Part shown: piece after piece, positions 1 to 64,000 of the stretch
How the letters are laid out: every line of letters begins with the position of its first letter
How positions within the stretch are numbered: the stretch's first letter is position 1
From: Patescibacteria group bacterium
Lineage (GTDB): Bacteria; Patescibacteriota; Patescibacteriia; UBA2591; UBA6264
Direction of reading: 5' to 3'
Assembly: GCA_016784145.1 (NCBI GenBank)
Contig: JADHVF010000002.1
Span: forward strand, 9,102 to 73,101
Length of the DNA stretch: 64,000 nucleotides
Program-made: the position numbers and the translations under genes
The notes under the pieces: model-generated
Database searches by the model: none
Told to the model about the DNA's origin: nothing
The model's input: the letters and a program-made list of their open reading frames with translations, nothing else

Positions 1-353
1 CAAGGTTGCTTGGAGAAGGGATGTTAATGAAAGGAACTAGCAATAGATGGTAAAAAAAATGGTGGTCAACAAATAAGTTTTTATAGGTTGTGAATTGAAG
101 CCAGGGAAAATCCTGTATAATGCCCTGTTGTTTCATCATTAGGGCCATTTTTGTGTGGTAGAAGCTATCTGGTCCAATAATTCCAGGAGGAGTTAGAACA
201 TATAAGAAAATAATAAAACTAATGCTAAAAACTAAAAAATAGCTCAACCAAGGCCATTGTTTTATTCTTAAATTAATTTTTTTTATCATATATTGATAAC
301 TCAATAATTATTACTGTGCTTGCCAAAGCTTTGTGCAGAGAAAGGATAATTGA

Positions 354-1385
354 TTATTTTTTGAACTCTTCTATGATTTTTACTGGAGATGGGTCTATTT
401 GGTTAAGAATTGATAAATAAAAACTTGTCCAATCAATTAACAAAATAGAGCATAGTAAATTGCCTAAAAGGTTATCACTAAAATCAGGAATTATTTCATA
501 TCTTATTTCTTGCTTGGTAATTATTTTTTTGAATTTCTTTAAAGATTCTTTTTTAATTGAATTAGCCCAAATTAAAAATATAATTTCATCTTTCATTCTC
601 CTTGGCTGATTACTAGTTATTGAATTATGAAAAATTTCTGGAGCATTTTCAAAAAAACAAAACATTTTGCTGTTTTCTGCTATTTGTGTCTTCATTCTTC
701 TAGCTAGGGCAGATACTTCTTCGCTTGAAATGATTACAGGTAAATGATCAAAAATACAATAGGCAAGATGTTTGGCCATATTTTTTTCAGTTGGTATTTT
801 TATTGAAAGGGATTTATTAAAAATTGTTAGTTTAGTTAATTCTTTAGTTATATTAAGGTCTAAATTATTTATTATTTTTAATTTTTTTAGAACAGATAAA
901 ATAGGCATAAACAAATAAGGCAAAGCTGTTCTAGGCAATAATTCGGGTTTTATTTTGAAAATATCAATTTTTTTTTCGCTGGCTAATTCTTTAAGATAAC
1001 CATTATGAGTTATTATAAATATATTTGTTTTTTGTTTAAAAGCTTGTTTTGCACAGGCTATTGTTTCGGCCGTGTTGCCAGAATAACTATTGATAAAAAT
1101 TAAGTCATTAGGCCCGACAGATTTAGGAATATTAAAGGAGCGATTTATTATGATTGTTTGTTTGATTTTTGATTTTAATAAGTTATTTATTAATTCACCT
1201 CCAATCCCAGAACCGCCCATTCCACATATAAAAATATTTTTAAAATTTTTCTTTTTATATGATATTTTAATTTTTTTAGACAAATTATAGGCATCCAGCC
1301 AAGTTGCAGGCATTTTAATTAAGTCATTAATCATATTTGATTTGTCTATTTGCTTTATTTTTTTTAAGTCGTCAATAATTGTCAT
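354..1385 (-). CDS. SIS-domain sugar isomerase, bifunctional phosphoglucose/phosphomannose isomerase-like
   Basis: 343 aa. The FICGMGGSGIGGELI glycine-rich SIS phosphosugar-binding motif and overall length match archaeal/CPR-type PGI/PMI. Confidence 0.6.
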   Translation of the reverse strand: MTIIDDLKKIKQIDKSNMINDLIKMPATWLDAYNLSKKIKISYKKKNFKNIFICGMGGSGIGGELINNLLKSKIKQTIIINRSFNIPKSVGPNDLIFINSYSGNTAETIACAKQAFKQKTNIFIITHNGYLKELASEKKIDIFKIKPELLPRTALPYLFMPILSVLKKLKIINNLDLNITKELTKLTIFNKSLSIKIPTEKNMAKHLAYCIFDHLPVIISSEEVSALARRMKTQIAENSKMFCFFENAPEIFHNSITSNQPRRMKDEIIFLIWANSIKKESLKKFKKIITKQEIRYEIIPDFSDNLLGNLLCSILLIDWTSFYLSILNQIDPSPVKIIEEFKK

Positions 1386-1479
1386 GCAATAACTATATCA
1401 AATTTTTCTATTTTTAGACAATAGACAAGCAGTTATTTTTTTGCTACCATACAGGCAGATAATAAAATAAGTAATAATT

Positions 1480-2196
1480 ATGAGTGGACATTCTAAGTGG
1501 CATAAAATAAAACACGCCAAAGGAGCTAGTGATGCAAAAAAAGGTGTATTGTTTACAAAATTAGGCAATGCTATTACTGTGGCAGCCAGAGAAGGAGGTG
1601 GGGACACAGAGGCTAACTTTAAGTTAAGGTTAACCATTGAAACAGCTAAAAAAGCAAATGTGCCTAATAAAAATATTGAGAGAGCTATTAAAAGAGGAAC
1701 AGGAGATACTGGCGATAAACAAATAGAAGAAGTAATTTATGAGGCCTTTGGTCCAGCCGGAGTAAAGATAATAATTCAAGCCCTAACTGACAATAGAAAC
1801 AGAACTATAAATAGTTTAAGAACAATTTTTAAAAAATACAAAGGAGGCATGGGAGAACCAAATACAGTACGATGGATGTTTGAACAAAAGGGAGTTATTA
1901 GAGTTGATAAGGATAAGATAAAAAACATGGACGAGGTTGAATTAATGGCCATTGACTTAGATGTTCAAGACATAGCTAAACAAGAAGATGAAGTTATTTT
2001 TTATACTAGTTCTGGGGATTTAGAAAAAATTAAAAAAGAATTAGAACAAAAAGCAGAAATAGGAGATGCTAGAATAGAGTTTGTGGCCAAGGACTTAATT
2101 AAAATTGATAAATCAATCCAATTAAAAATTGATTCCCTTTTAGCAGAAATAGAAGATGACCCAGACATAAGTGATTGTTACACTAATATAGAATAA
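1480..2196 (+). CDS. yebC: YebC/PmpR family DNA-binding transcriptional regulator
   Basis: The N-terminus MSGHSKWHKIKHAKGASDAKKG...NIERAIKRGTG is the highly conserved YebC signature. 238 aa. Confidence 0.9.
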   Translation: MSGHSKWHKIKHAKGASDAKKGVLFTKLGNAITVAAREGGGDTEANFKLRLTIETAKKANVPNKNIERAIKRGTGDTGDKQIEEVIYEAFGPAGVKIIIQALTDNRNRTINSLRTIFKKYKGGMGEPNTVRWMFEQKGVIRVDKDKIKNMDEVELMAIDLDVQDIAKQEDEVIFYTSSGDLEKIKKELEQKAEIGDARIEFVAKDLIKIDKSIQLKIDSLLAEIEDDPDISDCYTNIE

Positions 2197-2199
2197 TAT

Positions 2200-2679
2200 A
2201 TGATTATACTTGGAATTGACCCAGGCATAGCCACGACAGGATATGGTCTGATTAATTTTTCCGAAGACAATAAGCTTGCTTTGGTTGATTATGGAACGAT
2301 CAAGACGCCTTCTAAAAAGGAATTTCCATTAAGATTACTTGATATATATAATGAATTAGAAGGGATAATAAAAAAATACAATCCTGACAAGATAGGAATA
2401 GAAAATATATATTTTGCTAAAAATGTTAAAACAGCTATAAATGTTGGGCAAGCAAGAGGGGTGCTTATCTTGGTTTCAGCTAGAACAAAGGCAGAAATTT
2501 TAGAGATTACTCCATTACAAGTAAAGCAAGGAATTACGGGATATGGCCAAGCATCTAAACAGCAAGTTCAGAAAATGGTCAAATTGGTTCTTGGTTTGGA
2601 CAAGGTTCCTAGACCAGATGATGCAGCCGATGCTTTGGCGATTGCAATTGTCTGTTCACAGAGAAAAACGTTCAATTAA
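2200..2679 (+). CDS. ruvC: Holliday junction resolvase RuvC
   Basis: MIILGIDPGIATTGYGL (catalytic Asp at the start). 159 aa, typical RuvC length. The C-terminus carries the acidic DDAADALAIA motif. Confidence 0.9.
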   Translation: MIILGIDPGIATTGYGLINFSEDNKLALVDYGTIKTPSKKEFPLRLLDIYNELEGIIKKYNPDKIGIENIYFAKNVKTAINVGQARGVLILVSARTKAEILEITPLQVKQGITGYGQASKQQVQKMVKLVLGLDKVPRPDDAADALAIAIVCSQRKTFN

Positions 2680-2688
2680 AAGGTATGT

Positions 2689-4161
2689 ATGGAAAAGAAA
2701 TTAAATATTATTCATTTATCTTCTGAAATATCTCCGTATTCAAAAACAGGAGGCCTGGCAGATGTTACTAGGTCGTTGCCTAGATCATTAAAGCGACTAG
2801 GACATAATGTTGCAGTAATTACGCCATATTACGGCTTTATTAGAAGAAAAAAATGGAAGGTAATTAATTTAGAACAAAAAATATCAGTAAGTTTTGCTGG
2901 TATTATTTATAAATTTGGAATTAAAAAAATCATTTGTCCGGACAAATATCCGGTTTTTTTTATTTGTCAGAATAAATTATTTGAATCTGTTGGTAGTCGC
3001 AATGTGTATAACTATTCAGATAAAGCTTTAAAGTATTTACTATTTAGTTTAGCTAGCATTGAGTTAATAAAAGTATTAAAATTAAATCCAAACATTATTC
3101 ATTGTCATGACTGGCACACTGGTTTGGTCCCAAATTATTTAAAATTAAAATATAACAAGGATTTGCTTTTTAAAAATATTCCTGTCATTTTTACAATTCA
3201 TAATTTACTATATCAAGGACCTGAGGATTGGTGGAATACACCTTTAAATAAATTGGATAATGGCCAAGGAATCCCAGCAGAAGATGAGGAAGAAATAAAA
3301 CATCTTAATTTTGTAAAAAGGGGAGTTATTTATTCTGACATTATAAATACTGTCAGCATGCGCTATGCTAAAGAAATTTTAACTCCTGAATTTGGTTGTA
3401 AGTTGGAGAAAGATTTACAAGCAAGAGAAAAAGATCTTTACGGGATTATAAATGGAGTTGATTACAATATCTTTAATCCTAAGTTTGATAAAAATATTTA
3501 TGTTAATTATGGAGCTAATTCATTACAAAACAAAACAAGTAATAAATTATATTTGCAAAAAAAATATAAATTAAAAGTTGATCCAAGTATTCCCTTAATT
3601 GGCATGGCTAACAGATTAACAGAACAAAAAGGATTTAGGTTAATAGTTAAGATTTTGGATTATTTGTTAAAATCAGATATTCAGGTAGCTATTATTGGAA
3701 GCGGAGGAAGCAGATACAAGGGTATTTTTAAAAAACAAGCAGCCAAATATCCCAAAAAATTATTATTTATTACACCCTTTAAAGAAGATGTTGGTAGAAA
3801 GGTTTATGCTGCTTCTGATATTTATTTAATGCCATCAAGGTTTGAGCCCTGTGGAATATCTCAGTTAATAAGCTTAAGGTATGGGTCAATTCCAATTGTT
3901 CACGAAGTTGGTGGACTAATGGACACCATAGTTGATTATAATCCTGAGACAGGCAAGGGAAATGGTTTTGTTTTTAATTCATATACATCAAGAGATTTAT
4001 TGTTTGCCATTGCCAGAGCTGTTGAAAATTACAAGCATAAAAAAGAGTGGAAAAAACTTGTTCGCGTTGCAATGAAGGAGTCCTATTCATGGAAAATCCC
4101 CGCACAAAAATATATTGGATTATATAGGAGGGCTATAAAACAAAGACATGAATTGGGTTAA
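2689..4161 (+). CDS. glgA: Glycogen (starch) synthase, GT5 family
   Basis: Hallmark KTGGLADV motif near the N-terminus and a GT-B C-terminal half (EPCGISQL). 490 aa. Confidence 0.85.
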   Translation: MEKKLNIIHLSSEISPYSKTGGLADVTRSLPRSLKRLGHNVAVITPYYGFIRRKKWKVINLEQKISVSFAGIIYKFGIKKIICPDKYPVFFICQNKLFESVGSRNVYNYSDKALKYLLFSLASIELIKVLKLNPNIIHCHDWHTGLVPNYLKLKYNKDLLFKNIPVIFTIHNLLYQGPEDWWNTPLNKLDNGQGIPAEDEEEIKHLNFVKRGVIYSDIINTVSMRYAKEILTPEFGCKLEKDLQAREKDLYGIINGVDYNIFNPKFDKNIYVNYGANSLQNKTSNKLYLQKKYKLKVDPSIPLIGMANRLTEQKGFRLIVKILDYLLKSDIQVAIIGSGGSRYKGIFKKQAAKYPKKLLFITPFKEDVGRKVYAASDIYLMPSRFEPCGISQLISLRYGSIPIVHEVGGLMDTIVDYNPETGKGNGFVFNSYTSRDLLFAIARAVENYKHKKEWKKLVRVAMKESYSWKIPAQKYIGLYRRAIKQRHELG

Positions 4162-5236
4162 TTTATTACATATTTATCAGCCATTTTGGCAAACTAGAGA
4201 AATTTTAGATAAGGTTGTAGAACAATCATACAAAAAGATTTTGTTTGTTTTAGAAAATAATTCAAGTACAAAAGTTAATATAAATATTTGTGCTGGACTA
4301 ACAGAACAATTGATTGTTAATGGATATGATGAGATTGTGGATAGATTAAAAAAATTAGCCATTAAGGGGCAAATTGAATTTGTTGATTCCGCTAAATATC
4401 ATCCTATTTTGCCTCTTTTGCCAACCAAGGAAATTATTAGACAAATAAAACTTAATAATAGTTTTAATAAAAAATATTTTGGAAAAACATATAATCCAAC
4501 AGGTTTTTTTCTCCCAGAATTAGCTTATAGTAAAAAAACAGCTAGAATTATCAAATCCTTGGGATATAAATGGATTATATTAGATGAAATTGCTTATAAT
4601 AATAGTTTTGGAGAGGTTTGCTTTGACCAACAATATTTTTTAAGAGATTTTTTTGATAAACAACATCAACCTTTTAAAATAATTTTTAGAAACAGAGGTC
4701 TCAGTTTGTTATTTTTTCATAAATGGCTTGATTCAGTTGAGAAATTTTGGCAAGCAGTTAATCAAGACATTCGCTCAAGTGAGTTTTTGGTTACAGCTTT
4801 TGATGGAGAAAGTTTAGGGCATCATCAGGCAATTTTGATTGATGTTTGGGAAAATATTTTAAAAGATAATAGAATTAAAACTATCTTTTTTTCAGAATAT
4901 TTAAAGCAATTGAATAATAAACAGGTAAACAAAATTGTTCCAATAAAATCTAGTTGGTCGACAGAAATTGATGATATAAAAAAAGATAGACCATATCCTT
5001 TGTGGGACAACAACCAAAACAAGTTACATCAACTGCAATGGAAAATTACTTATTTGGTTTTAAATATTGTTAAAAATTCAAGAGATAATCCAAACCATAA
5101 GCAAGCTAGGGACATGTTAGATAAGGCACTGCATTCTGACCAGTATTGGTGGGCATCTGCTAACCCTTGGTGGAGTAAAAGTCCAATCAAAAAAGGATTA
5201 AATCAGTTTGAAGAAATTATTAAATTATTAATATGA
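4148..5236 (+). CDS. Glycoside hydrolase family 57-like protein (alpha-glucan branching/processing enzyme candidate)
   Basis: An N-terminal LHIYQPF motif, a variant of GH57 motif HQHQP. It also has W..LDE and FDGESLGHH acidic motifs. A paralog follows it and it sits directly after glgA. Confidence 0.55.
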   Translation: MNWVNLLHIYQPFWQTREILDKVVEQSYKKILFVLENNSSTKVNINICAGLTEQLIVNGYDEIVDRLKKLAIKGQIEFVDSAKYHPILPLLPTKEIIRQIKLNNSFNKKYFGKTYNPTGFFLPELAYSKKTARIIKSLGYKWIILDEIAYNNSFGEVCFDQQYFLRDFFDKQHQPFKIIFRNRGLSLLFFHKWLDSVEKFWQAVNQDIRSSEFLVTAFDGESLGHHQAILIDVWENILKDNRIKTIFFSEYLKQLNNKQVNKIVPIKSSWSTEIDDIKKDRPYPLWDNNQNKLHQLQWKITYLVLNIVKNSRDNPNHKQARDMLDKALHSDQYWWASANPWWSKSPIKKGLNQFEEIIKLLI

Positions 5237-7212
5237 AATGGTCATTTTTTTTACATTTTTATCAACCATATAATCAACAAAAAGATATTTTAGAAAGAGT
5301 TGTTAACGAGAGTTATAGAAAAATTTTGTTAGGGTTGGCTAGAAATCCTAGCATGAAATTAAATCTCAATATAAATGCAGGGTTAACTGAGTTATTAGCT
5401 AAAAATGGTTATAATGATATAATTGAACAAATTAAAGATTGTGCTATTAAAGGACAAATTGAATTTGTTGGTTCAGCAAAATATCACCCCTTTTTGCCTC
5501 TTTTGCCGGTTAAAGAAATTAAAAGACAAATTGACATTAACACTAAAACAAATAAAAAATATTTTGGAAAAGTTTATAATCCAGTAGGATTTTTTTCTCC
5601 AGAAATGGCTTATAATACCAAGGTTGGCAAAGCAATTAGACAAGCAGGGTTTGATTGGGTTTTATTAGAAGAATTATCTGCTTTAGAGAAGCAAAAATTC
5701 CAAAAAATATATAAAATAAAAGATGTTAAAAATCTCAAGGTTGTTTTTAGGGACAAGAGGGCAAGTAATTTGATTTTGTCAGCAATTACTAGAAATATGG
5801 AATCTTTTATTAGTGAGTTTGGTCACGAAGAAATAAATAAAAATCGCTACCTTTTAACATTAATGGATGCAGAAACTTTTGGTCATCATCGACCAGGTTT
5901 AGAGAAATTCCTTTTTGAGATTTATGAAGATAAACAAATTAGCAAGGTTTTTATTTCTAAATTAATAAAAGAATTTTCTGTAAATGAAAAAATTAAAATT
6001 AGACCTAGTACTTGGTCTGCAGAAGAGCAAGATTTTTGGCTTAAAAAAGAAAAAAAACATTCTTTTAGTTTATGGTCTGACCCCAAAAATCCAATTCATA
6101 AGCTTCAGTGGGATTTTACTTATTTTGTGATAGAATTGGTAAATAAAGCTTCCAAAAAACAGAAGCATTACAAAAAAACAAGAATGTTATTAGACAAGGC
6201 ATTGCATTCCGACCAGTATTGGTGGGCATCTGCTAGACCTTGGTGGTCTTTAGAAATGATAGAGCAAGGAGCATTTGATTTAAAAAAGGTGGTTTTATCA
6301 ATTACAGCCATCCCTAAAAACAAGCAAGCAATAGCAGAAGATTATTATAATCAGATTTTAGGGTTGGCCTTTAAATGGCAAAGACAGGGGAAAATTCGCA
6401 ATGCTTACAGAGAGGAATATAAAACATTAAAACAAAAATCTTTTAAGAAAAGAGTTTTGGCTGGTCAATTTAATTCAATGATTTTAGAATTTGAAGACGA
6501 GATGAACAAGGCAATTAAAAATAAGGAATTTGAAAAAGCGATTAAATGGAGGGATGCCATTTATAAATTAAAAGCAGATACAGACATATTTGATGTTTTA
6601 CATGTTGTTGATGATTTGGCTAATCATAGAAACTTGCCATCATTAAAAGATTATTGGGAATATGATGTTCAAGATTTTTCAAAATTCGCAAAAGAGAATT
6701 TTGTTAGTTTTAATGAGAAAAAATTTCAAACCAAACAACCAAAACAACTTTTTGATGAAATAAAATTAGCATTTTTAAAAAAAGAAGAATCTCATCCCTT
6801 GGGCTTTTTTAGAGACAAGTATAATGTTTTTCATATTTGTGAGGTTCCATCTAATTATATCGAATATTATGTTGGTACAAAAATATGGGATGCAATGAGC
6901 TTGTTAAAGTTTAAAAAACACAAAAAATATCATAGTCAGGGGCAGTGTGATTATGAATATTTTAATAATAAACTTAAAATAACAATCAATGCTCAGAGTT
7001 TATTGAATAAATTTTTAATATTATTAAAACAAAGCGATATTAGTCAGGGTAAATATTTAAAAGTAGCTGTTTTATGTGAAAAAAATCAATATAAACCAAT
7101 ATTTTTTTCAAAAAATAAACAAAATCAACTGATTGCGATTGTTCCATATAAGTATTCATCCAAGGGAGTAGGCATAAAATATAAAATATTTAATTGGGTT
7201 TCCAAAAAATAA
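5233..7212 (+). CDS. GH57-like paralog with a ~300-aa C-terminal extension containing a UVR-like motif
   Basis: N-terminal 330 aa align to the preceding ORF (LHFYQPY, LLEE, MDAETFGHH, LHSDQYWWASARPWWS). The extension contains KEFEKAIKWRDAIYKLK, resembling the UvrB/UvrC UVR motif. Confidence 0.55.
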   Translation: MKWSFFLHFYQPYNQQKDILERVVNESYRKILLGLARNPSMKLNLNINAGLTELLAKNGYNDIIEQIKDCAIKGQIEFVGSAKYHPFLPLLPVKEIKRQIDINTKTNKKYFGKVYNPVGFFSPEMAYNTKVGKAIRQAGFDWVLLEELSALEKQKFQKIYKIKDVKNLKVVFRDKRASNLILSAITRNMESFISEFGHEEINKNRYLLTLMDAETFGHHRPGLEKFLFEIYEDKQISKVFISKLIKEFSVNEKIKIRPSTWSAEEQDFWLKKEKKHSFSLWSDPKNPIHKLQWDFTYFVIELVNKASKKQKHYKKTRMLLDKALHSDQYWWASARPWWSLEMIEQGAFDLKKVVLSITAIPKNKQAIAEDYYNQILGLAFKWQRQGKIRNAYREEYKTLKQKSFKKRVLAGQFNSMILEFEDEMNKAIKNKEFEKAIKWRDAIYKLKADTDIFDVLHVVDDLANHRNLPSLKDYWEYDVQDFSKFAKENFVSFNEKKFQTKQPKQLFDEIKLAFLKKEESHPLGFFRDKYNVFHICEVPSNYIEYYVGTKIWDAMSLLKFKKHKKYHSQGQCDYEYFNNKLKITINAQSLLNKFLILLKQSDISQGKYLKVAVLCEKNQYKPIFFSKNKQNQLIAIVPYKYSSKGVGIKYKIFNWVSKK

Positions 7213-8234
7213 TTATGATTTTTATTAAATTAAAAAATAAAATAAATATAAAGAAAACGATTAATAAAGAATATATGTTTTCTTTTTTTAAAGAAAATAA
7301 AAATAAATTTTTAAATAAGCAAGAAAAAATTTTAAAAATAAAAATTTATTTAAATAGAAATTTTATGGGCAAGTTTAGAAATATAAGCTTGGTTTATAAA
7401 ATAACAACTAATAAGCGAAATATAAGAATTAGAGCTAGAGCACATAATAATAAAGATATTCCTTTTAGGGATTATAAATCAATAAAATGGTTAAGGGATA
7501 ATAATATAAATAATGTTCCTATTCCCTTGTATTATGACAAATCATTAAATATATTTTTTTATAAAGAATCTCCAGGTCAATCTTTTGAACGATTATTTAA
7601 TGATAAAAATCCTGAAATTTATTTAGATTTTTCTCTTAAAATAGCTGATTTTTTAAGGAAAATGCATAAAATTTCTAGAAAACCAGATTTTTTGCCTATA
7701 AAGACAAGAAAACAGGATATAAAAGAAAGGAGACATTGGTTTTTTTTAACAAAAAAATGCTGTCCAAAAGTTTATCCATTTTTTAGAAAGACATTAAAAG
7801 GCCTCTGGACAGTTAATCAAAAGAATTTAAAGTTTTTTGATAATAATGAGTTTAGATTTGTTCACGGAGATGTTCATTGGGGCAATGTGATTAAAAACAA
7901 AGATGATTTTAGTGTTATTGATTTTTGTTGGGGTTCATGGGCCCACCCATTAGAAGATGTTGCTTGTTTTTTAGCTCAAAATGATTCAATGTTTCGTTAT
8001 TATATGAGTGACTTCTTGGGTTGGCGAAAGAAAATAAGAGATGTTTTTATAAAAAAATATTTTAAAAATAATTTAACCCATCAAGAGGAATTTTTGTTGA
8101 CTTATTTTGAGATTCAAAAAATATTAGAGATGGCCGCCATTCATTGCTTTGTAGAAGGAAATAAGGACAATAAAATAAATGGAGCTAATACATTGATAAC
8201 CAGGGCTAGTAAAAAATTAAAACAAATATTATAA
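7194..8234 (+). CDS. Aminoglycoside-phosphotransferase-fold (APH/CotS-like) kinase; possible sugar (maltose-type) kinase
   Basis: FVHGDVHWGNVI (catalytic loop HGDxxxxN) and VIDFCWGSWAHPLEDVA (DFxxG-like) are typical of the phosphotransferase enzyme family. It lies inside the glucan gene cluster. Confidence 0.55.
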   Translation: MGFQKIIMIFIKLKNKINIKKTINKEYMFSFFKENKNKFLNKQEKILKIKIYLNRNFMGKFRNISLVYKITTNKRNIRIRARAHNNKDIPFRDYKSIKWLRDNNINNVPIPLYYDKSLNIFFYKESPGQSFERLFNDKNPEIYLDFSLKIADFLRKMHKISRKPDFLPIKTRKQDIKERRHWFFLTKKCCPKVYPFFRKTLKGLWTVNQKNLKFFDNNEFRFVHGDVHWGNVIKNKDDFSVIDFCWGSWAHPLEDVACFLAQNDSMFRYYMSDFLGWRKKIRDVFIKKYFKNNLTHQEEFLLTYFEIQKILEMAAIHCFVEGNKDNKINGANTLITRASKKLKQIL

Positions 8235-8242
8235 TACATTAT

Positions 8243-9112
8243 ATGATTGATTTACACTTACATTCATATTATTCAGATGGAGTTTTTTCTCCAAAAGAAA
8301 TTGCAATTAAGGCCAAGCAAAATGGCCTTTCTTTTGTTTGTCTGACAGACCATAACAGCATTGACGGGCTTGAAGAGTTTGCAGTGGCTTGCCATGCAAA
8401 TAAGTTAAAATTCATTTCAGGAATAGAAATTTATAGTCATTACAAAGGCAAGCACATACATTTTTTAGGGTATAATTTTGATGTTCATAATAAGAAAATA
8501 AAATCAACTTTTAAAAACTTACAAAAAAAACATATTATTCAAATAAAAAAAACAATTAAAATTTTAAAAAACAATGGTTGGAAAATAAAAAACACAGATA
8601 TATTAGATAATAAATCTGCTTATATTGGTTCTGTTCATCTGGCTGAAGCGCTCAAAAATAATCGAGATAATTGGGAAAGGATAAAACAGGATTTTGGCTG
8701 GACAAAAGGCATGATTATTCCCATTACTGAGATTATAAATAAATATTTATTTCAAGAATACGGCAGAATTTATAAAGAAGCTGAAATACCAGTTAGGCAG
8801 GCAATCAAGTTAATTAAAACTGCTGGCGGAACAATTGTTTTGGCACACCCAGGGCAACATTTTTTTTGGCATGAAGATGATATTGTTTTAGAGTTAAAAA
8901 GCATGGGACTTGATGGCATAGAGGCAATAAGCTCACATCATTCGTGGGCTGAAATGGAGCATTGGCAAAAATTTGCCAAGCAAAACAAATTAATTATTAC
9001 AATTGGCAGTGATTTTCACGGACATGTTCCAAAAGAATGGGGGTTTGTTGTTAATAGTCCATGGGATTATTTTAAAATAACTAATCATCCAGATTTTACT
9101 AAAATATTTTAA
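8243..9112 (+). CDS. PHP-domain (polymerase/histidinol-phosphatase) metal-dependent phosphoesterase
   Basis: MIDLHLHSYYSDG...CLTDHNSIDG has the classic PHP HxH...DH motifs. The C-terminal AHPG and GSDFHG motifs are also present. Confidence 0.75.
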   Translation: MIDLHLHSYYSDGVFSPKEIAIKAKQNGLSFVCLTDHNSIDGLEEFAVACHANKLKFISGIEIYSHYKGKHIHFLGYNFDVHNKKIKSTFKNLQKKHIIQIKKTIKILKNNGWKIKNTDILDNKSAYIGSVHLAEALKNNRDNWERIKQDFGWTKGMIIPITEIINKYLFQEYGRIYKEAEIPVRQAIKLIKTAGGTIVLAHPGQHFFWHEDDIVLELKSMGLDGIEAISSHHSWAEMEHWQKFAKQNKLIITIGSDFHGHVPKEWGFVVNSPWDYFKITNHPDFTKIF

Positions 9113-9164
9113 GTGTTTTAGTTATAAAAGAGCCCTCTTTTTTGCTTAGGGCCCCTTTTTTTTT

Positions 9165-9383
9165 ACTTAGAGGCCTTGCCCCTAAGTAGAGTCACTTAGA
9201 GGCCTTGCCCCTAAGTAGAGTGCTAATCAGTAATCAGTAATTATTTACTTAGAGGCCTTGCCCCTAAGTAGAGTGCTAATCAGTAATCAGTAATTAATAT
9301 CTACTTAGAGGCCTTACCCCTAAGTAGAGTTACTTAGAGGCCTTGCCCCTAAGTAGAGTGCTAATCAGTAATCAGTAATTAAT
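9165..9383. repeat. Array of 5 copies of the 28-nt GC-rich hairpin element ACTTAGAGGCCTTGCCCCTAAGTAGAGT, three followed by a (CAGTAAT)n spacer
   Basis: The direct repeats are read from the sequence. Each copy is an imperfect inverted repeat (TACTTAGAGG / CCCCTAAGTA). It sits between convergent genes and overlaps the stop of the minus-strand CDS. Confidence 0.85.
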
Positions 9384-10602
9384 ATGGGTATATATAGCCA
9401 AGCACTCGCCAGCTGTCAAGTTTGTATTTTCTATGAGTTACTTTCCAGGCGCCCTTAAAGTTCATTTCTGAAAAATAAACATATTTATCATCAAATGACT
9501 CAACATAAGCAACATGTCCATATATTCTGGCTGCCCAGCCAGATTCTTTTAATAAAATAATTGCTCCTTTTTTAGGAGTTGTCCCAATTTTAAATCCCTT
9601 ACTCCTGGCATTCCCCATCCAACTTTTGGCATGTCCAACCCAAGTAGTACAAACTCCAAGTTCAGTTGCCCATTTATAAGCAGCCCATGAAGTGCATTGT
9701 CCTGGATAAAATCGATGGCATTTTCTCTTTGAGCTATAGGCCCAAGTCTTATAGCTTGACGGGGTCTCAACTAGTCGAACATCTTCTTGGGTTGCTCTTG
9801 GAACAATTTTGCGTGGTTTTGGCTTTGGTTTTGGCTTGATGGCATTTGGAATAAGTATTTCGTCATTTATAAATATATCTCCAGAGTCAGCTAAATTATT
9901 AAACTCAATTATGATTTGGGATGATGTTTTATATTTTTTAGCAATTGTGTCTATGGTATCACCATTTTTTACTTTATGTCTTAATCCATTTATAGGCAGA
10001 ATCATTAATGTTTCGCCTGGTTTGATAAATCTAGCTGTATATAGGGTTAGATTATTTTCCCATAAAATTGAATCAACGCTGATGCCAAATTTTTCAGCAA
10101 TGCTTATTATGGTATCGGCTGATTGAACAATATATTTTTCAACTTTAGTTCTAGTTAATGGTTGGGACATATCTAAGTCAACTTCAGTTGAGATTAGTGC
10201 AGAGTTATTAAGAGATAGGATTAACTCAGGTGAATTGTTTTTCTCTCTAATGGCGGCTATTTTAAAGTCGGGTTCTGTTCCTGCTTTCACTGGTAATTTA
10301 ATTTCAGGCAATGTATTTTCAGTAATAATTTTTTGTTCTTTGTCTATAAAAGAAAAAAATAGACTATTGTTAAAAGAATTTTTATAAACTTCATTAACCT
10401 CTGAATAAGAAAACATTGAAAAAATAAAAATAATTCCAAGAATTAATATTTTCTTGGAAAAAATTGTGTTTATATTATGCCTTGTTAATGCTTGATGAAT
10501 ATAAACAAATGTCAAAACAACAGTATGTCCTATTCTTTTTAAGACATTGTCTTGATTAGATAGAAATTTGGTGCTATTATCTACAATGGTTTTTGTTTTC
10601 AT
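9379..10602 (-). CDS. Secreted/membrane-anchored peptidoglycan hydrolase with 2x LysM and a C-terminal CHAP domain
   Basis: It has an N-terminal TM helix. There are two LysM-like segments (DTIISIAEKFGISVDSILWENNL; DTIDTIAKKYKTSSQIIIEFNNL). The C-terminal CHAP region includes CTSWAAYKW...GHVAYVE, supplying the catalytic Cys and His. Confidence 0.75.
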   Translation of the reverse strand: MKTKTIVDNSTKFLSNQDNVLKRIGHTVVLTFVYIHQALTRHNINTIFSKKILILGIIFIFSMFSYSEVNEVYKNSFNNSLFFSFIDKEQKIITENTLPEIKLPVKAGTEPDFKIAAIREKNNSPELILSLNNSALISTEVDLDMSQPLTRTKVEKYIVQSADTIISIAEKFGISVDSILWENNLTLYTARFIKPGETLMILPINGLRHKVKNGDTIDTIAKKYKTSSQIIIEFNNLADSGDIFINDEILIPNAIKPKPKPKPRKIVPRATQEDVRLVETPSSYKTWAYSSKRKCHRFYPGQCTSWAAYKWATELGVCTTWVGHAKSWMGNARSKGFKIGTTPKKGAIILLKESGWAARIYGHVAYVESFDDKYVYFSEMNFKGAWKVTHRKYKLDSWRVLGYIYPY

Positions 10603-10660
10603 AGCTAGTTCATATTATAAAACATATCTAATAATAATCAATATAAGTTATTAACATGTT

Positions 10661-13120
10661 ATGCAGAGATATAATTTTGAAAAAATAGAGAAAAAATGGC
10701 AAGCGGTTTGGGATAAGTTAAATATTTATAAAGCAGAGGACTTTAATACAGATAAACCCAAACAATATATTTTAGTTGAGTTTCCATATACATCTGGAGA
10801 TGGATTGCATGTTGGGCATGTACGAGGTTATACTGCTCTTGATATTTTAGCAAGAAAAAAACGAATGCAAGGAATTAATGTTTTATATCCAATGGGGTGG
10901 GATGCATTTGGTTTGCCAACCGAGAATTATGCTATTAAGTCAAAAATTCATCCCATGGAAATAACTGCTGCAAATGTAAAATTATTTAAAAGGCAACTAA
11001 AAAGCCTGGGCATGAGTTTTGATTGGTCAAGAGAAATCAATACCACTTCGCCAGCTTATTATAAGTGGACTCAATGGATATTTTCAAAATTGTTTATTAA
11101 TAAATTGGCTTACCAAGATAAAATTCCAATTAATTGGTGTTCAAAATGTAAAATTGGGCTCGCTAATGAAGAGGTGATAGCTGGCAAATGTGAAAGATGT
11201 GGGTCCATCACAGTCAAGAAAGAAAAAAAACAATGGATGCTTAAAATAACAAAATACGCTGACAGATTAATTAAAGATTTAGATGGAGTTAATTATTTAG
11301 ATAAAATAAAATCACAACAAATTAATTGGATAGGAAAAAGTAAAGGCACACAAGCAATATTTAAAATAGATAAACAAAACATAGACATAGAGGTTTTCAC
11401 AACTAGAATAGATACTATTTTTGGGGTCACATCTCTTGTGTTGGCTCCAGAACATAAAATAATTGGAAAACTGAAATCTCAGATTAAAAATTGGGATCAA
11501 GTTGCAAACTATATTAAACAGGCAAGTAAAAAAAGTGACTTAGAACGGACAGACCTTAATAAAACTAAAACAGGAGTTATTTTAAAAGGAGTTTTTGCTA
11601 TTAATCCAGTTAGTCAGAAAAAAGTACCAATTTGGATGGCTGATTATGTTATTTCCTCGTATGGTGGGGGAGCTGTGATGGTCGTCCCGGCTCATGATAA
11701 AAGAGATTATGTCTTTGCTAAAAAGCATAATATGGAAATCATAGAAGTTATTAAGGGGGGGGATGTTTTTAAACAAGCCTATACGGATTATGGAAATTTA
11801 ATAAATTCAGGAGAGTTTGATAAGTTGACATCTGTTCAAGCAATTAAGCAAATCACCAAATGGTTGGCAAAAAATAAAAAAGGAGGACCAATTATTAACT
11901 ACAAGCTAAGAGATTGGGTTTTTTCAAGACAACATTATTGGGGCGAGCCAATTCCAATTATCCATTGTGAAAAATGTAAAGCAGTTTTGGTTGATGAAAG
12001 AGATTTGCCAGTTATTTTGCCAAAAGTAAAAGAATACGAACCAACTGAAACAGGAGAATCTCCTTTGGCAAAAATTAAAGAATGGGTAAATGTTAAATGC
12101 CCTAAATGCAATGGGCCGGGCAAAAGAGAAACAGATACCATGCCAAATTGGGCTGGTTCAAGTTGGTATTTTTTAAGATATATTGACCCTAATAATGACA
12201 GTCAGTTAGCTGACTTTAAAAAGTTAAAATATTGGTTACCAGTTGATATTTATAATGGTGGCATGGAGCATACAACTTTACATTTGCTTTATTCTCGGTT
12301 TTGGCACAAATTTTTGTATGACATAGGCGTTGTTCCTTGCCAAGAGCCATATCAAGCCAGAATTTCACACGGAATGGTGTTAGGAGAAGGGGGAGTAAAA
12401 ATGAGTAAAAGTTTAGGCAATGTAATTAATCCAGACAATATTATTAAAAATCATGGCGCTGACGCATTAAGAGTATATGAAATGTTCATGGGGCCATTTG
12501 ACCAAGCAATTGCATGGGATTCAAAAACAATTGATGGCATTGATAGATTTTTAATGAAGATTATAAAGCTGACTCAATCAAATTTAGAAGATAGCCAAAT
12601 AAACTCAGATGAGCAAGTGATTAAAAATTTAGAGCAAATAAAACATCAAACAATTAAAAAAGTGAGTCAAGATATTGAGGACCTTAAGTTTAATACAGCT
12701 ATTGCTTGTTTAATGGAATATGTTAATAATCTTTTGGAATACAATAAACAAGACAATGTTTGTGGCTCAAAAGACATGATTGATTCTATTAAAATACTAA
12801 TATTATTAATGTCTGTTTTTGCTCCGCATTTGTCAGAAGATTTATGGCATAAAATAAATTCTGATATTTCAGACATAGATAGCATTTTTCAAGAACAATG
12901 GCCGAAACATGATTTAGAATTAGTAAAATCAAAACAAATAGATTTGATTATTCAGATTAATGGCAAGTTCAGGCATATTATAAAAGTAGATGCTGGCTTA
13001 TCAAAGCAAAAAGCAGGAAAATTAGCAAAGCAAGAAGCAAAAATTCAAAAATATTTAAAAAACAAGCAGGCAAGCAAAATAATATTTGTTCCAGATAAAA
13101 TAATTAACTTTGTTTTGTAA
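10661..13120 (+). CDS. leuS: Leucyl-tRNA synthetase
   Basis: The HIGH-region reads HVGHVRGY and the KMSKS motif is present (VKMSKSLGN). Other LeuS-specific blocks: PYTSGDGLHVGH, WDAFGLP. 819 aa. Confidence 0.95.
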   Translation: MQRYNFEKIEKKWQAVWDKLNIYKAEDFNTDKPKQYILVEFPYTSGDGLHVGHVRGYTALDILARKKRMQGINVLYPMGWDAFGLPTENYAIKSKIHPMEITAANVKLFKRQLKSLGMSFDWSREINTTSPAYYKWTQWIFSKLFINKLAYQDKIPINWCSKCKIGLANEEVIAGKCERCGSITVKKEKKQWMLKITKYADRLIKDLDGVNYLDKIKSQQINWIGKSKGTQAIFKIDKQNIDIEVFTTRIDTIFGVTSLVLAPEHKIIGKLKSQIKNWDQVANYIKQASKKSDLERTDLNKTKTGVILKGVFAINPVSQKKVPIWMADYVISSYGGGAVMVVPAHDKRDYVFAKKHNMEIIEVIKGGDVFKQAYTDYGNLINSGEFDKLTSVQAIKQITKWLAKNKKGGPIINYKLRDWVFSRQHYWGEPIPIIHCEKCKAVLVDERDLPVILPKVKEYEPTETGESPLAKIKEWVNVKCPKCNGPGKRETDTMPNWAGSSWYFLRYIDPNNDSQLADFKKLKYWLPVDIYNGGMEHTTLHLLYSRFWHKFLYDIGVVPCQEPYQARISHGMVLGEGGVKMSKSLGNVINPDNIIKNHGADALRVYEMFMGPFDQAIAWDSKTIDGIDRFLMKIIKLTQSNLEDSQINSDEQVIKNLEQIKHQTIKKVSQDIEDLKFNTAIACLMEYVNNLLEYNKQDNVCGSKDMIDSIKILILLMSVFAPHLSEDLWHKINSDISDIDSIFQEQWPKHDLELVKSKQIDLIIQINGKFRHIIKVDAGLSKQKAGKLAKQEAKIQKYLKNKQASKIIFVPDKIINFVL

Positions 13121-13151
13121 TTTTGCTGATTATTAATTATTATTTATCAAC

Positions 13152-14012
13152 ATGTCATTGTATAAACATACTAGAAATTTATTTTATACTAATAAATTTA
13201 AACCCTTGCGCAGGCGAGGGCAAAATTTTTTAATTAATGAAAAAATAGTAGTTAAAATTATAAAACAGGCAGACATAACATCCAAAGATATTGTTTTAGA
13301 AATCGGAGCCGGTACAGGCATTTTAACAAGCAAAATAGCAGACCATGCGAAAAAAGTTATGGCAGTAGAAATTGATAAAAACTTAATTCAGATTCTTGAA
13401 TCAGAAATAAAAAATTACAACAATATAGAAGTTATTTCTAATAGTATTTTGGACGAGAAATGTTGGGAAGAGATAATTAAAAAACAAGGCAAACAATATA
13501 AAATTATAGCCAACTTGCCATATAATATTACTGGGTTTGTTTTAAAAAAAATATTACTAGAGCCAATCAAGCCAGAGATAATTATAGTAATGCTCCAAAA
13601 AGAGGTTGTAGAAAGAATAGTGGCCAATCCCCCCAAAATGTCGTTTTTATCTGTTTTTGTCCAGTTTTGGGCTGATGTTCAAATTATTGCGAATGTAGGT
13701 AGGAATAATTTTTATCCAAAACCAAGTATTGATTCAATTATAATCAAATTATGTCCTTATTGTGATAAACATTGGCAATTAAAAAGTACGCCAGTAGAAT
13801 TTTTTAAGATAGTTAGAGCGGGATTCACTTCTCCTCGTAAATATTTACTTAACAATTTATTTAAATATGGTATTATAAGTAAAGAGCAAGGAGTAGATTT
13901 GTTTAAAAAAATTAAAATAAATCCAAAGATTAGAGCTCAAGAATTAGCAGTTTCTAAATGGATTGAATTAACCAATATATGTCTAAAAAAAACACAACTA
14001 AAAGACAGTTAA
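13152..14012 (+). CDS. rsmA: 16S rRNA (adenine1518/1519-N6)-dimethyltransferase
   Basis: RRRGQNFLINEKIV...LEIGAGTGILT is the conserved KsgA/RsmA N-terminal block plus the SAM-binding motif. Confidence 0.9.
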   Translation: MSLYKHTRNLFYTNKFKPLRRRGQNFLINEKIVVKIIKQADITSKDIVLEIGAGTGILTSKIADHAKKVMAVEIDKNLIQILESEIKNYNNIEVISNSILDEKCWEEIIKKQGKQYKIIANLPYNITGFVLKKILLEPIKPEIIIVMLQKEVVERIVANPPKMSFLSVFVQFWADVQIIANVGRNNFYPKPSIDSIIIKLCPYCDKHWQLKSTPVEFFKIVRAGFTSPRKYLLNNLFKYGIISKEQGVDLFKKIKINPKIRAQELAVSKWIELTNICLKKTQLKDS

Positions 14013-14695
14013 TATTTTTAAGCATCTTAACAATGCTTTTTGTTTTATTGGCCTATGTTCAGATAAAGGGAACTATTTTTTCTCCGTCTACTTGGGTTGA
14101 CCAATCAGAAGAAGCACAAGTAAAAAATATTAAAACACAAGCAATTATTAATCAAGATACTGACAGTGATGGCTTGCTTGACTTTGATGAACAATATACT
14201 TACAATACCTCAATTTATTTAGCAGACACTGATAGTGATGGAGTCACTGATAAAGATGAAATTGATATTGGTACAGACCCCTTGGACGCAATGTCGTTTT
14301 TAGGGGTAGTTAAAGAGAATCAAGATAAGAACGAAGAGGATACAATCATAGACATTTTGCCAACAGAACAAGATCAGTTAATTCAAAAAATTACAAATCA
14401 ACAAATAAGAGAGTTTTTGATTGACTCAATTGGAATAAACAAGGATGTTGTGAAAATGTTTGATGACAAAACTTTAATAAACTTGTATAATGAAGCTAAA
14501 CAAGAAACAGGTATTGATTTAGAAAACATAAATCAAGCCAAGCCATTTAGTCAAGGAGCTTCGGAACCTTCTGATTTAACTATTCCAGAACTTAGGCAAA
14601 TTTTAATAAATCAAGGAGTTGATGAGCAGATGTTAAATAAATTAGATGACAATATTTTGGAGACAATGTTTTTACAAACTCTTTTGACCCCTTAA
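13979..14695 (+). CDS. Secreted protein with thrombospondin-type-3-like Ca-binding repeats (DTDSDG)
   Basis: It starts with a signal-anchor (MSKKNTTKRQLIFLSILTMLFVLLA). Repeats DTDSDGLLDFDEQ and DTDSDGVTDKDEIDIGTDPLD follow. It overlaps the rsmA 3' end by 34 nt; an alternative start at 14030 is possible. Confidence 0.5.
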   Translation: MSKKNTTKRQLIFLSILTMLFVLLAYVQIKGTIFSPSTWVDQSEEAQVKNIKTQAIINQDTDSDGLLDFDEQYTYNTSIYLADTDSDGVTDKDEIDIGTDPLDAMSFLGVVKENQDKNEEDTIIDILPTEQDQLIQKITNQQIREFLIDSIGINKDVVKMFDDKTLINLYNEAKQETGIDLENINQAKPFSQGASEPSDLTIPELRQILINQGVDEQMLNKLDDNILETMFLQTLLTP

Positions 14696-14709
14696 TAATT
14701 TTTTAAATT

Positions 14710-17700
14710 ATGAATTCTCAAATGAAAAAAATATTTTTAATAATATTAGTGATTGTTTTTTGTTTTACTTTGTTTGCACCAAGACAAGTATTGGCCTTAG
14801 GAGATGAATGGGCGACAATAGGGCATTTTTTTTCTAGTGTAGGAGAGTATGTTTGGAAGATTGGTGAAGCATTATGGGAAGAAAGTAAACATCAGTTTAC
14901 GGCGGTTGTGTTTAAGCAAGGATTAAATCTTTATTTAGGCGAGATGGCTAGACAAAGCGCAGAATATGTTGCCACGGGAGGCAAGGGTCAAAAACCAGCC
15001 TTTATAAGCGACCCTACTTATTGGTCTAAGATGGGAGATAATTTATTAGGAACACTTGTTAATGAGGTGGCCCAAGAAGGGTTGGGAGTAAAAAGTTTAT
15101 GCGACCCGATTGACCCTACTATTAGATTTAATATGCTGGTATCGGTTGATACAAAATACAAGGAACAGCAATTTAAGGAAAACGAAATGGACATCTGTCC
15201 ATTAAGTAGAATTAACGAAAGAGTTAAAGAGGCCTCTAGTAAGAAGCTTTTTGAATTTTCAGCAGGTGTAAAAGAAGGAAAACCAAAAAAATTTAAAACC
15301 GATATAAAAGTTGCTATTGTTAATGACACAACCATAAACAAAGCAGATGGGAATTTTGTTTGTGATAAAAGAGGAAAACTTGTCTGGGGAATGTTAAAAT
15401 GTGAATGTAAAGAAAATTGCACTTCATCAAATTGTGATAATACTTGTTTTTCTGTCGATGAGAGGAACAATTTTGGCAGATGGGTAAATGATGGGGCTCA
15501 AGATTTATTAAATATTATTGACAAATTAAGCAATATTCAAGATGAATTTGAAAAAATTATTAATGCTTATGAATGTGCTGTTCAAGACAAGGATGGCAAT
15601 CCAGGTTGGTGCACTAAAAAACTTGAAGAAGTAGAACAAATAAGAAAAGATAAACAAGCAGAAAGAAACGAAAAATGTCCAAACCAAGATGACCCAGAAT
15701 ATTGCGATAAACTACAGGATGAAATAAATAATCTTGTTGAAAAATTTCTTTACATTGATAAATGGTCTAAAAACTATATTAGCATTGACAAATCTTTAAG
15801 AATTAAGAATGTAATAAAAGATTTAAAAAAATTAATTGATGAAACTCCTGATCCTACATCAGGACTAAAAAAAGGAGTTTGGGGACTAAAAAAAGAAAAC
15901 AAGGGATGGGAAATAGATTCATCAAAAGATAATGAGAATTATCTTGGTTGGTGGACAACTTATCCAGCTAAATGTGCTAAAGAAAGTTCAGATGATTTTT
16001 ATGCCTCAGAACATTGTCCTACTCTTTCTGCGTTAGCTTTTGGTAACGATTCAAACGAACATTATCAAGATGTAATTACTTATTCTAAAAGAATGAATAC
16101 TTATGCTAAAAAAATAGCAGATTGGTATGCCACTTTAGAAGACATGATTACAGAGACACACAAGGCGCTTGAAGAAGAAGAAGACCTTCCAGAGACAGAC
16201 CCATTAGACGAGGTTCGTAGAGTTACATCTTCAGAAGGAAGTGATATTGGGGCAACCATTAAAATGAAATCAGATTTTTTTGATAAACAAGCCAAAGCCA
16301 TGGAAGAATCTAAGTTTTTTCAGAACTTGCAAGGCAGGATGAACGATGTTAGTACTAATATTTCTGGAATAACTAAAACACCATCAATATATATTGATGA
16401 ATCAACCAGGACAGCTATTAAAGAAGGTTCGGCCACTTATAAACAATATACTGGAGCAGCTTTGGCAGATGCTTTCAATATTTTTTCTAGCACTTTAATG
16501 AAAAAACTGATGGAAAGAATTTTTGAAGAAGGGTTTAATCCAACTGTTGAAGCAGATAGAACCAAGCCATTTTTAGATAAAGGAGAAGATGAACCACCAG
16601 TTGTTCCAGACCTTGAAGATATTAGAGATGATTTTTCAGATCTAAAATCAGCTCCAATGCGCAAGGGTGGAAAAATGAGCATTTATGACGAATTTGCTGT
16701 TTGTTTGGATGATCCTTCGTATGAATTGCCAACTAATTGTTTGATTGATAGTAATATGATTGAGGCAATTGAAGGCAAAATGACTATTGGGGAGGCCTTG
16801 GATGAAAATTTGCTTAATCCTGGTGCTAGTGTTGGTAGTCCAGGAGATACTAGTAGTTTATTTAGTTATGCTAATCTTAAAAAATTAAGAAGATATAGAA
16901 TTTTTCCTTTAGGCATGGAAATAGCGGCTGAAAAAATATATAATCAAACCATGGGTGACCAGGAATATAAATTAAGATCAATTGTTAATGGATTTAATGT
17001 AGAAAATTCTATTGGCACCTGTTCAACAATTGACTTAAATGGGAGTTTTGAAACAGGGGAAAGTGTGCCAGGTAATTGGTTTTTGAATGATAGTGACGGG
17101 ACAGGAACAAGAGAAAGTGTAGATAATGAATATTATCACGGTTCTTTTTCTTATAAAATAAATTCAACACATACAGCAAATGCTTATTATGGAATCGGCC
17201 ATGAGCCTTATGACATTGAGCCAAACACCCAGTACACTGTTTCGGTAATGGTAAAAGCAGAGGCAATAAATACGGGCAGTTTTAATCTTTCTCTCCATTG
17301 TCACTCTGATTCTGGCGGAAACTTTAATTATACGACTGATGCTGGTGACACAAGCATTTCTTCTGCTAGCTCATCATGGGAACAGCTTTATAGAACTTTT
17401 ACAACTCACAATGATGCAACTGATTGCACCATGCTACTTATATTTAATAATGGTGGCACGGGCACTGTTTATGTTGACCAGGTAAATTTTGTAAAAGGCA
17501 ATAATATTCCTAATGATTACTCATGGGAATCTGCCTCGCCTTTTTGTCATTTAGTTGACCCTGACTGGGTATTAAAGGCCTCTACTTATCAGTGTGATTT
17601 AATGGGCTATTCAGCTATTCCATTAAAAAATAGCAACCAAAGACAAGAAACTTGTGTTGACTTAAAGGATTGCATACACGAAGACCAGGATGGCAATTGT

Positions 17701-20700
17701 GATACTTGGGCATATTGTACTAGAGAGAAAAATGTTTGGCAGTTTAATGGAACTGCTTGTGACAAACAATATGCTTCTTGTGAAACATATGTTCGTTTGT
17801 CAGATAAAAAACAGGCCTTTTATGTTAGCAATACAATAGATTTTGAAACTTGTACGGAAAATGACAATGGTTGTAATTGGTATTGTTCTGTTTGGGACAA
17901 TGATATTGGGTCTGATGGAAAATGGGCTTGCGTAGAGCCAGGTAGTTCATCTTATCCAGATGGCAAGAGTGATTATTCTCAATATGATGATGACAATGCA
18001 ATATTTTTTAATTTAAAAGCAGAAGATTGTAAAATTGAAGAACAGGGTTGTAATGAATACATTAAATTAGGAGAAAATATAAATTTAATTCCAAATAGTG
18101 GGTTTGAACTTGACAAGAATGCTGATGATATTGCTGATGGATGGATAGAAAAGTGGGAAGGAGACGAAGTTCTTACTGAGGATGCAGCTTTTGATGGATT
18201 ATTTGGTTATGAGTTTGTCCATTCTAATGGAGATGATATGGGGGATTATACAGGAGCATGGCAAAGAGTTTCTGTATTACCAGGGCAAAAATATACTATT
18301 TCTGCTAAAATAAAAATAATCACTCCTGTCACGGGGACTGGTTCGACTGCCACTGTTAATTATTATTGGGATGAAGACGGAGACAATTATGACATTGGCA
18401 ATAAAGGAGAGACAATAATTATACTTGATTACCTTGATGAATGGCAAGAACATTCTCAAACAGTAGTTGCTCCTGATAACATGAATTATGTCTGGATTGC
18501 TCCTATTATGTATGGCAATGGCAAGGTTTATTTTGACAATATTCAACTAGAATATGGAGCATTGTCTTCGGCTTATAAAGAGTATGGTTCAGGAGTTAAG
18601 GAGTATTTTAAGACAATTCCCAAGCAAAGACAATGGGTAGAAGATGGTAATGGCAATTGGGATTGGGAATGGAAAACATGCAGTGTTTATGATGAGGCAG
18701 ATAATTTGGATTGTGATGGCTATGCCCAGCAATGCGATGCCAAAGATATTGGTTGCGAGATTTACACTAATATAAGTAATAATGTTTCTTTCTCGGCCGT
18801 AAAAAGAGGAGAAGATGAATGTGCTCCTGAGTGTGTTGGGTATGAAACATTTAGGCAAATACCAACCAATTTTGATATTAATGTTGATTGGAAAAGCTTT
18901 ATCCCATCAACGGCCCAGGGATGTTATGTGCCAGGGTGTGAAGAGTTTACTAATTTAGATACACTGAATCAGGGCGGAGAAGGGACGGAATATTATTCTT
19001 ATTTAAGACAATGTGTAAAAACAGATGAACAAGCAAGGGCAATTATTGATAGTAATTCAGACGAGATAATGCCACCAGATTCTGATACTTGCGGGTATTT
19101 TTATACTTGGATTGGGTCTGAAACAAGTGGCTTTCAGTTAAAAAAATATTATCTAAAAATTGACACTGACAATGGTCCGGAAAAAGTTTCAACCTCTCCT
19201 CCAAGTTCTTGGGGAAATTGTTGGAACGAAGACCATGCAGCCACTAATCCTTATTGCAAGCAGTTTTATAATGAGGCAGGGCAAATTTATTATAGATTAT
19301 ATAAAAATACCATTACTTGTTCGGAAGAATGTTATCCATTCAGACGAAGTATTAATCAAGCCATTTACATGGCTATGCCGTCACAAGGAGAAATGTGTAG
19401 TTCTCAAAACAATGGTTGCAAGGAATACAAAGGGCCTTTAGCAGGTGATATTAATTCTGTTTTTTCAGATGATTTTACAGCTGGTACGGGGCAATGGACT
19501 ACTGGTGACCTTTCTTCAGAAACAGATAATTTTTCCGGTTATTCTTTAAAAAATAATGGAGCCGGAGAACTAAAGCGTTCAGTGGCTGGCTTGACTCAAA
19601 AAGATAAAATTTATTTTGTATCTTTTTGGATTAAAACAGCATCAAGTGATCCCATAGAGGTTTATTTTACTTCAACTGATAGAATAGAGCAAAATATTAG
19701 TTTAGTTAATGAGTGGCAGAATATGAGGTTTGGGCCATTCTATTTTTCAACTACTCCATCTAATGATGAAAAACTTAATATTTTCGCAACTAGTGATTTT
19801 TATATTGACAATGTTATTTTAGAGCAAATCGATGATAATATTTATTTGATAAATGATTCATGGTCAACTCAGGGTTCTTGTGATATTGATTATCAGGGAA
19901 ATTATAGCCAGGGATATATGATTGGTTGTGCTAAATATGTTGATACTAATAATGATGAGCATTATTTCAAACAATTTAGTAAAATGTGCCCTGAACAAGC
20001 AGTTGGTTGTGCGGGTTATATTAATACTCAAAATTATTCATATCCATTTGAATGGCAATTTAATCAAGCAGGAGCAGATAATGATGAAATAACAATTTTA
20101 GCAGACAAGACAGAGTATTATGTTGTTGAAAAAGAAAACTATTGTCATGAAAACAATAAAGGGTGTGAAAGATTAGGCCTGCCAGAAATCGAAGATGATG
20201 GGTCTATTAGTATGTGGTCAGATGTTTTTATTAAAAATAATCCTGATAACTATAAATCCAAGAGCATGGTTTTATGTGATGTTGACGGGGTTGGGTGTGA
20301 AGCATATTCTGATAATTATTATTTCAAAGACCCAATCAAGCAAGCAAAACTATGTGAATACAAAACCAAAACAATTAATGGAAATAATCAATCAGGCTGG
20401 TTTAAAAAAGACACAGACCAAGCTTGTTATTACGAAAATACGGGACCATACATAATAGATGACCTTACTTATGGCATTTATTTTCCAGGTCAAGAAAATT
20501 ATGATAATTATGTTGGTATTTGTCCAAAGAAACAAGTTGGGTGTACTGAATTTGTTGACCCTGGTTGGGGTGGCGGAACAAAGAATTTAATAAATAATAG
20601 TGACTTTGCTAACGAAGATGTTGGATATGATGACGATAATCATCCAGATGGTTGGTTTGATAGTTTTAATAATAATCCAAGTTGGCAAGTTGAAGTTGTT

Positions 20701-23700
20701 GATCAAGTATCAACTGGTATTTGTGGGGTTGGTAGTAATGAAAACAATGTTTGTTATTCTAACACAGCTTGCGAATCTTGGACTTGTGATCTTTTTGGAA
20801 CAGAGTGCTTTGGTACTGGGCCTTGCGAAGGTAGTAATTCATATTGCAGTCATGATAATAGTTTTTGTACTGATGATAGTGGCTGTAATACAACTACATC
20901 CACGGGAACTTGTACAAATGTCCTTGTTTGTGGAGGCAATGCTTCTTTTGAATGTAGCACTGGGGCAGATTGTTCTTCAGGTGATAATAGTTGTAATATA
21001 CCAAGTGATACTCCAACAGAGTGGGCATGTGAATATGATAACAGTGCTTGTGACCCAAACAACAATCAATGCCCTACTGTTAATGATAGTTGTTATTATG
21101 ATGATTGTTATTATACAGGTACAGCTTGTAATAGTAATTCTGATTGTGATGGTAATATTTCTCAGTCATGTGATGCTTCTACATTTGTCGCAACAGGTCA
21201 TTGTAAATTTGCCGTAGAGGAAAGTTGTATTTCAGACGATGATTGTGTTGGGAAGGGTTCTCAAGAATGTGTTTTTGGAACTTGTTCACAGGGTTATAAT
21301 AATTGTTATAACGATTCAGATAATTTTAGTTTTGTGCAATCATGTACCGGAGGAACAACTGGTTGTTATGGGGGAGATGCTTGTACATGTCCTGTTAATA
21401 GTGTTTGTATTCGAGATTTTGGCTCTTGTGATCCTTTTGGAACAGATACTTGTGCTACAGATGTACCATGTCAGAGAGTTGGCACTTGTAATACAAATTC
21501 AAACATAGAATGTTTTGAAGGCGGAGATAATAGATGTACTTATGATTACGGGAATGTTTGCGGGTTTGATGTTTGTATTTTAAATGGAGAATATAATGGC
21601 TATTGTGACACTTCATCACCATCACCTTGTGAATCCACTACTAATAATTTTTGTGATGCCCAGACGGGCACTTGTACTCAAGTACAAGATTCTTCTTGTA
21701 ATTTTTCACATTCTGACAGCGTTTCAGTTGAATTGCCTTCGGGAATGATAAATGCATATCATGTTTATACTAATAGTCCTGTTTCTACTGAAGCCGGCTT
21801 CATAGGAGATATTGGTAGTCCGACTGGAGGAGAGTTTTCTTATAATGGTCCGGCCTTTTATAGTATTTATGCTTTTGTTAGGAAAGGCACGGTGAAGTTC
21901 GGTGATTTATCAAAACCAGACGAAGAAATAGTTTCCATAGATAGTACTGAAAGCAATGACCAATGGATTAAAAAAAGTGTTTTTGTGAGTTATCCGTCTT
22001 CTACACGCGTTTATTTTGAACCAGATGTAAATAATGAGGTAGATGCTTACGTCACTGGCTTGGTTTTGTCTCCTTCTTCTTTTGCAGAATATTATTACAT
22101 TGATAATAATAAATTAGATAAAGCTACTTCTGTTTCATTAAAAAAAGGAAATATTCTCTTACAAAATTCAAGCGATATAAATATGGATGGGGAAATTAAT
22201 TCATACTATAATTCTTTTGCAACTTATCAGAAGTCGTCAGAACAAACTCCTCCAGGAGCTTTGGTTGATGCGATTAGTTGTTCGCCAGAGCCAGTAATTG
22301 ATTGTGAAGAAGAAATTAATCAGTCAACAGATTATTGCAAATATTGTTTGCCAAACAATCAGCTTGGAAATGATACCAATCTAATTTTAAAAGTTGATAG
22401 GGATAGAATTTGTGGAGAGTGGCTTACTTGTATTAGCTCTAATCAAGAATGGGATGCTAATTTAGGGGCATATAGGGATGTTTGTCAGTTCATGGGAAGA
22501 TGCAATCAATTGATAAGCTCGGGAGAGGCAACAGAATGTGTCAGATTTGTAGAGCCAGAGGAAGTTGTTTTAACAGAGGATGTTTATAAAAATAGGGATA
22601 TTTCTTTCTCGGGCATGGATTATTCAGGACATTCATTACATAATGTTTATCCCTTGGAAAAATTATTTCTCACGGGAACAGACACAGATGGTTATGAACT
22701 AACCCACAAAGACAAAGATGGTATAGAAGATGGTATAGATGGCAATGATTCAACTTTAGATAAAACATGCAGATTATTTCCTGAAAAGGACTCTCCTTTC
22801 AAAAATTGGGAAAAAGAGGACAAAAATGTCTTATATCAAGGAGTGAATTCATGTAACGATAATTCAAGTTCGGGAGATTATTCTGATTGTCAGTGTTCAT
22901 ATTTAAAAGTTAAATATGGTGGCATGAATCTTTATTATAATTACGCTGATTCAACTTTTGGCACTGCACCTTCAAAGGCCTGTATTAGCGGGAACAACAA
23001 GGGGGGAACATGCGCTAGTGATACTGATTGTGACAGCATTGCAGGGTCTTGTGTTAATAGAGGAGAGGGTCAAAAAGTGGTTGGATTAAGAGATTATTGT
23101 ATTGAATTAGATGATACAAAGGAAGGTGCTGGAGATTTAGGGGCTTGTGTTACTTGGTGGCCTGGTGCTGGCATGGGTGACCCAGATGTTTTCAATCAGG
23201 TTTCTTCAGCCGGATATGAAGGAGAGACAGAATATTTTTGCATAGATGCTTCTGACAGATGGGAATATAGAGGCGAGATTTATGAAGAAACACGTTATGA
23301 AGATGGGTATGGTTGTGCTAATAATCCTAGACCTTCCTCTTCAAATTGTGACAGTAATTACACTCTTAGTGAAACAAAGGGAGAGAATTGGGATGATGAC
23401 CAGTGGTGTGGTTGGCAAGGATCGCATAGTCAGTTTTGGAGATATGTGCATTGTACTAGGAATGGCAATGGTGATTCTGGTTGGTTTTCAGATAATAATG
23501 GTTCTGCTATAACATATCCTGTTCTTGATTATGGATCCACCCCTGTTCCTGAAGAAGTTGTAGAACATAGGTGTAACAAGATTATTGCTATCCCTGCTGG
23601 GAATGATGCTAAAGCTTTTACAAATGTTATTTATAATGAGTCAGCAGTGGGTGGTATTAATCATGGAGATGGTTGTGAGTTTTATGGCAACTTAGGATCC

Positions 23701-24453
23701 CTTGCCCTTGATTCACAAATAATTCTACCACATGCTGATTGGGCTGGAAATGATTGTAATATAAATATTTCTTACACAATTCCAGGAACATTGCTCGCTA
23801 GATATCCTATCACTTTGGCTGGCACAATTATTCATAATGGCACCAGTATTTTAAAGCAATTATTTGCTGTGTCAGGAAATGAATATCATTGGAATGGAAG
23901 TGCTTATATTGAACAAGCTGGTACATCATGGGATAATACAGAGACGGCAACAAATACAATCAATGCTCCCAAGGTTGCTTCCATGTCAGAAATAGAGGGA
24001 GAAATTACCATTGGTGATTCTAGTGATGCTGATGTTGCACGCACGGCAGCTTATCCGGCTACATTAAAGTTTTATGCTTGGGCCAATGAAAACCAAATGC
24101 CAGTCAGGGAAATCGAAATTGACTGGCTAGGCACAGGGTCTGAGATGGGGATTGAACAACATAATGTAACAGCTAAAAATCATAAAATTACTTGCGATAA
24201 TACTAATTTCGGAGATTCATCAGATGGGTGTATTGACGAACCATATGTATTTAACCGTATTTATACTTGTGTTGGTTCTGGTAGTTTGGGGTGGAATTCT
24301 AGTTTTTGCGGGGGGCTGACTAATGCTTGTTGTTTCAAACCAAGGGTAAGGATAAAAGATAATTGGGGCTGGTGTACAAATGGAGTTTTTGATTGTTCAG
24401 ACACACAAGGGTGGGTTGATTATAACGGAAAAATAGTAATATACGCTCAGTAA
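14710..24453 (+). CDS. Giant (3247 aa) secreted Cys-rich surface protein with at least 3-4 CBM4_9-like carbohydrate-binding jelly-roll modules
   Basis: It is a single uninterrupted 9.7-kb ORF with an N-terminal signal peptide (KKIFLIILVIVFCFTLFAPRQVLA). CBM4_9-like segments lie around aa 770-930, 1130-1290 and 1590-1740 (…GNWF…YTVSVMVKA…VYVDQVNFVKG; IPNSGFELD…KYTISAKIKI…VYFDNIQLEY; …FYIDNVILEQ). A dense Cys-rich repeat region spans roughly aa 2000-2350. Confidence 0.7.
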   Translation: MNSQMKKIFLIILVIVFCFTLFAPRQVLALGDEWATIGHFFSSVGEYVWKIGEALWEESKHQFTAVVFKQGLNLYLGEMARQSAEYVATGGKGQKPAFISDPTYWSKMGDNLLGTLVNEVAQEGLGVKSLCDPIDPTIRFNMLVSVDTKYKEQQFKENEMDICPLSRINERVKEASSKKLFEFSAGVKEGKPKKFKTDIKVAIVNDTTINKADGNFVCDKRGKLVWGMLKCECKENCTSSNCDNTCFSVDERNNFGRWVNDGAQDLLNIIDKLSNIQDEFEKIINAYECAVQDKDGNPGWCTKKLEEVEQIRKDKQAERNEKCPNQDDPEYCDKLQDEINNLVEKFLYIDKWSKNYISIDKSLRIKNVIKDLKKLIDETPDPTSGLKKGVWGLKKENKGWEIDSSKDNENYLGWWTTYPAKCAKESSDDFYASEHCPTLSALAFGNDSNEHYQDVITYSKRMNTYAKKIADWYATLEDMITETHKALEEEEDLPETDPLDEVRRVTSSEGSDIGATIKMKSDFFDKQAKAMEESKFFQNLQGRMNDVSTNISGITKTPSIYIDESTRTAIKEGSATYKQYTGAALADAFNIFSSTLMKKLMERIFEEGFNPTVEADRTKPFLDKGEDEPPVVPDLEDIRDDFSDLKSAPMRKGGKMSIYDEFAVCLDDPSYELPTNCLIDSNMIEAIEGKMTIGEALDENLLNPGASVGSPGDTSSLFSYANLKKLRRYRIFPLGMEIAAEKIYNQTMGDQEYKLRSIVNGFNVENSIGTCSTIDLNGSFETGESVPGNWFLNDSDGTGTRESVDNEYYHGSFSYKINSTHTANAYYGIGHEPYDIEPNTQYTVSVMVKAEAINTGSFNLSLHCHSDSGGNFNYTTDAGDTSISSASSSWEQLYRTFTTHNDATDCTMLLIFNNGGTGTVYVDQVNFVKGNNIPNDYSWESASPFCHLVDPDWVLKASTYQCDLMGYSAIPLKNSNQRQETCVDLKDCIHEDQDGNCDTWAYCTREKNVWQFNGTACDKQYASCETYVRLSDKKQAFYVSNTIDFETCTENDNGCNWYCSVWDNDIGSDGKWACVEPGSSSYPDGKSDYSQYDDDNAIFFNLKAEDCKIEEQGCNEYIKLGENINLIPNSGFELDKNADDIADGWIEKWEGDEVLTEDAAFDGLFGYEFVHSNGDDMGDYTGAWQRVSVLPGQKYTISAKIKIITPVTGTGSTATVNYYWDEDGDNYDIGNKGETIIILDYLDEWQEHSQTVVAPDNMNYVWIAPIMYGNGKVYFDNIQLEYGALSSAYKEYGSGVKEYFKTIPKQRQWVEDGNGNWDWEWKTCSVYDEADNLDCDGYAQQCDAKDIGCEIYTNISNNVSFSAVKRGEDECAPECVGYETFRQIPTNFDINVDWKSFIPSTAQGCYVPGCEEFTNLDTLNQGGEGTEYYSYLRQCVKTDEQARAIIDSNSDEIMPPDSDTCGYFYTWIGSETSGFQLKKYYLKIDTDNGPEKVSTSPPSSWGNCWNEDHAATNPYCKQFYNEAGQIYYRLYKNTITCSEECYPFRRSINQAIYMAMPSQGEMCSSQNNGCKEYKGPLAGDINSVFSDDFTAGTGQWTTGDLSSETDNFSGYSLKNNGAGELKRSVAGLTQKDKIYFVSFWIKTASSDPIEVYFTSTDRIEQNISLVNEWQNMRFGPFYFSTTPSNDEKLNIFATSDFYIDNVILEQIDDNIYLINDSWSTQGSCDIDYQGNYSQGYMIGCAKYVDTNNDEHYFKQFSKMCPEQAVGCAGYINTQNYSYPFEWQFNQAGADNDEITILADKTEYYVVEKENYCHENNKGCERLGLPEIEDDGSISMWSDVFIKNNPDNYKSKSMVLCDVDGVGCEAYSDNYYFKDPIKQAKLCEYKTKTINGNNQSGWFKKDTDQACYYENTGPYIIDDLTYGIYFPGQENYDNYVGICPKKQVGCTEFVDPGWGGGTKNLINNSDFANEDVGYDDDNHPDGWFDSFNNNPSWQVEVVDQVSTGICGVGSNENNVCYSNTACESWTCDLFGTECFGTGPCEGSNSYCSHDNSFCTDDSGCNTTTSTGTCTNVLVCGGNASFECSTGADCSSGDNSCNIPSDTPTEWACEYDNSACDPNNNQCPTVNDSCYYDDCYYTGTACNSNSDCDGNISQSCDASTFVATGHCKFAVEESCISDDDCVGKGSQECVFGTCSQGYNNCYNDSDNFSFVQSCTGGTTGCYGGDACTCPVNSVCIRDFGSCDPFGTDTCATDVPCQRVGTCNTNSNIECFEGGDNRCTYDYGNVCGFDVCILNGEYNGYCDTSSPSPCESTTNNFCDAQTGTCTQVQDSSCNFSHSDSVSVELPSGMINAYHVYTNSPVSTEAGFIGDIGSPTGGEFSYNGPAFYSIYAFVRKGTVKFGDLSKPDEEIVSIDSTESNDQWIKKSVFVSYPSSTRVYFEPDVNNEVDAYVTGLVLSPSSFAEYYYIDNNKLDKATSVSLKKGNILLQNSSDINMDGEINSYYNSFATYQKSSEQTPPGALVDAISCSPEPVIDCEEEINQSTDYCKYCLPNNQLGNDTNLILKVDRDRICGEWLTCISSNQEWDANLGAYRDVCQFMGRCNQLISSGEATECVRFVEPEEVVLTEDVYKNRDISFSGMDYSGHSLHNVYPLEKLFLTGTDTDGYELTHKDKDGIEDGIDGNDSTLDKTCRLFPEKDSPFKNWEKEDKNVLYQGVNSCNDNSSSGDYSDCQCSYLKVKYGGMNLYYNYADSTFGTAPSKACISGNNKGGTCASDTDCDSIAGSCVNRGEGQKVVGLRDYCIELDDTKEGAGDLGACVTWWPGAGMGDPDVFNQVSSAGYEGETEYFCIDASDRWEYRGEIYEETRYEDGYGCANNPRPSSSNCDSNYTLSETKGENWDDDQWCGWQGSHSQFWRYVHCTRNGNGDSGWFSDNNGSAITYPVLDYGSTPVPEEVVEHRCNKIIAIPAGNDAKAFTNVIYNESAVGGINHGDGCEFYGNLGSLALDSQIILPHADWAGNDCNINISYTIPGTLLARYPITLAGTIIHNGTSILKQLFAVSGNEYHWNGSAYIEQAGTSWDNTETATNTINAPKVASMSEIEGEITIGDSSDADVARTAAYPATLKFYAWANENQMPVREIEIDWLGTGSEMGIEQHNVTAKNHKITCDNTNFGDSSDGCIDEPYVFNRIYTCVGSGSLGWNSSFCGGLTNACCFKPRVRIKDNWGWCTNGVFDCSDTQGWVDYNGKIVIYAQ

Positions 24454-24536
24454 ACAAGGGCAGGCCCCTTTTAAATGGGTCTGACCTTTTAGCATAATTC
24501 AAACCATTTTTAGTTAATTGTATTTGTGTTTATTTA

Positions 24537-27500
24537 ATGTTAAATAGATTAAAAAAAATTAATTTTTCTCTTAAAAAATTAATACCAATAAACAGCATTG
24601 GTGTGAAAAGATTTTTATTATTATTTGTTTTTGTTGGTATTGCTATTTTTGTTCCTAAAATAGTATTTGCTTTTAGTATTATAGATAGCATAATTGCTCC
24701 TCCCTTAATGGCTTTGATTAATTTTTTGGGAAGATTAACTTCGTTTTTTATTTGGCTCTTAGTTCAAGTGGCTCAGTATAATGATTTTATAAATTCACCA
24801 GCCGTATCAAAAGGGTGGATTTTAATGAGAGACATATTTAATATGTTTTTTGTTATTATCTTGTTAGTAATTGCTTTTGCGACGGTTCTTAAAATAGAAA
24901 CATATTCATACAAGCGATTAATGCCAGTATTTATTGTTTCAGCTGTTTTGATTAATTTTTCCAAGTTGATTTGCGGAGTGATAATTGATATTTCTCAGGT
25001 TTTAATGCTTACATTTATATCTGCTATTCAGTCAGCTGCTACAGCTGATTTTGTTGAAATTTTTGGGTTGACTAAAATGTTGGAATTAAGAGATAACATA
25101 GAATCAGGGGTGGTTATTTCGGGAGGAGAAATGTTTGGGGCTTTGCTTTTAGGACTTGTTATGGTTTTGGTTGCTCTTGGAGTTATAATGACAATGACAC
25201 TTTTGTTAGTAGCCAGGATTGTTATGATTTGGTTTTATGTCCTGCTTTCGCCAATGGCTTTTATGGCAACTATTTTACCGGGGACAAAAAGCTATGCTAG
25301 TCAATGGTGGACTGATTTTATAAAACAAGTAATCATTGGCCCTGTTTTGGCTTTTTTTCTATGGATATCTTTTTCAGTTGTCTCGACAGGGGGGTCTTCT
25401 GGAATGATTGATTCATCTAGCGGGAATTCAGCTACCATAGGCGTAACCGGAGAGCCGAGTTTTATATTTAACTTTTTAATTGGCATTGCGATGTTGATCG
25501 GCTCTTTAATGATGGCTCAAAAAATGGGAGTAGCTGGTGGAAAAATGGTTGGGGGAGCAGTTAGCAAAATGAAAGGCATGGCCATTGGCAAAGCAAAAGG
25601 AGTAGCCAAGAGAGCAGCCAAGAGAGTAGGAGCCCCTTTAAAGAAAGTTGGCAAGGGCTTGGCAGGAGCAGCAGTTAAAGCACCTCTTAGGGGATTAAAG
25701 GCTGGAGTAAAATTTGGGGGCAAAAAATTACAAAAAACAGGAAAAGTCGGAGAATGGGTTGGTAAGGGAATTGAAAAGACAGCAACTCCGATTGAATCAA
25801 TTAGACAACTAAAAGGTAGTGCAGTTCAAGGATTGCAAAAAAGAAAACAAAGTCGTTTAGAAAGACTTAGAAAAGGGAAAGGAACGATAATGGATAAAGC
25901 AGCCCAGGCATTAAGTGAAGAATATGATAAATCAGGAGGGAGAGACACAACAATTAACCAGGAAATTAGGAGGGATAAACTTGAAAAAAGACAAAAACAA
26001 GCTCAATCAAAACATGATGATGATGTAATTGTAGGAGCAGAAAACGACGAAGCATATGCTCTTGTGGCAGCAGAAAGAGGATTATTAAAAACAACCAAAG
26101 TTGAAAAATTACCGACTAAAGACAATAAAAGATTGGAAGAATTAAAACAAGGTGATGCCACAGACACTTTAACCACAGAGGAGCAAGAAGAGTTTGAAGA
26201 ATTAACAACCAAGAATGAGGATTTAAAGAAAAAAGCTAAAACAACAACCAAGAACAATGAACGAGTTGAGCGCACGGTGGCTAATGCTAGAAACAAATTT
26301 GCATCAGATTCTATTATAGGGAAGTCCTTTGATGACCATTTAAAAAAGAAAGGTGATGCTAATTTAGCTTATAATACATTTTATAAAGATAATCCAGGGC
26401 AGTTAACTAAAGATATTAAATCAGGAGATTTTGGGGTAGCCCAATTAATGAAATTAGATAAAGATACAACAAAGGACCTTGGTTCAAGTGATGTGGGGCA
26501 GAATATTTTATCTGAAATAAAAACAGAGGATTTTAATAAATTTGCTAAATCTACGGACATAAAAGTTCAGGATAAATTTGAAGCACTTTTTGGAGACATA
26601 AAGCCGGAAAAAATTAAAGAAAAAGATAAACAAAAACTGATTGATGCTGGTAGGGCTGATTTAGCTTTTGTGGATGACCCAGAAACAGAAGAACAAAAAA
26701 GTAATAACAAAAACATGGTTAAAAAATTGGAAATGGAAGAGAATAGAGATGTTTTACTTAAACAGTCAGACATGGCTTTAAAGAATGATGTGGTGGCTGA
26801 GTTGGTCGTAAAGACAGCAAATCTAGAAGATATTCAAAAAATGTCACCGAAAAGAAAGGAAAATCTTTTGGAAGAAAAAATGCCTGCTATAATGAAGAAT
26901 TATCAAAAAAAGGAAAGCGATCAAGGATTAGAAGACCCTGAAAAAGAAGATTATAAGAAGATTCAAACAACTTATATTAAAGCCAAGAAAGGAAAAGATA
27001 TTAGCAAGGTCTTTGAAGACAAGGATGGCAAGTTTGATGAAAGCAAGTGTGCTAATCTTTCTAAATGGATAAAAAATGGTACAATTAAATCAGGTGATTT
27101 GGGAGATTTAGATATTGATAGGGAAAATATTAATGAAAAGCAAAAAGATGAAGTATTGAGTCAAATATCTCAAGGAATGACAGCTAGCGATGTTATGAAA
27201 TTATATGGTAAAAATCAAGGATTGGCACAAAAATTAACCAATAAAATTCAAGCACAAGCTTCAACAGGAGATAAAGAAGCACTAGAAAAGATAGAAGTTC
27301 TCTCCAACTCAGAATTTTTTCAAAGACAAATATCTACAACAACTAAACAAAAAACAAAAGAAACAAAAATACAGGGCAAGAAAGTAGATAAATCAAGTGT
27401 CCGAAAGATTGAAACAATAACTACTCAAGAAATTGAAGAAAGAAAAGAAATGATAACCAAAAAATATAATAACCTTGAAGAACCAGTAGATGCTATAATG

Positions 27501-28127
27501 ATAGTAGAAGACCATACTAAACAAGGTGGCGAATTAGCGAAAACAATTAGTTCTGCTTCTTTAGAATCATTTAAAAATTTACAAGCATCAAAGAATGCAG
27601 GGAAAGAAATGATTGCTAAAATGGACAAAAATGAATTAAATGAGTTTGCTCAGGAGCTAATCAAGCATAAAGGCGGACAAGAAAAACTGGCAAAGATTTT
27701 TAATTTAAGAGATATGTTCCCTGTCGGCCAAGACTTGTCTGAAAAAGGAAAGATGACAGTTAATAACAAAGAATATGATTTATCTAATTCAAGGGAAAGA
27801 GAAGAGGTTAATCAACTCAATGCTCAAAAAGCAGTTGATGTTATAAAACAAGCACCAACCATTGCTGTTAATTTAGCAGGAGTAGAAGGCGCAAAAGGAT
27901 TAACAGATTTGCAAGGAGTGAGCAAAGAAATAGCAGAAGCGATAATACAAGCCATTGCCAACCAAGCAAACAAAGGGGATGACCAAGCTCAACAACTCAT
28001 TCCCAACCTTAAAAATACTGCATGGATAAAAGAAATTTTAGAAAAACAAAAGAAAGAAGCAGGACCACTAGAAGAAGGGCAATCAGAGACAGAAGGGACA
28101 ACAGAAGGGACAACAGAAACAGAATAA
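24537..28127 (+). CDS. VirB6/TrbL-like polytopic membrane protein with an ~850-aa K/E/D-rich low-complexity tail
   Basis: The N-terminal ~330 aa contain about 6-7 hydrophobic helices with TrbL/VirB6-like organisation. Next comes a Gly/Lys-rich linker (GKAKGVAKRAAKRVGAPLKK). The tail is long, charged and probably coiled/disordered. It lies in the same operon as the VirB4 ATPase. Confidence 0.5.
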   Translation: MLNRLKKINFSLKKLIPINSIGVKRFLLLFVFVGIAIFVPKIVFAFSIIDSIIAPPLMALINFLGRLTSFFIWLLVQVAQYNDFINSPAVSKGWILMRDIFNMFFVIILLVIAFATVLKIETYSYKRLMPVFIVSAVLINFSKLICGVIIDISQVLMLTFISAIQSAATADFVEIFGLTKMLELRDNIESGVVISGGEMFGALLLGLVMVLVALGVIMTMTLLLVARIVMIWFYVLLSPMAFMATILPGTKSYASQWWTDFIKQVIIGPVLAFFLWISFSVVSTGGSSGMIDSSSGNSATIGVTGEPSFIFNFLIGIAMLIGSLMMAQKMGVAGGKMVGGAVSKMKGMAIGKAKGVAKRAAKRVGAPLKKVGKGLAGAAVKAPLRGLKAGVKFGGKKLQKTGKVGEWVGKGIEKTATPIESIRQLKGSAVQGLQKRKQSRLERLRKGKGTIMDKAAQALSEEYDKSGGRDTTINQEIRRDKLEKRQKQAQSKHDDDVIVGAENDEAYALVAAERGLLKTTKVEKLPTKDNKRLEELKQGDATDTLTTEEQEEFEELTTKNEDLKKKAKTTTKNNERVERTVANARNKFASDSIIGKSFDDHLKKKGDANLAYNTFYKDNPGQLTKDIKSGDFGVAQLMKLDKDTTKDLGSSDVGQNILSEIKTEDFNKFAKSTDIKVQDKFEALFGDIKPEKIKEKDKQKLIDAGRADLAFVDDPETEEQKSNNKNMVKKLEMEENRDVLLKQSDMALKNDVVAELVVKTANLEDIQKMSPKRKENLLEEKMPAIMKNYQKKESDQGLEDPEKEDYKKIQTTYIKAKKGKDISKVFEDKDGKFDESKCANLSKWIKNGTIKSGDLGDLDIDRENINEKQKDEVLSQISQGMTASDVMKLYGKNQGLAQKLTNKIQAQASTGDKEALEKIEVLSNSEFFQRQISTTTKQKTKETKIQGKKVDKSSVRKIETITTQEIEERKEMITKKYNNLEEPVDAIMIVEDHTKQGGELAKTISSASLESFKNLQASKNAGKEMIAKMDKNELNEFAQELIKHKGGQEKLAKIFNLRDMFPVGQDLSEKGKMTVNNKEYDLSNSREREEVNQLNAQKAVDVIKQAPTIAVNLAGVEGAKGLTDLQGVSKEIAEAIIQAIANQANKGDDQAQQLIPNLKNTAWIKEILEKQKKEAGPLEEGQSETEGTTEGTTETE

Positions 28128-28168
28128 TTAATAATTATTGATTGATATAATAAAAACAAATTAGAAAC

Positions 28169-29455
28169 ATGGAATTTAAGGATTTACCAGATTGGGTAAA
28201 AGACAATTTATTAAGTGACCAAACATTGGCAGTTAATAAAAAGATTATAAAAGACTTTGAATTAACAAATGAACAAAAGTCAATTGTTTTTGATGCCTTG
28301 CGAAAAATTATATTAAAACAATCAAATATAGATGAATTAACAGTCGTTTTGCAGGGAATGGGAGTTGGCATAGATAAAGCAAACAAACTTATTATAGAAG
28401 TTATTAAGCAAAGATTACTGCCTTTAAAAGAATATTTATTAATTGATTTTCGTCCATCTATTACTAAATTAGGGGGAAAGATTCTTAAAGAACAATCAAG
28501 CCAGTTTGTGCCAGATAAAGAAATTTCTTTAGAAAAAACAGCTCAACAGATTATAGATGAACTTAAAATATCTTTTGAAAGAGATGTTATGGCAACTAGG
28601 TTTAGTAATATTGTTGTTTCATTTTTAAAAGAAGTGAGAAGCGAGATTGAAACAAAAATTGTTTTAAAAAGAGACCCAAAGATAGGAGGAATGGGGATTG
28701 AGGACGAGATGGTTGATAAAATAATACAGGCCTTGAAAAAGAAGCATCAATCTCCTAAAATAATCAAAAATACAAAGGTTAAAGATTTGACAGAAGAATT
28801 AAAATTAGCTCAAGAACCAATTGATATTCCTGGCTCAATTCCAAAACCTCAGCCAAAACCTGACTTAGGGGCAAGGCCTCTAAGTAAAGACATGAGTCAA
28901 GAAAAGCAAGTATTAACACCAAAACCTTATCCTGTTTCTCAACCAAAACCTGACTTAGGGGCAAGGCCTCTAAGTAAAGACATGAGTCAAGAAAAGCAAG
29001 TATTAACACCAAAACCTTATCCTGTTTCTCAGCCAAAACCTGACTTAGGGGCAAGGCCTCTAAGTAAACCGTTAGTACATCAAACACCAAGGCCGGTTAA
29101 GGATTTGTCTGGGCCAGTTGAAATTAGGTCAAGAACATTGAGTCCTATTGATGAATTAAGAACATTTTCTTTGGTTGATTGGCGACGATTAGGGAAAACA
29201 GCTGATGCTGTTACCAGAATCAAAGACAAAATAAATTTGTTAGAAGAAGAATCATTGCTAAAAAAGGCAGAAGGAATTAAGGCATGGAAAGAATCAACCA
29301 TTAACAAATTATATTTAAAAATAGGGGAGCAAGCGATTAATTCAGGGTCATCAATTAGGGATGTTATTTTAAGCAGGCAAAGCAATAAAGAACAAACCTT
29401 AACAGAAGAAGAGTTTAATGCTGTGGTTGAATTAAATCAATCTTTGAGATTTTAA
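28169..29455 (+). CDS. Hypothetical protein with a 3x tandem 30-aa repeat (PKPDLGARPLSKDMSQEKQVLTPKPYPVSQ)
   Basis: 428-aa ORF in the co-directional cluster. The internal 90-nt tandem repeat embeds the GC-hairpin element (see repeat 28851-29070). Confidence 0.5.
   Translation: MEFKDLPDWVKDNLLSDQTLAVNKKIIKDFELTNEQKSIVFDALRKIILKQSNIDELTVVLQGMGVGIDKANKLIIEVIKQRLLPLKEYLLIDFRPSITKLGGKILKEQSSQFVPDKEISLEKTAQQIIDELKISFERDVMATRFSNIVVSFLKEVRSEIETKIVLKRDPKIGGMGIEDEMVDKIIQALKKKHQSPKIIKNTKVKDLTEELKLAQEPIDIPGSIPKPQPKPDLGARPLSKDMSQEKQVLTPKPYPVSQPKPDLGARPLSKDMSQEKQVLTPKPYPVSQPKPDLGARPLSKPLVHQTPRPVKDLSGPVEIRSRTLSPIDELRTFSLVDWRRLGKTADAVTRIKDKINLLEEESLLKKAEGIKAWKESTINKLYLKIGEQAINSGSSIRDVILSRQSNKEQTLTEEEFNAVVELNQSLRF
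28851..29070. repeat. 2.4 copies of a 90-nt in-frame tandem repeat, each containing ACTTAGGGGCAAGGCCTCTAAGT (reverse complement of the intergenic hairpin element at 9165-9383)
   Basis: Exact 23-nt match read from the sequence at 28864, 28954 and 29044. The period is 90 nt, a multiple of 3. Confidence 0.85.
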
Positions 29456-29466
29456 TAAATATATAT

Positions 29467-29895
29467 ATGCAATTTTTAGTTCCACAATTTATTGATGTTG
29501 AACCAAAAATCATTGGGCCAATTTCGCCTCGTCAGTTCGTTGTTTTCATTGTTACTTTATTATTATGTGTGTTAGCATATAAGTTAGCTGATTTTGCTTT
29601 ATTCACAATTGAAGCAATTATTTTTGTGGCAGTAGGGGGGTCATTTATGTTTCTTAAGGTTAATGGCCAACCATTGCATTATTTTTTACTTAATATTGGG
29701 AATAGTTTCAAAAAGCCAAACTTAAGGGTGTGGAAAAAACAAACCAAGATGCCAGTTGAAATAAAAGTAAAAGAAAAGAAAAAAGACAAAGGACCAATTG
29801 TTGTCAGAAAGTCACTTCCTTCAACTCGGCTTTCACAAATTTCATTAATGGTTGATACAGGAGGCAAATACAATGAAGAGGATTTTGAAGAATAA
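29467..29895 (+). CDS. PrgI/VirB3-like small membrane protein (type IV secretion component)
   Basis: 142 aa. MQFLVPQFIDVEPKIIGPISPRQFVVF… is followed by two hydrophobic helices, typical of the PrgI family. It sits immediately upstream of the VirB4-family ATPase, as VirB3 does relative to VirB4. Confidence 0.5.
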   Translation: MQFLVPQFIDVEPKIIGPISPRQFVVFIVTLLLCVLAYKLADFALFTIEAIIFVAVGGSFMFLKVNGQPLHYFLLNIGNSFKKPNLRVWKKQTKMPVEIKVKEKKKDKGPIVVRKSLPSTRLSQISLMVDTGGKYNEEDFEE

Positions 29896-29908
29896 ATAAT
29901 AAAATAAT

Positions 29909-30574
29909 ATGGCAACTAAAAGCAATGTATCTTCTACTCAAAAATATTTAGACATTTCTGAAATTAGAAATGATTGTGTGATTTTGAAAAATGGATCATT
30001 ATGTTCTGTTATTTTGTCATCTTCAATTAATTTTGGGCTTAAGTCATCTGACGAGCAAAAAGCAGTGATTCAAAATTATATATCATTTTTAAACACAATA
30101 GATTTCCCAATGCAAATAATTATCCAATCAAGACCTTTTAATATCAAACCATATCTAGCTGAATTGGAAAGTCTTAGAAAAAAACACACAAATGAATTGT
30201 TAAAAATTCAAATGGCAGATTATGCTAGTTTTGTGAAAGAATTGGTTGTTTTAGGAGAGATAATGAGTAGAAAGTTTTATATTGTTCTTTTGTATAATCC
30301 AGCTGGTGATAAAAAAATTGGATTTTTTGCTAGGATTTCAGAGCTTTTTAGTGCAGCTAGAACAGTTAAAATGAATAGAATAAAAATTGAAAAATATAAA
30401 GAAAAGCTTTTCAGAAGAGTTGATATTGTTACCTCGGCTCTTTCTTCTATGGGAGTAAGTGGAGTGCCGCTTGATACACAAAGTTTAATAGAACTTTTTT
30501 ATAACTCATATAATCCAGCTGAATCTGAAATGCAAAAAATTACAGAAGTCAAAAAATTAAGATTAGAAGATTAA
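29909..30574 (+). CDS. Hypothetical protein; candidate detached N-terminal domain of the VirB4/TraC ATPase
   Basis: 221 aa. …YLDISEIRNDCVILKNGSLCSVI… resembles the start of VirB4 N-terminal domains. It ends 13 nt before the ATPase ORF. Confidence 0.45.
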   Translation: MATKSNVSSTQKYLDISEIRNDCVILKNGSLCSVILSSSINFGLKSSDEQKAVIQNYISFLNTIDFPMQIIIQSRPFNIKPYLAELESLRKKHTNELLKIQMADYASFVKELVVLGEIMSRKFYIVLLYNPAGDKKIGFFARISELFSAARTVKMNRIKIEKYKEKLFRRVDIVTSALSSMGVSGVPLDTQSLIELFYNSYNPAESEMQKITEVKKLRLED

Positions 30575-30587
30575 AATAAATTTTATT

Positions 30588-32504
30588 ATGGTTTTTGACC
30601 CATCAATTATTAAAACAAAAGAAGAATTAGCAGAGCAACCAAAACAGTTGTCTAAAAAAGAACAGAAGCAAGTTGATATTAAAAAAGAGATAGAATTAGA
30701 TGATGTCATAAAGACAGAGCAAGCATATCGCAAAGGACTTGTCTCTGTTCGTGATTTGATTGCTCCTTCTGCTTTGAGAGCAACTCCAGCCTATCTACAG
30801 TTGGGAAACAAATATCTCAGAACACTTTTTGTAGTTGCCTTCCCAAGATATATTACAGTTGGTTGGTTTTCTCCTTTAATTGGCTTTGATTCTTCTTTGG
30901 ATGTATCAATGTTTTTTTATCCGGTTGAAACAAAAGTGATTTTAAAACAATTACAAAAAAAAGTTGGTAATATAGAAGCAGAGCTTGGAGCAGAATACGA
31001 GAAAGGTATGCCAAGAGACCCTTTAAAGGAAACAGCTTTGAGAGATATTGAGAATTTAAGAAATCAATTAACTACTGGTACAGAGCATTTTTTTCAATTT
31101 TCTTTATATGTAACTATTTATGCTGACACGGAAAAAGAGTTGGATGAGACAACAGAAAAAGTAGAGAACATTTTTGCATCAAAACTAGTTTATACTAGAA
31201 GAGCTTTTTATCAAGCAGAACAAGGATTTGATTCTACCTTGCCTTTAGCAAATGACAAAATAATGGTTTCAATAAATATTAATACCTCTCCTTGCGCTTC
31301 TAGTTTCCCTTTTATTTCAGCTGATTTAACGTCAGACAATGGCATTCTCTACGGAATTAATAGACATAACAATAGTTTGATTCTTTTTGATAGATTTTCA
31401 ATGCCTAATGCTAATTTTATGGTTTTTGCTACCTCTGGCTCGGGTAAAAGTTATTTTGCTAAATTAGAAGTTTTGCGGTCATTAATGATGGGCACGGATG
31501 TTATTATTATTGACCCTGAAAAAGAGTACAAGCATTTATCTGACGCTGTAGGGGGAACGTTTATTAACATCTCGCTTGCTTCTGAAGCCAAGATTAATCC
31601 ATTTGATTTGCCCAGGTCAAGTTCAAAAGATGTAAAAACAAGCGATCTAATTAGAAGTGGAGTTATTTCAGTAAAAGGATTATTAAAGCTAATGATTGGA
31701 CAGCCAATAGGAAAGAAAGATAATGCTTTTACGCCAAAAGAGGACTCCTTGCTTGATAGTGCACTTTTAGAAACTTATGCTAAAAAAGACATTATACCAG
31801 GATGTGATTTAACAAAAGTTCAAATGCCAACCTTAAGCGATTTTCAGCAAATTTTAGAAGGAATGGAGGGAGTAGATGATTTAGTTGAAAGATTAAAAAA
31901 ATATACAGCCGGAACATTTTCAGGATTTTTAAATCGTCCTACTAATGTTGAAATGGATAACCAGTTTATAGCTTTTTCAGTTAGAGATCTTGAGGACGAA
32001 TTAAGACCAATGGCTATTTATAGTATTGTGAATTATATTTGGAATACTGTGCGAGCAAAATTAAAGAAAAGAATTTTATTGGTTGACGAGGCTTGGTGGT
32101 TAATGCAAAATGAAGAGTCTGCAAAATTTATATTTGCTCTTGTTAAACGTTGCCGAAAATATTATATGGGAGTAACAACAATTACACAGGATGTAAATGA
32201 CTTTCTTAACTCTCCTTATGGCAGGGCAATTGTCACTAACTCAGCCATGCAATTATTATTAAAACAGTCGCCAGCTTCGGTTGACAGGGTATCAAAGATA
32301 TTTATGCTGACAGAAGGAGAAAAATTTTTATTATTAGAATGTGGGCTGGGTGAAGGCATATTCTTTGCTGGACCCAAACACGCGGCCATAAAAGTAGTTG
32401 CTTCTTATTCAGAAGACCAATTAATAACATCAGACCCCAGTCAGTTATTAGAAATTGAAGAATCTAAAAAAGAGTTTGCTAAAGAATCTAAAAAAGAAGA
32501 ATAA
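30588..32504 (+). CDS. VirB4/TraC/TrbE-family type IV secretion ATPase
   Basis: Walker A is FATSGSGKSYFAKLE. Walker B is RILLVDEAWWLM. A downstream TTITQ motif is present. 638 aa; if the preceding ORF is included, the size matches VirB4. Confidence 0.8.
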   Translation: MVFDPSIIKTKEELAEQPKQLSKKEQKQVDIKKEIELDDVIKTEQAYRKGLVSVRDLIAPSALRATPAYLQLGNKYLRTLFVVAFPRYITVGWFSPLIGFDSSLDVSMFFYPVETKVILKQLQKKVGNIEAELGAEYEKGMPRDPLKETALRDIENLRNQLTTGTEHFFQFSLYVTIYADTEKELDETTEKVENIFASKLVYTRRAFYQAEQGFDSTLPLANDKIMVSININTSPCASSFPFISADLTSDNGILYGINRHNNSLILFDRFSMPNANFMVFATSGSGKSYFAKLEVLRSLMMGTDVIIIDPEKEYKHLSDAVGGTFINISLASEAKINPFDLPRSSSKDVKTSDLIRSGVISVKGLLKLMIGQPIGKKDNAFTPKEDSLLDSALLETYAKKDIIPGCDLTKVQMPTLSDFQQILEGMEGVDDLVERLKKYTAGTFSGFLNRPTNVEMDNQFIAFSVRDLEDELRPMAIYSIVNYIWNTVRAKLKKRILLVDEAWWLMQNEESAKFIFALVKRCRKYYMGVTTITQDVNDFLNSPYGRAIVTNSAMQLLLKQSPASVDRVSKIFMLTEGEKFLLLECGLGEGIFFAGPKHAAIKVVASYSEDQLITSDPSQLLEIEESKKEFAKESKKEE

Positions 32505-32512
32505 AATTATTT

Positions 32513-33052
32513 ATGAAAAAAAATATTATTGTAATTATTTTAATAATCATTTTAATTATAGTTGGAATTATTTTTATGTTTGCCAGCCAAAATGAACAAG
32601 ATATTCCTACTGATGACAAAATATTAAAGCAACAAGATATTGAGAAGCAAGAGCAAGAAAAAGCAAAGGCAGCTCAAATTAAAATTATTAAAACAGATTT
32701 AAAAAATCAAGCCAGAGCATTTGTTCAATACATGGGTACTTATTCAAAAGAAAATGCTTATCAAAACAGAGAAGAGTTATTAAATCAAATGACTGATAGT
32801 TTTATAAAAAAATCATTAGAACAAATTGAACAAAACATAAATCAACCAGATTTTGCTTCTTTGTTGACTAGTGTTTTGTCAGTTGAAGCAAGAAGACATA
32901 ATAATGAAGTGGCTGTTTATTCTGTTAATGTTAAACAAACAAGAGTTTTTGCTAGTGTGGTTGAGGATGAGATTGAGTATAAAACAGGTGAAATTCTTTG
33001 GCTAAAACAAGCTGACAAATGGAAAGTTAATAGTATTGATTTTGATTTATAG
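32513..33052 (+). CDS. Bitopic membrane protein (N-terminal TM plus ~150-aa extracytoplasmic domain); possible VirB8-like component
   Basis: The hydrophobic N-terminus is IIVIILIIILIIVGIIFMF. It is followed by a soluble domain with mixed alpha/beta character. Its position is within the T4SS-like operon. Confidence 0.35.
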   Translation: MKKNIIVIILIIILIIVGIIFMFASQNEQDIPTDDKILKQQDIEKQEQEKAKAAQIKIIKTDLKNQARAFVQYMGTYSKENAYQNREELLNQMTDSFIKKSLEQIEQNINQPDFASLLTSVLSVEARRHNNEVAVYSVNVKQTRVFASVVEDEIEYKTGEILWLKQADKWKVNSIDFDL

Positions 33053-33068
33053 CTTTTAATCATTTTTT

Positions 33069-33509
33069 ATGGGAGAGCAAACAATACAGCAAAGAGAATT
33101 GGAGAGAAAAAGAGAACTTTTATTACAACAGCAAAGACAGCGAATAATTCAATCAAAAAAAAAGAAAGATTCTCAGAATACTAAACAAACAGAAGAAAAA
33201 ATCAAAAAATTAAGAAGAGTTTATAGGATGTCAAATGCAAGTTCAGCAGCGAGTGTATTTGGAATTATTATCACCTTTTTAATAATGAATGCTCAGTTAA
33301 TTTTTGGAAATATACTTGGATTCAAGAAAATTCCTAAATTAACTTTACCAGAAATAGCAATTCTTATTTTAATAGATTTTTTAGTACTTATAATTACTTT
33401 GTTTATTGTTTTGCTTTTAGTCCTTGCAGCCATGCCATTAATTGGACCAGTGGCAGCAGTAAATATATTTGGAACAGAAATTGTAAGTTTTATTCAATCA
33501 ATGTTTTGA
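33069..33509 (+). CDS. Small membrane protein (charged N-terminus, 2-3 TM helices)
   Basis: 146 aa. The N-terminus is Q/R/K-rich and the C-terminal half is hydrophobic. It is operonic with the T4SS-like genes. Confidence 0.4.
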   Translation: MGEQTIQQRELERKRELLLQQQRQRIIQSKKKKDSQNTKQTEEKIKKLRRVYRMSNASSAASVFGIIITFLIMNAQLIFGNILGFKKIPKLTLPEIAILILIDFLVLIITLFIVLLLVLAAMPLIGPVAAVNIFGTEIVSFIQSMF

Positions 33510-33516
33510 TTTATAA

Positions 33517-34920
33517 ATGAAAATAAAAAATTTAAATAAATTATTTAGTGTTTTAATAGTAGTGTTTTTGCTGACTTGTTTTTTAAGTATGCCGGTTTTT
33601 GCTCAAGAAAATGGAAACGAATACGAATCTCCAGCTTTTTATCCACAAGTTCAAATCCCTAATCCTAATTCAGATTTTATTCCAGGACAGGCAACTATAA
33701 TCAGTGGTAGCACTTTTGCAACATATATTATTGCAATTTACAATTGGGGATTAAGAGCTGTTTTAACCTTGGCTATTATTGTGATTATTGTTTCAGGATT
33801 TCAATGGATGGTTTCTACTGGCAATGCTAGTAAAATCGGTCAGGCAAAAGAAAGAATTATTTCTGCTTTGATTGGAGTAATGATTGCCCTTGGGTCATTT
33901 TTTCTGCTTAATTTTATTAATCCTTCTTTAACAAGATTTAGAGATCTAAATGTTGCACCAGTAGTGGATTTAGCAGAGATTAGTAATAAAAAATGTGGAG
34001 AAAATGGTATTTGTATTTATGGAGAGATTAGAGAAAATGAGGATAAAAGCATAGGGCAGTGCGAGTGCAAAACAGAAATGAGGGTGCAGTATAAATACAA
34101 AGATGAAGATGGGGATGAAGATGAAGAGGAGGAAAATTTTCAAGCTAAAAAATATTATGATTGTGGAAAAATGTATTATGAACCCAGAACACATATTGGG
34201 GCTGATTGCGGAGAGAATAACCCAAAACAAACTTGTATGTTAAAGGTAGGGTTTGAAACAGGTGGCAATAATAATTATTATCCGTATGGAAACAATGAAT
34301 GGGCTATTAATTTTTTCACTTCTCCTGAAGATTTTGCTATGTGGCCAGATGATACCAGGGATTGTATAGATGCAAGTCAACCACCCCCACCTGATTGCCC
34401 TGATGAAACAGCAATATATGAGATAGATGATTTCCGTTGTTTTAATATTACATCAAGCCCAGATCCGTATTGCGAAGATCATGTAATTTCTTTAACAAGT
34501 CAAATACAAGATCTTGTGTTGAAAGAATCAGAAATTACTAAAATAGAAATATATTTAGCTGTTGATGACGCATATGAGCAAGGTTGCCCCATGAATAATA
34601 TGGACGAAAAAGACTGGAAAACACTAAAGAATAGCAATCATTGGACTGATTATTTAGGAAATAATCATAATGATGTTGGCACAGAATTTAGTTGCATAAA
34701 TCCAGGAGACGACAGTGGTAATGATGCCGTAATAAGAGTAAGAGCTTGTTTTGGAATTGATGATGATTATTGCAAGAATACATCTAATCAGGATTATAAC
34801 CCAAATCCTAATGATATTTTTAAAGATTTTAAAATTATAATAGCAGATGACAGTAGTGGGGGAGCAACTTCTTACTATGGTCAAATAAAAGTTTATACAA
34901 ATCGTGTTTGTTCACAATAA
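33517..34920 (+). CDS. VirB2/TrbC-like pilin domain fused to a ~330-aa Cys-rich C-terminal extension
   Basis: It begins with a signal peptide (LIVVFLLTCFLSMPVFA). Two hydrophobic helices separated by a short loop follow (…IIAIYNWGLRAVLTLAIIVIIVSGFQWMVSTGNASKIGQAKERIISALIGVMIALGSFFLLNFINP), the classic T4SS pilin topology. The C-terminal half is rich in Cys, Asp and Asn. Confidence 0.5.
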   Translation: MKIKNLNKLFSVLIVVFLLTCFLSMPVFAQENGNEYESPAFYPQVQIPNPNSDFIPGQATIISGSTFATYIIAIYNWGLRAVLTLAIIVIIVSGFQWMVSTGNASKIGQAKERIISALIGVMIALGSFFLLNFINPSLTRFRDLNVAPVVDLAEISNKKCGENGICIYGEIRENEDKSIGQCECKTEMRVQYKYKDEDGDEDEEEENFQAKKYYDCGKMYYEPRTHIGADCGENNPKQTCMLKVGFETGGNNNYYPYGNNEWAINFFTSPEDFAMWPDDTRDCIDASQPPPPDCPDETAIYEIDDFRCFNITSSPDPYCEDHVISLTSQIQDLVLKESEITKIEIYLAVDDAYEQGCPMNNMDEKDWKTLKNSNHWTDYLGNNHNDVGTEFSCINPGDDSGNDAVIRVRACFGIDDDYCKNTSNQDYNPNPNDIFKDFKIIIADDSSGGATSYYGQIKVYTNRVCSQ

Positions 34921-34926
34921 ATAAAT

Positions 34927-36219
34927 ATGTCAGAAAAAACCAAGAAAATATTATTAGTAATTTTATTCATTTTAGTCGTAATTGGTATGGCTTGGCTTTT
35001 ATATTCTGTGTTTTTTAAAAAACCAGTTGTATTGGTTGCCCCAGATATTGTTGAAGAACTACCTGAACAAGTAAGGTTGCCTGTTACTCAAGATGATTGG
35101 GAAGCAATGACAGTAGAACAAAGAGTTACTAATGGTTTGCCAAAATTTGAGTGGCTAGATAAAGAGATTTCTAAAATTCCAGCTATTCCTGTTACTAGGA
35201 AGGTTGCTCCTAAAATTGATGAAATAGCTAAAGGGGGGAAAACATGGGTTTCCCCGGTTTCAATTGATAAAGTAAAATGGCCCACTTTAGCAAAGGATGG
35301 GTTAAATAGTATTTATTATAATCCTGAGACAGGTCAATTTTTTGAAGTTGATATTTATGGGAACAAAACATTAATGACAGACCAGGTCTTTTATAATGTT
35401 GATAATGTTAATTGGGCCCCCACTAAAGAAAGGGCTATTATTGAATATCCAGACGGTTTTAAGGTAATGTATGATTTTAAAAAGAAAAAACAATATACTT
35501 TGCCAAAAAATTGGGAAGATTTTTCATGGGATATTGGGGCTGACAAAATTGCTTTCAAATCAATTAGTAAATATGCAGAAAATACTTGGTTAGCTATTGC
35601 CAGGCCAGATGGAAGCAAGGCAAAGCCAATTGAACACATGGGAGAAAACGCAGATAAAGTTACTGTTTCTTGGTCTCCTAATAATCAAGTAGTGGCTTTT
35701 TCATCTACTGGTGACCCAAGAGGAATGTGGGAACAAGAAATGTTATTAATTGGTCAGCATGGCGAAAATTTTAAATCATTAGTTATTGACGGCAGGAGAT
35801 TTGAACCAAAATGGGCGCCAAATGGAAGCAAAATTGTTTATAGTGTTTACAGTTCAGAGTTTGATTACAAGCCAAGGTTATATGTTGTTGATGCCCAAGG
35901 AGATGATATAGGTAGAAATAAAATAAGCACAGGACTAGAAACATGGGCTCATAAATGCACTTTTAATTCTAATGGGGCTGAACTTTATTGTGCTGTGCCA
36001 AAAACATTGCCAGATGGAGCTGGTATGATTGAAGAATTAGGAGAAGGATCTAGAGATAATTTTTACAAAATAAATGTTTCTACCGGGGAGGTTTCTTTTT
36101 TAGCAGAAGGGGCTATGGGGGGCTATGATGTCAAGGATATTTATGTGTCTAATGATGATAAATATCTTTATTTTGTTGACGAAAATAGTAGTAGGTTAAG
36201 ATATATTAAGTTAAAATAA
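34927..36219 (+). CDS. Membrane-anchored TolB-like (PD40) beta-propeller protein
   Basis: An N-terminal TM helix is followed by repeated W-SPDG-like blades (VSWSPNNQVVAFSS; PKWAPNGSKIVYSV; IEYPDGFKVMYD). Confidence 0.6.
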   Translation: MSEKTKKILLVILFILVVIGMAWLLYSVFFKKPVVLVAPDIVEELPEQVRLPVTQDDWEAMTVEQRVTNGLPKFEWLDKEISKIPAIPVTRKVAPKIDEIAKGGKTWVSPVSIDKVKWPTLAKDGLNSIYYNPETGQFFEVDIYGNKTLMTDQVFYNVDNVNWAPTKERAIIEYPDGFKVMYDFKKKKQYTLPKNWEDFSWDIGADKIAFKSISKYAENTWLAIARPDGSKAKPIEHMGENADKVTVSWSPNNQVVAFSSTGDPRGMWEQEMLLIGQHGENFKSLVIDGRRFEPKWAPNGSKIVYSVYSSEFDYKPRLYVVDAQGDDIGRNKISTGLETWAHKCTFNSNGAELYCAVPKTLPDGAGMIEELGEGSRDNFYKINVSTGEVSFLAEGAMGGYDVKDIYVSNDDKYLYFVDENSSRLRYIKLK

Positions 36220-36243
36220 AATTAGTAGTATTATTAATTATAT

Positions 36244-36276
36244 AAAAAAGCCCTGTTAAGAAAACAGAGGTTTTTT
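36244..36276. terminator. Bidirectional rho-independent terminator between convergent genes
   Basis: AAAAAA-GCCCTGTT-aagaa-AACAGAGG-TTTTTT. The stem is 7 bp with a 1-nt bulge. An A-tract lies 5' and a T-tract 3'. Confidence 0.6.
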
Positions 36277-36313
36277 ATAAAATAATTATTAATCATTAAT
36301 TCGGGAGATGCAT

Positions 36314-38383
36314 TTATTCTAAGTGGGTTGACATAATACTTGCTTGAATTTTTTTCTTGATCAAGGGATATTTTTCAAGGCGAGGACTTTGATAAAATAG
36401 TTGTTTTGCTATTTTTTTTGTTAGGGCTATTATTTTTACATCTGTTAGTTTGGCTATTTTTAAACTGGTAATAAATCCAGATTGTTGTGTACCAAATATT
36501 TCTCCGGGTCCACGAATTTCTAAATCTTTTTCAGCTAATTCAAATCCGTTGTTTGTAGATATTAGAGCATTTAATCTTTCAGTTGCGGTTATGGAATCTG
36601 TGTCTAGCATTAAAAAACAATATGACTGGTCTTCTCCTCTTCCAACTCTTCCCCTAAGTTGATGTAATTGAGCTAATCCAAATCGTTCAGCTCCATGAAT
36701 TAACATTATTGATGCGTTTTTAATATCAATGCCAACTTCAATAACAGTTGTTGAGACAAGTATATCAATCTGCTTGGCTAAAAAATCTTTAATAATTTTT
36801 TCTTTAGTAGTAGATTTTAATTTGCCGTGAAGTGCTTTGATTTTAAGGTTTGGAAATATGTTAGTTGTTAAATTGATATATTCTTGCTTAACAGACATTG
36901 CTCCCAATTTATCAGATTCATCTATTAACGGGCAAATTACAAATGCTTGTTTTTGTTTAGTAATTTCTTCTTTTATAAATTCATAAGTTTTTTTGTATTC
37001 AATTGGTTTAATTATTTTGGTGATAATTTTTTTTCTTCCTTTAGGCATTTCATCTATAATTGAAATGTCTAAGTCGCCATATAGTGTCAGGGCCACAGAC
37101 CTTGGTATTGGAGTAGCAGTCATTGAAAGAAAGTGAGGAGATACTGTTTGTTCTAATAGATGTTGACGTTGGCTTGTGCCAAATCTATGCTGTTCATCGA
37201 TGATTACTAATCCTAATTTTTTAAATTTTATAATTGGTTGAATCAAGGCATGTGTGCCAATAATTAGGTCAATGTCTAATTGGGCTAATTTTTTAATTAA
37301 TTCTATTTTAGTTATTTTCTTTTTAAAATTTGTTTTTATACTATTGCTGGTTAATAATGCTATTTTAAAAGAAAAATTTTTAAACAAATTTGAAAATGTA
37401 TTAAAGTGTTGCTCAGCTAGTATTTCAGTTGGAGCCATATAACATGTTTGTTGACTGTTTAGTATGACATTTAAGATAGCCAATCCAGCCACGACTGTTT
37501 TTCCGCTACCAACATCTCCCTCTAACAATCTATTCATTGGATTATCTTTTCCCATGTCATTGATAATCTCCCACGCAGATCTTTTTTGAGCATTTGTAAG
37601 TTTAAAAGGCAGTTCTTTTACGAATTTTTTTGTTTTAGCAAGATAAAATTTTATTTTATGTGCTTGTTTATGCTTGATATTTTGGCGTATTAAATGATTT
37701 TTGGCTTGAATTATAAATAGCTCATCAAATTTTAATCTCTTAATTGCCTTGGTCATTATTTTTTTATCGCTAGGAAAATGTATTTGTTCTAATGCAAAAG
37801 AAAGGTCAATTAAATTATTAGTAGCTCTAATATCTCTATGTAACCAGTCATTTATTTTTTGAATAACAGGAATTGTTTGTTTTATTAAAAATCTTATTTG
37901 TTTTTGAGTGATATTTGATGTTAGGGGATAGATTGGAACCAGCCTGCCAGTATGAATAGGGTTTTTGTTATCCAAAGGGGTTTCATAAGAGGGATTTATT
38001 AATTGAAACCCATGTGTTTTGTTTTTAATAATTTTTCCAGCAAAATAAACAGTTTGACCTTTGGTGAATTTTTTAGTTAGGTATGGTTGATTAAACCAGA
38101 TAATTTTAAGAGAATCAGTTTTATCAGACACCAAGGCCTCAGTAATTGACATTTTTCTATTAAAAGAAGAATGAGTGCTAATTGACTTGATAATTGCCTT
38201 GATTGTGCCTGTTTTTTTTGCTTTAATCTTGTCTATTGTAAGGACTTCGCTATAATCATCATAGCGAAAAGGGTAGTGGAATATTAAATCATCTATTGTT
38301 AATAAGTTTATCTTGGATAATTTTTTAGAGATTGCACTGCCAACACTGGTCAATTTATTAATTGGAGTTTTCAATTCAATCAT
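36314..38383 (-). CDS. recG: ATP-dependent DNA helicase RecG
   Basis: An N-terminal wedge/OB region is followed by a SF2 helicase core with GDVGSGKTVVAG (motif I), DEQHRFG (motif II) and QLRGRVGRG (motif VI). 689 aa. Confidence 0.9.
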   Translation of the reverse strand: MIELKTPINKLTSVGSAISKKLSKINLLTIDDLIFHYPFRYDDYSEVLTIDKIKAKKTGTIKAIIKSISTHSSFNRKMSITEALVSDKTDSLKIIWFNQPYLTKKFTKGQTVYFAGKIIKNKTHGFQLINPSYETPLDNKNPIHTGRLVPIYPLTSNITQKQIRFLIKQTIPVIQKINDWLHRDIRATNNLIDLSFALEQIHFPSDKKIMTKAIKRLKFDELFIIQAKNHLIRQNIKHKQAHKIKFYLAKTKKFVKELPFKLTNAQKRSAWEIINDMGKDNPMNRLLEGDVGSGKTVVAGLAILNVILNSQQTCYMAPTEILAEQHFNTFSNLFKNFSFKIALLTSNSIKTNFKKKITKIELIKKLAQLDIDLIIGTHALIQPIIKFKKLGLVIIDEQHRFGTSQRQHLLEQTVSPHFLSMTATPIPRSVALTLYGDLDISIIDEMPKGRKKIITKIIKPIEYKKTYEFIKEEITKQKQAFVICPLIDESDKLGAMSVKQEYINLTTNIFPNLKIKALHGKLKSTTKEKIIKDFLAKQIDILVSTTVIEVGIDIKNASIMLIHGAERFGLAQLHQLRGRVGRGEDQSYCFLMLDTDSITATERLNALISTNNGFELAEKDLEIRGPGEIFGTQQSGFITSLKIAKLTDVKIIALTKKIAKQLFYQSPRLEKYPLIKKKIQASIMSTHLE

Positions 38384-38532
38384 GTTTTTTTATTTATTTG
38401 ATATTATTGTTTTGTGAATAAAAGAGAAGCCATATCATCCTCTAATTAAAGATATAATATTATAACATAAAATCACCTTAAAATCAAACTATTAAAATCA
38501 AATTAATAATTAATTAATTTAAGTAATTATAA

Positions 38533-38822
38533 AAAAAGTGTGCAATATCGGATGTCGCACACTTCAAATAGTTACTTGGTTACTTACTTAGGGGCCTTGC
38601 CCCTAAGTAAAGTAGAAATCAATAATCAGTAATCAATAATCAACTACCTCACTGAGGGTTTTACTTAGGGGCCTTGCCCCTAAGTAAAGTAGAAATCAAT
38701 AATCAGTAATCAATAATCAACTACCTCACTGAGGGTTTTACTTAGAGGCCTTGCCCCTAAGTAGAAAATAAGCACATAAAAGTGTGCAATATCGGATGTC
38801 GCACATATGTCGCACATATTGA
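38533..38822. repeat. Composite repeat: 27-nt direct repeats (AAAGTGTGCAATATCGGATGTCGCACA) flanking a 77-nt tandem array (2 full copies plus a partial third). Each unit has a perfect 9-bp-stem hairpin CTTAGGGGC-CTT-GCCCCTAAG plus (AATCART)n
   Basis: Read directly. Hairpin copies start at 38586, 38663 and 38740. The flanking direct repeats are at 38536-38562 and 38780-38806. Confidence 0.85.
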
Positions 38823-38856
38823 GGATTGCATATGAGTTGAATAAATCAATCTTATA

Positions 38857-38884
38857 TTGACTTTTTGTTTTTATTTAGTATAAT
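38857..38884 (+). promoter_or_regulatory. Sigma70-like promoter for the tRNA-Ser pair (TTGACT-16-TATAAT)
   Basis: Consensus -35 TTGACT (38857-38862) and -10 TATAAT (38879-38884). The -10 ends 15 nt upstream of the mature tRNA 5' end. Confidence 0.55.
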
Positions 38885-38899
38885 CTAAAAAAGAATAAT

Positions 38900-38982
38900 G
38901 GAGAGATCGGATAATGGTATTCCACCAGTTTGCTAAACTGGCGCCTTTTTTAGGCTTGCGGGTTCGATCCCCGCTCTCTCCG
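38900..38982 (+). tRNA. tRNA-Ser (anticodon GCT)
   Basis: Acceptor GGAGAGA/TCTCTCC. Anticodon stem CCAGT/ACTGG with loop TTGCTAA. It has a long variable arm, a T-arm GCGGG-TTCGATC-CCCGC and discriminator G. The overlapping ORFs in the track are spurious. Confidence 0.85.
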
Positions 38983-39002
38983 TTTTTAATAAAAATGGAT
39001 TT

Positions 39003-39090
39003 GGAGGGGTGCTCCGAATTGGCTAAGGAACCGGTCTTGAAAACCGGCGCCCGCAAGGGCTTATGGGTTCGAGTCCCATCCCCTCCGCCA
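39003..39090 (+). tRNA. tRNA-Ser (anticodon TGA), CCA encoded
   Basis: Acceptor GGAGGGG/CCCCTCC. Anticodon stem CCGGT/ACCGG with loop CTTGAAA. It has a long variable arm (CGCCCGCAAGGGC), a T-loop TTCGAGT and a 3' GCCA. Confidence 0.8.
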
Positions 39091-39246
39091 TTTTATACTA
39101 AAGCAGTGGAATGACAAAAGTTTCAAGCTTTTAAAATTTTTATAAAAGAGGTATTCTCTATCTCAAGGAGTGAAGGATATCAACCCTCTCTGTCTTGGTT
39201 TGTCGAAGCTTTTAGTGGGGATTGGGAGTTAAAGATAATTTTTATA

Positions 39247-39708
39247 ATGGAAAAAACACTTATTATTTTAAAGCCAGATTGCTTACAACGAAACCTCTTA
39301 GGAGAGATTATTAAGCGATTTGAAAACAAAGGATTAAAAATTGCTGGCCTGAAAATGGGCAGGATTTCTGATGAGCAGATAGACAAACATTATAATCATC
39401 ACAAAGACAAACCATTTTTTAGTGGATTAAAAGGATTTATGCAATCAGCCCCTGTGATATTTATTGTGATTGAAGGATATGATGTCATAAATGCTGTTAG
39501 GGCAATTGTTGGTTCCACTGTTGGCAGGGAAGCGGACGCAGGCTCTGTTAGAGGAGATTTTTCTATGAGTCATTCAAATAATATTGTTCATGCATCAGAT
39601 TCTATTGAAGCAGCAGACATTGAAATTAAACGATTTTTTGCTGAAAAAGAGGTGTTTGATTATCCAAAAGATGACTGGAAATGGGTTTATGCTGAAGATG
39701 AAAAATAA
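39247..39708 (+). CDS. ndk: Nucleoside diphosphate kinase
   Basis: LIILKPD…NIVHASD (active-site His motif NxxHxSD). 153 aa. Confidence 0.9.
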   Translation: MEKTLIILKPDCLQRNLLGEIIKRFENKGLKIAGLKMGRISDEQIDKHYNHHKDKPFFSGLKGFMQSAPVIFIVIEGYDVINAVRAIVGSTVGREADAGSVRGDFSMSHSNNIVHASDSIEAADIEIKRFFAEKEVFDYPKDDWKWVYAEDEK

Positions 39709-39721
39709 ATATTAATTTTTT

Positions 39722-40246
39722 ATGATTTTTTTATCAATTTTATTTATAATAATATTTTTTTTCTTTTTATTTGTTTTTTCTAGTTATTCTTGGGCGTTCT
39801 TTAGTGCAGCGCCTTTTGTTTTTTCGTTCAGGGGAGAGGTTGATAGAATGTTAAAAATTGCCAAAATTAAACCAGGAGAAAAGTTTTATGACTTAGGAAG
39901 TGGAGACGGCAGAATGGTGTTAGCAGCTGGCCAACAAGGAGCAGATAGTGTTGGTTTTGAAATTTCTTTTTTCCCATTTATATTATCAAAAATTAAATGT
40001 TGGAAATATTCTAAAAATTGTAAAATTTTTTATAAAAATTTTTGGAAAGCAAATTTAAAGGATGCTGATATTATTTATTTTTATCTTTTGCCAAAATCTT
40101 CTTCAAAATTAAGACATAAATTTGTAAAAGAACTAAACACGGGCACAAGAATAATATCAAATGCATTTCCAATCAAGGAATGGGAGCCAACTAGGGTTTT
40201 TAAGAAACAAGGACATCCTCCTCTATATCTTTATCAAATAGATTGA
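39722..40246 (+). CDS. Membrane-anchored class I SAM-dependent methyltransferase-like protein
   Basis: An N-terminal hydrophobic segment is followed by DLGSGDGRMVLAAG, a GxGxG SAM-binding motif I. Confidence 0.45.
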   Translation: MIFLSILFIIIFFFFLFVFSSYSWAFFSAAPFVFSFRGEVDRMLKIAKIKPGEKFYDLGSGDGRMVLAAGQQGADSVGFEISFFPFILSKIKCWKYSKNCKIFYKNFWKANLKDADIIYFYLLPKSSSKLRHKFVKELNTGTRIISNAFPIKEWEPTRVFKKQGHPPLYLYQID

Positions 40247-40656
40247 TAAAGAAAATAATATTAAAATAATTTTTGACCAAAAGCCAATAGATATTGTCCT
40301 AGAAGTAGTTTGGTTAATAATTGTTTTTTTATACAATTATTTTTTTCATTAAAACTTCATAATGTTTTTGAAATATTAAAAATCTTTCTTTTTTAGTTTT
40401 TAATTTTATTTTTATTGTCTGTTTATTTAATGTTGTCTAAGGCATATTAACAGGTCAATGATGACCAAAAAGCAATTGACATAGTTAAAAAATCGGTTTA
40501 TCTTATAACTAAGACCAATTCACCTGCTTATCCAGAAATATCAAGACAATATTATCAAGTATTAGGTTTTCTTTATTTTAAGATAGGTAGAAATGATTTG
40601 AAAGATGTGTGTCTAAAACAAGAACAAAAAATATTTAAAAAATCTAATAAAAAATT

Positions 40657-41157
40657 ATGACACAAGAAAAAAAACAAGAAGTTGATTTTGGGAAGGTTCT
40701 TGTCTCATGGGAATTTCCAGAATATACTCAATATAAAAAGACGCGTTCATGGCAAGTTGTTGTTAGTGGAATTTGGTTAATTATATTTATTTACTCAATA
40801 ATTATTGCCAATTTACTTTTTGCTATTTTTTTGGCATTGGTTGTGTTTATTGTTTTCTTACAGGAGAAAGCAACACCAATGGATGTTAAAATAAAAATTT
40901 GTGAGCAAGGGATAATTATTGGAAAGAAATTTTATGAATGGTTTGAAATCGAAAATTTTCGATTAATTTATAGACCTCCAGAAACAAAAAGATTATATAT
41001 TGACATTAAAGATAGCTGGTTACATGACTTTTCCGTCTCTGTTGAAGACCAGGATCCAAGAGAGATTAGAAAAATATTAAAAGAATTTTTAGAAGAAGAT
41101 TTATCAAGACCAGAGGAGACGATAATAGATGCTTTGAGTCGTTGGTTAAAGATATAG
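40657..41157 (+). CDS. Hypothetical membrane protein
   Basis: 166-aa ORF with two adjacent TM helices (IWLIIFIYSIIIANLLFAIFLALVVFIVFL). No recognisable catalytic motif. Confidence 0.4.
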   Translation: MTQEKKQEVDFGKVLVSWEFPEYTQYKKTRSWQVVVSGIWLIIFIYSIIIANLLFAIFLALVVFIVFLQEKATPMDVKIKICEQGIIIGKKFYEWFEIENFRLIYRPPETKRLYIDIKDSWLHDFSVSVEDQDPREIRKILKEFLEEDLSRPEETIIDALSRWLKI

Positions 41158-41168
41158 GTTTTTCTGGG

Positions 41169-41240
41169 GCCCCTGTAGTTTAATGGATAGAGCGTGTCCT
41201 TGCGGAGGATAAGACCCAGGTTCGATTCCTGGCAGGGGCA
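41169..41240 (+). tRNA. tRNA-Arg (anticodon GCG by my fold)
   Basis: Acceptor GCCCCTG/CAGGGGC. D-loop with GGATAGAG (A20). Anticodon stem TGTCC/GGATA with loop TTGCGGA. T-arm CCAGG-TTCGATT-CCTGG and discriminator A. Confidence 0.7.
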
Positions 41241-41314
41241 TTTATTGATTATTAATTACTAGATTCAGGGATTTTGTTCCCTATTTTTTTTAAAAAAGAA
41301 ATTATATAAATTAT

Positions 41315-43906
41315 ATGTTATTAGTAAGCTTTATTGCCTTGTGCTTATCAATTTATTTCTATAAAAGAATAAAAGTTTCTATTTTTTTTAAAATTTTATT
41401 TAGCTTAGGGACATTGGTCTCTATATTTTTTTATGTGTTATATTTTATTGCAAATTATTTTACTGGCAACGGAATAACAAATGCTGTTTTTTATTATTTG
41501 GAATATGGTTTAGAAGGAGTAGATTTTTTAGAATACATTAATTTAATTTCAGTAGCGAGTCTTTTTCTTTTATTTGGAATAGTTTTGGCTATTTGGATAA
41601 TTCTTAAAAAGAATCATAAAGAAAAACATAATGTTATATTTTTTTTGGCTGTTTTTTTGTTCTTGTTTGTTTCTTTAGCATTAAATCCAGTTACAGTTAG
41701 TTTAGGGAAAATGGTGTTTAAAAATAAAGAAAATATTATTATGGATAAAGATTCAGTGTTTTATGAATTTTATAAACATCCCAGAATTAGGCAAATAGCT
41801 AAATCAAAAAATCTTGTATTTATTTATGCTGAAGGGTTAGAAAGGACATATTTTGATGAAGCCATTTTCCCTGATTTAACTAAAAATTTAAAAAAAATTG
41901 AGTCAAAAAGTGTTTCCTTTATGGATTTGTCACAAGGTCCATATGCAGAACATACTATTGGGGGCATGGTTGCAGGGCAGTGTGGTTTTCCATTAATAAT
42001 TCCGTCTTTTTCTATTGTAGGGGCTAATTCAATGTTTGGCATGGATACTTATTTAGAATCAGCTATTTGTTTAGGGGATTTATTACATGATGAAGGCTAT
42101 TATTTAACTTACTATGGTGGAGCCCCGCTTTCTTTTGGAGGCAAGGGGAAGTTTTATTTAACTCACAAATTTAATGATGTTAAGGGTAGGAATGAACTTT
42201 TAGAAAAAATTCCCAACCAGGATTACAGAAGTGCTTGGGGAATATATGATGATTCATTGTTTGATTTGGCTTATAATAGATATGTTGAATTAGCCAAAAA
42301 ACAAGATAAGTTTGCAATGTTTTTGTTGACATTAGACACACACCCTTCTCTTGATGGAGGATATCCTTCCAAGAGTTGTAATAATATAAAATATCAAGAC
42401 GGCAACAATTTAATGCTAAACGTGGTAGCTTGTTCAGATTATTTGATTAGCAATTTTGTTAAAAAAATTAGAGCATCAAAGTTAGACCAAGAAACAGTTA
42501 TTGTGATTGTTTCAGATACTCTTGGGCAAAAAAATGATGCTACTGAATTGTTAAACAAGGGAGATAGAAAACTTCTTTATTTAATAAATGAACCAAATAG
42601 TGTGGCTGGCACTAAAATAGATAATCCTGGATTAAATTTTGATATAGCATCCACAATGCTTCCTTTTATAGGGTATAAGGGGGACATAGGCATGGGGCGA
42701 AACTTATTTGAAATAGAATCATCAACTAATAGGGTTCAGAATATCATAGATAATTTAAGTGAATTTAAGTCTAATGTATTACAATTTTGGAAATTTCCAA
42801 AAATAGAAAAATTTATTGAAATAAATATGAATCAAAAAAAAATATTTATTGACAACAATGAATATGAAATCCCAATTCTTATTAAACTAAATGATGATTT
42901 AGAAACCATATTAAATTTTAGATTTTTTACCTCTAATGATTTAGCTCTAATTGAGAGCATTACTAATTCAGTTGAGGACAATGGATTTATATTGATAGAA
43001 GAATGTTCTAAAATAAATTATATTATTAATACAGGAATAGATAATGATAGTTTTTGTTTATTGGCTGGAAAAAACAATAAGTATAGTTACATGAATTTAA
43101 CTCCCAGAATTGATTTAAGTCAAGAAAAAAAATATTATATGCATTCTTTTCCATCGCTTCGATTGTCAATAGAAGAAATTCATAAAATTATTAACAAGGG
43201 TGTAAATAATTTTTCAACCAAGATGATTGCACATGCAGGAGGAGGAATAAATAAAAGCACATACACAAATAGTTTTGATGCGCTAGACAGCAACATGGCT
43301 AAAGGGTTTTCTTATTTTGAAATAGATTTTGTTTTTACAAAAGATAATAAGTTAGTTTGTTTGCATGACTGGGAGTCTAGTTTTGAGGATACATTTGGAT
43401 TTAAAACAGAAGAAAAATTAACATTAAATGAATTTAAGAAATTAGCATCAACCAAAGCAATGTTTCATAACTGTACTTTATTAGAGTTAGCTTCTTGGAT
43501 GGAGAAACACCCGGATGCTTATCTTGTCACAGACATAGAAGGGGATAATGTTGAGGCCTTGAAAATGATATCAACCATAATCCCTGATTATGAAAAAAGA
43601 GTAATCCCACAGATATATTCCCCTGCTAATTTTTCAAAAATTAAAGAAATGGGATATGACCAAGTTATATGGACTCTTTATAGGTATGGAGGGACTAATA
43701 AAAATGTATTGGATGTAATTAGACGATTTTATGGCTCTTTTGCCATAACAATGCCTGTTGATAGAGCTAAGACAGATTTACCACTAAAATTAAAAGAAAG
43801 AGAAATTCCAACCTATGTACATACAATCAATTTAATGGATGAAAAAATAAATTTCACGAAGAATTATCATGTTACTGAAATTTATACAGATTTTTTGACT
43901 CCTTAA
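41315..43906 (+). CDS. Polytopic membrane protein with an LtaS/sulfatase-like (alkaline-phosphatase superfamily) domain fused to a C-terminal glycerophosphodiester phosphodiesterase (GDPD) domain
   Basis: The N-terminal ~130 aa contain 4-5 TM helices. The central region has LtaS/sulfatase-like motifs (…LDTHPSLDGGY…, VSDTLG). The C-terminus has AHAGGGINKSTYTNSFDALDSNMAKGFSYFEIDFVFTKDNKLVCLHDW, a GDPD signature (HRG…E.D…KDG..V..HD). Confidence 0.6.
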   Translation: MLLVSFIALCLSIYFYKRIKVSIFFKILFSLGTLVSIFFYVLYFIANYFTGNGITNAVFYYLEYGLEGVDFLEYINLISVASLFLLFGIVLAIWIILKKNHKEKHNVIFFLAVFLFLFVSLALNPVTVSLGKMVFKNKENIIMDKDSVFYEFYKHPRIRQIAKSKNLVFIYAEGLERTYFDEAIFPDLTKNLKKIESKSVSFMDLSQGPYAEHTIGGMVAGQCGFPLIIPSFSIVGANSMFGMDTYLESAICLGDLLHDEGYYLTYYGGAPLSFGGKGKFYLTHKFNDVKGRNELLEKIPNQDYRSAWGIYDDSLFDLAYNRYVELAKKQDKFAMFLLTLDTHPSLDGGYPSKSCNNIKYQDGNNLMLNVVACSDYLISNFVKKIRASKLDQETVIVIVSDTLGQKNDATELLNKGDRKLLYLINEPNSVAGTKIDNPGLNFDIASTMLPFIGYKGDIGMGRNLFEIESSTNRVQNIIDNLSEFKSNVLQFWKFPKIEKFIEINMNQKKIFIDNNEYEIPILIKLNDDLETILNFRFFTSNDLALIESITNSVEDNGFILIEECSKINYIINTGIDNDSFCLLAGKNNKYSYMNLTPRIDLSQEKKYYMHSFPSLRLSIEEIHKIINKGVNNFSTKMIAHAGGGINKSTYTNSFDALDSNMAKGFSYFEIDFVFTKDNKLVCLHDWESSFEDTFGFKTEEKLTLNEFKKLASTKAMFHNCTLLELASWMEKHPDAYLVTDIEGDNVEALKMISTIIPDYEKRVIPQIYSPANFSKIKEMGYDQVIWTLYRYGGTNKNVLDVIRRFYGSFAITMPVDRAKTDLPLKLKEREIPTYVHTINLMDEKINFTKNYHVTEIYTDFLTP

Positions 43907-43935
43907 TCATTCAATAGAAAATATAAATAAAAAAT

Positions 43936-43960
43936 ACAGACAATTAATGTCTGTTTTTAT
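43936..43960 (+). terminator. Rho-independent terminator
   Basis: ACAGACA-attaa-TGTCTGT followed by TTTTTAT. Perfect 7-bp stem. Confidence 0.65.
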
Positions 43961-43969
43961 TTATATGAT

Positions 43970-44046
43970 TGGCGGTCCGGACGGGACTCGAACCCGCAGC
44001 CTTCTGCGTGACAGGCAGATGATCTAACCAATTGATCTACCGGACC
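43970..44046 (-). tRNA. tRNA-Asp (anticodon GTC), CCA encoded
   Basis: Minus-strand read: GGTCCGG-TA-GATC…GATC-A-TCTGC-CTGTCAC-GCAGA-…GCGGG-TTCGAGT-CCCGT-CCGGACC-G-CCA. Confidence 0.85.
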
Positions 44047-44384
44047 ACTGATTTTATGATTTTGGCAAAGATTTCTTCATGATGTTCAGCCAATTTAGCT
44101 AGTATCTTTCTATCTATATCAATATTGTTTTTCTTTAACTTGTTAATGAATTCAGAATAGCTAATTCCTTGTTTTCTGCAGCCAGCATTAATTTTAATTT
44201 GCCAAAGGGCTCTAAATGTTCTTTTTTTAACTTTCCTGTCTCTGTATGCATATACGCCAGCCTTGGCCGAGGCTGTTTTAGCTAGTCGTACCTTGCTTTT
44301 TCTGCCACCACGATAGCCCTTAACTGTTTTAAGCAGTTTTTTTCTTTTCTTTAAATGGCTTTTTCCTCTTTTTACTCTTGGCAT
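44037..44384 (-). CDS. rplT: 50S ribosomal protein L20
   Basis: MPRVKRGKSHLKKRKKLLKTVKGYRGG…RALWQIKINA is the canonical L20. The last 10 nt overlap the 5' acceptor stem of tRNA-Asp. Confidence 0.9.
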   Translation of the reverse strand: MPRVKRGKSHLKKRKKLLKTVKGYRGGRKSKVRLAKTASAKAGVYAYRDRKVKKRTFRALWQIKINAGCRKQGISYSEFINKLKKNNIDIDRKILAKLAEHHEEIFAKIIKSVVR

Positions 44385-44397
44385 AAGATATATATTA

Positions 44398-44577
44398 TTA
44401 TATGTGTTGGCTAATTGTTTTTCTTAAACTTTTACTCAATGTTTTTTTATTTCTCTTGTTTCTTTTTATTTTTCCAGATTCTTTGGCATTAAAATGGTTT
44501 TGGCCACATGTTTTATGTAGCAATTTTCCGCTCTTTGTTTTTTTAATTCTTTTGGCTATTGTTTTTCTTGTTTTCAT
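44398..44577 (-). CDS. rpmI: 50S ribosomal protein L35
   Basis: A 59-aa ORF below the ORF-track cutoff. Translated by hand: MKTRKTIAKRIKKTKSGKLLHKTCGQNHFNAKESGKIKRNKRNKKTLSKSLRKTISQHI. The start overlaps the infC stop (ATGA), in the classic infC-rpmI-rplT order. Confidence 0.8.
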   Translation of the reverse strand: MKTRKTIAKRIKKTKSGKLLHKTCGQNHFNAKESGKIKRNKRNKKTLSKSLRKTISQHI

Positions 44578-45077
44578 TTTTTTCTGATTAATACAGTTAT
44601 TTTATTGTTTTGTCTTTTTGGTCGTTGCTCGACTATTGTTTCCTGCTCAATCTCATCTATAAATTTATTGAGCATATTAAAGGCAAGGTCAAAATGAGCT
44701 TTTTCTCTTCCCTTTAATATTATTTCGATTTTAACTTTATTGCCTTGTTCTAAAAACTTGGTAGCATTTTTAATTCTAAATTCTAAATCATGTTTTCCTG
44801 TTCTTGGAGTTATTCTTATTCCCTTGGTTCCCTTGGCCTTTTGGCTCTTTTTTTCTTTGCTTTCTTTTCTTTTTAAGTCGTATTTTAATTGTCCAAAATC
44901 TAATATTTTTGCTACTGGTGGTTCTGCTTTTGGACTAATTTCAACTAAATCAAGTTTTTCATTTTTAGCGATTTCAAGAGCTTCAGATATTTTTACTATT
45001 CCTAAGTGTTCGTCATTTTTGCCCAATAAACGAACCTTTTCTGCTTTTATTCGATTGTTAGTTTTATAATATTTCAA
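44574..45077 (-). CDS. infC: Translation initiation factor IF-3
   Basis: …VRLLGKNDEHLGIVKISEALEIAKNEKLDLVEISPKAEPPVAKILDFGQLKYDLKRKE… is the IF-3 N- and C-domain signature. 167 aa. Confidence 0.9.
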   Translation of the reverse strand: MKYYKTNNRIKAEKVRLLGKNDEHLGIVKISEALEIAKNEKLDLVEISPKAEPPVAKILDFGQLKYDLKRKESKEKKSQKAKGTKGIRITPRTGKHDLEFRIKNATKFLEQGNKVKIEIILKGREKAHFDLAFNMLNKFIDEIEQETIVEQRPKRQNNKITVLIRKK

Positions 45078-45095
45078 TTTTTTTAATTAAATAAT

Positions 45096-45165
45096 TATTG
45101 ATTACTGATTATTGATTAATGATTACTGATTAGTGATTATTGATTACTGATTAACTATTAGTTAA
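45096..45165. repeat. Heptamer microsatellite (TGATTAN)x9
   Basis: TGATTAC TGATTAT TGATTAA TGATTAC TGATTAG TGATTAT TGATTAC TGATTAA … read directly. It is immediately 3' of the tmRNA gene. Confidence 0.85.
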
Positions 45166-45166
45166 A

Positions 45167-45553
45167 TGGTGGAGATGGCGGGTAATTCTCCCGCGTCCGC
45201 AAACAATTAAACAAAAATATCTACCTTTATAGTTTGGTTATTTTTCTCGATAAAAAAATAGAAACCAAACAAAATTTTTTTTACCAAAGCCCTATTTTAT
45301 TTAAATTAATTTTATTGGGCATTAAAATTAATCTGTCCTGCAAAAATGATACCAATATTTGCTAGCAGGAGTCGTAAACATCAGCAGTGATTGTCAATTT
45401 TATGCAACCACAGGGCTTAAAGCAGGAACAGATAAAATCTGTTTTGCTTTTACCAATAAATTTTTGGCATTTATTTGTTTTTAGAGAATTAACGCATCTC
45501 TTAAAACGAAAGGCTGTTTTTGAGTAATAATCTCGTCAATTATTAACATCCCC
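45167..45553 (-). ncRNA. ssrA: tmRNA (ssrA), ~387 nt
   Basis: The minus strand starts GGGGATGTTAATAATTGACGAG (tRNA-like 5' half, G3:U70 pair). It ends …GGACGCGGGAGAATTACCCGCCATCTCCACCA (T-arm GCGGG/CCCGC, acceptor CATCTCC, discriminator A, CCA), closely matching canonical tmRNA termini. smpB lies 4 kb away. Confidence 0.7.
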
Positions 45554-45622
45554 TAAATAATTCAAAGAACTTCAGTATATTTTATTAGTATAACAGATTT
45601 TTTACAAAAGTCAATATTTACT

Positions 45623-47725
45623 TTATTCTTCGTCTTTATCTGTTAGTTTTTTTTGAATATTTTTTGGTACAGGAGAATAGCAATGAAATTCCATTGATGA
45701 GTTTCCTCTTCCTTCTGTTATTGATCGCAGCGTGGTTGTGTATCCAAACATTTCTCCTAAAGGAACAATTGCTTTTATTATTTTTATTTTTTCTCTTGCT
45801 TCGGTTTCTTGTATTTGAGCTCTCTTTGAATTAAGGTCACCAATTACATCTCCCATAAAGTCTCCTGGAGCAGCGATTTCAATTTTCATTATTGGCTCAA
45901 GTAATACAGGGTCTGCTTCTTCAACTCCTTTGCGAATGCCCCTGGTAGCAGCTACTTTAAAGGCTGCTTCAGATGAATCAACTTCATGGAAGCTACCATC
46001 ATAAACTGCTACAGACATATCAACAATTGGATATCCTGCTACCACGCCAGTGCTCATGGCTTCTATTACCCCTTTTTTAATTGCAGGAATATATTCTCTT
46101 GGAATTGACCCACCTTTTATTTCATCTTCAAAAACAAACCCCTTTCCTCTCTCCAAAGGAGTTAATCTTAATAAACAATGTCCATATTGACCCCTCCCTC
46201 CAGATTGATGAATGTATTTTCCTTCGGTTTCAACTTCTTTGGTGATTGTTTCTTTGTAAGCAACTTGAGGCCTGCCCACATTTGCTTCTACGTTGAATTC
46301 TCTTTTCATTCGGTCAATAATAATTTCTAAATGTAATTCTCCCATTCCTGAAATAATTGTTTGCAAGGTCTCTTCATCGGTTCTAACCTTAAAGGTTGGG
46401 TCTTCTTCTGACAATTTATTTATAGCCACCCCCATTTTTTCTTGATCTGATTTTGTTTTAGGTTCAACAGCCACGGATATAACAGGATCAGGAAAGGTAA
46501 TAGATTCTAATATGATTGGGTCATCGAGAGAACATAAAGTATCTCCAGTGGTTGTATTTTTTAAGCCAACAATTGCTGCTATATCTCCAGCTAAAATTTC
46601 CTTAACTTCCTCTCTTTTATTGGCATGCATTCGTACTATTCTGCCAATCCTTTCTTTCTTCCCAGTACTAGAATTAAGCACATATGAGCCTGCTTCTAGT
46701 TTTCCGGAATAAATCCTAAAATAACATAAACGACCTACAAAAGGATCTGTAGCAATTTTAAAAATAAGAGCTGAAAATGAGGCATTTTTATCTGCTTTTC
46801 TTGTTTTTCTTTCTTGTTTGTTTTCTTCTTCCTCTTCGTCTACAGCTTCTTTTATGGCTGGAACATCTAAAGGAGAAGGAAGATATTTACAGATTGCCTC
46901 TAATAGTGGCTGAATGCCTTTATTTTTTAGAGCAGAACCACAGAATACTGGAACAATAGATCGACTTGTAACAGCTTTTCTGAGTGCTTGTTCTAGTTCA
47001 GTTACTTTAATTTCTTCATTGGCTAAATATTTTTGCATTAATTCCTCGTCATTTTCAACGATTTTTTCAATTAAATCATGTCTGTATTTAGTTGCTTGTT
47101 CTTTCATTTCTGTTGGGATTTCCCTTGTTTCTGTTTCTTTCCCCATTTCATCTAAATAAATTATTGCTTTTTCTTCCAGTAAATCAATTATTCCATTAAA
47201 GTCAGCTTCTGTCCCAATTGGTAACTGAATTGGAATGGCGTTTTTGGTCAATCTTTCATGGATAGATTTCATGTCAAAATAAAAGTCAGCCCCGGTTCTA
47301 TCTAATTTATTTACAAAAGCAATTAAAGGAACCTTGAATTTATCAGCTTGATGCCAAACTGTTTCTGATTGAGGCTCAACTCCAGCTACTCCATCAAAAA
47401 CAACTACGCCACCATCAAGAACTCGAAGAGACCTTTGGACTTCAGCCGTAAAATCAATGTGTCCAGGTGTATCGATAATATTTATTTTAATATCTCCTTG
47501 TGACTTTGTTTCCCAAAATATAGTTGTGGCAGCAGAGGTGATTGTTACCCCTCTTTCTTTTTCTTGTTCCATCCAGTCCATTTCAGCTTCTCCTTCATGA
47601 ACTTCTCCGACTTTGTGTTTTTTACCGGAATAATATAAAATTCGTTCAGTGACAGTTGTTTTACCAGCATCAATATGAGCAATAATTCCAATATTGCGAG
47701 TTTGTTTTAATGATGTTTCAGTCAT
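45623..47725 (-). CDS. fusA: Elongation factor G
   Basis: [14 protein letters not shown] (G1), DTPGH (G3), NKLD (G4). 700 aa with the five-domain EF-G layout. Confidence 0.95.
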
Positions 47726-47812
47726 AATAATAAATAAAGTTAAAAATTTTCCCCCTTACTTTTTAATAAAAGAAACGGGGGAATATAAGTTAATATAATA
47801 ATTTTATAAGTT

Positions 47813-48280
47813 TTATCTGGCAAAGTGAGCAAAGGCTTTGTTTGCTTTTGCCATTTTGTAGATGTTATCTTTTTTTGTTATTGTTTCCCCTTCGTTGTTG
47901 GCTGCTTGCATTAATTCAGCAGCAAGCTTAACAGGCATTGTTTTTCCTTTGGTTTTTTTTACAGAACTAATAATCCATTTTGATGCTAAAGTGAATTGTC
48001 TGGCTTCGTTTGTTTTATAAGGAATTTGATAGTTTGTTCCACCAATTCTGCGAGACCGCAGTTCAACCACAGGAGATACATTTTTAATTGCTTGTTCAAA
48101 TATATCAACGGGATTTTGTTTAGTTTTGGTTTTAATAATATCAAATGTTTCAAATATAATTTTTTGAGCTATGCTTTTTTTTCCACCCTTCATTATATAG
48201 TTAATAAACTTAGCTATTTTAATTGAGTTATATTTTGGGTCTGGATTTATTTTTCTTTTTATGGCTTGTTTTCCTCTCAT
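47813..48280 (-). CDS. rpsG: 30S ribosomal protein S7
   Basis: MRGKQAIKRKINPDPKYNS…KGGKKSIAQKI… is the canonical S7. It follows rpsL in the str operon order. Confidence 0.95.
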   Translation of the reverse strand: MRGKQAIKRKINPDPKYNSIKIAKFINYIMKGGKKSIAQKIIFETFDIIKTKTKQNPVDIFEQAIKNVSPVVELRSRRIGGTNYQIPYKTNEARQFTLASKWIISSVKKTKGKTMPVKLAAELMQAANNEGETITKKDNIYKMAKANKAFAHFAR

Positions 48281-48429
48281 GTTGATTGATTATTGATTAT
48301 TAATTATTGATTATTAATTATTGATTATTAATTATTGATTACTGATTATTAATTATTGATTACTGATTATTGATTACTGATTATTGATTACTGATTATTA
48401 ATTATTGATTACTGATTATTGATTACTGA
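48281..48429. repeat. ~21-unit heptamer microsatellite (TGATTAT / TAATTAT / TGATTAC) filling the entire rpsL-rpsG intergenic spacer
   Basis: Read directly. 149 bp made almost entirely of T[GA]ATTA[TC] units. Confidence 0.9.
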
Positions 48430-48849
48430 TTATTTTTTAATTTTTTCCTTTTTGGCCCCATAAAGCGAACGGCTTGTTTTTCTTCCTTCAACGCCACTAG
48501 TATCATATACTCCACGTACGACATGATATCTTACTCCTGGCAAGTCTTTCACTTTTCCTCCCCTTAAAAGAACCACAGAATGCTCTTGAAGATTATGACC
48601 AATTCCAGGGATATAAGCAGTTACTTCCATGCCATTTGATAGGCGGACTCTAGCAATTTTTCTTAAAGCAGAGTTTGGTTTTTTTGGTGTCTGAGTTGTT
48701 ACTTTTAGACAGACTCCCCTTAAAAATGGATTATTAGCAGGTGTTCTTTTTCTTTTTAGAGTATTAAAATTACTTCGCAAAGCAGGTGTTTGCGATTGTT
48801 TCTTTGTTCTTTTTCTTTTATTTTTTATTAATTGATTTATTGTTGGCAT
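48430..48849 (-). CDS. rpsL: 30S ribosomal protein S12
   Basis: …[60 protein letters not shown]… is the canonical S12. Relative to E. coli it has a ~12-aa N-terminal insertion. Confidence 0.95.
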
Positions 48850-48896
48850 AATAATCTATTTTATATGTTTTTAAAAAAAAGTCAACAACTTAATGT

Positions 48897-49520
48897 TTAA
48901 AATCCAAATCCTTGACCAGTAATTATGTAAAATAAAAAATTTGCTATAGGAGAAAGAAATGAAAAGGCAATAAACATTGCTATTAGAATCCCAAAAAATC
49001 CTAACTGTTCAACATGTTTCCATTGGTTTGGAAAAAGGCCTGCGAAGATTTTCGAGCCATCAAGAGGTGGAAAGGGGATCAAATTAAATAAGGCTAAAAA
49101 AATATTAATATAAATAATTAATTTTAAATACATTAAAAATTGGATAAAATATAATGAAATCATGTTTGTTGGCAAAAATACAAATAAAAGCCTTAAAATT
49201 AACCCAATAAATATAGCAATGCCAAGATTTGATAATGGTCCGGCTGCGGCTACTTTTAATGTTCCGTATTTAGAATCCCTTAGGTTATATGGATTAAATG
49301 GAACTGGTTTTGCCCAGCCAATAAAAATTCCAGAAGACATCAATAAAAATATGGGAAGGATTACTGTTCCAATTGGATCTATGTGTGAAATTGGATTTAA
49401 TGTTAGTCTACCAGCATTTTTGGCTGTTGGGTCTCCTAATCTATAAGCCATCCATCCATGTGAGTATTCGTGAAATACAGCTGAGAGAATAATAATAATG
49501 TATAAAAAAATTTTATCCAT
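48897..49520 (-). CDS. Site-2 protease family (peptidase M50) intramembrane zinc metalloprotease
   Basis: HEYSHG (HExxH) sits in the first TM helix. It is a polytopic protein with an LDGS-like motif (PPLDGSKIF) in a later helix. Confidence 0.7.
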   Translation of the reverse strand: MDKIFLYIIIILSAVFHEYSHGWMAYRLGDPTAKNAGRLTLNPISHIDPIGTVILPIFLLMSSGIFIGWAKPVPFNPYNLRDSKYGTLKVAAAGPLSNLGIAIFIGLILRLLFVFLPTNMISLYFIQFLMYLKLIIYINIFLALFNLIPFPPLDGSKIFAGLFPNQWKHVEQLGFFGILIAMFIAFSFLSPIANFLFYIITGQGFGF

Positions 49521-49592
49521 TTTACAGAAGTTGCATTAATTTATTAATTTGTTAAACTATTATGACGGATTATTAAAAATAAACAAGTATAT

Positions 49593-49772
49593 ATGTCTAG
49601 AAAATGTTCAATTTGTAATCGAGGACCACAAACAAGCGTTTCCAGAACCCATTCAAATATTGCTAATAAAACAAAACAATATTTAAATTTACAAACAAAA
49701 AAGATTCTTGGAAAAAAAATGAAGCTTTGCACTAAATGTTTAAAAAATTTTAAAAAAAAAAATAACTTTTAA
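49593..49772 (+). CDS. rpmB: 50S ribosomal protein L28
   Basis: A 59-aa ORF below the track cutoff. Hand translation: MSRKCSICNRGPQTSVSRTHSNIANKTKQYLNLQTKKILGKKMKLCTKCLKNFKKKNNF. It has the L28 pattern (M.R.C..C.KGP..G..VSHS…PNLQ). Confidence 0.8.
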   Translation: MSRKCSICNRGPQTSVSRTHSNIANKTKQYLNLQTKKILGKKMKLCTKCLKNFKKKNNF

Positions 49773-49791
49773 TTATTTTTATTTTTTAGAA

Positions 49792-50241
49792 TTAATATTT
49801 CATTTCTCTTCTAATTTTTTTGTCTAATTCTCTTTTTTTAATTATGGCTCTTTTGTCTGTCTGTTTTTTGCCAATACCAATTCCGATTGTTATTTTAATA
49901 ATTCCTCCCTTAAGATATGTCTTTAATGGAATTACAGATGTTCCCGGAGACTTGATTTTTCCAATCAATTCTTTGATTTCTTTCTTGTTTAATAGGAGTT
50001 TTCTTTTTCTTGATGGATCATAGTTTTGTTGAACGCTAAAGGCTGGAGCATATCTTGATACATGAATATTTATCAACCACAAGGAATTAGTTGGACCAAT
50101 GTCAACATAACTGTCTGAGAAATTAATATTACCTTGTTTTATTGATTTTACTTCAGGGCCTGTTAAAATGATTCCCGCTTCAAAGGTTTTTAATATCTTA
50201 TAGTTATAGTATGCTTTTTTATTTTTGTTTATTATTTTCAT
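49792..50241 (-). CDS. smpB: SsrA-binding protein
   Basis: …NKKAYYNYKILKTFEAGIILTGPEVKSIKQGNINFSDSYV… is the SmpB signature. 149 aa. Confidence 0.9.
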   Translation of the reverse strand: MKIINKNKKAYYNYKILKTFEAGIILTGPEVKSIKQGNINFSDSYVDIGPTNSLWLINIHVSRYAPAFSVQQNYDPSRKRKLLLNKKEIKELIGKIKSPGTSVIPLKTYLKGGIIKITIGIGIGKKQTDKRAIIKKRELDKKIRREMKY

Positions 50242-50294
50242 ATTATGAATTATAACATATTGTTTTTATAATTAAAAATGTTATAATAAAAAAT

Positions 50295-51470
50295 ATGAAA
50301 ATCGGAATAGATTGTCGCACAATTTTAAATCCTGCTAAAGGTCAATCAGCTGGACTTGGCCATTATGTATATCAACTGGTTCGACATTTGATAAGCAATG
50401 ACAAACAAAATACGTATGTTTTATTCTTTGATCGTTCTATTCCCAAGAAAAGATTAAAGAAGTTTATAAAAAAAAATACAATAATCAAGTTCTTTCCATT
50501 TATAAGTTATACAAAATTTTTAAAATTTCGTTATTTTGATTTTTTAGAAAGCGCTGTTTTGTTAAACGAGAATCTTGATATTTTCCATTCTCCATTGCCG
50601 TCTTTGCCTTTGTCGTACAAAGGAAATTCTGTTGTTACTGTTCATGATGTTTCTATTTATAGGTTCCCGGAATTATATTCCAAAAAAGAGGTTTTTAATT
50701 TAAAAAAGGAAATCCCAGATACATTAAAAAGAGCGAACAAAATAATTACTGCTTCAAACTCTACTAAAAAAGATTTAATAAAAATTTTTAATATAAATCC
50801 CGAGAAAATAAAAGTAGTTTATCATGGAATTGATAAAAGATTTTTTAAAAAATCTTCTGATAGCAGTATAAGAAAGATAAAAATTAAATACAAGATTAAG
50901 AAAAAATATTTTCTTTTCTTGGGCACGCTTGATAAAAGAAAAAATATTACAGGAATTATAGATGCTTACGAACATTTTAGAGATAAAAAAATTGATTTAA
51001 ATAAAAAAATAAAACATTCTAGTAAATTTTTTGATTATCAACTTGTATTAGCAGGAGCTGTTGGAGAAAATTCTAAAGATATAAGTAGAAAGATTTCTTT
51101 TTCAAAATATAAAAAAGATATTTTATTGCCAGGATATATAGAAGCAGATGAACTATGTCCTCTTTTTCAAGGCGCTGAAATTTTTATTTCACCTTCTATT
51201 TATGAAGGGTTTGGAACACCAATAATAGAAGCAATGGCTAATAATTTGCCAGTAATATCAAGTAATGTTTCCTCAATTCCTGAAATAACAGATAATTGTT
51301 CAATATTGGTTAATCCAAATAATAGTAAAAAAATAGCTCAAACAATGTATGATTTATTGTCAAACAAGGAATTAAGGCAAGCAATAATATCTTGCAACAA
51401 ACAAAGGGCAAAATTTTTTGATTGGGATAAATGTGCTAAAGAAACCATTGATGTTTATAAGAAAATATAA
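50295..51470 (+). CDS. Glycosyltransferase family 4 (GT-B fold)
   Basis: MKIGIDCR… at the N-terminus and EGFGTPIIEAMANNLPVISSNVSSIPEI (the EX7E region) are typical of GT4. Confidence 0.8.
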   Translation: MKIGIDCRTILNPAKGQSAGLGHYVYQLVRHLISNDKQNTYVLFFDRSIPKKRLKKFIKKNTIIKFFPFISYTKFLKFRYFDFLESAVLLNENLDIFHSPLPSLPLSYKGNSVVTVHDVSIYRFPELYSKKEVFNLKKEIPDTLKRANKIITASNSTKKDLIKIFNINPEKIKVVYHGIDKRFFKKSSDSSIRKIKIKYKIKKKYFLFLGTLDKRKNITGIIDAYEHFRDKKIDLNKKIKHSSKFFDYQLVLAGAVGENSKDISRKISFSKYKKDILLPGYIEADELCPLFQGAEIFISPSIYEGFGTPIIEAMANNLPVISSNVSSIPEITDNCSILVNPNNSKKIAQTMYDLLSNKELRQAIISCNKQRAKFFDWDKCAKETIDVYKKI

Positions 51471-51494
51471 TTAATAAGTTTAATTAAAAAAAAT

Positions 51495-51932
51495 ATGCAA
51501 GAAGAATTTAAACAAAACACACAAGAGGGGGGAACAAAATCAAAAAAAAGAGGATTAATTTTTTTGATAGTTGGTATTGTCATATTGGTAATGCTGGTTG
51601 CTTTTTTGGCTTATACAATGTTTTTTTCTGTGAAAGCAACATCATCATGGAGTGCTGTTTTTCTAAATAATGGCAGAACTTATTTTGGTCACATAATCAA
51701 GCAAGACGTAAGATTCTTGACCTTAACAAATGTTTATTACATACAAGTTCAACAGTTAGCTCCAGATCAAGAGGGAGCACAGCCACAACAACAGCTTTCT
51801 TTGGTTAATATTGCAGATGAGTTACATCAGCCAGAAGATGTGATGAAAATTAATCTTGACAATGTTTTATTTGTTCAGGAATTGAAAGAAGATTCACAAA
51901 TAGTCACTACAATTGGCCAACTGTCAAAATAA
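51495..51932 (+). CDS. Hypothetical bitopic membrane protein
   Basis: 145-aa ORF. A charged N-terminus is followed by one TM helix (LIFLIVGIVILVMLVAFLAYTMFF). Confidence 0.35.
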   Translation: MQEEFKQNTQEGGTKSKKRGLIFLIVGIVILVMLVAFLAYTMFFSVKATSSWSAVFLNNGRTYFGHIIKQDVRFLTLTNVYYIQVQQLAPDQEGAQPQQQLSLVNIADELHQPEDVMKINLDNVLFVQELKEDSQIVTTIGQLSK

Positions 51933-51961
51933 AAAAGCATAATTGATTTAATTTTTGTAGA

Positions 51962-53701
51962 GTGAATAGCTTTAAGAACAGAAGCAATTTTAATGCGGCT
52001 GGTAGTTTATTAATTGTTGTCTTTATATTATTAATTATTTTTGTTATAGCAGTTGGATTATTTTATTTAAGTAAAAATAATAAAACAAGGTTTAATTCTG
52101 GGATTGATTTTTGGATACATGGTGAGCCAGTTCAGTCATTTGGAGTTGAAGATAGCTTTTTTGTTTTTATCAAAAATAAAGAAATCAGAGAATTGGAAGA
52201 CATCACGGTTACGCTTTTTTTTCCAGATAAATTTAATTTAATCCATGAGAATTTAGAGTGCGAAGAAATATCTACTAACAGGTGTTCATGGCACATAGAT
52301 AGAATAGCCAAAAACGGGCTAAAGGATATTAAGTTTTCAGGGATATTTTTAGGAGACATAAATAGTCCACAGGTTTTTAGAGGAGAGATTAATTTTAAGT
52401 TAAAGGGATTTTCTTCAGTTTTTCAAAAAAAATTATCCTTTTCAGTTAATATAGAGCCGTCATTTATGTTGTCAGTAAATATGCCAGATAAAGCTCTTTC
52501 TTATGAAGATTTAGAGTTTGATTTTTTTTTAAAGAGCATTGTTAACGAAAATATTTCTAATATTAAGATTATTTTTAATTTCCCTGATAATTTTATTCCA
52601 AAAAAGATAATTAATATTAATAATAAAGAAGAAAAAGTTAACACAACAGAACAATCTAATAATATAGATATTAATATTGATAAAATAGATAAAAAAGAAT
52701 TAAATTTTAAAATAATAGGATTTTTTGATAAGCCAAACAAAGATTCATTTTTTAATATAAATGCTGGGATAATAGATAATAAAGTTTTTTATAATCAATC
52801 ATTACAGCCAGAAAATATAAATGTAACTGATTTTGGTTTTAAAGCGCTTGTGAGTATTGATGAAAATAAAGAGCCTGTTCAGGATTATGATTGGGGAGAT
52901 GATGTTTCAATAAAAATGGCCTATTTTAATGATAGTGACAAGGTTGTTGAAGATTTTGTATTGGAGATGAGAATTGATAATAAAAAATATGCTTATATTT
53001 CAGAGGATGACTTGCTTTTTAAAATAAAAAAGGTTTTACCAGGAGAAAGTGGAAATGTTAATTTTAGTTTGCCATTGAAGTCGTCAACTCAAGCAAGTAA
53101 AAATAATTATAAAAATGCAAATTTTTTAATATATGCTATGGCCAGCGGTATATTCTCAGACAACCAAGAGTGGAAATCCAAAAGCAATGAAATAGATATA
53201 AGGATTAATACATTTGTAGAGCTTGAAGCAGAGGCGCGTTATTATAATGATGAAAGGGTTGCTATTGGTAGCGGTAACCTTCCTCCTAAAATGGGAGAGG
53301 AAACAAGTTATTGGATTTTTTGGAGGATAAAAAATACTACTAATTCAATAAAAGATATTTTTGTAAAAACAAAATTGCCAACCAATGTATCTTACTTAAA
53401 CAAAACAGGGGCAACCAATGGTTTAATATTATATGATGCCAAGGCCAGGCAAGTAATTTGGCAAATACCAACTATTTCAGCATATAGAGGAGGAGGATAC
53501 TCTTTGTTGGAAGCCGGGTTTGAAGTGTCTGTCTCTCCTATAATTTCAAATGTTGGCTCTGTTATGGATTTAACAAAAGATATATTTTTGAATTTTGAAG
53601 ACAATTTTACTCAAGATTCTACTTCAATAATAAAAAATCCTTTAAATACATTTTTAAATGCAGACCCGGTATTTAATGGTTCAGGGGTTGTATTAAAATA
53701 A
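51962..53701 (+). CDS. Hypothetical membrane-anchored large protein (beta-rich, possible cell-surface repeat domains)
   Basis: 579-aa ORF with an N-terminal TM helix (LLIVVFILLIIFVIAVGLFYL). The rest is N/K/S-rich with beta-like alternation. No catalytic motif. Confidence 0.4.
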   Translation: MNSFKNRSNFNAAGSLLIVVFILLIIFVIAVGLFYLSKNNKTRFNSGIDFWIHGEPVQSFGVEDSFFVFIKNKEIRELEDITVTLFFPDKFNLIHENLECEEISTNRCSWHIDRIAKNGLKDIKFSGIFLGDINSPQVFRGEINFKLKGFSSVFQKKLSFSVNIEPSFMLSVNMPDKALSYEDLEFDFFLKSIVNENISNIKIIFNFPDNFIPKKIININNKEEKVNTTEQSNNIDINIDKIDKKELNFKIIGFFDKPNKDSFFNINAGIIDNKVFYNQSLQPENINVTDFGFKALVSIDENKEPVQDYDWGDDVSIKMAYFNDSDKVVEDFVLEMRIDNKKYAYISEDDLLFKIKKVLPGESGNVNFSLPLKSSTQASKNNYKNANFLIYAMASGIFSDNQEWKSKSNEIDIRINTFVELEAEARYYNDERVAIGSGNLPPKMGEETSYWIFWRIKNTTNSIKDIFVKTKLPTNVSYLNKTGATNGLILYDAKARQVIWQIPTISAYRGGGYSLLEAGFEVSVSPIISNVGSVMDLTKDIFLNFEDNFTQDSTSIIKNPLNTFLNADPVFNGSGVVLK

Positions 53702-53710
53702 ATAATATTT

Positions 53711-56605
53711 ATGTCTAAAATAAATTTTATTAAAATTGAAGAAAAAATTTTAGATTTTTGGAAACAAAAGAAAATTTTTACTAAATTAAGAAAAAAAAAT
53801 GCAGGTGGAAAGGCATGGTCTTTTTTAGATGGGCCTATTACAGCCAATAATCCAATGGGAGTTCATCATGCTTGGGGAAGAACATATAAAGATATTTTTC
53901 AGCGATATAAAGCAATGAATGGCTATGACCAAAGATATCAAAATGGATTTGATTGTCAGGGTCTTTGGGTTGAGGTAGAGGTAGAGAAAGACAAGGGCTT
54001 TAAAACAAAAAAAGATATTGAAACATACGGGATTGAAAAGTTTGTTAATGATTGCAAGCAGAGGGTTACAAAATATTCAGACATCCAAACACAACAATCT
54101 ATTCGCCTTGGTCAATGGATGGATTGGGATAATTCTTATTATACAATGTCTGACGAGAATAATTATGCAATTTGGAACTTTTTAAAGAAATGTAAAGACA
54201 AACAAATATTATATAAAGGAAAAGATGTTGTTCCTTGGTGTATAAGATGCGGCACAGCCATTTCGCAGCATGAAATTTTAACAGAGGAATACAAGGAAGT
54301 GTCTCATAAGTCAATCTTTTTTAAACTGCCAATTAAAGGAAGTCCAAATACATTTTTTATGGCTTGGACAACAACTCCTTGGACTTTGCCTGCTAATGTG
54401 GCTCTGGCTGTTCACCCAGAATTAAATTATGTAAAAATCCAAGACAGGAAAGACAATAATATTTATGTTTTACTTGAAAGCAAATCAGAATTAGTTGTAA
54501 ATGGAAAAATAATTGATAAATTTGTTGGTGAAAAGTTAATAGGAATGGAATACGAGGGAATGTTTGATAACATGAAAGAGCCTAGCCAACAATTAAAGTC
54601 ATATAAGCATTCAGTTATTTCATGGGATGAAGTGACAGAAGAAGAAGGGACGGGGATTGTTCATATTGCTCCTGGTTGCGGACAAGAGGATTTTCAACTC
54701 AGCAAGGAGTTTAATATTCCGGTTATTGACCCAACCAATAAGCAAGGAAAATATAAACAAGGATTTGATTTTTTAACAGATAGATTTGTGACAGAAGTTA
54801 ATGAGGTCATTTTTGACGATTTAACCAAAAGAGGGTTTGTTTTTGATATCAAGGATTATCAGCATCGTTATCCTACTTGTTGGAGATGTAAGTCAGAGCT
54901 TATTTTTAGATTAGTTGATGAATGGTATATTTCAATGAAGAAGTTAAGAAAGCCGTTAGCAAAAGCTGTTAAAAAAATAAAATGGTTGCCAAAATACGGA
55001 CTAGATAGAGAGTTGGATTGGCTTAAAAATATGAGTGACTGGTTAATTTCAAAAAAACGATATTGGGGATTAGCATTGCCTATATATGAATGTACTAAAT
55101 GTAAAAAATTTGAAGTAATTGGGTCCAAACAAGAATTACAGGACAGAGCGATAGAAGGCTGGGTTGATTTTAGTGGACATTCTCCTCATCGTCCTTGGGT
55201 TGATAAAGTGAAAATAAAATGTTCAAAGTGTGATAATAAAATTTCAAGAATATTAGATGTTGGCAATCCTTGGCTTGATGCAGGCATTGTTCCATTTTCA
55301 ACTATTAAATATTATTCAGATAAAAAATACTGGGAAAAATGGTTCCCCCCTCATCTTGTTTGTGAATCATTTCCAGGTCAGTTTAAAAATTGGTTTTACT
55401 CTTTAATTGTAATGAGCGTTGTCTTAGAGGATTGTCCACCAGTAGAGACAATTTTTGGATATGCATTAGTAAAAGATGAACACGGAGAAGAGATGCATAA
55501 ATCAGCAGGAAATGCAATTTGGTTTGATGATGCGGTTACTAAAACAGGAGTTGATGCAATGAGGTGGCTTTATTTTAGCTCCAATCCTTTTAATAATCTT
55601 TATTTTGGGTTTAATAATATTCAAAAATCACAAAATAAACTTTTAGTACTTTGGAATATTTTTGTTTTTTATAAAACTCATGGGAGTAAAATTATTAAAG
55701 CACAACCAATGGGTAATGTTTTAGATAAATGGATTATTTCAAAGTTAAATAATTTAATTTTAAAAACAACTTCAGGATTAGATGAATATAATACATCTTT
55801 TGTGGCCGAAGAAATAGCCAAGTTTTTAATAAAAGATTTTTCAAGATGGTATTTAAGGATGTCAAGAAATAGATTTAGAGATTTATCTAATCAAGCCGAC
55901 AATCAGCAGGCGAATTATACATTATATTTTGTGCTTCTTAATCTTATTAAATTATTAGCTCCCATAACTCCTTTTTTGGCTGAGGAAATTTATTTATCAA
56001 TCAAGCAAGACAATGATGTTGAATCTGTTCATTTGTTTAGTTGGCCAAAAGCAGACCAGCAAGCAATTAGCAAAGACATGGAAGATAAAATGAGTTTGGT
56101 TCGGGAAATTTGCGAGATTGGTCATAGCATTAGAGTTAAGGCAGGCATTAAAGTCAGACAACCATTAAGTTGTGTGGCCATTAAATCAAGCAAAATGACA
56201 GCAGAGCTAGAAAATTTAATTAAAAAAGAATTAAATGTTAAAAAAGTTGATTGGGTTAAGAAAATTCCCAAGTCAAAGGATTGGGTTATGGTTGATGATA
56301 GCGATATATTGATGGCTTTAAACATAAAATTAACAGCAGAGCTAGAAGAAGAAGGGATTATAAGAGAGGTTGTTAGACAGGTTAATTCTTTGCGTAAAAA
56401 AAATAAATTAACAATCAATGACACTATAGAAATTTATTACGAGACAACAAGTCAGAGAATAAAAGAAGTAATAAAGAAAAACTTAGGCACATTAAAGAAG
56501 AATACAATTAGTTCATCTATTTTAGATAGAAAAATAAGTAATGATTTTTCCCAAAAGCAAATAAAAATAAACAATCAAGTAGTTGTGTTAGCAATAAATG
56601 TTTAA
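53711..56605 (+). CDS. ileS: Isoleucyl-tRNA synthetase (class I aaRS with CP1 editing domain)
   Basis: PMGVHHAWGRT fills the HIGH-region position. GFDCQGLWVE matches IleS GWDCHGLP. WTTTPWTLPAN is the editing-domain signature. There is a KMSKS-like EMHKSAGN and Cys-cluster zinc knuckles. leuS is already present elsewhere in the window. Confidence 0.75.
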   Translation: MSKINFIKIEEKILDFWKQKKIFTKLRKKNAGGKAWSFLDGPITANNPMGVHHAWGRTYKDIFQRYKAMNGYDQRYQNGFDCQGLWVEVEVEKDKGFKTKKDIETYGIEKFVNDCKQRVTKYSDIQTQQSIRLGQWMDWDNSYYTMSDENNYAIWNFLKKCKDKQILYKGKDVVPWCIRCGTAISQHEILTEEYKEVSHKSIFFKLPIKGSPNTFFMAWTTTPWTLPANVALAVHPELNYVKIQDRKDNNIYVLLESKSELVVNGKIIDKFVGEKLIGMEYEGMFDNMKEPSQQLKSYKHSVISWDEVTEEEGTGIVHIAPGCGQEDFQLSKEFNIPVIDPTNKQGKYKQGFDFLTDRFVTEVNEVIFDDLTKRGFVFDIKDYQHRYPTCWRCKSELIFRLVDEWYISMKKLRKPLAKAVKKIKWLPKYGLDRELDWLKNMSDWLISKKRYWGLALPIYECTKCKKFEVIGSKQELQDRAIEGWVDFSGHSPHRPWVDKVKIKCSKCDNKISRILDVGNPWLDAGIVPFSTIKYYSDKKYWEKWFPPHLVCESFPGQFKNWFYSLIVMSVVLEDCPPVETIFGYALVKDEHGEEMHKSAGNAIWFDDAVTKTGVDAMRWLYFSSNPFNNLYFGFNNIQKSQNKLLVLWNIFVFYKTHGSKIIKAQPMGNVLDKWIISKLNNLILKTTSGLDEYNTSFVAEEIAKFLIKDFSRWYLRMSRNRFRDLSNQADNQQANYTLYFVLLNLIKLLAPITPFLAEEIYLSIKQDNDVESVHLFSWPKADQQAISKDMEDKMSLVREICEIGHSIRVKAGIKVRQPLSCVAIKSSKMTAELENLIKKELNVKKVDWVKKIPKSKDWVMVDDSDILMALNIKLTAELEEEGIIREVVRQVNSLRKKNKLTINDTIEIYYETTSQRIKEVIKKNLGTLKKNTISSSILDRKISNDFSQKQIKINNQVVVLAINV

Positions 56606-57710
56606 TTTATTATTAAAATCTAATAAATCAAAGGCAAGAATTGGCAAACTAATAACAGCTCATGGTTCAATAGATAGCCCATTTTTTATGCCGATTGCTA
56701 CCAAAGGAGCTGTTAAAGGATTGTCTCCCGAGGACATTAAATTGCTTGGGGCTCAAATAATACTCTCAAACACATATCATTTATTTTTAAGACCTGGTTT
56801 GGCAGTAATAAGTAGCCATAAAGGACTACACAAGTTTATTAACTGGAACAAACCTATTTTAACTGATAGTGGTGGCTATCAAGTTTTTTCTTTGTCTAAA
56901 AAAAGAATAGTTAAAAATAATGGAGTAGAATTTCTATCAGAGATAGATGGTCAAAAGATTTTGTTAACACCTGCTAAGGCAGTTAAAATTCAGAAAGTTT
57001 TGGGTTCTGATATTGTTATGGTTTTTGATGAGTGTGTATCATATCCAAGTAATTACGAACAAGCAGATAAGGCAATTAAAAGAACGACTAGATGGGCGAA
57101 ACAATGTAAGCAAGAATTTTTAAAAAATAATCAAGACAATAAACAGTTGCTTTTTGGTATTGTGCAAGGTTCTATATATAAAGACTTAAGAATAGCGAGC
57201 GCTCGACAACTTATGGAGATAGGGTTTGATGGGTATGCGATTGGCGGACTTACATTAGGAGAACCAATCAATCAAACTTATGAAATGATTAATTTAGTGG
57301 AGCAAGTTTTAGATGAACAAAAACCGAGATATTTAATGGGAGCTGGTAAGCCAGAGCAAATCTTTAAAGCAGTTATGCTAGGGATTGATATGTTTGATTG
57401 TGTTATCCCTTCTAGAAATGCCAGACACGGACTTTTGTATGCTCAAATATCTGAACAAATCAAACCAAGTTTTAATAAAAAATCTTACAAAGAAATAAGA
57501 ATACTTAATTCAAAATATAAAAATAATACTCAACCAATATCTAAGTATTGTAAATGTTATACTTGTCAAAATTATTCATTGAGTTACTTAAGGCATTTGT
57601 TTGTCACTAAAGAAGCTTTTGGGCAAAGATTGGCAGTAATTCACAATTTGTTTTTTTACATTAATTTAATGAAAAACATAAGACAATTAATAAAAAATGG
57701 GGACATTTAG
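56598..57710 (+). CDS. tgt: Queuine tRNA-ribosyltransferase
   Basis: …DSPFFMPIATKGAVKGLSPEDIK…NTYHL… is the canonical TGT N-terminus. The C-terminal Zn site is CKCYTCQNYSLSYLRHL. Confidence 0.9.
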   Translation: MFNLLLKSNKSKARIGKLITAHGSIDSPFFMPIATKGAVKGLSPEDIKLLGAQIILSNTYHLFLRPGLAVISSHKGLHKFINWNKPILTDSGGYQVFSLSKKRIVKNNGVEFLSEIDGQKILLTPAKAVKIQKVLGSDIVMVFDECVSYPSNYEQADKAIKRTTRWAKQCKQEFLKNNQDNKQLLFGIVQGSIYKDLRIASARQLMEIGFDGYAIGGLTLGEPINQTYEMINLVEQVLDEQKPRYLMGAGKPEQIFKAVMLGIDMFDCVIPSRNARHGLLYAQISEQIKPSFNKKSYKEIRILNSKYKNNTQPISKYCKCYTCQNYSLSYLRHLFVTKEAFGQRLAVIHNLFFYINLMKNIRQLIKNGDI

Positions 57711-57756
57711 CATCTCTTGACACAAGGGATTTAAATTTATATACTTGTTATAATGA

Positions 57757-57828
57757 GCCGCCATCGTCTAGTGGTTAGGACACCAGGTTTTCATTCTGGC
57801 AACAGGGGTTCGATTCCCCTTGGCGGTG
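57757..57828 (+). tRNA. tRNA-Glu (anticodon TTC)
   Basis: GCCGCCA-TC-GTC-TAGTGGTTAG-GAC-A-CCAGG-TTTTCAT-TCTGG-CAAC-AGGGG-TTCGATT-CCCCT-TGGCGGT-G. It aligns position by position with E. coli tRNA-Glu. Confidence 0.8.
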
Positions 57829-57857
57829 CTTAATTAATAATAAATAATAAAAGAATT

Positions 57858-58088
57858 ATGAAAATTAACGTTTATTCTACTGAAACTTGCGGGTTTTGTA
57901 TTCAGCTTAAAAATTTTTTAGAAGAAAATAATATTGAATTCAATGAATTCAATGTAGGTAGTGATCAATCAGCAGCTAAAAAAATGATTGAAGCCACCGG
58001 GCAAATGGGAGTGCCAGTAACTGAAATTGACGGAGAATTTATAGTTGGATTTGATGTTAATAGATTGAAGGAAAAGCTTAATCTTTAA
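57858..58088 (+). CDS. Glutaredoxin/NrdH-like small redoxin
   Basis: 76 aa. An STETCGFC (CxxC) motif near the N-terminus in a thioredoxin-fold-sized protein. Confidence 0.7.
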   Translation: MKINVYSTETCGFCIQLKNFLEENNIEFNEFNVGSDQSAAKKMIEATGQMGVPVTEIDGEFIVGFDVNRLKEKLNL

Positions 58089-58104
58089 TTTTTTTAATAA
58101 TTAT

Positions 58105-58779
58105 ATGAATAGACTTGTTAAAGTAAAAAAAAATCTTCAGATATTAGAGTTTATTAGGCAGAGCGCGAAAAGCATGAGTGCAATTGGATACACTGAACAT
58201 GGATTAAGACATGCAGAGCTTGTATCTAAGAGAGCTGGTTGGTTGGCAAAACAAGTTGGGTTAGACAAAAATAAACAGGAGTTAGCTTCTATTGTTGGAT
58301 TTTGTCATGATGCAGGTAATTTTATGGGAAGAACTCAACATCATTATTGGGGAGCTGTTTTATTTCATCAAGTTTTTTCTAATAATGATGATTGCATTTT
58401 TTCTGCCAAAGAAATTACATCTATTGTTCAAGCAGTTGTAAATCATGATAAATATACAATGAAATTAACCAATGGAATATCAGCCATAGTTGTTTTGGCA
58501 GATAAGTCAGACACTAGTCGTTCAAGAGTAGAAGCAAAATCAATCAAAGAAATAACCAAAGATATTCATAATAGGGTAAATTATGCGGTTACAGATTCAA
58601 AATTAATTGTTGATAAGCAAAAAAATATAATTTCATTATCTTTAAAAATAGACACAAAATTTGTTTCAATCATGGAATATTTTGAAATTTTTACAGATAG
58701 AATGTCATATTGTAGAAAAGCAGCCGAATGTCTTGGGTATAAATTTGGATTGATTATTAATGATTTTAAATTATCATGA
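58105..58779 (+). CDS. HD-domain phosphohydrolase
   Basis: H…HD signature: HGLRHAELV … GFCHDAGN … VNHDKY. Confidence 0.65.
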   Translation: MNRLVKVKKNLQILEFIRQSAKSMSAIGYTEHGLRHAELVSKRAGWLAKQVGLDKNKQELASIVGFCHDAGNFMGRTQHHYWGAVLFHQVFSNNDDCIFSAKEITSIVQAVVNHDKYTMKLTNGISAIVVLADKSDTSRSRVEAKSIKEITKDIHNRVNYAVTDSKLIVDKQKNIISLSLKIDTKFVSIMEYFEIFTDRMSYCRKAAECLGYKFGLIINDFKLS

Positions 58780-59084
58780 ATAACAGGACAATAAAGATAA
58801 ACGAACTGATTAAAAGAGAATTATCAGGTATTATTTTGAAGCAGATAAATATTCCACTAGGTTCCTTTGTTACAATAACAAAAGTTGAGACAGCTGCGGA
58901 TTTAGTAAAGACAAAAATATGGATAAGCATTTTCCCGGATGAATATAATGAAGAAATTTTAAAGATTTTTAATAAAAACGCTGGCAAACTTCAAGATATT
59001 TTAAATAAGCGTTTATCAATGAAATGGGTTCCAAGGATTAAATTTTTTGTTGATTTAACAAATATAAATATTGATAAGAAATAA
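58776..59084 (+). CDS. rbfA: Ribosome-binding factor A
   Basis: 102 aa. …RTIKINELIKRELSGIIL… (KH-like fold signature of RbfA). The start overlaps the upstream stop (ATGA). Confidence 0.75.
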   Translation: MNNRTIKINELIKRELSGIILKQINIPLGSFVTITKVETAADLVKTKIWISIFPDEYNEEILKIFNKNAGKLQDILNKRLSMKWVPRIKFFVDLTNINIDKK

Positions 59085-59094
59085 AATATAAATA

Positions 59095-60420
59095 ATGGAA
59101 AATTTAATGGAAAAAATAATTTCATTAGCCAAGCAAAGAGGTTTTGTTTATAAATCTTCAGAGATTTATGGTGGAGCTTATTCTTTTTATGATTATGGAC
59201 CTCTGGGAGTAGAATTAAAAAATAATATTAAAAAACAATGGTGGAAAAATGTAGTTTATCAAAGACAAGATGTTGTTGGGCTTGATAGTTCAATTTTAAG
59301 TCCTAGAATAGTTTGGGAAGCATCAGGTCACTTGCAAGGATTTGCTGATTTATTGGTTGAGTGCAAGCAATGCCATCATCGTTTTAAAGAAGATGAGCTA
59401 AATAAAAATCAATGTCCTGATTGCGCAGGCGATTTAACTAGTCCAAAGCAGTTTAACTTATTAATGAAAACGAATTTGGGAGTTGTTAAAGACAAGCAGG
59501 AAGAATATTATTTAAGAGGAGAAACTTGCCAAGGTATTTATTTAAATTATTTAAATGTAAAAGATTCTTTACGTAAAAAGCTTCCTTTTGGAATTGCACA
59601 AATTGGTAAAGCTTTCCGTAATGAAATTACTCCTAAAAATTTTATTTTTAGAACAAGAGAATTTGAACAAATGGAAATGCAATATTTTGTTAACCCTGAT
59701 GAAGCAAACAAGCATTATGATGAATGGAAACAAGTAACCATGGATTGGTATAAACAGTATATTGTTAATTCAGAGAATTTAAGGTGGAGAGAACATACTA
59801 AGAATGAATTAGCTCATTATGCCAAGCAAGCATGGGACATTGAATATAAAACACCATTTGGCGGATGGAAAGAGTTTGCAGGTGTTCATAATAGAGGAGA
59901 TTGGGATTTATCAAGACATCAAGAATACAGTCAGATTAAGATGGAATATAGAGATGAAGTCACAAATCAAAAGTTTACTCCATGGGTAGTAGAGGTCTCA
60001 ATAGGGGTGGATAGAGCTTTTTTAATGTTTTTGCTTGATGCTTATGATGAAGTTGATGGAGGGAGGACAACTACAACCAAGTCAATCAAAGCTAAAGAAG
60101 TTGTTTTGCGTCTTGATAAAAGGTTGGCTCCAATTAAGGCAGGTATTTTGCCATTAGCAAAAAAACCAGAATTGATTAAAATAGCTAATCAAATATATGA
60201 TGAATTATCTCGCCAATGGATGTGCGAATATGATCAAACAGGGTCTATTGGCAAAAGATATCGTAGGCAAGACGAAATAGGCACGCCATATTCAATAACC
60301 ATTGATTTTGACACCATAAAAGACAAGCAAGTGACCATAAGAGATAGAGATACAATGAAGCAAGAAAGAATTTTAATTAATGCTTTGCCAGATTATATTA
60401 GAGAAGGAATTCGCGATTGA
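59095..60420 (+). CDS. glyQS: Glycyl-tRNA synthetase, class II alpha2-type
   Basis: …KRGFVYKSSEIYGGAYSFYDYGPLGVELKNNIKKQWW… is the hallmark GlyRS N-terminus. Class II motifs 2 and 3 (…FRNE…; …GVDRAFL…) are present. Confidence 0.85.
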   Translation: MENLMEKIISLAKQRGFVYKSSEIYGGAYSFYDYGPLGVELKNNIKKQWWKNVVYQRQDVVGLDSSILSPRIVWEASGHLQGFADLLVECKQCHHRFKEDELNKNQCPDCAGDLTSPKQFNLLMKTNLGVVKDKQEEYYLRGETCQGIYLNYLNVKDSLRKKLPFGIAQIGKAFRNEITPKNFIFRTREFEQMEMQYFVNPDEANKHYDEWKQVTMDWYKQYIVNSENLRWREHTKNELAHYAKQAWDIEYKTPFGGWKEFAGVHNRGDWDLSRHQEYSQIKMEYRDEVTNQKFTPWVVEVSIGVDRAFLMFLLDAYDEVDGGRTTTTKSIKAKEVVLRLDKRLAPIKAGILPLAKKPELIKIANQIYDELSRQWMCEYDQTGSIGKRYRRQDEIGTPYSITIDFDTIKDKQVTIRDRDTMKQERILINALPDYIREGIRD

Positions 60421-60423
60421 TTA

Positions 60424-61719
60424 TTGATTAATATATTTATGTACACAAGAACAAAATTTAAAAATGGACTTAATCTGATTACAGTGCCATCAACCAGCGC
60501 TAAAACAATAACAGTTTTAGCGTTATTTGGAGTTGGCTCTCGTTATGAAAGAGTTCAACAAAATGGAATGTCTCACTTTGTTGAGCATATGATGTTTAAG
60601 GGAACAAATAAAAGAAAAGACAATTTAACAATTGCTAGTGAGTTAGATGGCCTTGGGGCTGAGTACAATGCTTTTACAAGTACAGATTATACAGGTTATT
60701 ACATTAAATCAATTAAGCAGAACGTTCATACTTGTTTTGATGTTTTATCTGACATGCTTTTTAATTCAGTTTTTGACAAAAATGAGATTACTAAAGAAAA
60801 GGGAGTAATCTTGGAAGAAATAAAAATTTATAAAGAAAATCCAATGTTTTATATTGGAGATGTGTTTCAGGAAGTTCTTTATGGCAAACACCCTCTTGGC
60901 AGAAACATTGTTGGGCCACCAGCAACAGTTAAATCTTTTACTAGACAAGGATTAATGAATTATAAAAATAAATTTTATAATCACAATAAAATGATTTTAG
61001 CTGTGGCAGGGAATATAAGCAAACAAGAGGTTATTAATTTAACAGACAAATATTTTAATATATATAAAACAAGTAAACGAGCAACAAATTATACTAGTTT
61101 TAAGGTTCCAGCTAACATAAAATCAAATAGAGTCAAAGTTGTTTTTAATAACCTAAAGCAAACCCAAATTGCTTTAGGAGGATTTGCCTATCCATATAAT
61201 CATGTTAATATTGATGCTTTAAAAATTTTATCAATAATTCTGGGAGGAAACATGAGTTCTCGTCTTTTTTCAGAAGTTAGAGTAAAGAGAGGGTTAGCAT
61301 ATTATATTAAGTTCCATCTTGATGTCCATCAAGATGTTGGGGGATATTCAATAATAACAGGAGTTGATAAAAGCAAAACAAGACAAGCAATTAAAGTGAT
61401 TTTGGCAGAAATAAATAAGCTAAAACAGAATGGCATCACTAAACAAGAATTAGTAAAAGCAAAAAAATATTTTATTGGAATGACAGGAATTTCTTTGGAA
61501 GATTCTGCTAGTTTGGCAAGTTGGTATGCAAGGCAGCTTTTATTAAAAAATGAAGTTATTTCTGTTTCAGAACAAATAAGCAGGATTAAAAGGGTTAGTC
61601 GGGCAGATGTTCAAAAAGCTATAAATTATCTTATGACCACCCAAGGGATTAAAATGGGTGTAATAGGACCATTTAAGAATAATAATTCTTTGTTGCAAAT
61701 ATTAAAAAGAGGGGTATAA
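60424..61719 (+). CDS. Peptidase M16 (insulinase/pitrilysin) family zinc protease
   Basis: Inverted zinc motif HFVEHMMFKGT (HxxEH). Length is 431 aa. Confidence 0.8.
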   Translation: MINIFMYTRTKFKNGLNLITVPSTSAKTITVLALFGVGSRYERVQQNGMSHFVEHMMFKGTNKRKDNLTIASELDGLGAEYNAFTSTDYTGYYIKSIKQNVHTCFDVLSDMLFNSVFDKNEITKEKGVILEEIKIYKENPMFYIGDVFQEVLYGKHPLGRNIVGPPATVKSFTRQGLMNYKNKFYNHNKMILAVAGNISKQEVINLTDKYFNIYKTSKRATNYTSFKVPANIKSNRVKVVFNNLKQTQIALGGFAYPYNHVNIDALKILSIILGGNMSSRLFSEVRVKRGLAYYIKFHLDVHQDVGGYSIITGVDKSKTRQAIKVILAEINKLKQNGITKQELVKAKKYFIGMTGISLEDSASLASWYARQLLLKNEVISVSEQISRIKRVSRADVQKAINYLMTTQGIKMGVIGPFKNNNSLLQILKRGV

Positions 61720-61752
61720 TAAAGATAAGCATAACTTTTAAATTAAATAATT

Positions 61753-62772
61753 ATGTCTAATGAAAAACAAACAACTTTAATTAAGATAGATGTTTGGTCT
61801 ATCCTCAAAATAGCCATAATTCTTCTAATAGCAGTGTTTTTATATTTTATAAGAGATATTCTTTTTATTATTTTTATTGCTGGCCTTCTGGCAACCATAA
61901 TTTCTCCAATGATTGCTTTTTTTGAACGAAAAAAAATCCCTCGTTTTTTAGGAACATTATTTGTTTATATTGGCGTTTTTATGATTTTAGCTTTGGTGGG
62001 AGTTACGGTTGTTCCAACCGTAATAAGCCAGGGCAAAGTTTTATCAGAGCAACTGCCAGAACTTCTAAGTTCAATCTTGAGTAAAATTCAACCAGAATCA
62101 CAAGCACAATTTGCAGACATAGTAGATAAGTGGTTTGCTAAGTCAAGCCTTGATGCAATGTCTATTTTTTCAGTGTTAGGAACAGTGGCTGGGCAAGTAT
62201 TGTCGTTTGTAATGATTTTTGTATTAGCGTTTTATTTGTCAATTAGAAAAAAAGGAGTTGAAACAGCTGCTAATTTGTTAATTCCAGATAAATATCAAAA
62301 ATTCTTTAAAAATTTTATTAATTCAGTCCAAAAAGAAATTGGAGCATGGGCAAGAGGGCTGGCAATGCTTTGCCTTTTTGTTGGAATAATGGTCTATGTT
62401 GGCCTGACTATATTGGGAGTAAAATATGCACTAACATTGGCTGTTATAGCTGCACTGGTGGAGATTATACCATATATTGGTCCTTGGATTGGCTTATTAA
62501 TAGCAATAATAATTACATTGGCACAATCTCCGGCCTTGGTTTTATTTGTTGTTGGTCTTTATTTAATTATTCAGCAAATTGAAAATATTTTAATTTCTCC
62601 ATATATAATGCATAAAGCGGTTGGATTAGACCCGCTAATTATAATTTTAGCATTAATGGTTGGTGGAAAGTTGGCTGGTCCAATTGGTATGATTGTTGCC
62701 GTACCTTGTGCTACAATTTTCTCAATTTTATTGAGGTATTACATAGAACATAAGCAAAAATTAATTGAGTAA
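61753..62772 (+). CDS. AI-2E (PerM/YhhT) family transporter
   Basis: 339 aa with 7-8 TM helices. The conserved …PYIGPWIG… block is typical of AI-2E permeases. Confidence 0.7.
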   Translation: MSNEKQTTLIKIDVWSILKIAIILLIAVFLYFIRDILFIIFIAGLLATIISPMIAFFERKKIPRFLGTLFVYIGVFMILALVGVTVVPTVISQGKVLSEQLPELLSSILSKIQPESQAQFADIVDKWFAKSSLDAMSIFSVLGTVAGQVLSFVMIFVLAFYLSIRKKGVETAANLLIPDKYQKFFKNFINSVQKEIGAWARGLAMLCLFVGIMVYVGLTILGVKYALTLAVIAALVEIIPYIGPWIGLLIAIIITLAQSPALVLFVVGLYLIIQQIENILISPYIMHKAVGLDPLIIILALMVGGKLAGPIGMIVAVPCATIFSILLRYYIEHKQKLIE

Positions 62773-62793
62773 TATTTTTTATATTTAATAATA

Positions 62794-63798
62794 ATGTTTG
62801 GAAAAAAAATAGGAATTGACTTAGGGACAACTAATATTTTGGTTTATCTTCCTGATAAAGGGATAGTTACTAATGAACCATCAGTGATTGCTGTGTCGAC
62901 CATTGACAAGAGCATTTTAGCAGTAGGGGACGAGGCTAAAGAAATGATAGGGCGAACACCAGATACAATAATAGCTAAAAGGCCATTGAAAGATGGGGTT
63001 ATTGCTGATTATAAAGCAACTGAAGCAATGATGAAATACTTTATAGGGAAAGTCATTGGGAAAATAAATTTATTTAAACCAGAAGTCATGGTAGCTGTGC
63101 CCGGGGGGATTACTTCGACCGAGAGAAGAGCTGTTATTGATGCTACTATGAAATCAGGGGCAAAGGCATCTTATATCATAAAAGAACCTATTGCAGCGGC
63201 GATTGGCTCTGCTATTCCAATTGGCTCTGCTTCAGGGCATATGATAATTGATATTGGTGGAGGAACAACAGAAGTAGCAGTTATTTCTTTGGGAGGAATT
63301 GTTAGCTCTACGTCAGTTAGGGTGGCTGGAAATAAATTTGATTCAGCTATTGCTAATTTTATAAAGAAAAAATATAATTTAGCGATTGGAGAGAGAACTT
63401 CTGAGGGGATTAAAATTAAAATTGGGTCAGCTTTGTCGTTAGATAAAAAAATAAAAATGGATATTAAGGGGAGGGACTTGATTCGTGGATTGCCTAGAAT
63501 ACTAACAATTGATTCAGACGATGTAACAGAAGCAATTCAAGATGAATTAAAAGATATTGTATCAGCAGTAAAATCAGTTTTTCATGAAACCCCACCAGAG
63601 CTTTCAGCAGATGTAATTGAAAAAGGAATGATATTGTCAGGAGGGAGCTCTCTTTTGAGAAATTTAGACAAACTGCTTACTAAAGCAATTGGTGTGCCAG
63701 CTTATGTAGCAGATGAGCCTCTTTTATCTGTTGCAAAAGGAACAGGGCTTGCTCTTGATAATCTTGAATCATATAAAAGAAGTCTTTTGTCTACGTAA
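62794..63798 (+). CDS. mreB: Rod-shape-determining actin homolog MreB
   Basis: IGIDLGTTNILVY…NEPSVIAV (phosphate-1 motif); DIGGGTTEVAVIS (phosphate-2). Confidence 0.9.
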   Translation: MFGKKIGIDLGTTNILVYLPDKGIVTNEPSVIAVSTIDKSILAVGDEAKEMIGRTPDTIIAKRPLKDGVIADYKATEAMMKYFIGKVIGKINLFKPEVMVAVPGGITSTERRAVIDATMKSGAKASYIIKEPIAAAIGSAIPIGSASGHMIIDIGGGTTEVAVISLGGIVSSTSVRVAGNKFDSAIANFIKKKYNLAIGERTSEGIKIKIGSALSLDKKIKMDIKGRDLIRGLPRILTIDSDDVTEAIQDELKDIVSAVKSVFHETPPELSADVIEKGMILSGGSSLLRNLDKLLTKAIGVPAYVADEPLLSVAKGTGLALDNLESYKRSLLST

Positions 63799-63810
63799 TA
63801 TTTTTTTATT

Positions 63811-64000
63811 ATGCATATATTAGAAGACTTAAAGTCTAGAGGATTAATATATCAAACAACTAATTATGATGGGCTTTATAAAAAATTAAAGAGCCCTCCT
63901 GTTTTTTTATATGTAGGATTTGACCCAACTGCTGACAGTCTTCATATTGGAAATCTTCTTCAAATAATCACCTTGATTAGATTCAGTAAAGCAGGTCATT
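63811..64000 (+). CDS. tyrS: Tyrosyl-tRNA synthetase (5' partial, runs off the window)
   Basis: …FLYVGFDPTADSLHIGNL… is the TyrS HIGH-region (HIGN variant). Confidence 0.8.
   Translation, partial: MHILEDLKSRGLIYQTTNYDGLYKKLKSPPVFLYVGFDPTADSLHIGNLLQIITLIRFSKAGH

What the first reader, a model, noticed from the sequence alone, without database searches (positions are those of the whole stretch)
2689..9112. Alpha-glucan cluster: glgA, two tandem divergent GH57-like paralogs, an APH-fold kinase and a PHP phosphatase
Five overlapping or abutting genes follow glgA. The two GH57-like proteins share start and end motifs (LH[IF]YQP…, LHSDQYWWASA[NR]PWWS). They have Tyr in place of the second His of the canonical HQHQP motif. 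The second paralog has a 300-aa extension containing a UVR-like helical motif (KEFEKAIKWRDAIYKLK) not normally found in glycoside hydrolases. An APH/CotS-fold kinase is in the position a maltokinase occupies in GlgE-type pathways. A PHP phosphoesterase ends the operon. Together this suggests a non-classical glycogen/alpha-glucan or maltose-1-phosphate-type route in an organism with otherwise minimal metabolism.
Basis: partly seen in the sequence, partly recalled or inferred. Interest (0 to 1): 0.55.

Follow-up and report, generated by a model that had tools for sequence, protein, structure and literature searches.

The report
Patescibacterial glycogen operon with kinase–phosphatase pair
This is a glycogen-type sugar-storage operon that is conserved across hundreds of ultra-small "candidate phyla radiation" bacteria; it pairs a normal glycogen synthase with an uncharacterised branch of GH57 glucan enzymes and, in about half of the lineages, an uncharacterised kinase plus phosphatase that seem to work on the sugar polymer or its breakdown products.

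Summary
Window 2689-9112 holds five tightly packed plus-strand genes: GT5 glycogen synthase GlgA, two GH57 paralogs (43% identical, both with the catalytic Glu/Asp), an APH-fold kinase and a TrpH-type PHP phosphoesterase. The longer GH57 carries a true UVR hairpin and a lineage-specific C-terminal beta domain.

The arrangement is not a local oddity. GH57-UVR relatives occur in at least 563 species-level Patescibacteria genomes, almost always directly after GlgA. The kinase follows GH57-UVR in 33 of 69 loci. The PHP follows only when the kinase is present (20/33 against 0/36). Single-ORF fusions GH57-UVR–kinase and kinase–PHP exist.

The maltokinase / maltose-1-phosphate reading is not supported. 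The kinase has no specific similarity to maltokinase, and no GlgE or TreS was found in any locus. The GH57s are neither canonical GH57 branching enzymes nor 4-alpha-glucanotransferases. They form their own H-x-Y-Q-P clade.

The PHP clade has lost the basic residues that bind the nucleotide 5'-phosphate in its solved relatives, which argues for a non-nucleotide substrate.

Best reading: a GlgA-based alpha-glucan operon with an accessory sugar- or glucan-directed kinase/phosphatase module whose exact substrate is unknown. This is a new variant of a known kind.

The parts
2689..4161 (+). glgA: GT5 glycogen/starch synthase of the ADP-glucose type (490 aa; NCBI MBL7053819)
   Evidence: TIGR02095 scores 496.8 bits against a cut-off of 328.45; PF08323 9e-67; PF00534 2e-18. 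The KTGGL motif is at residue 19 and EPCG at 386. A GlgA gene lies directly upstream of the GH57 genes in about 66 of 73 related loci.
4148..5236 (+). Short GH57 paralog (362 aa; MBL7053820, publicly annotated as 'hypothetical protein'), consisting of the catalytic barrel and helical bundle only
   Evidence: PF03065 5.6e-34. It is 43% identical to the long paralog over 364 aa, E = 4e-99. CSRs: HIYQP(8), GQIEFV(74), FLPELA(121; nucleophile Glu124), AFDGESLGHH(217; acid/base Asp219), LHSDQYWWA(328). Glu and Asp are kept in 45 of 45 short paralogs of related loci.
5233..7212 (+). Long GH57 paralog, 'GH57-UVR' (659 aa; MBL7053821, publicly annotated as 'UvrB/UvrC motif-containing protein'). Layout: GH57 barrel and helical bundle (aa 1 to about 400), UVR hairpin, linker helix, C-terminal beta domain
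   Evidence: PF03065 9.5e-31. The AF2 model has pLDDT 87.4. The top 25 Foldseek PDB hits are all GH57 enzymes; 1k1x scores 2e-17. Nucleophile Glu124 (nt 5602-5604) and acid/base Asp212 (nt 5866-5868) are invariant in 87 of 87 homologs. At least 563 relatives were found among GTDB species representatives.
6478..6576 (+). UVR (UvrB/UvrC-type) helical-hairpin motif inside GH57-UVR (aa 416-448; helices 410-429 and 433-447 in the model)
   Evidence: PF02151 4.4e-6 on the whole protein and 7.2e-7 (29.2 bits) on the isolated segment. E434, A436, W439, R440, D441, A442 and K445 are invariant in 36 homologs. It is the only FE.A...RD motif among the window's ORFs.
6790..7209 (+). Lineage-specific C-terminal beta-rich domain of GH57-UVR (aa about 520-659), function unknown
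   Evidence: pLDDT is above 90 with 9 beta strands. There is no Pfam hit. Only 5 representatives among 1.84 billion proteins match, and the significant ones that could be checked are the tails of GH57-UVR proteins. The domain is present in 17 of 86 loci and absent from the roughly 500-aa class.
7215..8234 (+). APH/ELK-fold kinase (339 aa; MBL7053822, annotated 'aminoglycoside phosphotransferase family protein')
   Evidence: PF01636 1.4e-10. Catalytic loop H217-G-D219-V-H221-W-G-N224, Mg-binding D236 (VIDF) and K53 are present. The AF2 model has pLDDT 93.6. Foldseek places it among small-molecule kinases (Rv3168, MTR kinase, choline/ethanolamine kinases, APH(9)) at TM 0.5-0.68. Its position immediately after GH57-UVR is conserved. 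It is fused to GH57-UVR in P0120/L001.
8243..9112 (+). TrpH/Cv1693-type PHP trinuclear-metal phosphoesterase (289 aa; MBL7053823)
   Evidence: PF02811 1e-16; NF041577 scores 135 bits, below its cut-off of 400. PDB 2yb1 matches at 5e-20 and 7ug9 at 4e-12. Metal ligands H5, H7, D12, H37, E62, H73, H202, D257 and H259 are present. H97, Q100 and S130 replace the 5'-phosphate-binding Arg99, Arg102 and Arg134 of Cv1693. It is found only downstream of the kinase and is fused to it in L042.
9300..9328 (.). 13-bp-stem hairpin between the convergent PHP and LysM-CHAP genes; likely end of the transcription unit
   Evidence: Terminator-like scan. It lies in the only sizeable intergenic gap (9113-9378) after the tightly packed run of genes from 1480 to 9112.
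354..1385 (-). Phosphoglucose isomerase (SIS / bact-PGI_C), divergent neighbour. It is context and may be functionally linked to the island
   Evidence: PF10432 5.9e-31. Homologs occupy the same position in 17 related loci and in L108.

Best explanation
The region is the Patescibacteria (CPR) version of a glycogen/alpha-glucan storage operon.

Shown:
- GlgA is a GT5 ADP-glucose-type synthase.
- Both GH57 paralogs have the GH57 fold and an intact Glu/Asp dyad.
- They belong to a CPR-specific GH57 clade with the fingerprint H-x-Y-Q-P / GQIE[FL][TV] / F-x-P-E-[ML]-A / MD[GA]ETFGHH / SDQ[YF]WWA.
- GH57-UVR is the near-obligatory neighbour of GlgA.
- The kinase and the PHP form an accessory, mutually dependent pair inserted after GH57-UVR.

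Inferred:
- GlgA builds alpha-1,4 chains.
- GH57-UVR is its chain-transferring partner (branching or disproportionation). It stands in for the GlgB that was not seen in the window or in any related locus examined.
- The short GH57 trims or remodels chains.
- The UVR hairpin mediates dimerisation or docking of partner proteins.
- The kinase phosphorylates a hydroxyl of a glucose-based substrate handled by GH57-UVR, and the PHP removes a sugar-bound (not nucleotide-bound) phosphate.

My preferred specific version, at about 0.3, is reversible phosphorylation of the glucan or malto-oligosaccharide itself, which would help mobilise a poorly branched polymer. That would make it a functional analogue of plant GWD/SEX4.

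Second choice, at about 0.2, is a phosphatase plus anomeric-kinase shunt, Glc-6-P to glucose to Glc-1-P, feeding the GalT-like nucleotidyltransferase and GlgA.

The confidence below is for the general statement: a glycogen operon with a sugar- or glucan-directed kinase/phosphatase module.
For: Family assignments rest.

Conservation:
- About 2000 protein homologs of GH57-UVR were found. Every hit that carries an organism name is Patescibacteria, apart from one MAG labelled Aenigmarchaeota.
- At least 563 GTDB species representatives carry a relative.
- GlgA lies directly upstream, or upstream of intervening GH57 paralogs, in about 66 of 73 loci.
- A second GlgA, a GalT-like HIT transferase, a ROK kinase, GH15 and PGI recur in the same island.

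Kinase-PHP coupling:
- The kinase follows GH57-UVR in 33 of 69 loci.
- The PHP is present in 20 of those 33 and in 0 of 36 loci without the kinase (Fisher p = 5e-9). The pattern holds across 9 or more clades separated at 70% identity.
- All 21 kinase-anchored metagenome loci agree.
- Fusion ORFs exist: GH57-UVR-APH (826 aa, P0120/L001) and APH-PHP (664 aa, L042).

Kinase: the catalytic motifs are intact. The nearest relatives are small-molecule kinases, including enzymes that phosphorylate sugar hydroxyls: APH(2'') at 4e-8 and MTR kinase at 4e-5.

PHP:
- All metal ligands are kept.
- At the position of Cv1693 R134 / RNase AM R141, 0 of 62 clade members have a basic residue, against 45 of 58 generic TrpH-like proteins.
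- R99 and R102 are also mostly lost.
- A distant clade member sits in the same operon (L108), whereas a generic one sits beside a NUDIX gene.

Operon structure: the genes overlap or abut, and a hairpin follows the PHP gene.
Against: - No biochemical data exist for any member, and the specificity of this GH57 clade is unresolved. Foldseek hits cover transferases, branching enzymes and amylopullulanases about equally.
- The housekeeping genes yebC and ruvC are just as tightly packed and just as syntenic (23 loci), so gene order alone does not prove a functional link.
- Each fusion was seen in a single MAG and could be a sequencing frameshift.
- Half of the lineages manage without the kinase, so it is not essential to the pathway.
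- A kinase subclade has Glu in place of the catalytic Asp.
- Neither the kinase nor the PHP has a recognisable carbohydrate-binding module.
- The rest of the genome could not be inspected for GlgB, GlgC, GlgP or PGM. None lies in the 64-kb window.
Confidence: 0.62

Rival explanations
1. This is the first reader's model: a maltose-1-phosphate route. A GH57 releases maltose, the APH-fold kinase acts as a maltokinase, and the second GH57 uses maltose-1-phosphate as donor. That would be a GlgE analogue built on a GH57 scaffold. The PHP would detoxify excess maltose-1-phosphate.
For: - The GH57-UVR-kinase fusion has the same layout as the known TreS-maltokinase fusions (PMC11046441).
- Known sugar kinases of this fold are often anomeric kinases; MTR kinase is the second-best profile hit.
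- GH57 enzymes are retaining transglycosidases like GH13 GlgE (PMC6037648).
- The short paralog has a weak PSMA-like (maltose-forming amylase) N-domain hit at 7e-5.
Against: - TIGR02457 scores 13.4 bits against a cut-off of 375.
- PDB maltokinase matches at E = 0.56 over 34 residues only and is absent from the top profile and structure hits.
- No GlgE or TreS appears in any locus.
- A classical ADP-glucose-type GlgA is always present and would make a maltose-1-phosphate polymerase redundant.
- A kinase fused to a phosphatase acting on the same bond would be a futile cycle.
Confidence: 0.1
2. This is a phosphoglucomutase/GlgC bypass. The PHP would dephosphorylate glucose-6-phosphate. The kinase would phosphorylate glucose at C1. 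Glucose-1-phosphate would then be converted by the GalT-like HIT transferase to ADP/UDP-glucose for GlgA. The logic matches the MupP-AmgK-MurU peptidoglycan-recycling shunt (from my own knowledge).
For: - A kinase-PHP fusion makes sense for two consecutive, non-futile steps.
- A GalT-like transferase and a second GlgA follow the PHP in many loci.
- PGI and a ROK glucokinase are in the island.
- No GlgC or PGM was seen in the window or in any locus.
- MTR kinase, an anomeric kinase, is among the nearest relatives.
Against: - The GalT-like gene occurs equally with and without the kinase: 7/24, 3/12 and 9/19.
- The kinase often occurs without the PHP (13 of 33).
- This model does not explain the fusion of the kinase to GH57-UVR.
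- The presence or absence of PGM elsewhere in these genomes could not be checked.
- Known relatives of this PHP type act on secondary-alcohol (3') phosphates, not on a primary C6 phosphate.
Confidence: 0.18
3. This is a regulatory protein-phosphorylation switch. The APH-fold protein would be a protein kinase that phosphorylates GlgA or the GH57 enzymes, possibly docking on the UVR hairpin. The PHP would be the matching protein phosphatase, comparable to the CpsD kinase / CpsB PHP-phosphatase pair that controls capsule polysaccharide synthesis (from my own knowledge).
For: - NCBIfam's best kinase hit is the YihE/SrkA Ser/Thr protein kinase model, at 1.2e-5.
- UVR hairpins are protein-protein interaction modules; the motif also hits the kinase activator McsA weakly.
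- The PHP has lost its nucleotide-binding arginines.
- The strict PHP-needs-kinase pattern is typical of writer/eraser pairs.
Against: - Structural and profile neighbours are overwhelmingly small-molecule kinases. Protein kinases match only at E of about 0.1-0.3 over the catalytic loop.
- The PHP is of the TrpH type with an insertion domain, not the CpsB/YwqE type.
- GH57-UVR and GlgA occur in half of the lineages with no kinase at all.
- The kinase occurs without the PHP in 13 loci.
Confidence: 0.1
4. The kinase and the PHP are unrelated to glucan metabolism. They would be housekeeping genes, for example a pAp phosphatase / RNase AM and a small-molecule or antibiotic kinase, that merely share a compact, syntenic stretch with the glycogen genes, as yebC, ruvC and leuS do.
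For: - yebC-ruvC upstream and LysM-CHAP/leuS downstream are conserved in the same loci without any obvious functional link.
- CPR genomes are compact, so tight spacing is the rule.
- The PHP is clearly homologous to Cv1693 and RNase AM.
Against: - Two independent fusion proteins exist.
- The pair sits inside the island, between GH57-UVR and the second GlgA, in many loci.
- The association persists down to about 20-35% kinase identity.
- The PHP clade has lost the nucleotide 5'-phosphate pocket, while generic TrpH homologs sit elsewhere.
- The PHP is never found in this position without the kinase.
Confidence: 0.1

Closest known systems
Classical bacterial GlgC-GlgA-GlgB glycogen pathway and glg operons
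   Same: It has a GT5 ADP-glucose-type glycogen synthase (TIGR02095 above cut-off). That gene is clustered with retaining alpha-glucan-active glycoside hydrolases/transferases and with hexose-phosphate enzymes (PGI; ROK in relatives).
   Different: No GH13 GlgB, GlgC, GlgP or GlgX was seen in the window or in any locus. The glucan-processing enzymes are GH57. Many relatives have two GlgA genes and a GalT-like HIT transferase where GlgC would be expected. A kinase and a PHP phosphoesterase are embedded in the operon.
GH57 enzymes of known specificity: T. litoralis 4-alpha-glucanotransferase (1K1W), GH57 glycogen branching enzymes (Thermus, Thermococcus, Pyrococcus), amylopullulanases
   Same: It shares the (beta/alpha)7 barrel plus helical bundle, five conserved sequence regions, and a Glu nucleophile and Asp acid/base with a TLGT-like spacing of 88 residues.
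   Different: - Identity is only 13-19%.
- CSR-1 is H-x-Y-Q-P.
- Fingerprint position 23 is Thr/Ser, where 4-alpha-glucanotransferases have Lys and branching enzymes have Leu.
- CSR-5 ends in WW (PMC6037648).
- There is no DUF1957 domain, flexible loop or beta5-beta6 insertion of true branching enzymes (PMC9291813).
- There is no beta-sandwich C-domain of the TLGT type.
- Instead it has a UVR hairpin, with or without a private beta domain.
TreS-maltokinase (Pep2/Mak) fusion and the GlgE maltose-1-phosphate pathway
   Same: A glucan or disaccharide-active glycoside hydrolase-family enzyme is adjacent to, and occasionally fused with, an ELK/APH-fold kinase (PMC11046441).
   Different: There is no specific sequence or structural relationship to maltokinase. 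No GlgE or TreS is present. A phosphatase partner is present.
Plant/algal reversible glucan phosphorylation (GWD/PWD dikinases with SEX4/LSF2 phosphatases) and animal laforin
   Same: This is a possible functional analogy only: a kinase and a phosphatase co-inherited with glucan-degrading enzymes. In relatives the pair co-occurs with extra GH57 copies, GH15 and a ROK kinase. One locus carries two kinase domains in tandem.
   Different: There is no homology. The kinase is APH-fold, not a PPDK-like dikinase. The phosphatase is a PHP metalloenzyme, not a dual-specificity phosphatase. No CBM20, CBM45 or CBM48 is present. Whether bacterial glycogen is phosphorylated is still treated as open speculation in the one recent paper I read on glucan phosphate (PMC13011383).
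Cv1693 3',5'-nucleotide bisphosphate phosphatase / E. coli RNase AM (YciV/TrpH, COG0613 PHP proteins)
   Same: It has the same fold, the same insertion-domain architecture and the same nine metal ligands. Profile E-values are 1e-41 to 1e-50.
   Different: It is below both NCBIfam equivalog cut-offs (135 against 400 bits). The three arginines that bury the nucleotide 5'-phosphate are replaced (H97, Q100, S130), and position 130 is never basic in the 62-member clade. The genomic context is glucan genes rather than nucleotide or RNA genes.

Membership tests
GT5 glycogen/starch synthase (GlgA, ADP-glucose type) | Match to the curated family model above its cut-off, over the full length | tested here: met
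   TIGR02095 scores 496.8 bits against a cut-off of 328.45 and covers residues 6-481 of 490. The equivalog-level models fall below their cut-offs (487 against 603).
GT5 glycogen/starch synthase (GlgA, ADP-glucose type) | N-terminal K-x-G-G-L nucleotide-sugar motif and the C-terminal E-P-C-G region | tested here: met
   KTGGL is at residue 19 and EPCG at residue 386.
GT5 glycogen/starch synthase (GlgA, ADP-glucose type) | Use of ADP-glucose as donor | not testable with these tools
   This needs an enzyme assay. No GlgC was found nearby; a GalT-like transferase is present in relatives.
Glycoside hydrolase family 57 | Pfam PF03065 above the gathering score | tested here: met
   The two paralogs score 118.2 and 107.6 bits against a cut-off of 21.2.
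Glycoside hydrolase family 57 | Five conserved sequence regions, with the Glu nucleophile in CSR-3 and the Asp proton donor in CSR-4 | tested here: met
   The residues are Glu124/Asp219 in the short paralog and Glu124/Asp212 in the long one. Glu and Asp are kept in 132 of 132 related ORFs. The Glu aligns with TLGT Glu123.
Glycoside hydrolase family 57 | (beta/alpha)7 barrel followed by a helical bundle | tested here: met
   The AF2 model has pLDDT 87. The top 25 Foldseek PDB hits are all GH57 structures, with E from 2e-17 to 2e-9. This was tested on the long paralog only.
GH57 glycogen branching enzyme subfamily | Match to branching-enzyme equivalog models and presence of the DUF1957 C-terminal domain | tested here: not met
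   NF041133 scores 33 bits against a cut-off of 1000 and NF041566 scores 28 against 920, both covering only residues 62-130. There is no DUF1957 hit in Pfam.
GH57 glycogen branching enzyme subfamily | Insertion between CSR-3 and CSR-4 that carries the beta5-beta6 strands and the flexible loop (PMC9291813) | tested here: not met
   [quoted passage not shown] That leaves no room for the insertion. The GBE residue numbers were read from the paper.
GH57 4-alpha-glucanotransferase (TLGT type) | Fingerprint residue Lys at position 23 of the CSR logo, and the C-terminal beta-sandwich domain | tested here: not met
   Position 23 is Thr (long) or Ser (short). The Foldseek alignment to 1k1x covers about 400 columns, roughly the length of the catalytic region. 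The C-terminal domain has no detectable relatives outside this clade.
Maltokinase (Mak/Pep2, EC 2.7.1.175) | Specific sequence or structure similarity to maltokinases | tested here: not met
   TIGR02457 scores 13.4 bits against a cut-off of 375. PDB 4u94 matches at E = 0.56 over 34 residues. Maltokinase is not among the top 60 profile hits or the top 50 Foldseek hits.
Maltokinase (Mak/Pep2, EC 2.7.1.175) | Genomic partnership with TreS and/or GlgE | tested here: not met
   No GH13-type gene was seen in the window or within about 10 kb in 100+ related loci.
APH / eukaryotic-like kinase fold phosphotransferases | Pfam PF01636 above cut-off, catalytic loop H-x-D-x-H-x-x-N, Mg-binding Asp, and a bilobal fold | tested here: met
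   PF01636 scores 41.8 bits against a cut-off of 23.2. H217, D219, H221, N224 and D236 are invariant in 32 orthologs. The AF2 model has pLDDT 93.6, and 244 PDB matches have E below 1e-3; the 50 listed are all kinases of this fold.
TrpH/YciV/Cv1693 PHP phosphoesterases (pAp phosphatase / RNase AM) | PHP fold with an insertion domain and the trinuclear metal ligand set | tested here: met
   Profile E-values are 8e-50 to 1e-41 against 9etk, 2yb1, 7ug9 and 3e0f. H5, H7, D12, H37, E62, H73, H202, D257 and H259 are present.
TrpH/YciV/Cv1693 PHP phosphoesterases (pAp phosphatase / RNase AM) | Arginine pocket for the nucleotide 5'-phosphate (RNase AM R107/R110/R141; Cv1693 R99/R102/R134), and equivalog score | tested here: not met
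   The window protein has H97, Q100 and S130. At position 130 the clade has 0 of 62 basic residues, against 45 of 58 in generic homologs. NF041577 scores 135 against 400 and NF047791 scores 115 against 375.
UVR (UvrB/UvrC) motif | Pfam PF02151 above cut-off and a helix-turn-helix hairpin | tested here: met
   It scores 26.7 and 29.2 bits against a cut-off of 21.5. The model shows helices 410-429 and 433-447. The core residues are invariant.

The most novel reading that the evidence does not exclude
The APH-fold kinase and the TrpH-derived PHP would be a bacterial glucan kinase / glucan phosphatase pair. They would reversibly phosphorylate the storage alpha-glucan (or its malto-oligosaccharide chains) made by GlgA and the GH57 enzymes. 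This would be an independent invention of the starch-type phosphorylation cycle (GWD/SEX4, laforin) in ultra-small bacteria that lack a canonical branching enzyme. The GH57-UVR protein would serve as the glucan-binding platform to which the kinase is sometimes fused.
Probability: 0.25. Interest if true: 0.8.

Novelty: new variant of a known kind. Interest (0 to 1): 0.55.

Why it matters
**Scale.** Patescibacteria make up a large share of bacterial diversity and have very small metabolic repertoires. This operon is kept in hundreds of species-level lineages, which marks storage-glucan metabolism as important to them.

**Annotation gap.** Two of the five proteins are publicly named 'hypothetical protein' and 'UvrB/UvrC motif-containing protein'. 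The GH57 content of these genomes is therefore under-annotated by name in public records.

**GH57 enzymology.** The GH57 clade defined here (H-x-Y-Q-P, intact dyad, UVR hairpin) fits none of the described GH57 specificities. It may be the missing branching or transfer activity of organisms in which no GlgB was seen.

**The kinase-PHP pair.** It gives a concrete, cloneable test of whether bacteria phosphorylate storage glucans or use an ATP-driven shunt to glucose-1-phosphate. Either result would add a new reaction to prokaryotic alpha-glucan metabolism. The 2024 Chem Rev review of that field does not mention CPR bacteria at all.

Tried and rejected
- **Maltokinase identity.** I tested it with NCBIfam, PDB sequence search, PDB profile search and Foldseek. 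It is rejected as a family assignment.
- **GH57 specificity.** I tried the best PDB and NCBIfam hits and Foldseek. Transferases, branching enzymes and amylopullulanases score about alike, so specificity is unresolved. Canonical GBE and TLGT membership are rejected on domain content and fingerprint residues.
- **C-terminal beta domain.** Pfam gave nothing. An exhaustive phmmer search of 1.84 billion representatives found only 5 proteins; the ones that could be checked are GH57-UVR proteins. No functional clue came out of this.
- **Promoter scan.** The count equals the shuffle expectation in this 30% GC DNA and is uninformative. Only the hairpin after the PHP gene is notable.
- **Other glycogen genes in the window.** I searched for glgB, glgC, glgP, GalT-like, ROK, GH15 or a second glgA. 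None was found among the ORFs scanned; only PGI is present. The rest of the 222.7-kb contig and the genome could not be read.
- **GalT-like correlation.** I cross-tabulated the GalT-like gene against kinase presence to test the bypass model. There is no correlation.
- **Literature.** Searches for GH57 plus UVR, CPR glycogen clusters and bacterial glucan phosphorylation found only generic statements.
- **PHP as ordinary pAp phosphatase / RNase AM.** I judge this unlikely because of the lost arginine pocket and the genomic context.
- **Fusions as artefacts.** I considered this and cannot exclude it, because each fusion comes from one MAG.

Full report
**What is there.** The window is low-GC (about 30%) DNA from a Patescibacteria MAG. 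The five proteins are identical to NCBI MBL7053819-MBL7053823 on a 222.7-kb contig. Between 1480 and 9112 seven plus-strand genes are packed with overlaps or gaps of 10 nt or less:
- yebC (1480-2196) and ruvC (2200-2679)
- glgA (2689-4161)
- a 362-aa GH57 (4148-5236)
- a 659-aa GH57 (5233-7212)
- an APH-fold kinase (ATG at 7215, ends 8234)
- a PHP phosphoesterase (8243-9112)

A 13-bp-stem hairpin at 9300-9328 separates the run from a convergent LysM-CHAP gene. A phosphoglucose isomerase gene lies divergently upstream at 354-1385. Four genes, not five, follow glgA. The kinase start is 7215. 'LDE' is not catalytic. The extension of the long paralog is a UVR helical region plus a separate beta domain.

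**The GH57 pair.** The paralogs are 43% identical over 364 residues. Both align with the T. litoralis 4-alpha-glucanotransferase so that Glu124 matches its nucleophile. The acid/base Asp lies in FDGE (short) or MDAE (long). In my alignment of 132 related GH57 ORFs (45 short, 87 long) both catalytic residues are invariant, and CSR-1 is always H-x-Y-Q-P apart from one Phe. An AlphaFold model of the long protein (pLDDT 87) is matched in the PDB by GH57 enzymes of every known specificity at similar scores and 13-19% identity. The fold and the family are settled. The specificity is not.

Against the published fingerprints (PMC6037648), position 23 is Thr/Ser and CSR-5 ends in WW, a combination that fits no single described group. 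The proteins lack DUF1957 and the insertion between CSR-3 and CSR-4 that carries the flexible loop and beta5-beta6 strands of true GH57 branching enzymes (PMC9291813). The Glu-Asp spacing is 88-95 residues. They also lack the beta-sandwich C-domain of the TLGT type. I therefore do not file them as GH57 branching enzymes or 4-alpha-glucanotransferases. They form a separate, catalytically complete GH57 clade.

The UVR motif is genuine: it is above the Pfam cut-off, forms a two-helix hairpin in the model, and has an invariant core. The C-terminal beta domain (aa about 520-659) has no Pfam match. Only a handful of proteins among 1.84 billion representatives match it, and the ones that could be checked are GH57-UVR proteins.

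**How widespread it is.**
- A protein search found about 2000 homologs of the long GH57. Every hit that carries an organism name is Patescibacteria, apart from one MAG labelled Aenigmarchaeota. They fall into a roughly 660-aa class and a roughly 500-aa class that lacks the C-terminal domain.
I examined 80 loci from WWE3, CPR3, Falkow-, Terry-, Nomura-, Yanofsky-, Ames- and Taylorbacteria, Paceibacterota and others.
- Using my own ORF calling and jackhmmer/HMM labelling, a GlgA gene lies directly upstream of GH57-UVR, or upstream of one or two extra GH57 paralogs, in about 66 of 73 loci with enough sequence. A second GlgA lies downstream in most.
- Other recurrent members of the island are a GalT-like HIT transferase (23 loci), a ROK sugar kinase (11), a GH15 protein (15), bact-PGI (17) and a cupin PGI (8).

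This is a conserved CPR glycogen-metabolism island, not a peculiarity of this genome.

**The kinase and the PHP belong to it.**
- Of 69 loci with at least 2.2 kb downstream of GH57-UVR, 33 have the APH-fold gene next or fused.
- 20 of those 33 have the PHP gene right after it, and none of the 36 loci without the kinase has the PHP (Fisher p = 5e-9).
- The three states are spread over many clades: 44 clades at 70% GH57 identity, of which 9 are kinase+PHP only, 10 kinase only and 24 neither.
- When the search is anchored on the kinase instead, all 21 metagenome loci show GH57-UVR upstream and the PHP downstream wherever the contig allows.
- Two fusion ORFs tie the parts together: GH57-UVR-APH (826 aa, P0120, in an otherwise identical operon) and APH-PHP (664 aa, L042; Pfam APH 85-263, PHP 380-488).
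- One locus has a double kinase where the PHP usually sits (L075).
- A PHP only 37% identical to the window's sits in the same operon in a Kerfeldbacteria-like genome. The gene before it matches my kinase HMM at 5e-41.

There is a caveat. yebC-ruvC and leuS are just as syntenic, so gene order alone is weak evidence. The fusions and the PHP-requires-kinase rule carry the argument, and each fusion rests on a single MAG.

**What kind of kinase.**
- The catalytic loop H217-x-D219-x-H221-x-x-N224 and the Mg-binding D236 are invariant in 32 orthologs.
- The AlphaFold model is confident, with pLDDT 93.6.
- Its structural neighbours are small-molecule kinases of the APH/choline-kinase/MTR-kinase group, at TM 0.5-0.68 and 11-16% identity.
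- A profile of the family finds APH(2'')-IIa (4e-8) and methylthioribose kinase (4e-5, 5e-4) first. Protein kinases appear only at E of about 0.1-0.3.
- Maltokinase matches at E = 0.56 with the single sequence, over 34 residues of the universal catalytic loop. It scores 13.4 bits against TIGR02457, whose cut-off is 375.

The maltokinase assignment therefore fails its membership test. A sugar-hydroxyl kinase remains plausible by analogy, because aminoglycoside kinases and MTR kinase phosphorylate sugar rings. A subclade of the kinases in related loci carries Glu in place of the catalytic Asp yet keeps the PHP partner.

**What kind of PHP.** It is a TrpH/YciV/Cv1693-type enzyme with the insertion domain and all nine metal ligands. 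In RNase AM and Cv1693 the nucleotide 5'-phosphate is buried by three arginines, R107/R110/R141 and R99/R102/R134 respectively (PMC9410882). The profile alignments place H97, Q100 and S130 of the window protein at those positions. I compared the 62 sequences of the operon-associated clade with 58 generic homologs:
- Position 130 is basic in 0 of 62 clade members against 45 of 58 generic ones.
- Position 97 is Arg in 17 of 62 against 46 of 58.
- Position 100 is Arg in 15 of 62 against 32 of 58.

A generic homolog examined sits next to a NUDIX gene, not next to glucan genes. I infer that the operon's PHP no longer recognises 5'-phosphorylated nucleotides and has been recruited for another phosphoester, most simply a sugar phosphate.

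**How it most likely works.**
- Shown: the family and fold of all five proteins, intact active sites, the conserved GlgA-GH57-UVR pairing, and the dependence of the PHP on the kinase.
- Inferred: GlgA elongates alpha-1,4 chains. GH57-UVR is its chain-transfer partner (branching or disproportionation) in organisms where no GlgB was seen in any locus examined. The short GH57 trims or remodels. The kinase and the PHP act on a glucose-based phosphate ester.
- Preferred specific model (about 0.3): reversible phosphorylation of the glucan or malto-oligosaccharide. It explains the fusion of the kinase to a glucan-binding enzyme, the writer/eraser co-inheritance, the double-kinase variant, and the co-occurrence of the pair with extra GH57 copies, GH15 and a ROK kinase. 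It also fits the chemistry of the nearest relatives, which are sugar-ring OH kinases and a secondary-alcohol phosphomonoesterase.
- Next (about 0.2): a Glc-6-P to glucose to Glc-1-P shunt that feeds the GalT-like transferase.
- The maltose-1-phosphate route, a protein-phosphorylation switch, and 'unrelated housekeeping neighbours' each get about 0.1.

**Comparison with what is known, and novelty.** Every component belongs to a known superfamily, and a GlgA-plus-GH57 neighbourhood is known from thermophiles. Three things are new:
1. A CPR-wide GH57 clade with its own fingerprint and a UVR hairpin. One member here is publicly annotated 'hypothetical' and the other 'UvrB/UvrC motif-containing'.
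2. An APH-fold kinase and a re-specialised TrpH-type PHP embedded in, and occasionally fused to, the glycogen genes.
3. No GlgB, GlgC or GlgP was seen within about 10 kb of the operon in any locus examined.

I found no paper describing any of this. The 2024 Chem Rev review of prokaryotic alpha-glucan metabolism does not mention CPR bacteria. CPR papers say only that 'genes for starch or glycogen metabolism' are present. I rate it a new variant of a known kind, of moderate interest. It would rise clearly if the kinase/PHP pair proves to act on the polymer.

**Limits.** No whole genome could be inspected, so absence of GlgB, GlgC, GlgP, PGM and GlgE is established only for the 64-kb window and for about 10 kb either side of the operon in relatives. 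ORF calls and neighbour labels in the loci are my own. Divergent kinases may be under-counted, because some were found only after iterating. Substrate assignments are inferences from homology and context.

Noticed in passing
window 14710-36219: There is a giant 3247-aa ORF with a CBM_4_9 domain. It is followed by a 1196-aa ORF with no Pfam match, a PrgI-like protein (29467-29895), a VirB4/TraG-like ATPase (30588-32504) and a T4SS-pilin-like protein (33517-34920). This is a type-IV-secretion-like island next to a huge surface protein, as is often seen in CPR episymbionts.
   Followed up: partly
window 41315-43906: An 863-aa protein combines a Sulfatase (LTA-synthase-like) domain with a C-terminal glycerophosphodiester phosphodiesterase (GDPD) domain.
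   Followed up: no
window 9300-9328: A perfect-looking 13-bp-stem hairpin lies between the convergent PHP and LysM-CHAP genes. It could serve as a bidirectional terminator.
   Followed up: partly
L004 9479-10429, L027, L059, L064 12627-13616, L072, L078, L080, L108 6008-6994: A subclade of the operon's kinase has H/Q-x-E-x-Y in place of the H-x-D-x-H-x-x-N catalytic loop (Asp to Glu). It keeps the Mg-binding Asp (IDW) and, in most of these loci, the PHP partner. It may be an altered-mechanism kinase or a pseudokinase.
   Followed up: partly
L075 12601-14625: A single 674-aa ORF carries two kinase domains, APH-like and choline-kinase-like, at the position where kinase plus PHP normally sit.
   Followed up: partly
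L004 12828-13775; L108 9364-10356; 23 loci in all: A GalT-like HIT-family transferase (PF01087/DUF4931_N/DUF4921) follows the second GlgA. It may stand in for the ADP-glucose pyrophosphorylase that was not seen in these loci. It is not present in the 64-kb window.
   Followed up: partly
L007, L008, L010, L022, L089, L095, L098: Some relatives carry three tandem GH57 genes (two short plus GH57-UVR) instead of two. This shows repeated duplication within the clade.
   Followed up: no
window 4148-7212 (public records MBL7053820, MBL7053821): Public annotation calls the short GH57 'hypothetical protein' and the long one 'UvrB/UvrC motif-containing protein'. By name, the GH57 identity of this widespread clade is missed in public records.
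   Followed up: yes
L008, L010, L022, L039, L042 and many 'Saccharibacteria'-labelled loci: Several record titles label these MAGs 'uncultured Gammaproteobacteria' or 'Candidatus Saccharibacteria', although their operon and neighbours are those of the other Patescibacteria loci. The record-level taxonomy is probably wrong.
   Followed up: no

Follow-up and report, generated by a model that had tools for sequence, protein, structure and literature searches.

REP elements are short (20–40 nt), G+C-rich, imperfect palindromes set in an AT-richer intergenic background; they are dispersed, often clustered with other short motifs, often located downstream of genes, and vary from strain to strain. 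A genome usually contains more than 100 dispersed copies, and some of the E. coli REPs protect mRNA against 3'-exonucleases. Occasional intragenic copies are known, notably in replication and repair genes (PMC3733652). REP dimers and BIMEs are mainly head-to-head or tail-to-tail, with head-to-tail dimers being rare (PMC3733652, PMC2817692), and the protein ligands of the REP/BIME elements of E. coli are IHF, gyrase and Pol I (PMC2817692). Another class of palindromic repeats, the RPEs, is mentioned in PMC3733652 and PMC10969869.

RPEs are about 100–150 nt long, are hosted by Alphaproteobacteria and occur both in protein genes and in intergenic DNA, and no dedicated transposase is known for them. 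Rickettsia palindromic elements, described by Ogata and colleagues in 2000, are reportedly located in frame in protein-coding genes and translated. The STRR heptanucleotide repeats of cyanobacteria, attributed to Mazel and colleagues (1990), are said to be intergenic and to be present at several loci, and the yeast mitochondrial GC clusters or “byp” elements are, reportedly following Lang and colleagues (2014), bypassed by the ribosome. Patescibacteria (CPR) have tiny, streamlined genomes, in which repetitive or selfish DNA is generally regarded as scarce, and in the literature searched we found no description of palindromic elements or MITEs of such a kind from Patescibacteria/CPR.

Here, we describe an array of five hairpins at positions 9165–9383 (locus 1) of a 64,000-nt stretch of DNA (“the window”; GCA_016784145.1 JADHVF010000002.1:9102-73101) from the short-read metagenome assembly of a Patescibacteria group bacterium (MAG, NCBI). 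The five hairpins are real and make up a cluster, variable in copy number, of a small palindromic repeat with further copies elsewhere in the genome. At about 30% G+C, the window encodes LeuRS and IleRS, the rpsL-rpsG-fusA operon, tmRNA, five tRNAs and a T4SS-like cluster. Several assemblies from ENA and Logan contain near-identical contigs; beyond these, the closest organisms have a LeuRS of only about 65% identity.

Architecture of the array

The array is flanked by two convergent genes, PHP (8243..9112, + strand) and LysM-CHAP (9379..10602, − strand). In a pattern search of the window, the 28-mer ACTTAGAGGCCTTGCCCCTAAGTAGAGT is found exactly at 9165, 9194, 9247 and 9332, and with one mismatch at 9303, with none expected by chance (100 dinucleotide-preserving shuffles). 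All five copies are on the + strand in head-to-tail orientation, span 9165–9359 and start 29, 53, 56 and 29 nt apart. The unit is composed of a 23-nt palindrome (10-bp stem, 3-nt loop; layout ACTTAG-R-GGC / CTT / GCC-C-CTAAGT) and a 5-nt tail, AGAGT; in copy 1, the arms read ACTTAGAGGC-CTT-GCCCCTAAGT. The hairpins proper occupy 9165..9187 (tail to 9192), 9194..9216 (tail to 9221), 9247..9269 (tail to 9274), 9303..9325 and 9332..9354 (tail to 9359).

Where two copies lie back to back, only one base (C or T) comes between them. The long gaps contain a 22-nt spacer, GCTAATCAGTAATCAGTAATTA, which corresponds to 2.6 units of the heptamer TAATCAG and is present in three identical copies (9222–9243, 9275–9296 and 9360–9381, all written on the + strand), followed by the differing tails TTT, ATATCT and ATATGGG. 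The last 3 nt of spacer 3 are the complement of the TAA stop codon of LysM-CHAP (9379–9381, −), and since the C-terminus of the CHAP protein (...LGYIYP) is kept in relatives, the array abuts this protein without altering it. The first-pass annotation had reported five copies, arranged back to back or with identical spacers, between convergent genes and with an overlap of the last spacer with the LysM-CHAP stop codon, and is borne out in all of this. It had also noted a single variant copy, which is copy 4; the change, given there as T-to-A in the loop region, is in fact a G-to-A substitution at 9316 (CCTTGCCCC to CCTTACCCC) in the loop-closing pair.

In the nearest relatives, the gene order (GH57-APH-PHP, followed by LysM-CHAP on the other strand and by LeuRS) is maintained, a BNR-like gene (307–330 aa) being located at the position of the array; no hairpin copy was detected in these relatives (22 kb each).

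Several known arrangements can be set aside on the basis of this layout. CRISPR, dismissed already in the first-pass annotation, does not apply, as the spacers are identical or 1 nt long and no cas domains are found in the Pfam-annotated neighbourhood. A BIME is rejected because the five copies of locus 1 and the three of locus 2 (see below) have the same loop orientation (CTT on +), and a MITE because the element is a bare 23-nt hairpin with no further terminal inverted repeats and with no TSD at locus 1. Of the earlier suggestion of a REP/BIME-type cluster or MITE remnant, what stands is the likeness to dispersed REPs in the broad sense. Type III toxin-antitoxin RNA arrays consist of tandem repeats followed by the toxin gene on the same strand; this idea is likewise rejected, given that both neighbours converge and there is no downstream gene on either strand.

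Further loci and repeat modules

The related copies listed in the first-pass annotation were recovered, so that the hairpin is found in three different contexts: a convergent 3' region, the DNA between divergent promoters, and a coding linker. Locus 2 (38586..38762, +) comprises three hairpins (38586, 38663 and 38740) in 77-nt units with AATCAAT/AATCAGT heptamers at 38617–38644 and 38694–38721. Its neighbours are the RecG start (38383, −) on one side and the tRNA-Ser promoter (38857–38884, +) on the other; it is upstream of both predicted divergent promoters and is bracketed by two copies of a 27-nt direct repeat, AAAGTGTGCAATATCGGATGTCGCACA, on the + strand (38535..38561 and 38779..38805). 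This direct repeat contains a GTGTGC...GCACAC hairpin of its own, and a third copy of this motif adjoins the 23-nt hairpin in contig L019; the direct repeat is itself a separate repeated motif, and a MITE at locus 2 is rejected on these grounds.

Locus 3 (28848..29068, +) is a tandem repeat of 2.5 × 90 nt within the ORF 28169..29455. Its hairpins, at 28863, 28953 and 29043, have a loop orientation opposite to that of locus 1 and are in frame, encoding the peptide DLGARPLSK. The resulting 30-aa repeat belongs to a non-conserved linker, and 40%-identical homologues are devoid of the motif.

The heptamer family of the locus 1 spacers also forms pure tracts, both on the − strand, between rpsL and rpsG (48285..48431; (AATCAGT/AATCAAT/AATTAAT)x21) and between the tmRNA gene and infC (45097..45152). 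With TAA recurring every 7 nt, these tracts contain stops in all three frames. At two loci, heptamers and hairpin are physically coupled. Unit length depends on the locus (29/53/85 nt at locus 1, 77 nt at locus 2, 90 nt at locus 3), the hairpin being the sole shared component, and the loci are mosaics of at least three short repeated modules. Tandem intergenic heptamers at several loci are reminiscent of the STRR repeats, whose unit CAACAGT resembles AATCAGT; however, these belong to another phylum with another base composition, the heptamers described here are coupled to a hairpin, and the STRR repeats serve as an analogue of the spacers.

Altogether, about 94 kb of genome contain 11 copies, which belong to three loci, and probably one more locus. 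In L019, the 3' end of CHAP is joined via one hairpin to a methyltransferase/S6-SSB-S18 region that is absent from the window. Be it a true rearrangement or a chimera caused by the repeat, this junction implies that the region has a hairpin copy as well, and a fourth locus, therefore, probably exists outside the window. Apart from this junction hairpin, which is shared with locus 1, there is no copy in about 30 kb outside the window. The density of the hairpin is modest (three to four loci in about 94 kb), and a genome-wide excess of hairpins is not supported, the 14 perfect hairpins of the window standing against about 3.6 in shuffles, a modest difference. Among the Pfam hits to the window and its flanks (about 94 kb) there is no Y1 transposase (PF01797) or other transposase, for which reason mobility is deduced from distribution only. 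A tblastn search with IS200 TnpA and E. coli RAYT found nothing in 990 kb of fetched DNA, which is a weak negative, as the queries were unverified.

Copy-number polymorphism

Every array differs in copy number across metagenome assemblies of the same species. At locus 1, alleles with three (L013), five (the window and L009) and at least seven hairpins (L012) are found; the varying unit is 85 nt long, bounded by 31-nt direct repeats, and opens with copy 4, being missing in L013 and doubled in L012. Locus 2 has three hairpins in the window and four in L029, including a novel junction; L029 locus 2 and locus 1 have the junction AATCAGTAATTATT[C/T]ACTTAG in common. The coding repeat of locus 3 is present as 3 × 30 aa (428-aa protein) or 2 × 30 aa (398 aa, P0009), and the rpsL-rpsG heptamer tract measures 100, 149 or at least 255 nt. 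This allele pattern is the behaviour of slippage or unequal recombination. Many short-read contigs break inside the locus 1 array, and the copy number of any single allele is open to repeat collapse in short-read assembly; two locus 1 alleles, those with three and five hairpins, are fully spanned by contigs from different samples.

Strand-specific folding and transcription termination

RNA folding predicts structure for the array on both strands, with −116 kcal/mol (z = −8.9) for the − strand and −88 kcal/mol (z = −4.3) for the + strand. The much better folding of the − strand accords with two stem substitutions. Nine of the 11 copies (all those of loci 1 and 3, together with the third one of locus 2) have an A at stem position 7, which results in A.C where the loop reads CTT and in G.U on the complementary strand; the two other copies of locus 2, with a G at this position, are perfect palindromes. 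The variant at 9316 yields C.A on the + strand and U.G on the − strand. Both substitutions, hence, pair as G.U on the − strand, which is the sense strand of CHAP, and the coding copies of locus 3 likewise carry G.U on their sense strand. The G.U pairs on sense strands hint at a constraint on the RNA, which would not be expected of purely selfish DNA; the asymmetry comprises two substitutions only, and chance alone would place both on one strand with a probability of about 0.5.

The first-pass annotation had proposed that the array could act as a bidirectional terminator stack. As in intrinsic terminators, a G+C-rich stem-loop is located 3' of convergent genes; however, no canonical T-run or U-tract follows any of the five hairpins on either strand, and a terminator stack at locus 1 is, therefore, unlikely. 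The sequences after the stems are AGAGT... on the + strand, and A9, GACTC, AAATAA, AGATAT or AACTC on the − strand. A consensus terminator scan flags a single site, copy 4 on the − strand with the tail TATTAATTAC. Directly 3' of the PHP gene, and adjoining the array, is a separate hairpin (GAGCCCT...AGGGCCC) followed by T9 (9130..9164, +), which, from its sequence and fold, is terminator-like for PHP; it was not flagged by the consensus scan. Its − strand pairs fully through G.U and is then followed by UUUU, so that the same hairpin probably also ends the CHAP transcript. Located between the CHAP stop codon and this terminator-like hairpin, the array would be part of the 3' UTR of CHAP. The position of locus 2 upstream of both predicted promoters and the coding position of locus 3 also speak against the terminator proposal.

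Hairpins with the same stem in other metagenomes

The exact 23-mer has no match in JGI metagenomes and IMG/VR, and neither has the exact 21-mer. An exact scan of GTDB representative genomes, a set without the source genome, returned only eight matches, in Oscillospiraceae and Chloroflexota of 58–62% GC; blastn of the array against phage and plasmid collections returned nothing. Rfam 15 gave nothing at gathering thresholds, and a sensitive scan of 9050–9450 produced chance-level matches (E 0.4–0.7).

A relaxed scan of the JGI metagenomes with the pattern ACTTAGNGGCNNNGCCNCTAAGT, in which stem position 7, its partner 17 and the loop were left free, identified 86 loci with 103 sites in 82 independent flank contexts. 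The first-pass annotation had reserved the case of an element confined to the window; with the probable fourth locus and this recurrence of the stem, a dispersed family is the better description. Positions 7 and 17 co-vary: they form Watson–Crick pairs in 69 of the 82 contexts (A-T 38, T-A 18, C-G 8, G-C 5; binomial p = 3e-29 versus 25%). The bases flanking the 23-mer pair above chance as well, often extending the stem, and the loops come in complementary pairs, so both orientations are represented. At least two perfect copies are present in 11 of the 86 loci, and at least two with up to 2 mismatches in 23; some of the multi-copy sites are adjacent inverted dimers. Among the other perfect hairpins of the same contigs (n = 157), ACTTGG is the commonest hexamer and ACTTRG is found in 23, which suggests a superfamily whose members keep the foot and differ in the upper stem. 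A lone 10-nt arm is never found outside palindromes; the idea of a DNA uptake sequence is rejected for this reason.

Many of the JGI contigs come from groundwater 0.1-µm fractions, and the best UvrA hits of contig L070 are all from Patescibacteria. Chance sharing of the arm by unrelated hairpins could account for some of the 82 sites, and four contigs of 64–68% GC with the hairpin beside tRNA genes probably represent unrelated terminators. T-runs follow some of the JGI relatives (e.g., L060, L064, L074, L103 and L114), which, in this respect, resemble true intrinsic terminators.

At 23 nt with one A.C mismatch, G+C-rich in AT-rich surroundings, dispersed, clustered with other short motifs, located downstream of a gene, varying among strains and with some intragenic copies, the hairpin resembles the REP type. 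It differs from REPs in its all head-to-tail clusters, its heptamer microsatellite companion, its low density in the window and in that no RAYT is found in about 94 kb. Furthermore, an unpaired tag, GTAG or CGTC, is not consistently present; in locus 1 and a single locus 2 copy, the end of the stem overlaps with GTAG, the others having GTAA or GTCA, and the 82 JGI flanks are variable.

In-frame copies in housekeeping genes

Copies compatible with translation are not restricted to locus 3. Stop-free stretches of at least 450 nt surround 45 of the 103 JGI sites, and for 27 sites an internal position in an ORF of 600 nt or longer is robust. Of the reading phases, two are free of stops, with 14 and 13 cases; the third would read ACT-TAG. 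Pfam-confirmed host genes are LigA, PheT, GuaA, UvrC (twice), MiaA, TsaD and AtpG, with IleRS and UvrA recognised by alignment. The hairpin lies within the best-scoring domain stretch in LigA, MiaA, TsaD and AtpG, and between the B5 and CLM stretches in PheT. About a third of the 82 JGI sites are in frame inside genes such as ligA, uvrA, uvrC, tsaD and miaA. The encoded peptide is [DNHY]-L-[EAGV]-A-x-P-L-S or L-R-G-x-A-S-K, matches DLGARPLSK of the window and appears to be translated.

In the UvrA and IleRS alignments, the hairpin-encoded residues add no length relative to homologues, which fits poorly with a simple insertion. Moreover, at an identical codon position of uvrA, L070 carries ACTTAGAGGCAAGGCCTCTAAGT and L129 carries GTTGGCGGTC-C-GACCGCCAAC, which are unrelated perfect palindromes; likewise, at one codon position of uvrC, L088 has an ACTTAG-type hairpin and L072 one of the type CAGCGGT-GAA-ACCGCTG. 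Such same-site palindromes may reflect either repeated colonisation of permissive loops or in-place turnover, with the arms correcting each other by quasipalindrome template switching.

With RPEs, the hairpin shares its occurrence in frame in protein genes and in intergenic DNA; a dedicated transposase is not known for RPEs, and none was found here in about 94 kb. Differences are its length (23–27 nt, or about 8–9 codons), its unrelated sequence with no CGTC tag, its host phylum, and the tandem amplification of the coding copy itself. The byp elements are short, mobile, G+C-rich palindromes of AT-rich genomes that colonise coding sequences; these are, however, eukaryotic and organellar and are reportedly bypassed by the ribosome, whereas both phases observed here are stop-free and the peptide is apparently translated.

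Origin and maintenance of the array

We consider the hairpin to be, with reasonable probability, a small, non-coding and non-autonomous palindromic element of the REP/RPE kind, the arrays of which change length by slippage. Two modules would be involved, namely the 23-nt hairpin with its foot ACTTAG...CTAAGT and the AT-rich heptamer microsatellite (TAATCAG/TAATCAA). The hairpin would spread as selfish DNA via a putative trans-acting function and, once resident, may promote tandem duplications and deletions at the site, whether by slippage during replication or by unequal recombination of the direct repeats that it creates, the outcome being VNTR-like arrays. In the LysM-CHAP 3' UTR, upstream of a separate terminator-like hairpin, the array would at most provide extra 3'-end structure, and its effect on the neighbouring genes would for that reason not be termination.

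Among the rival explanations, an RNA-level role in the CHAP 3' UTR has the most support, which it owes to the G.U asymmetry, though we still deem it unlikely. The hairpins would then be functional stem-loops that serve bidirectional termination or protection against 3'-exonucleases, in keeping with the position between convergent genes, the much better folding of the − strand, the G.U pairs there in place of A.C and C.A on the + strand, and the T-runs of some JGI relatives. Yet the five copies are without a canonical U-tract, the scan flags copy 4 (−) alone, PHP is already served by the hairpin with T9, locus 2 lies upstream of both predicted promoters and locus 3 inside coding sequence, copy number varies freely among strains, and an asymmetry made up of two substitutions is readily met by chance. 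It is rather improbable that the array collects sites recognised by a conserved DNA- or RNA-binding protein of Patescibacteria (nucleoid-associated protein, regulator or nuclease), the foot ACTTRG/CYAAGT signifying host recognition and not element mobility. The foot is constant across many contigs while upper stem and loop vary, the sites are clustered, and the E. coli REP/BIME elements offer a precedent in their protein ligands; against this, a candidate protein was not found, single half-sites do not occur, and copies in unrelated housekeeping coding regions together with free copy-number variation are unexpected for regulatory sites.

Slightly less probable again is a purely local minisatellite, in which slippage duplicated a one-time terminator hairpin at its own site, no mechanism of dispersal being involved, and the other loci are independent coincidences or the result of gene conversion. 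That all three loci are tandem arrays with slippage-type gain and loss of units between direct repeats agrees with such an origin, but the 23-mer recurs with 0–1 differences at three unlinked loci (3' UTR, promoter region and coding linker), the novel junction of locus 2 in L029 is also that of locus 1, and the stem is found in 82 other contexts. That the repeat was made or inflated by short-read misassembly is hardly credible: contigs do break at the array and L019 may be a chimera, but the five-copy sequence emerged from two independent assemblies, the NCBI MAG and ENA sample ERZ24794645, the three-copy allele is fully spanned in another sample, and one hairpin locus is in frame in a gene whose product is recorded in two lengths.

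Beyond the non-autonomous REP/RPE-like element itself, a wider grouping may be entertained, tentatively and with more doubt than confidence. The hairpin may be one member of a Patescibacteria-wide superfamily of ~23-nt perfect palindromes with the foot ACTTRG...CYAAGT, which would occur in intergenic DNA and in frame in essential housekeeping domains (8–9 residues), with co-evolving arms and same-codon replacement (uvrA L070/L129; uvrC L088/L072), and which would spread without a recognisable transposase.

Significance

Palindrome arrays that evolve fast break short-read assemblies and may mediate rearrangements; in Patescibacteria, they provide a handle on strain typing as well as on assembly errors. 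The tolerance of in-frame copies in housekeeping genes makes it possible to follow the influence of selfish DNA, or of mutagenesis driven by hairpins, on the proteins of reduced genomes. If the foot is recognised by an enzyme, this would constitute a new mobilisation or DNA-processing system in organisms that are not yet culturable alone, and, if the superfamily reading is true, the palindromes would either be of a novel type that propagates itself or else be the footprint left by a hairpin-recognising host or mobile enzyme in ultra-small bacteria.

Repeat modules at the hairpin loci and their neighbourhood

The five-copy hairpin array (9165-9359) occupies the interval between the convergent PHP and LysM-CHAP genes (compared over 9113-9378) in which the nearest relatives, at 65% LeuRS identity, carry a gene for a BNR/sortilin-like protein of 307-330 aa (L040:7529-8521 and L041:7590-8513); a BNR-like gene is found at a different place (L032:14355-15410). 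In one assembly, a single hairpin (ENA ERZ24794656 NODE_6762, L019:11224-11343) links the CHAP 3' end to a methyltransferase/S6-SSB-S18/dnaN region that is absent from the window. At this junction, found in that one assembly, the repeat has either mediated a rearrangement in a subpopulation or induced a chimera.

A 27-nt direct repeat flanks the second hairpin locus (38586-38762) on both sides (38535-38561 and 38779-38805) and itself contains a hairpin, GTGTGC-N13-GCACAC. An opposite-strand copy with one mismatch adjoins a hairpin at a different locus (L019:11294-11317), and the 27-nt element is a third repeated module.

The window also includes a T4SS-like cluster (24537-36219) comprising PrgI-like and TraC/VirB4-like proteins, a TraG P-loop ATPase and pilins, which adjoins a 3247-aa CBM-containing protein (14710-24453). 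The gene upstream of the repeat-bearing ORF (28169..29455) is a 1196-aa ORF (24537..28127) in the window, whereas it was called as 822 aa in another sample (L028).

Hairpins and palindromes in other genomes

The identical 21-nt hairpin CTTAGGGGCCTTGCCCCTAAG is present in GTDB matches from Oscillospiraceae (L002-L007, Pseudoflavonifractor sp. An85; 58-60% G+C), where it is part of a longer multi-hairpin repeat. These Firmicutes genomes are unrelated and high in G+C, and the longer repeat is found on several of their contigs.

Among the metagenome contigs, palindromes are found within housekeeping genes. At codons 163-170 of uvrA, L070 (1553-1575) and L129 carry unrelated perfect palindromes of equal length at the same codon positions, and the uvrC orthologues of L088 and L072 likewise have unrelated perfect palindromes at one common site, which suggests recurrent colonisation of permissive loops or, alternatively, palindrome turnover in place. 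Hairpin density is far above chance in one tsaD gene (L096:7100-8240), which contains four perfect hairpins, all with 3-nt loops and stems of 10 bp or more; it is similar in L075, L087 and L097.

The uvrA ABC signature of L129 (1400-1600) is interrupted by an in-frame TGA at a glycine position (LSG*EAQR for LSGGEAQR), indicating genetic code 25, the code of Gracilibacteria/Absconditabacteria, with UGA read as Gly; for this reason, the gene was called as two ORFs.

Heptamer tracts in intergenic spacers

Pure tandem tracts of AATCAGT/AATCAAT/AATTAAT heptamers fill the rpsL-rpsG spacer (48285-48431 (-)), where tract length varies by assembly (100, 149 and at least 255 nt), and the tmRNA-infC spacer (45097-45152 (-)). 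As TAA recurs once per 7 nt, stop codons arise in all three frames. Further AT-rich short tandem repeats lie in intergenic spacers of the related Patescibacterium L040 (128-215, 9890-9918 and 13476-13530), with the units ATTAGTATA (x8.6), TAACAATT (x3.6) and TTAGAAA (x7.3); hence, spacer oligomer microsatellites may be a trait of this lineage.

Follow-up and report, generated by a model that had tools for sequence, protein, structure and literature searches.

A family of giant cysteine-rich proteins with CBM-type jelly rolls encoded beside T4SS genes in Patescibacteria

The giant gene and its product

We have analysed a 64,000-nucleotide stretch of DNA from a Patescibacteria group bacterium (GCA_016784145.1, JADHVF010000002.1:9102-73101), referred to below as the window. 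One gene of 9744 nt occupies 15.2% of it, and its reading frame is intact, in agreement with the original prediction of a single ORF of ~9.7 kb making up ~15% of the window. The parts of the gene product are listed here (nucleotide positions in the window; aa, residues of the giant protein; VR, variable region).

14710..24453, + strand: giant ORF, ATG start, no internal stop, 3247 aa
14710..14799, + strand: signal peptide, aa 1-30, ending ...RQVLA|LG (the bar marks the predicted cleavage position)
14800..16974, + strand: N-terminal region, conserved blocks aa 31-200 and 501-755 with VR1 between them
17035..17487, + strand: CBM_4_9 module 1, aa 776-926, inside VR2
17551..20562, + strand: conserved core scaffold, aa 948-1951, all-beta
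18088..18564, + strand: conserved jelly-roll module 2, aa 1127-1285
19453..19830, + strand: conserved jelly-roll module 3, aa 1582-1707
20680..21729, + strand: Cys-dense insert, aa 1991-2340, inside VR3 (aa 1952-2460)
22090..24450, + strand: C-terminal conserved blocks, aa 2461-2850 and 3051-3247

By calculation the mature protein has a mass of ~358 kDa, a pI of 4.3 and 143 Cys. An identical protein is held at NCBI as 'carbohydrate binding domain-containing protein [Patescibacteria group bacterium]'. Since the protein is collinear with its homologues from end to end, the gene is neither a pseudogene nor a fusion or assembly artefact. The predicted signal peptide is borne out by the sole hydrophobic segment of the protein (residues 5-30), with no further TM-like stretch, and by the N-termini of the homologues, which are nearly all signal-peptide-like and mostly carry an AQA-type motif at the end. 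Neither an LPXTG-like motif near the C-terminus nor a C-terminal hydrophobic or TM segment was found.

Searches with the giant protein returned little. Pfam gave matches of the CBM_4_9 jelly-roll type only, no T4SS component was recognised in Pfam or NCBIfam, PHROGs gave no match, and a PDB sequence search with the whole protein yielded nothing useful outside CBMs. Self-BLAST revealed no internal protein repeats except a short C-x5-GC motif; at the DNA level no repeats were found within the gene, and the window showed no pairing of a template with a variable repeat as in diversity-generating retroelements. Going by these comparisons, about 90% of the giant protein is without a detectable relative of known function.

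Word-indexed protein searches kept returning the same 14 relatives and one weak match, even when started from a 52-sequence alignment. An exhaustive HMMER search with a profile of the N-terminal region retrieved 1073 cluster representatives (50% identity clusters) at E<=1e-30, and the best 150 of these 1073 are almost all 2000-3600 aa long. In a genome scan, at least 474 species genomes were found to encode a relative. Judged from this similarity, the window protein is one member of a large, previously undescribed family of 2000-3600 aa proteins. The named genomes that carry the family belong to Parcubacteria-group/ABY1-type Patescibacteria.

A conserved scaffold with variable regions

A C-x5-GC-x-[EY] hairpin motif occurs eight times in the core scaffold, which also holds the majority of the invariant cysteines; in the 52-sequence alignment, Cys accounts for 43 of the 72 invariant columns. 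At the level of this alignment, the family scaffold is conserved, collinear and rich in invariant cysteines. Three to four fixed sites (VR1-VR4) differ enormously in length and content between lineages. VR1 spans aa 201-500 in the window protein (family median 8 aa), VR3 is the longest among the 52 homologues, and VR4 separates the two C-terminal conserved blocks.

The Cys-dense insert had been described as a region of ~350 aa packed with Cys and resembling tandem EGF or disulfide-knot modules. The density is real, with 46 Cys in residues 1991-2340 (13.1%), but the label is not supported: region 1986-2345 matched no Pfam family even at E<=1, EGF-like, Cys-knot and Myxococcus Cys-rich repeat profiles included, and NCBIfam gave no match on the Cys-dense region. 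This insert and the strongest CBM (aa 776-926) had also figured prominently in the original description. They turned out to be lineage-specific insertions, the family medians at the two sites (VR2 and VR3) being 26 and 92 aa, and are, if anything, specificity modules rather than the defining core. The sequences around the insert (a start at 1958 reading NLINNSDF...DGW and an end at 2445 reading ...AYVTGLVL) had prompted the idea that it splits a fourth jelly roll. Neither Pfam on the spliced sequence nor local BLAST and HMM comparisons with the CBMs of the family supported this.

CBM-type jelly-roll modules

The prediction of three CBM4_9-type jelly rolls proved correct, one being recognised above the Pfam cut-off and two by family profile together with AF2 and Foldseek. 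The end strand of the type ...VY[VF]D[NQ][VI]... said to close each of them is also present, as VYVDQV (920), VYFDNI (1273) and FYIDNV (1697). Module 1 is the only one of the three to exceed the Pfam CBM_4_9 threshold (PF02018 at 776-908, 39.1 bits, cut-off 25.9); it also matches PF22637 (33.3 bits, cut-off 27) and the NCBIfam GTA_spike_fiber domain. Most homologues have no CBM_4_9 module at that position.

Modules 2 and 3 match CBM_4_9 under the cut-off of 25.9 bits, at 1127-1259 (14.9 bits, E 0.035) and at 1582-1671 (21.7 bits, E 2.8e-4). They were recognised more clearly when a family profile built from 52 sequences was compared with PDB chain sequences, giving E values of 2.6e-9 to 4.5e-5 for CBM22, CBM70, CBM16 and CBM4. 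In this profile, module 2 (positions 170-313) matches CBM70 4d0q at 7.6e-7, CBM16 at 7e-6 and CBM4 1gui at 4.5e-5, and module 3 (positions 594-734) matches CBM22 4xup at 2.6e-9. Two AF2 models were built, both from 12-sequence alignments, with a mean pLDDT of 49 for the core and 51 for the N-terminal region; their usable parts are the two jelly rolls, a coiled coil in VR1 and a small C-terminal piece of the N-terminal region. Module 2 is modelled as an all-beta sandwich over aa 1165-1285 (pLDDT 57-80) and module 3 as an all-beta domain over aa 1581-1707 (pLDDT 71-89). Foldseek paired the modelled jelly rolls with CBM16 2zey (TM 0.74), a porphyran-binding CBM 8xmz (0.78) and CBM70 4d0q (0.70), so that fold prediction of these segments gives the jelly-roll beta-sandwich that had been anticipated. 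CBM_4_9 is also the sole Pfam family in 15 diverse homologues, where it is present in 10 of the 15. By profile and modelled fold, modules 2 and 3 are conserved and homologous to CBM4/9/16/22-type modules, with module 1 as an inserted third. Jelly rolls of the CBM type also serve non-glycan ligands.

The terminal regions

For the N-terminal region mainly long helices are predicted. Its AF2 model gave no significant fold match, and its profile found no match in the PDB. A ClyA-type pore-forming-toxin fold, which appeared in Foldseek at E 0.7-6, was set aside, such values on a model of pLDDT 51 not being evidence. A VirB5-type helical-bundle fold or similarity to VirB5/TraC was also looked for in this region, which is predicted to be helical; at this pLDDT no fold match fell below E 0.7, and there was no Pfam match.

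The final ~110 aa of the protein carry a DWGDG...H.Y...DNWGWC motif, and profiles of the two C-terminal blocks had no match in the PDB. A PKD-like C-terminal domain was suggested by resemblance to the eye; it was rejected, a weak match (E 0.018) being seen in one of 47 members and none in the window protein. Across the family the last ~200 aa are conserved, the variable regions lying further inside the protein; with no toxin-domain matches either, a polymorphic toxin of the Rhs/CDI-like type was discarded.

Neighbouring genes and gene order

The giant gene lies in a tight run of genes on the same strand, comprising TSP3, giant, VirB6-like, PrgI, TrsD, VirB4 and pilin genes with a spacing of 6-83 nt.

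13979..14695, + strand: TSP3 partner, 238 aa, TM anchor at residues 11-29, TSP3-type Ca-binding repeats, helical C-terminal part
24454..24536, + strand: intergenic gap, 83 nt, weak hairpin
24537..28127, + strand: VirB6-like protein, 1196 aa, 7 TM (residues 26-321), K/E-rich hydrophilic tail of ~870 aa
28169..29455, + strand: 428-aa T4SS-locus protein, three 90-nt tandem repeats
29467-29895, + strand: PrgI/VirB3-like protein
29909-30574, + strand: TrsD
30588-32504, + strand: VirB4 ATPase
32513..36219, + strand: rest of the gene run, encoding a 179-aa single-TM protein, a 146-aa membrane protein, a 467-aa VirB2-type pilin-like protein and a 430-aa PD40 protein

The Ca-binding TSP3-repeat protein expected just upstream is indeed there, its gene ending 14 nt before the giant gene; it matches PF18884 TSP3_bac just under the cut-off (E 3.2e-5, 24.1 bits, cut-off 25), and DTDSDG motifs are visible. 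Downstream, the gap of 83 bp and its weak hairpin are as predicted (-18.2 kcal/mol, z = -0.95), and a terminator-like site was not called. The 1196-aa protein is called VirB6-like by topology alone, no VirB6/TrbL/PrgH match being found in Pfam or NCBIfam; this topology fits the 'extended VirB6' architecture described in PMC12857230. Homologues of the 428-aa protein occupy the same place in other loci. The PrgI-TrsD-VirB4 stretch is identified by matches to PF12666, NF041427 and PF19044 across the three genes. In the rest of the run the intergenic gaps are 6-16 nt, and the 467-aa pilin-like protein bears an extracellular domain with 17 Cys, to which no similarity was found in the giant protein. 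Housekeeping genes lie on the flanks, and we therefore do not read the T4SS as part of a mobile element.

Conservation of this gene order in related genomes is strong. The order TSP3-giant-VirB6-like-PrgI-TrsD-VirB4 is found in most of 80 species-level loci and, with KsgA in front, is kept down to ~25% protein identity. In 59/64 loci a TSP3 homologue is encoded no more than 400 nt upstream of the giant gene, in 44/52 a VirB6-like homologue comes within 2.5 kb downstream, and PrgI/TrsD/VirB4 follow in 23 of the 26 loci with enough sequence. The housekeeping gene KsgA, within 3 kb upstream in 50/59 loci, is conserved as strongly as the T4SS link. Six loci, with 4-9 kb of downstream sequence available, showed neither a VirB6-like gene nor any other T4SS gene. 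On an Uhrbacteria chromosome (locus L073, OY970357.1) the TSP3-giant pair sits between SMC/VanW and NusA/YidC, with no T4SS within 9 kb. General collinearity of the genomes may account for part of this conserved adjacency.

Possible role of the giant protein

The T4SS of Patescibacteria resembles the monoderm MPF_FATA class, mostly without a relaxase, and in a survey of these systems 'no adhesins, such as PrgB, were detected' (PMC12102498). The survey thus points to a functional gap that the giant protein would fill, and this protein is the best candidate for the surface-contact (adhesin) part missing from published T4SS surveys. We propose, with a confidence that is about evenly balanced, that it is exported by the Sec route, stapled by disulfides and acts as a surface adhesin or host-contact module together with the downstream chromosomal monoderm-type T4SS. 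An adhesin or host-glycan-binding role coupled to the secretion apparatus was also the original prediction. It is still the best reading, with the gene order conserved, but synteny alone is no proof of functional coupling, because KsgA is equally conserved and some TSP3-giant pairs have no adjacent T4SS.

Cleavage of the signal peptide would leave the giant protein without an anchor of its own. The Ca-binding TSP3 partner, with its membrane anchor, and/or T4SS or pilin components could then hold it at the surface, with attachment occurring through the conserved N- and C-terminal domains of the giant protein. The disulfide-rich scaffold would give a rigid extended structure (the AF2 models here are those of pLDDT 49 and 51), and glycans on the surface of host or prey might be bound by the lectin modules of jelly-roll type and, alongside them, by the lineage-specific inserts (CBM module 1 and the 350-aa Cys-dense insert). 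Such glycan binding could then establish the stable cell-cell contact required by the T4SS.

It may also be that the neighbourhood is nothing but inherited gene order and that the giant protein and its TSP3 partner form a surface or envelope module (adhesin, coat or S-layer-like fibre) independent of the T4SS; the conserved chromosomal block would then read LysM/CHAP-LeuRS-KsgA-TSP3-giant-T4SS-RecG. This is possible, if on the whole doubtful. The tightest link is that between TSP3 and giant genes, not that between giant gene and T4SS, and the functionally unrelated KsgA and LeuRS are about equally syntenic. Three loci (L073, L078 and L050) keep the TSP3-giant pair beside VanW, SMC and NusA with no adjacent T4SS, and large Cys-rich extracellular proteins with no T4SS link exist in another CPR lineage (PMC4736985). 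However, down to ~25% protein identity the VirB6-like gene stays adjacent, on the same strand and at a short distance, and in L020, L059 and L080 a VirB6-like/T4SS gene comes after the giant gene even though KsgA and LeuRS are not nearby; L004 likewise has no KsgA in its short upstream stretch. The adhesin gap in the published survey also speaks for a link to the T4SS. A closer link than contact-making has been considered as well, in which the giant protein is built into the T4SS as an extracellular structural element, either a wall-spanning or intercellular stalk or a VirB5-like pilus-tip complex, and so belongs to an epibiont-host conduit. In line with this, the giant gene is first in the T4SS run, its N- and C-terminal domains are conserved around a variable middle, and long helices are predicted in the N-terminal region. 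Patescibacteria T4SSs have VirB2-like pilins, the pilin-like gene found here encodes a Cys-rich domain, and in the reviews consulted no VirB5-like tip protein is mentioned for them. We nevertheless consider such a structural role rather unlikely: the giant protein resembles in sequence neither the T4SS components of Pfam/NCBIfam nor the Cys-rich domain of the pilin-like protein, the N-terminal model (pLDDT 51) lacks a significant fold match, with ClyA-type toxins at E 0.7 as the best, and in some lineages the gene is distant from any T4SS. It is also improbable, in our estimate, that the giant protein and TSP3 partner represent an unrecognised core extracellular component of the ABY1/Parcubacteria-type T4SS, that is a disulfide-locked, Ca-dependent bridge or tip of ~360 kDa with swappable host-selecting inserts and part of the conduit. 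If this were true, auxotrophic ultrasmall bacteria would trade macromolecules with their host through that conduit.

A secreted effector, namely a CBM-targeted enzyme or toxin that attacks polysaccharide or the cell wall and is released or delivered to the host cell, appears highly improbable. CBM4/9/16/22 modules do normally go with glycoside hydrolases, a few kb upstream there is a conserved gene for a LysM/CHAP peptidoglycan hydrolase, and giants of predatory Omnitrophota beside secretion systems have been linked to cell-wall degradation (bioRxiv 10.1101/2023.11.21.568195). Yet no Pfam catalytic domain was found in the giant protein or in 15 diverse homologues, and no PDB sequence match beyond the CBMs. 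Its conserved C-terminus and internal variable parts are unlike those of polymorphic toxins, and the Sec signal peptide speaks against direct translocation from the cytoplasm by the T4SS.

To return to the proposed adhesin, its interest lies in the system beside which it is encoded. In a Saccharibacterium the T4SS was found to be essential for growth as an epibiont (PMC10633639, PMC11665869). No Saccharibacterium occurs among the titled records of the best 80 loci, many of which are titled just 'Patescibacteria group bacterium' or implausibly labelled, so that the Tn-seq essentiality data are not directly transferable. The Patescibacteria T4SS is widespread and chromosomal as well as essential for epibiotic growth in the one genetically tractable species, and the giant family, placed first in the T4SS run in hundreds of species, would offer a testable host-recognition candidate for a large uncultured branch of Patescibacteria. 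More than 1000 sequence clusters are now defined for a protein family that is ~90% unannotated. Should the coupling to the T4SS not be functional, the family would still be of note as a major surface protein of these organisms, conserved and accompanied by an anchor protein that binds Ca.

Comparison with known systems

In Gram-positive conjugation systems, cell-cell contact is made by surface adhesins of the PrgB type. Like PrgB of pCF10 (MPF_FATA), the giant protein is encoded in a monoderm-type T4SS gene cluster, carries a Sec signal peptide, is of large size and predicted extracellular location, and is the proposed contact-maker for the channel. It differs from PrgB in having no sequence or domain homology to it (Pfam: CBM_4_9 only) and no LPXTG sortase signal, and it is ~2.5 times the size. 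PrgB is built from adhesin and Ig-like domains, whereas the giant protein is Cys-rich with lectin-type jelly rolls.

The resemblance to CBM4, CBM9, CBM16 and CBM22 (PF02018) concerns three segments of ~130-160 aa by sequence profile, two of them also by predicted fold. In contrast to these CBMs, the modules of the giant protein are joined to no recognisable glycoside hydrolase and are set in a Cys-rich scaffold, with a C-x5-GC-x-EY motif before each.

The downstream genes agree with the Patescibacteria T4SS as described (Wang et al. 2023, PMC10633639; Quinonero-Coronel et al. 2025, PMC12102498) in the presence of PrgI/VirB3, TrsD, VirB4, VirB6-like and VirB2-like pilin genes and in the chromosomal site near ksgA and, in class ABY1, recG. 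The text and the examined supplementary files of these papers name neither the giant protein nor the TSP3 protein as a component or neighbour. The large Cys-rich proteins of Peribacteria (PMC4736985, PeerJ 2016) share with the giant family a CPR origin, a signal peptide, a Cys content of several percent and a proposed function in attachment. Compared by description only, they are ~1650-aa proteins encoded in a multi-gene cluster unconnected with a T4SS, whereas the giant family is single-copy per locus, measures 2000-3600 aa and lies between the TSP3 gene and the T4SS. The Omnitrophota giants (bioRxiv 10.1101/2023.11.21.568195), also compared by description only, come from another phylum, are much larger and have T2SS/T4P-like rather than VirB4-type neighbours; what they have in common with the family described here is a very large protein encoded beside conserved secretion or pilus genes in ultrasmall, host-dependent bacteria.

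Gene organization and chromosomal setting

A single giant ORF had been proposed in the original prediction and an uninterrupted reading frame of 3247 codons starting with ATG is indeed found at 14710-24453 (+). Its product is identical to an NCBI protein that is encoded on a contig of 222.7 kb and entitled 'carbohydrate binding domain-containing protein [Patescibacteria group bacterium]'. The G+C content of the window is ~30%. Since housekeeping genes (LeuRS, KsgA, RecG, NDK, EF-G, S7/S12, IleRS and TGT among them) flank the region on both sides, the window represents Patescibacterium chromosomal DNA and a mobile-element origin can be ruled out. The 13 genes from LeuRS to a PD40-repeat gene share the + strand and are spaced by -34 to 83 nt; the next gene, RecG, is on the opposite strand.

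Genes from the TSP3 protein to the end of the run (all +)
13979-14695, TSP3 protein, 238 aa, N-terminal membrane anchor followed by TSP3-type DxDxDG repeats
14710-24453, giant gene
First after the giant gene, 'VirB6-like' gene, 1196 aa, 7 TM segments, ~870-aa K/E-rich tail
Second after the giant gene, 428-aa protein gene
Following, PrgI/VirB3, then TrsD, then VirB4 ATPase
After VirB4, two small membrane protein genes
33517-34920, VirB2-type pilin-like protein, 17-Cys extracellular domain
Last, PD40 protein gene

The hairpin originally noted in the 83-nt gap 3' of the giant gene is weak (z = -0.95), and terminator-like sites were not called there. The LeuRS, KsgA, TSP3 protein, giant and T4SS genes look like a single transcription unit. 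At 13979-14012 the last 34 nt of the KsgA gene also belong to the TSP3-protein ORF.

The 1196-aa protein has no HMM match in Pfam or NCBIfam and was assigned by topology; its architecture fits the 'extended VirB6' described in PMC12857230. Patescibacteria T4SS are described as monoderm (MPF_FATA-like), chromosomal, mostly without relaxase and often located near ksgA, in ABY1 near recG (PMC12102498), and the gene run observed here agrees with this description. Directly 3' of VirB4 (32513-33052), a 179-aa protein with a soluble domain of ~150 aa behind a single N-terminal TM segment has the topology expected for a VirB8/PrgL-like component, while profile searches gave no match. The pilin-like protein is unusual in that a VirB2-type N-terminus (signal peptide and two TM segments, weak PF18895/PF04956 matches) is fused to a ~330-aa extracellular domain, without sequence similarity to the giant protein.

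Several repeats were also observed in the window. Two intergenic regions (9164-9381 and 38556-38765) hold clusters of a ~25-nt palindrome (ACTTAGRGGCCTTGCCCCTAAGT) and bracket the LysM/CHAP-to-RecG block in which the giant gene and the T4SS lie. The palindrome also occurs within the coding sequence of the 428-aa protein (28848-29068), as three 90-nt tandem repeats, 98-100% identical, encoding PKPDLGARPLSKDMSQEKQVLTPKPYPVSQ. Long intergenic tandem arrays of TGATTAT/TGATTAC heptamers lie by the IF3 and S7/S12 genes (45057-45188 and 48252-48467), and shorter AATCAGT runs come after palindromic elements. At 4148-7212, two adjoining genes of family GH57, for proteins of 362 and 659 aa, have a 57-nt stretch in common (5117-5173 vs 6190-6246, 91% identity); as this tandem pair adjoins a starch/glycogen synthase gene, it forms a small glycogen-metabolism cluster with tandem paralogues.

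Architecture of the giant protein

The sole hydrophobic segment of the protein, residues 5-30 with the end RQVLA|LG, corresponds to the signal peptide predicted earlier, and neither a C-terminal TM segment nor an LPXTG motif was found. The mature protein has a pI of 4.3 and a mass of ~358 kDa. The proposed Cys richness was equally borne out, with 143 Cys in total and a peak of 46 (13%) at residues 1991-2340. The EGF-like label for this insert found no support: EGF/Cys-repeat profiles in Pfam and NCBIfam gave no match.

CBM_4_9 modules (Pfam)
Module 1, aa 776-908, 39 bits, exceeds the curated cut-off
Module 2, aa 1127-1259, E 0.035
Module 3, aa 1582-1671, E 2.8e-4

All three segments have the terminal strand that had been claimed (VYVDQV, VYFDNI and FYIDNV). 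An AF2 model of the core (aa 941-1990, 12 sequences) was poor overall (pLDDT 49), but it contained two beta-sandwiches, aa 1165-1285 and 1581-1707, whose confidence is moderate to good. In Foldseek it matched CBM16 (TM 0.74), CBM70, which binds hyaluronan (TM 0.70), and a CBM that binds porphyran (TM 0.78). On so poor a model, the long matches of low TM to chains of Elapor1, reelin, Cry and binary toxins are uninterpretable. Independently of AF2, a 52-sequence core profile matched solved chains of CBM22, CBM70, CBM16 and CBM4 (E 2.6e-9 to 4.5e-5) exactly at the positions of modules 2 and 3. The jelly-roll call, for which a contrary fold prediction would have been decisive, therefore survives for these two modules, while for module 1 the putative CBM assignment rests on the Pfam match above threshold. 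Long helices were predicted for the N-terminal region (pLDDT 51), where fold and sequence searches gave no significant match; a PDB search with the C-terminal blocks gave none either, and the resemblance of the last ~110 aa to a PKD-like domain was not upheld on testing.

A widespread family with variable insertions

A word-indexed protein search returned only 13 relatives (25-45% identity, 2290-3520 aa), which align with the query in the same order over five blocks (aa 1-210, ~500-770, 945-1980, 2450-2850 and 3060-3247). Scanning one genome per GTDB species yielded relatives in 474 genomes. Titled records within the best 80 of these come from Falkow-, Komeili-, Buchanan-, Uhr- and Kerfeldbacteria and other Parcubacteria-group MAGs, with no Saccharibacterium among them; the five named groups we take to belong to GTDB class ABY1. 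Among loci L005-L084, 'uncultured Gammaproteobacteria bacterium' is the title of many MAG records (TPA assemblies CAZ..., CAY...), almost certainly a wrong taxonomy label on a Patescibacteria-type locus. When the N-terminal profile was used for an exhaustive HMMER search, 1073 representatives of clusters at 50% identity matched at E<=1e-30. Of the best 150, almost all measure 2000-3600 aa, and those that are shorter are likely fragments. A signal-peptide-like start is common to almost all homologues.

Cysteine accounts for 43 of the 72 invariant columns in the 52-sequence alignment, and a short motif, C-x5-GC-x-[EY], occurs in 8 copies in the core, typically immediately N-terminal to a jelly roll.

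Variable regions (lengths between conserved anchor columns)
VR1, residues 201-500, 300 aa here, family median 8
VR2, residues 756-947, 192 aa here, family median 26
VR3, residues 1952-2460, 509 aa here with 46 Cys, family median 92
VR4, residues 2851-3050, 200 aa here, family range 200-1059

VR1 and VR3 of the window protein are the longest in the compared set. From this length variation, module 1 (the sole above-threshold CBM, located in VR2) and the 350 Cys-dense residues of VR3 are, by sequence comparison, insertions specific to lineages. The core of the family is made up of the N-terminal domain, predicted to be helical, an all-beta scaffold rich in Cys that includes jelly rolls 2 and 3, and two C-terminal blocks.

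Conservation of the locus

The gene order LeuRS-KsgA-TSP3-giant-(VirB6-like)-...-PrgI-TraC/TrsD-like-VirB4 recurs in four contigs located by exact protein look-up, even at 26% identity. Neighbours were counted more widely by iterative HMM searches of all ORFs of species-level loci, and tblastn counts were similar.

Neighbours of the giant gene
TSP3-like gene, within 400 nt upstream, 59/64 loci
KsgA, within 3 kb upstream, 50/59 loci
7-TM VirB6-like gene, within 2.5 kb downstream, 44/52 loci
PrgI, TrsD or VirB4, downstream, 23/26 loci with at least 9 kb available

In six loci no T4SS genes were seen across the 4-9 kb available downstream. Because such loci exist, it is the TSP3-giant pair that constitutes the invariant unit, and linkage to the T4SS, although strong, has exceptions.

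Individual loci differ in detail. L073 (OY970357.1, a complete Uhrbacteria chromosome) has the order SMC-VanW-TSP3-giant-NusA-YidC...GroEL. In L073, L078 and L050, giant proteins of ~3630 aa are encoded by TSP3-giant pairs without T4SS genes within 4-9 kb downstream, and a VanW/PG_binding_4 gene lies shortly upstream of the pair in L073 and L078. In L001 (JADHVU010000001.1, 25286-28781), the locus of homologue P0005, a PDDEXK_3 gene separates the giant and VirB6-like genes, and the 1303-aa VirB4 contains an intein (Intein_splicing and LAGLIDADG_3). In L002 (18287-23453), the locus of P0013, the giant and VirB6-like genes are separated by three small ORFs and a tRNA synthetase gene of the TrpRS/TyrRS class, and a few kb upstream of the Cys-rich giant gene there is a DsbA/thioredoxin gene.

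Discussion

The best-supported reading, to which we would give about an even chance, is that the giant protein is a Sec-exported, disulfide-stabilised surface protein and a candidate T4SS-coupled adhesin for cell contact or recognition. It has a signal peptide and no anchor of its own, and the membrane-anchored, Ca-binding TSP3 neighbour would be a plausible tether. The conserved termini would suit docking, and hypervariable insertion sites with extra predicted lectin or Cys-rich modules would suit host specificity. Conserved lectin-type modules and a position heading the T4SS gene run would likewise fit a contact role.

Synteny has limited power as proof of such coupling, since the T4SS link is not universal and the housekeeping gene KsgA is equally syntenic. 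A surface module independent of the T4SS, as the pairs lacking T4SS neighbours might suggest, is rather unlikely, and a structural component integral to the T4SS quite improbable. We consider an enzyme or toxin effector very improbable; the sole Pfam family found in diverse full-length members is CBM_4_9 (10/15).

For the candidate adhesin, the would-be functional counterpart is PrgB, the surface adhesin of Gram-positive conjugation, but the giant protein falls outside the PrgB family, having neither homology to PrgB nor an LPXTG motif. The published survey of Patescibacteria T4SS detected no adhesin (PMC12102498), and the giant protein and its TSP3 partner are not mentioned in the accounts of these systems consulted here (PMC12102498, PMC10633639). 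Large Cys-rich extracellular proteins were noted as a general class in another CPR lineage (PMC4736985). Giant surface adhesins encoded next to secretion systems are already known as a type. What appears undescribed is this giant family and its scaffold, the association with a TSP3 anchor protein and the systematic place before the Patescibacteria T4SS; the family as such bears on both CPR symbiosis and T4SS diversity.
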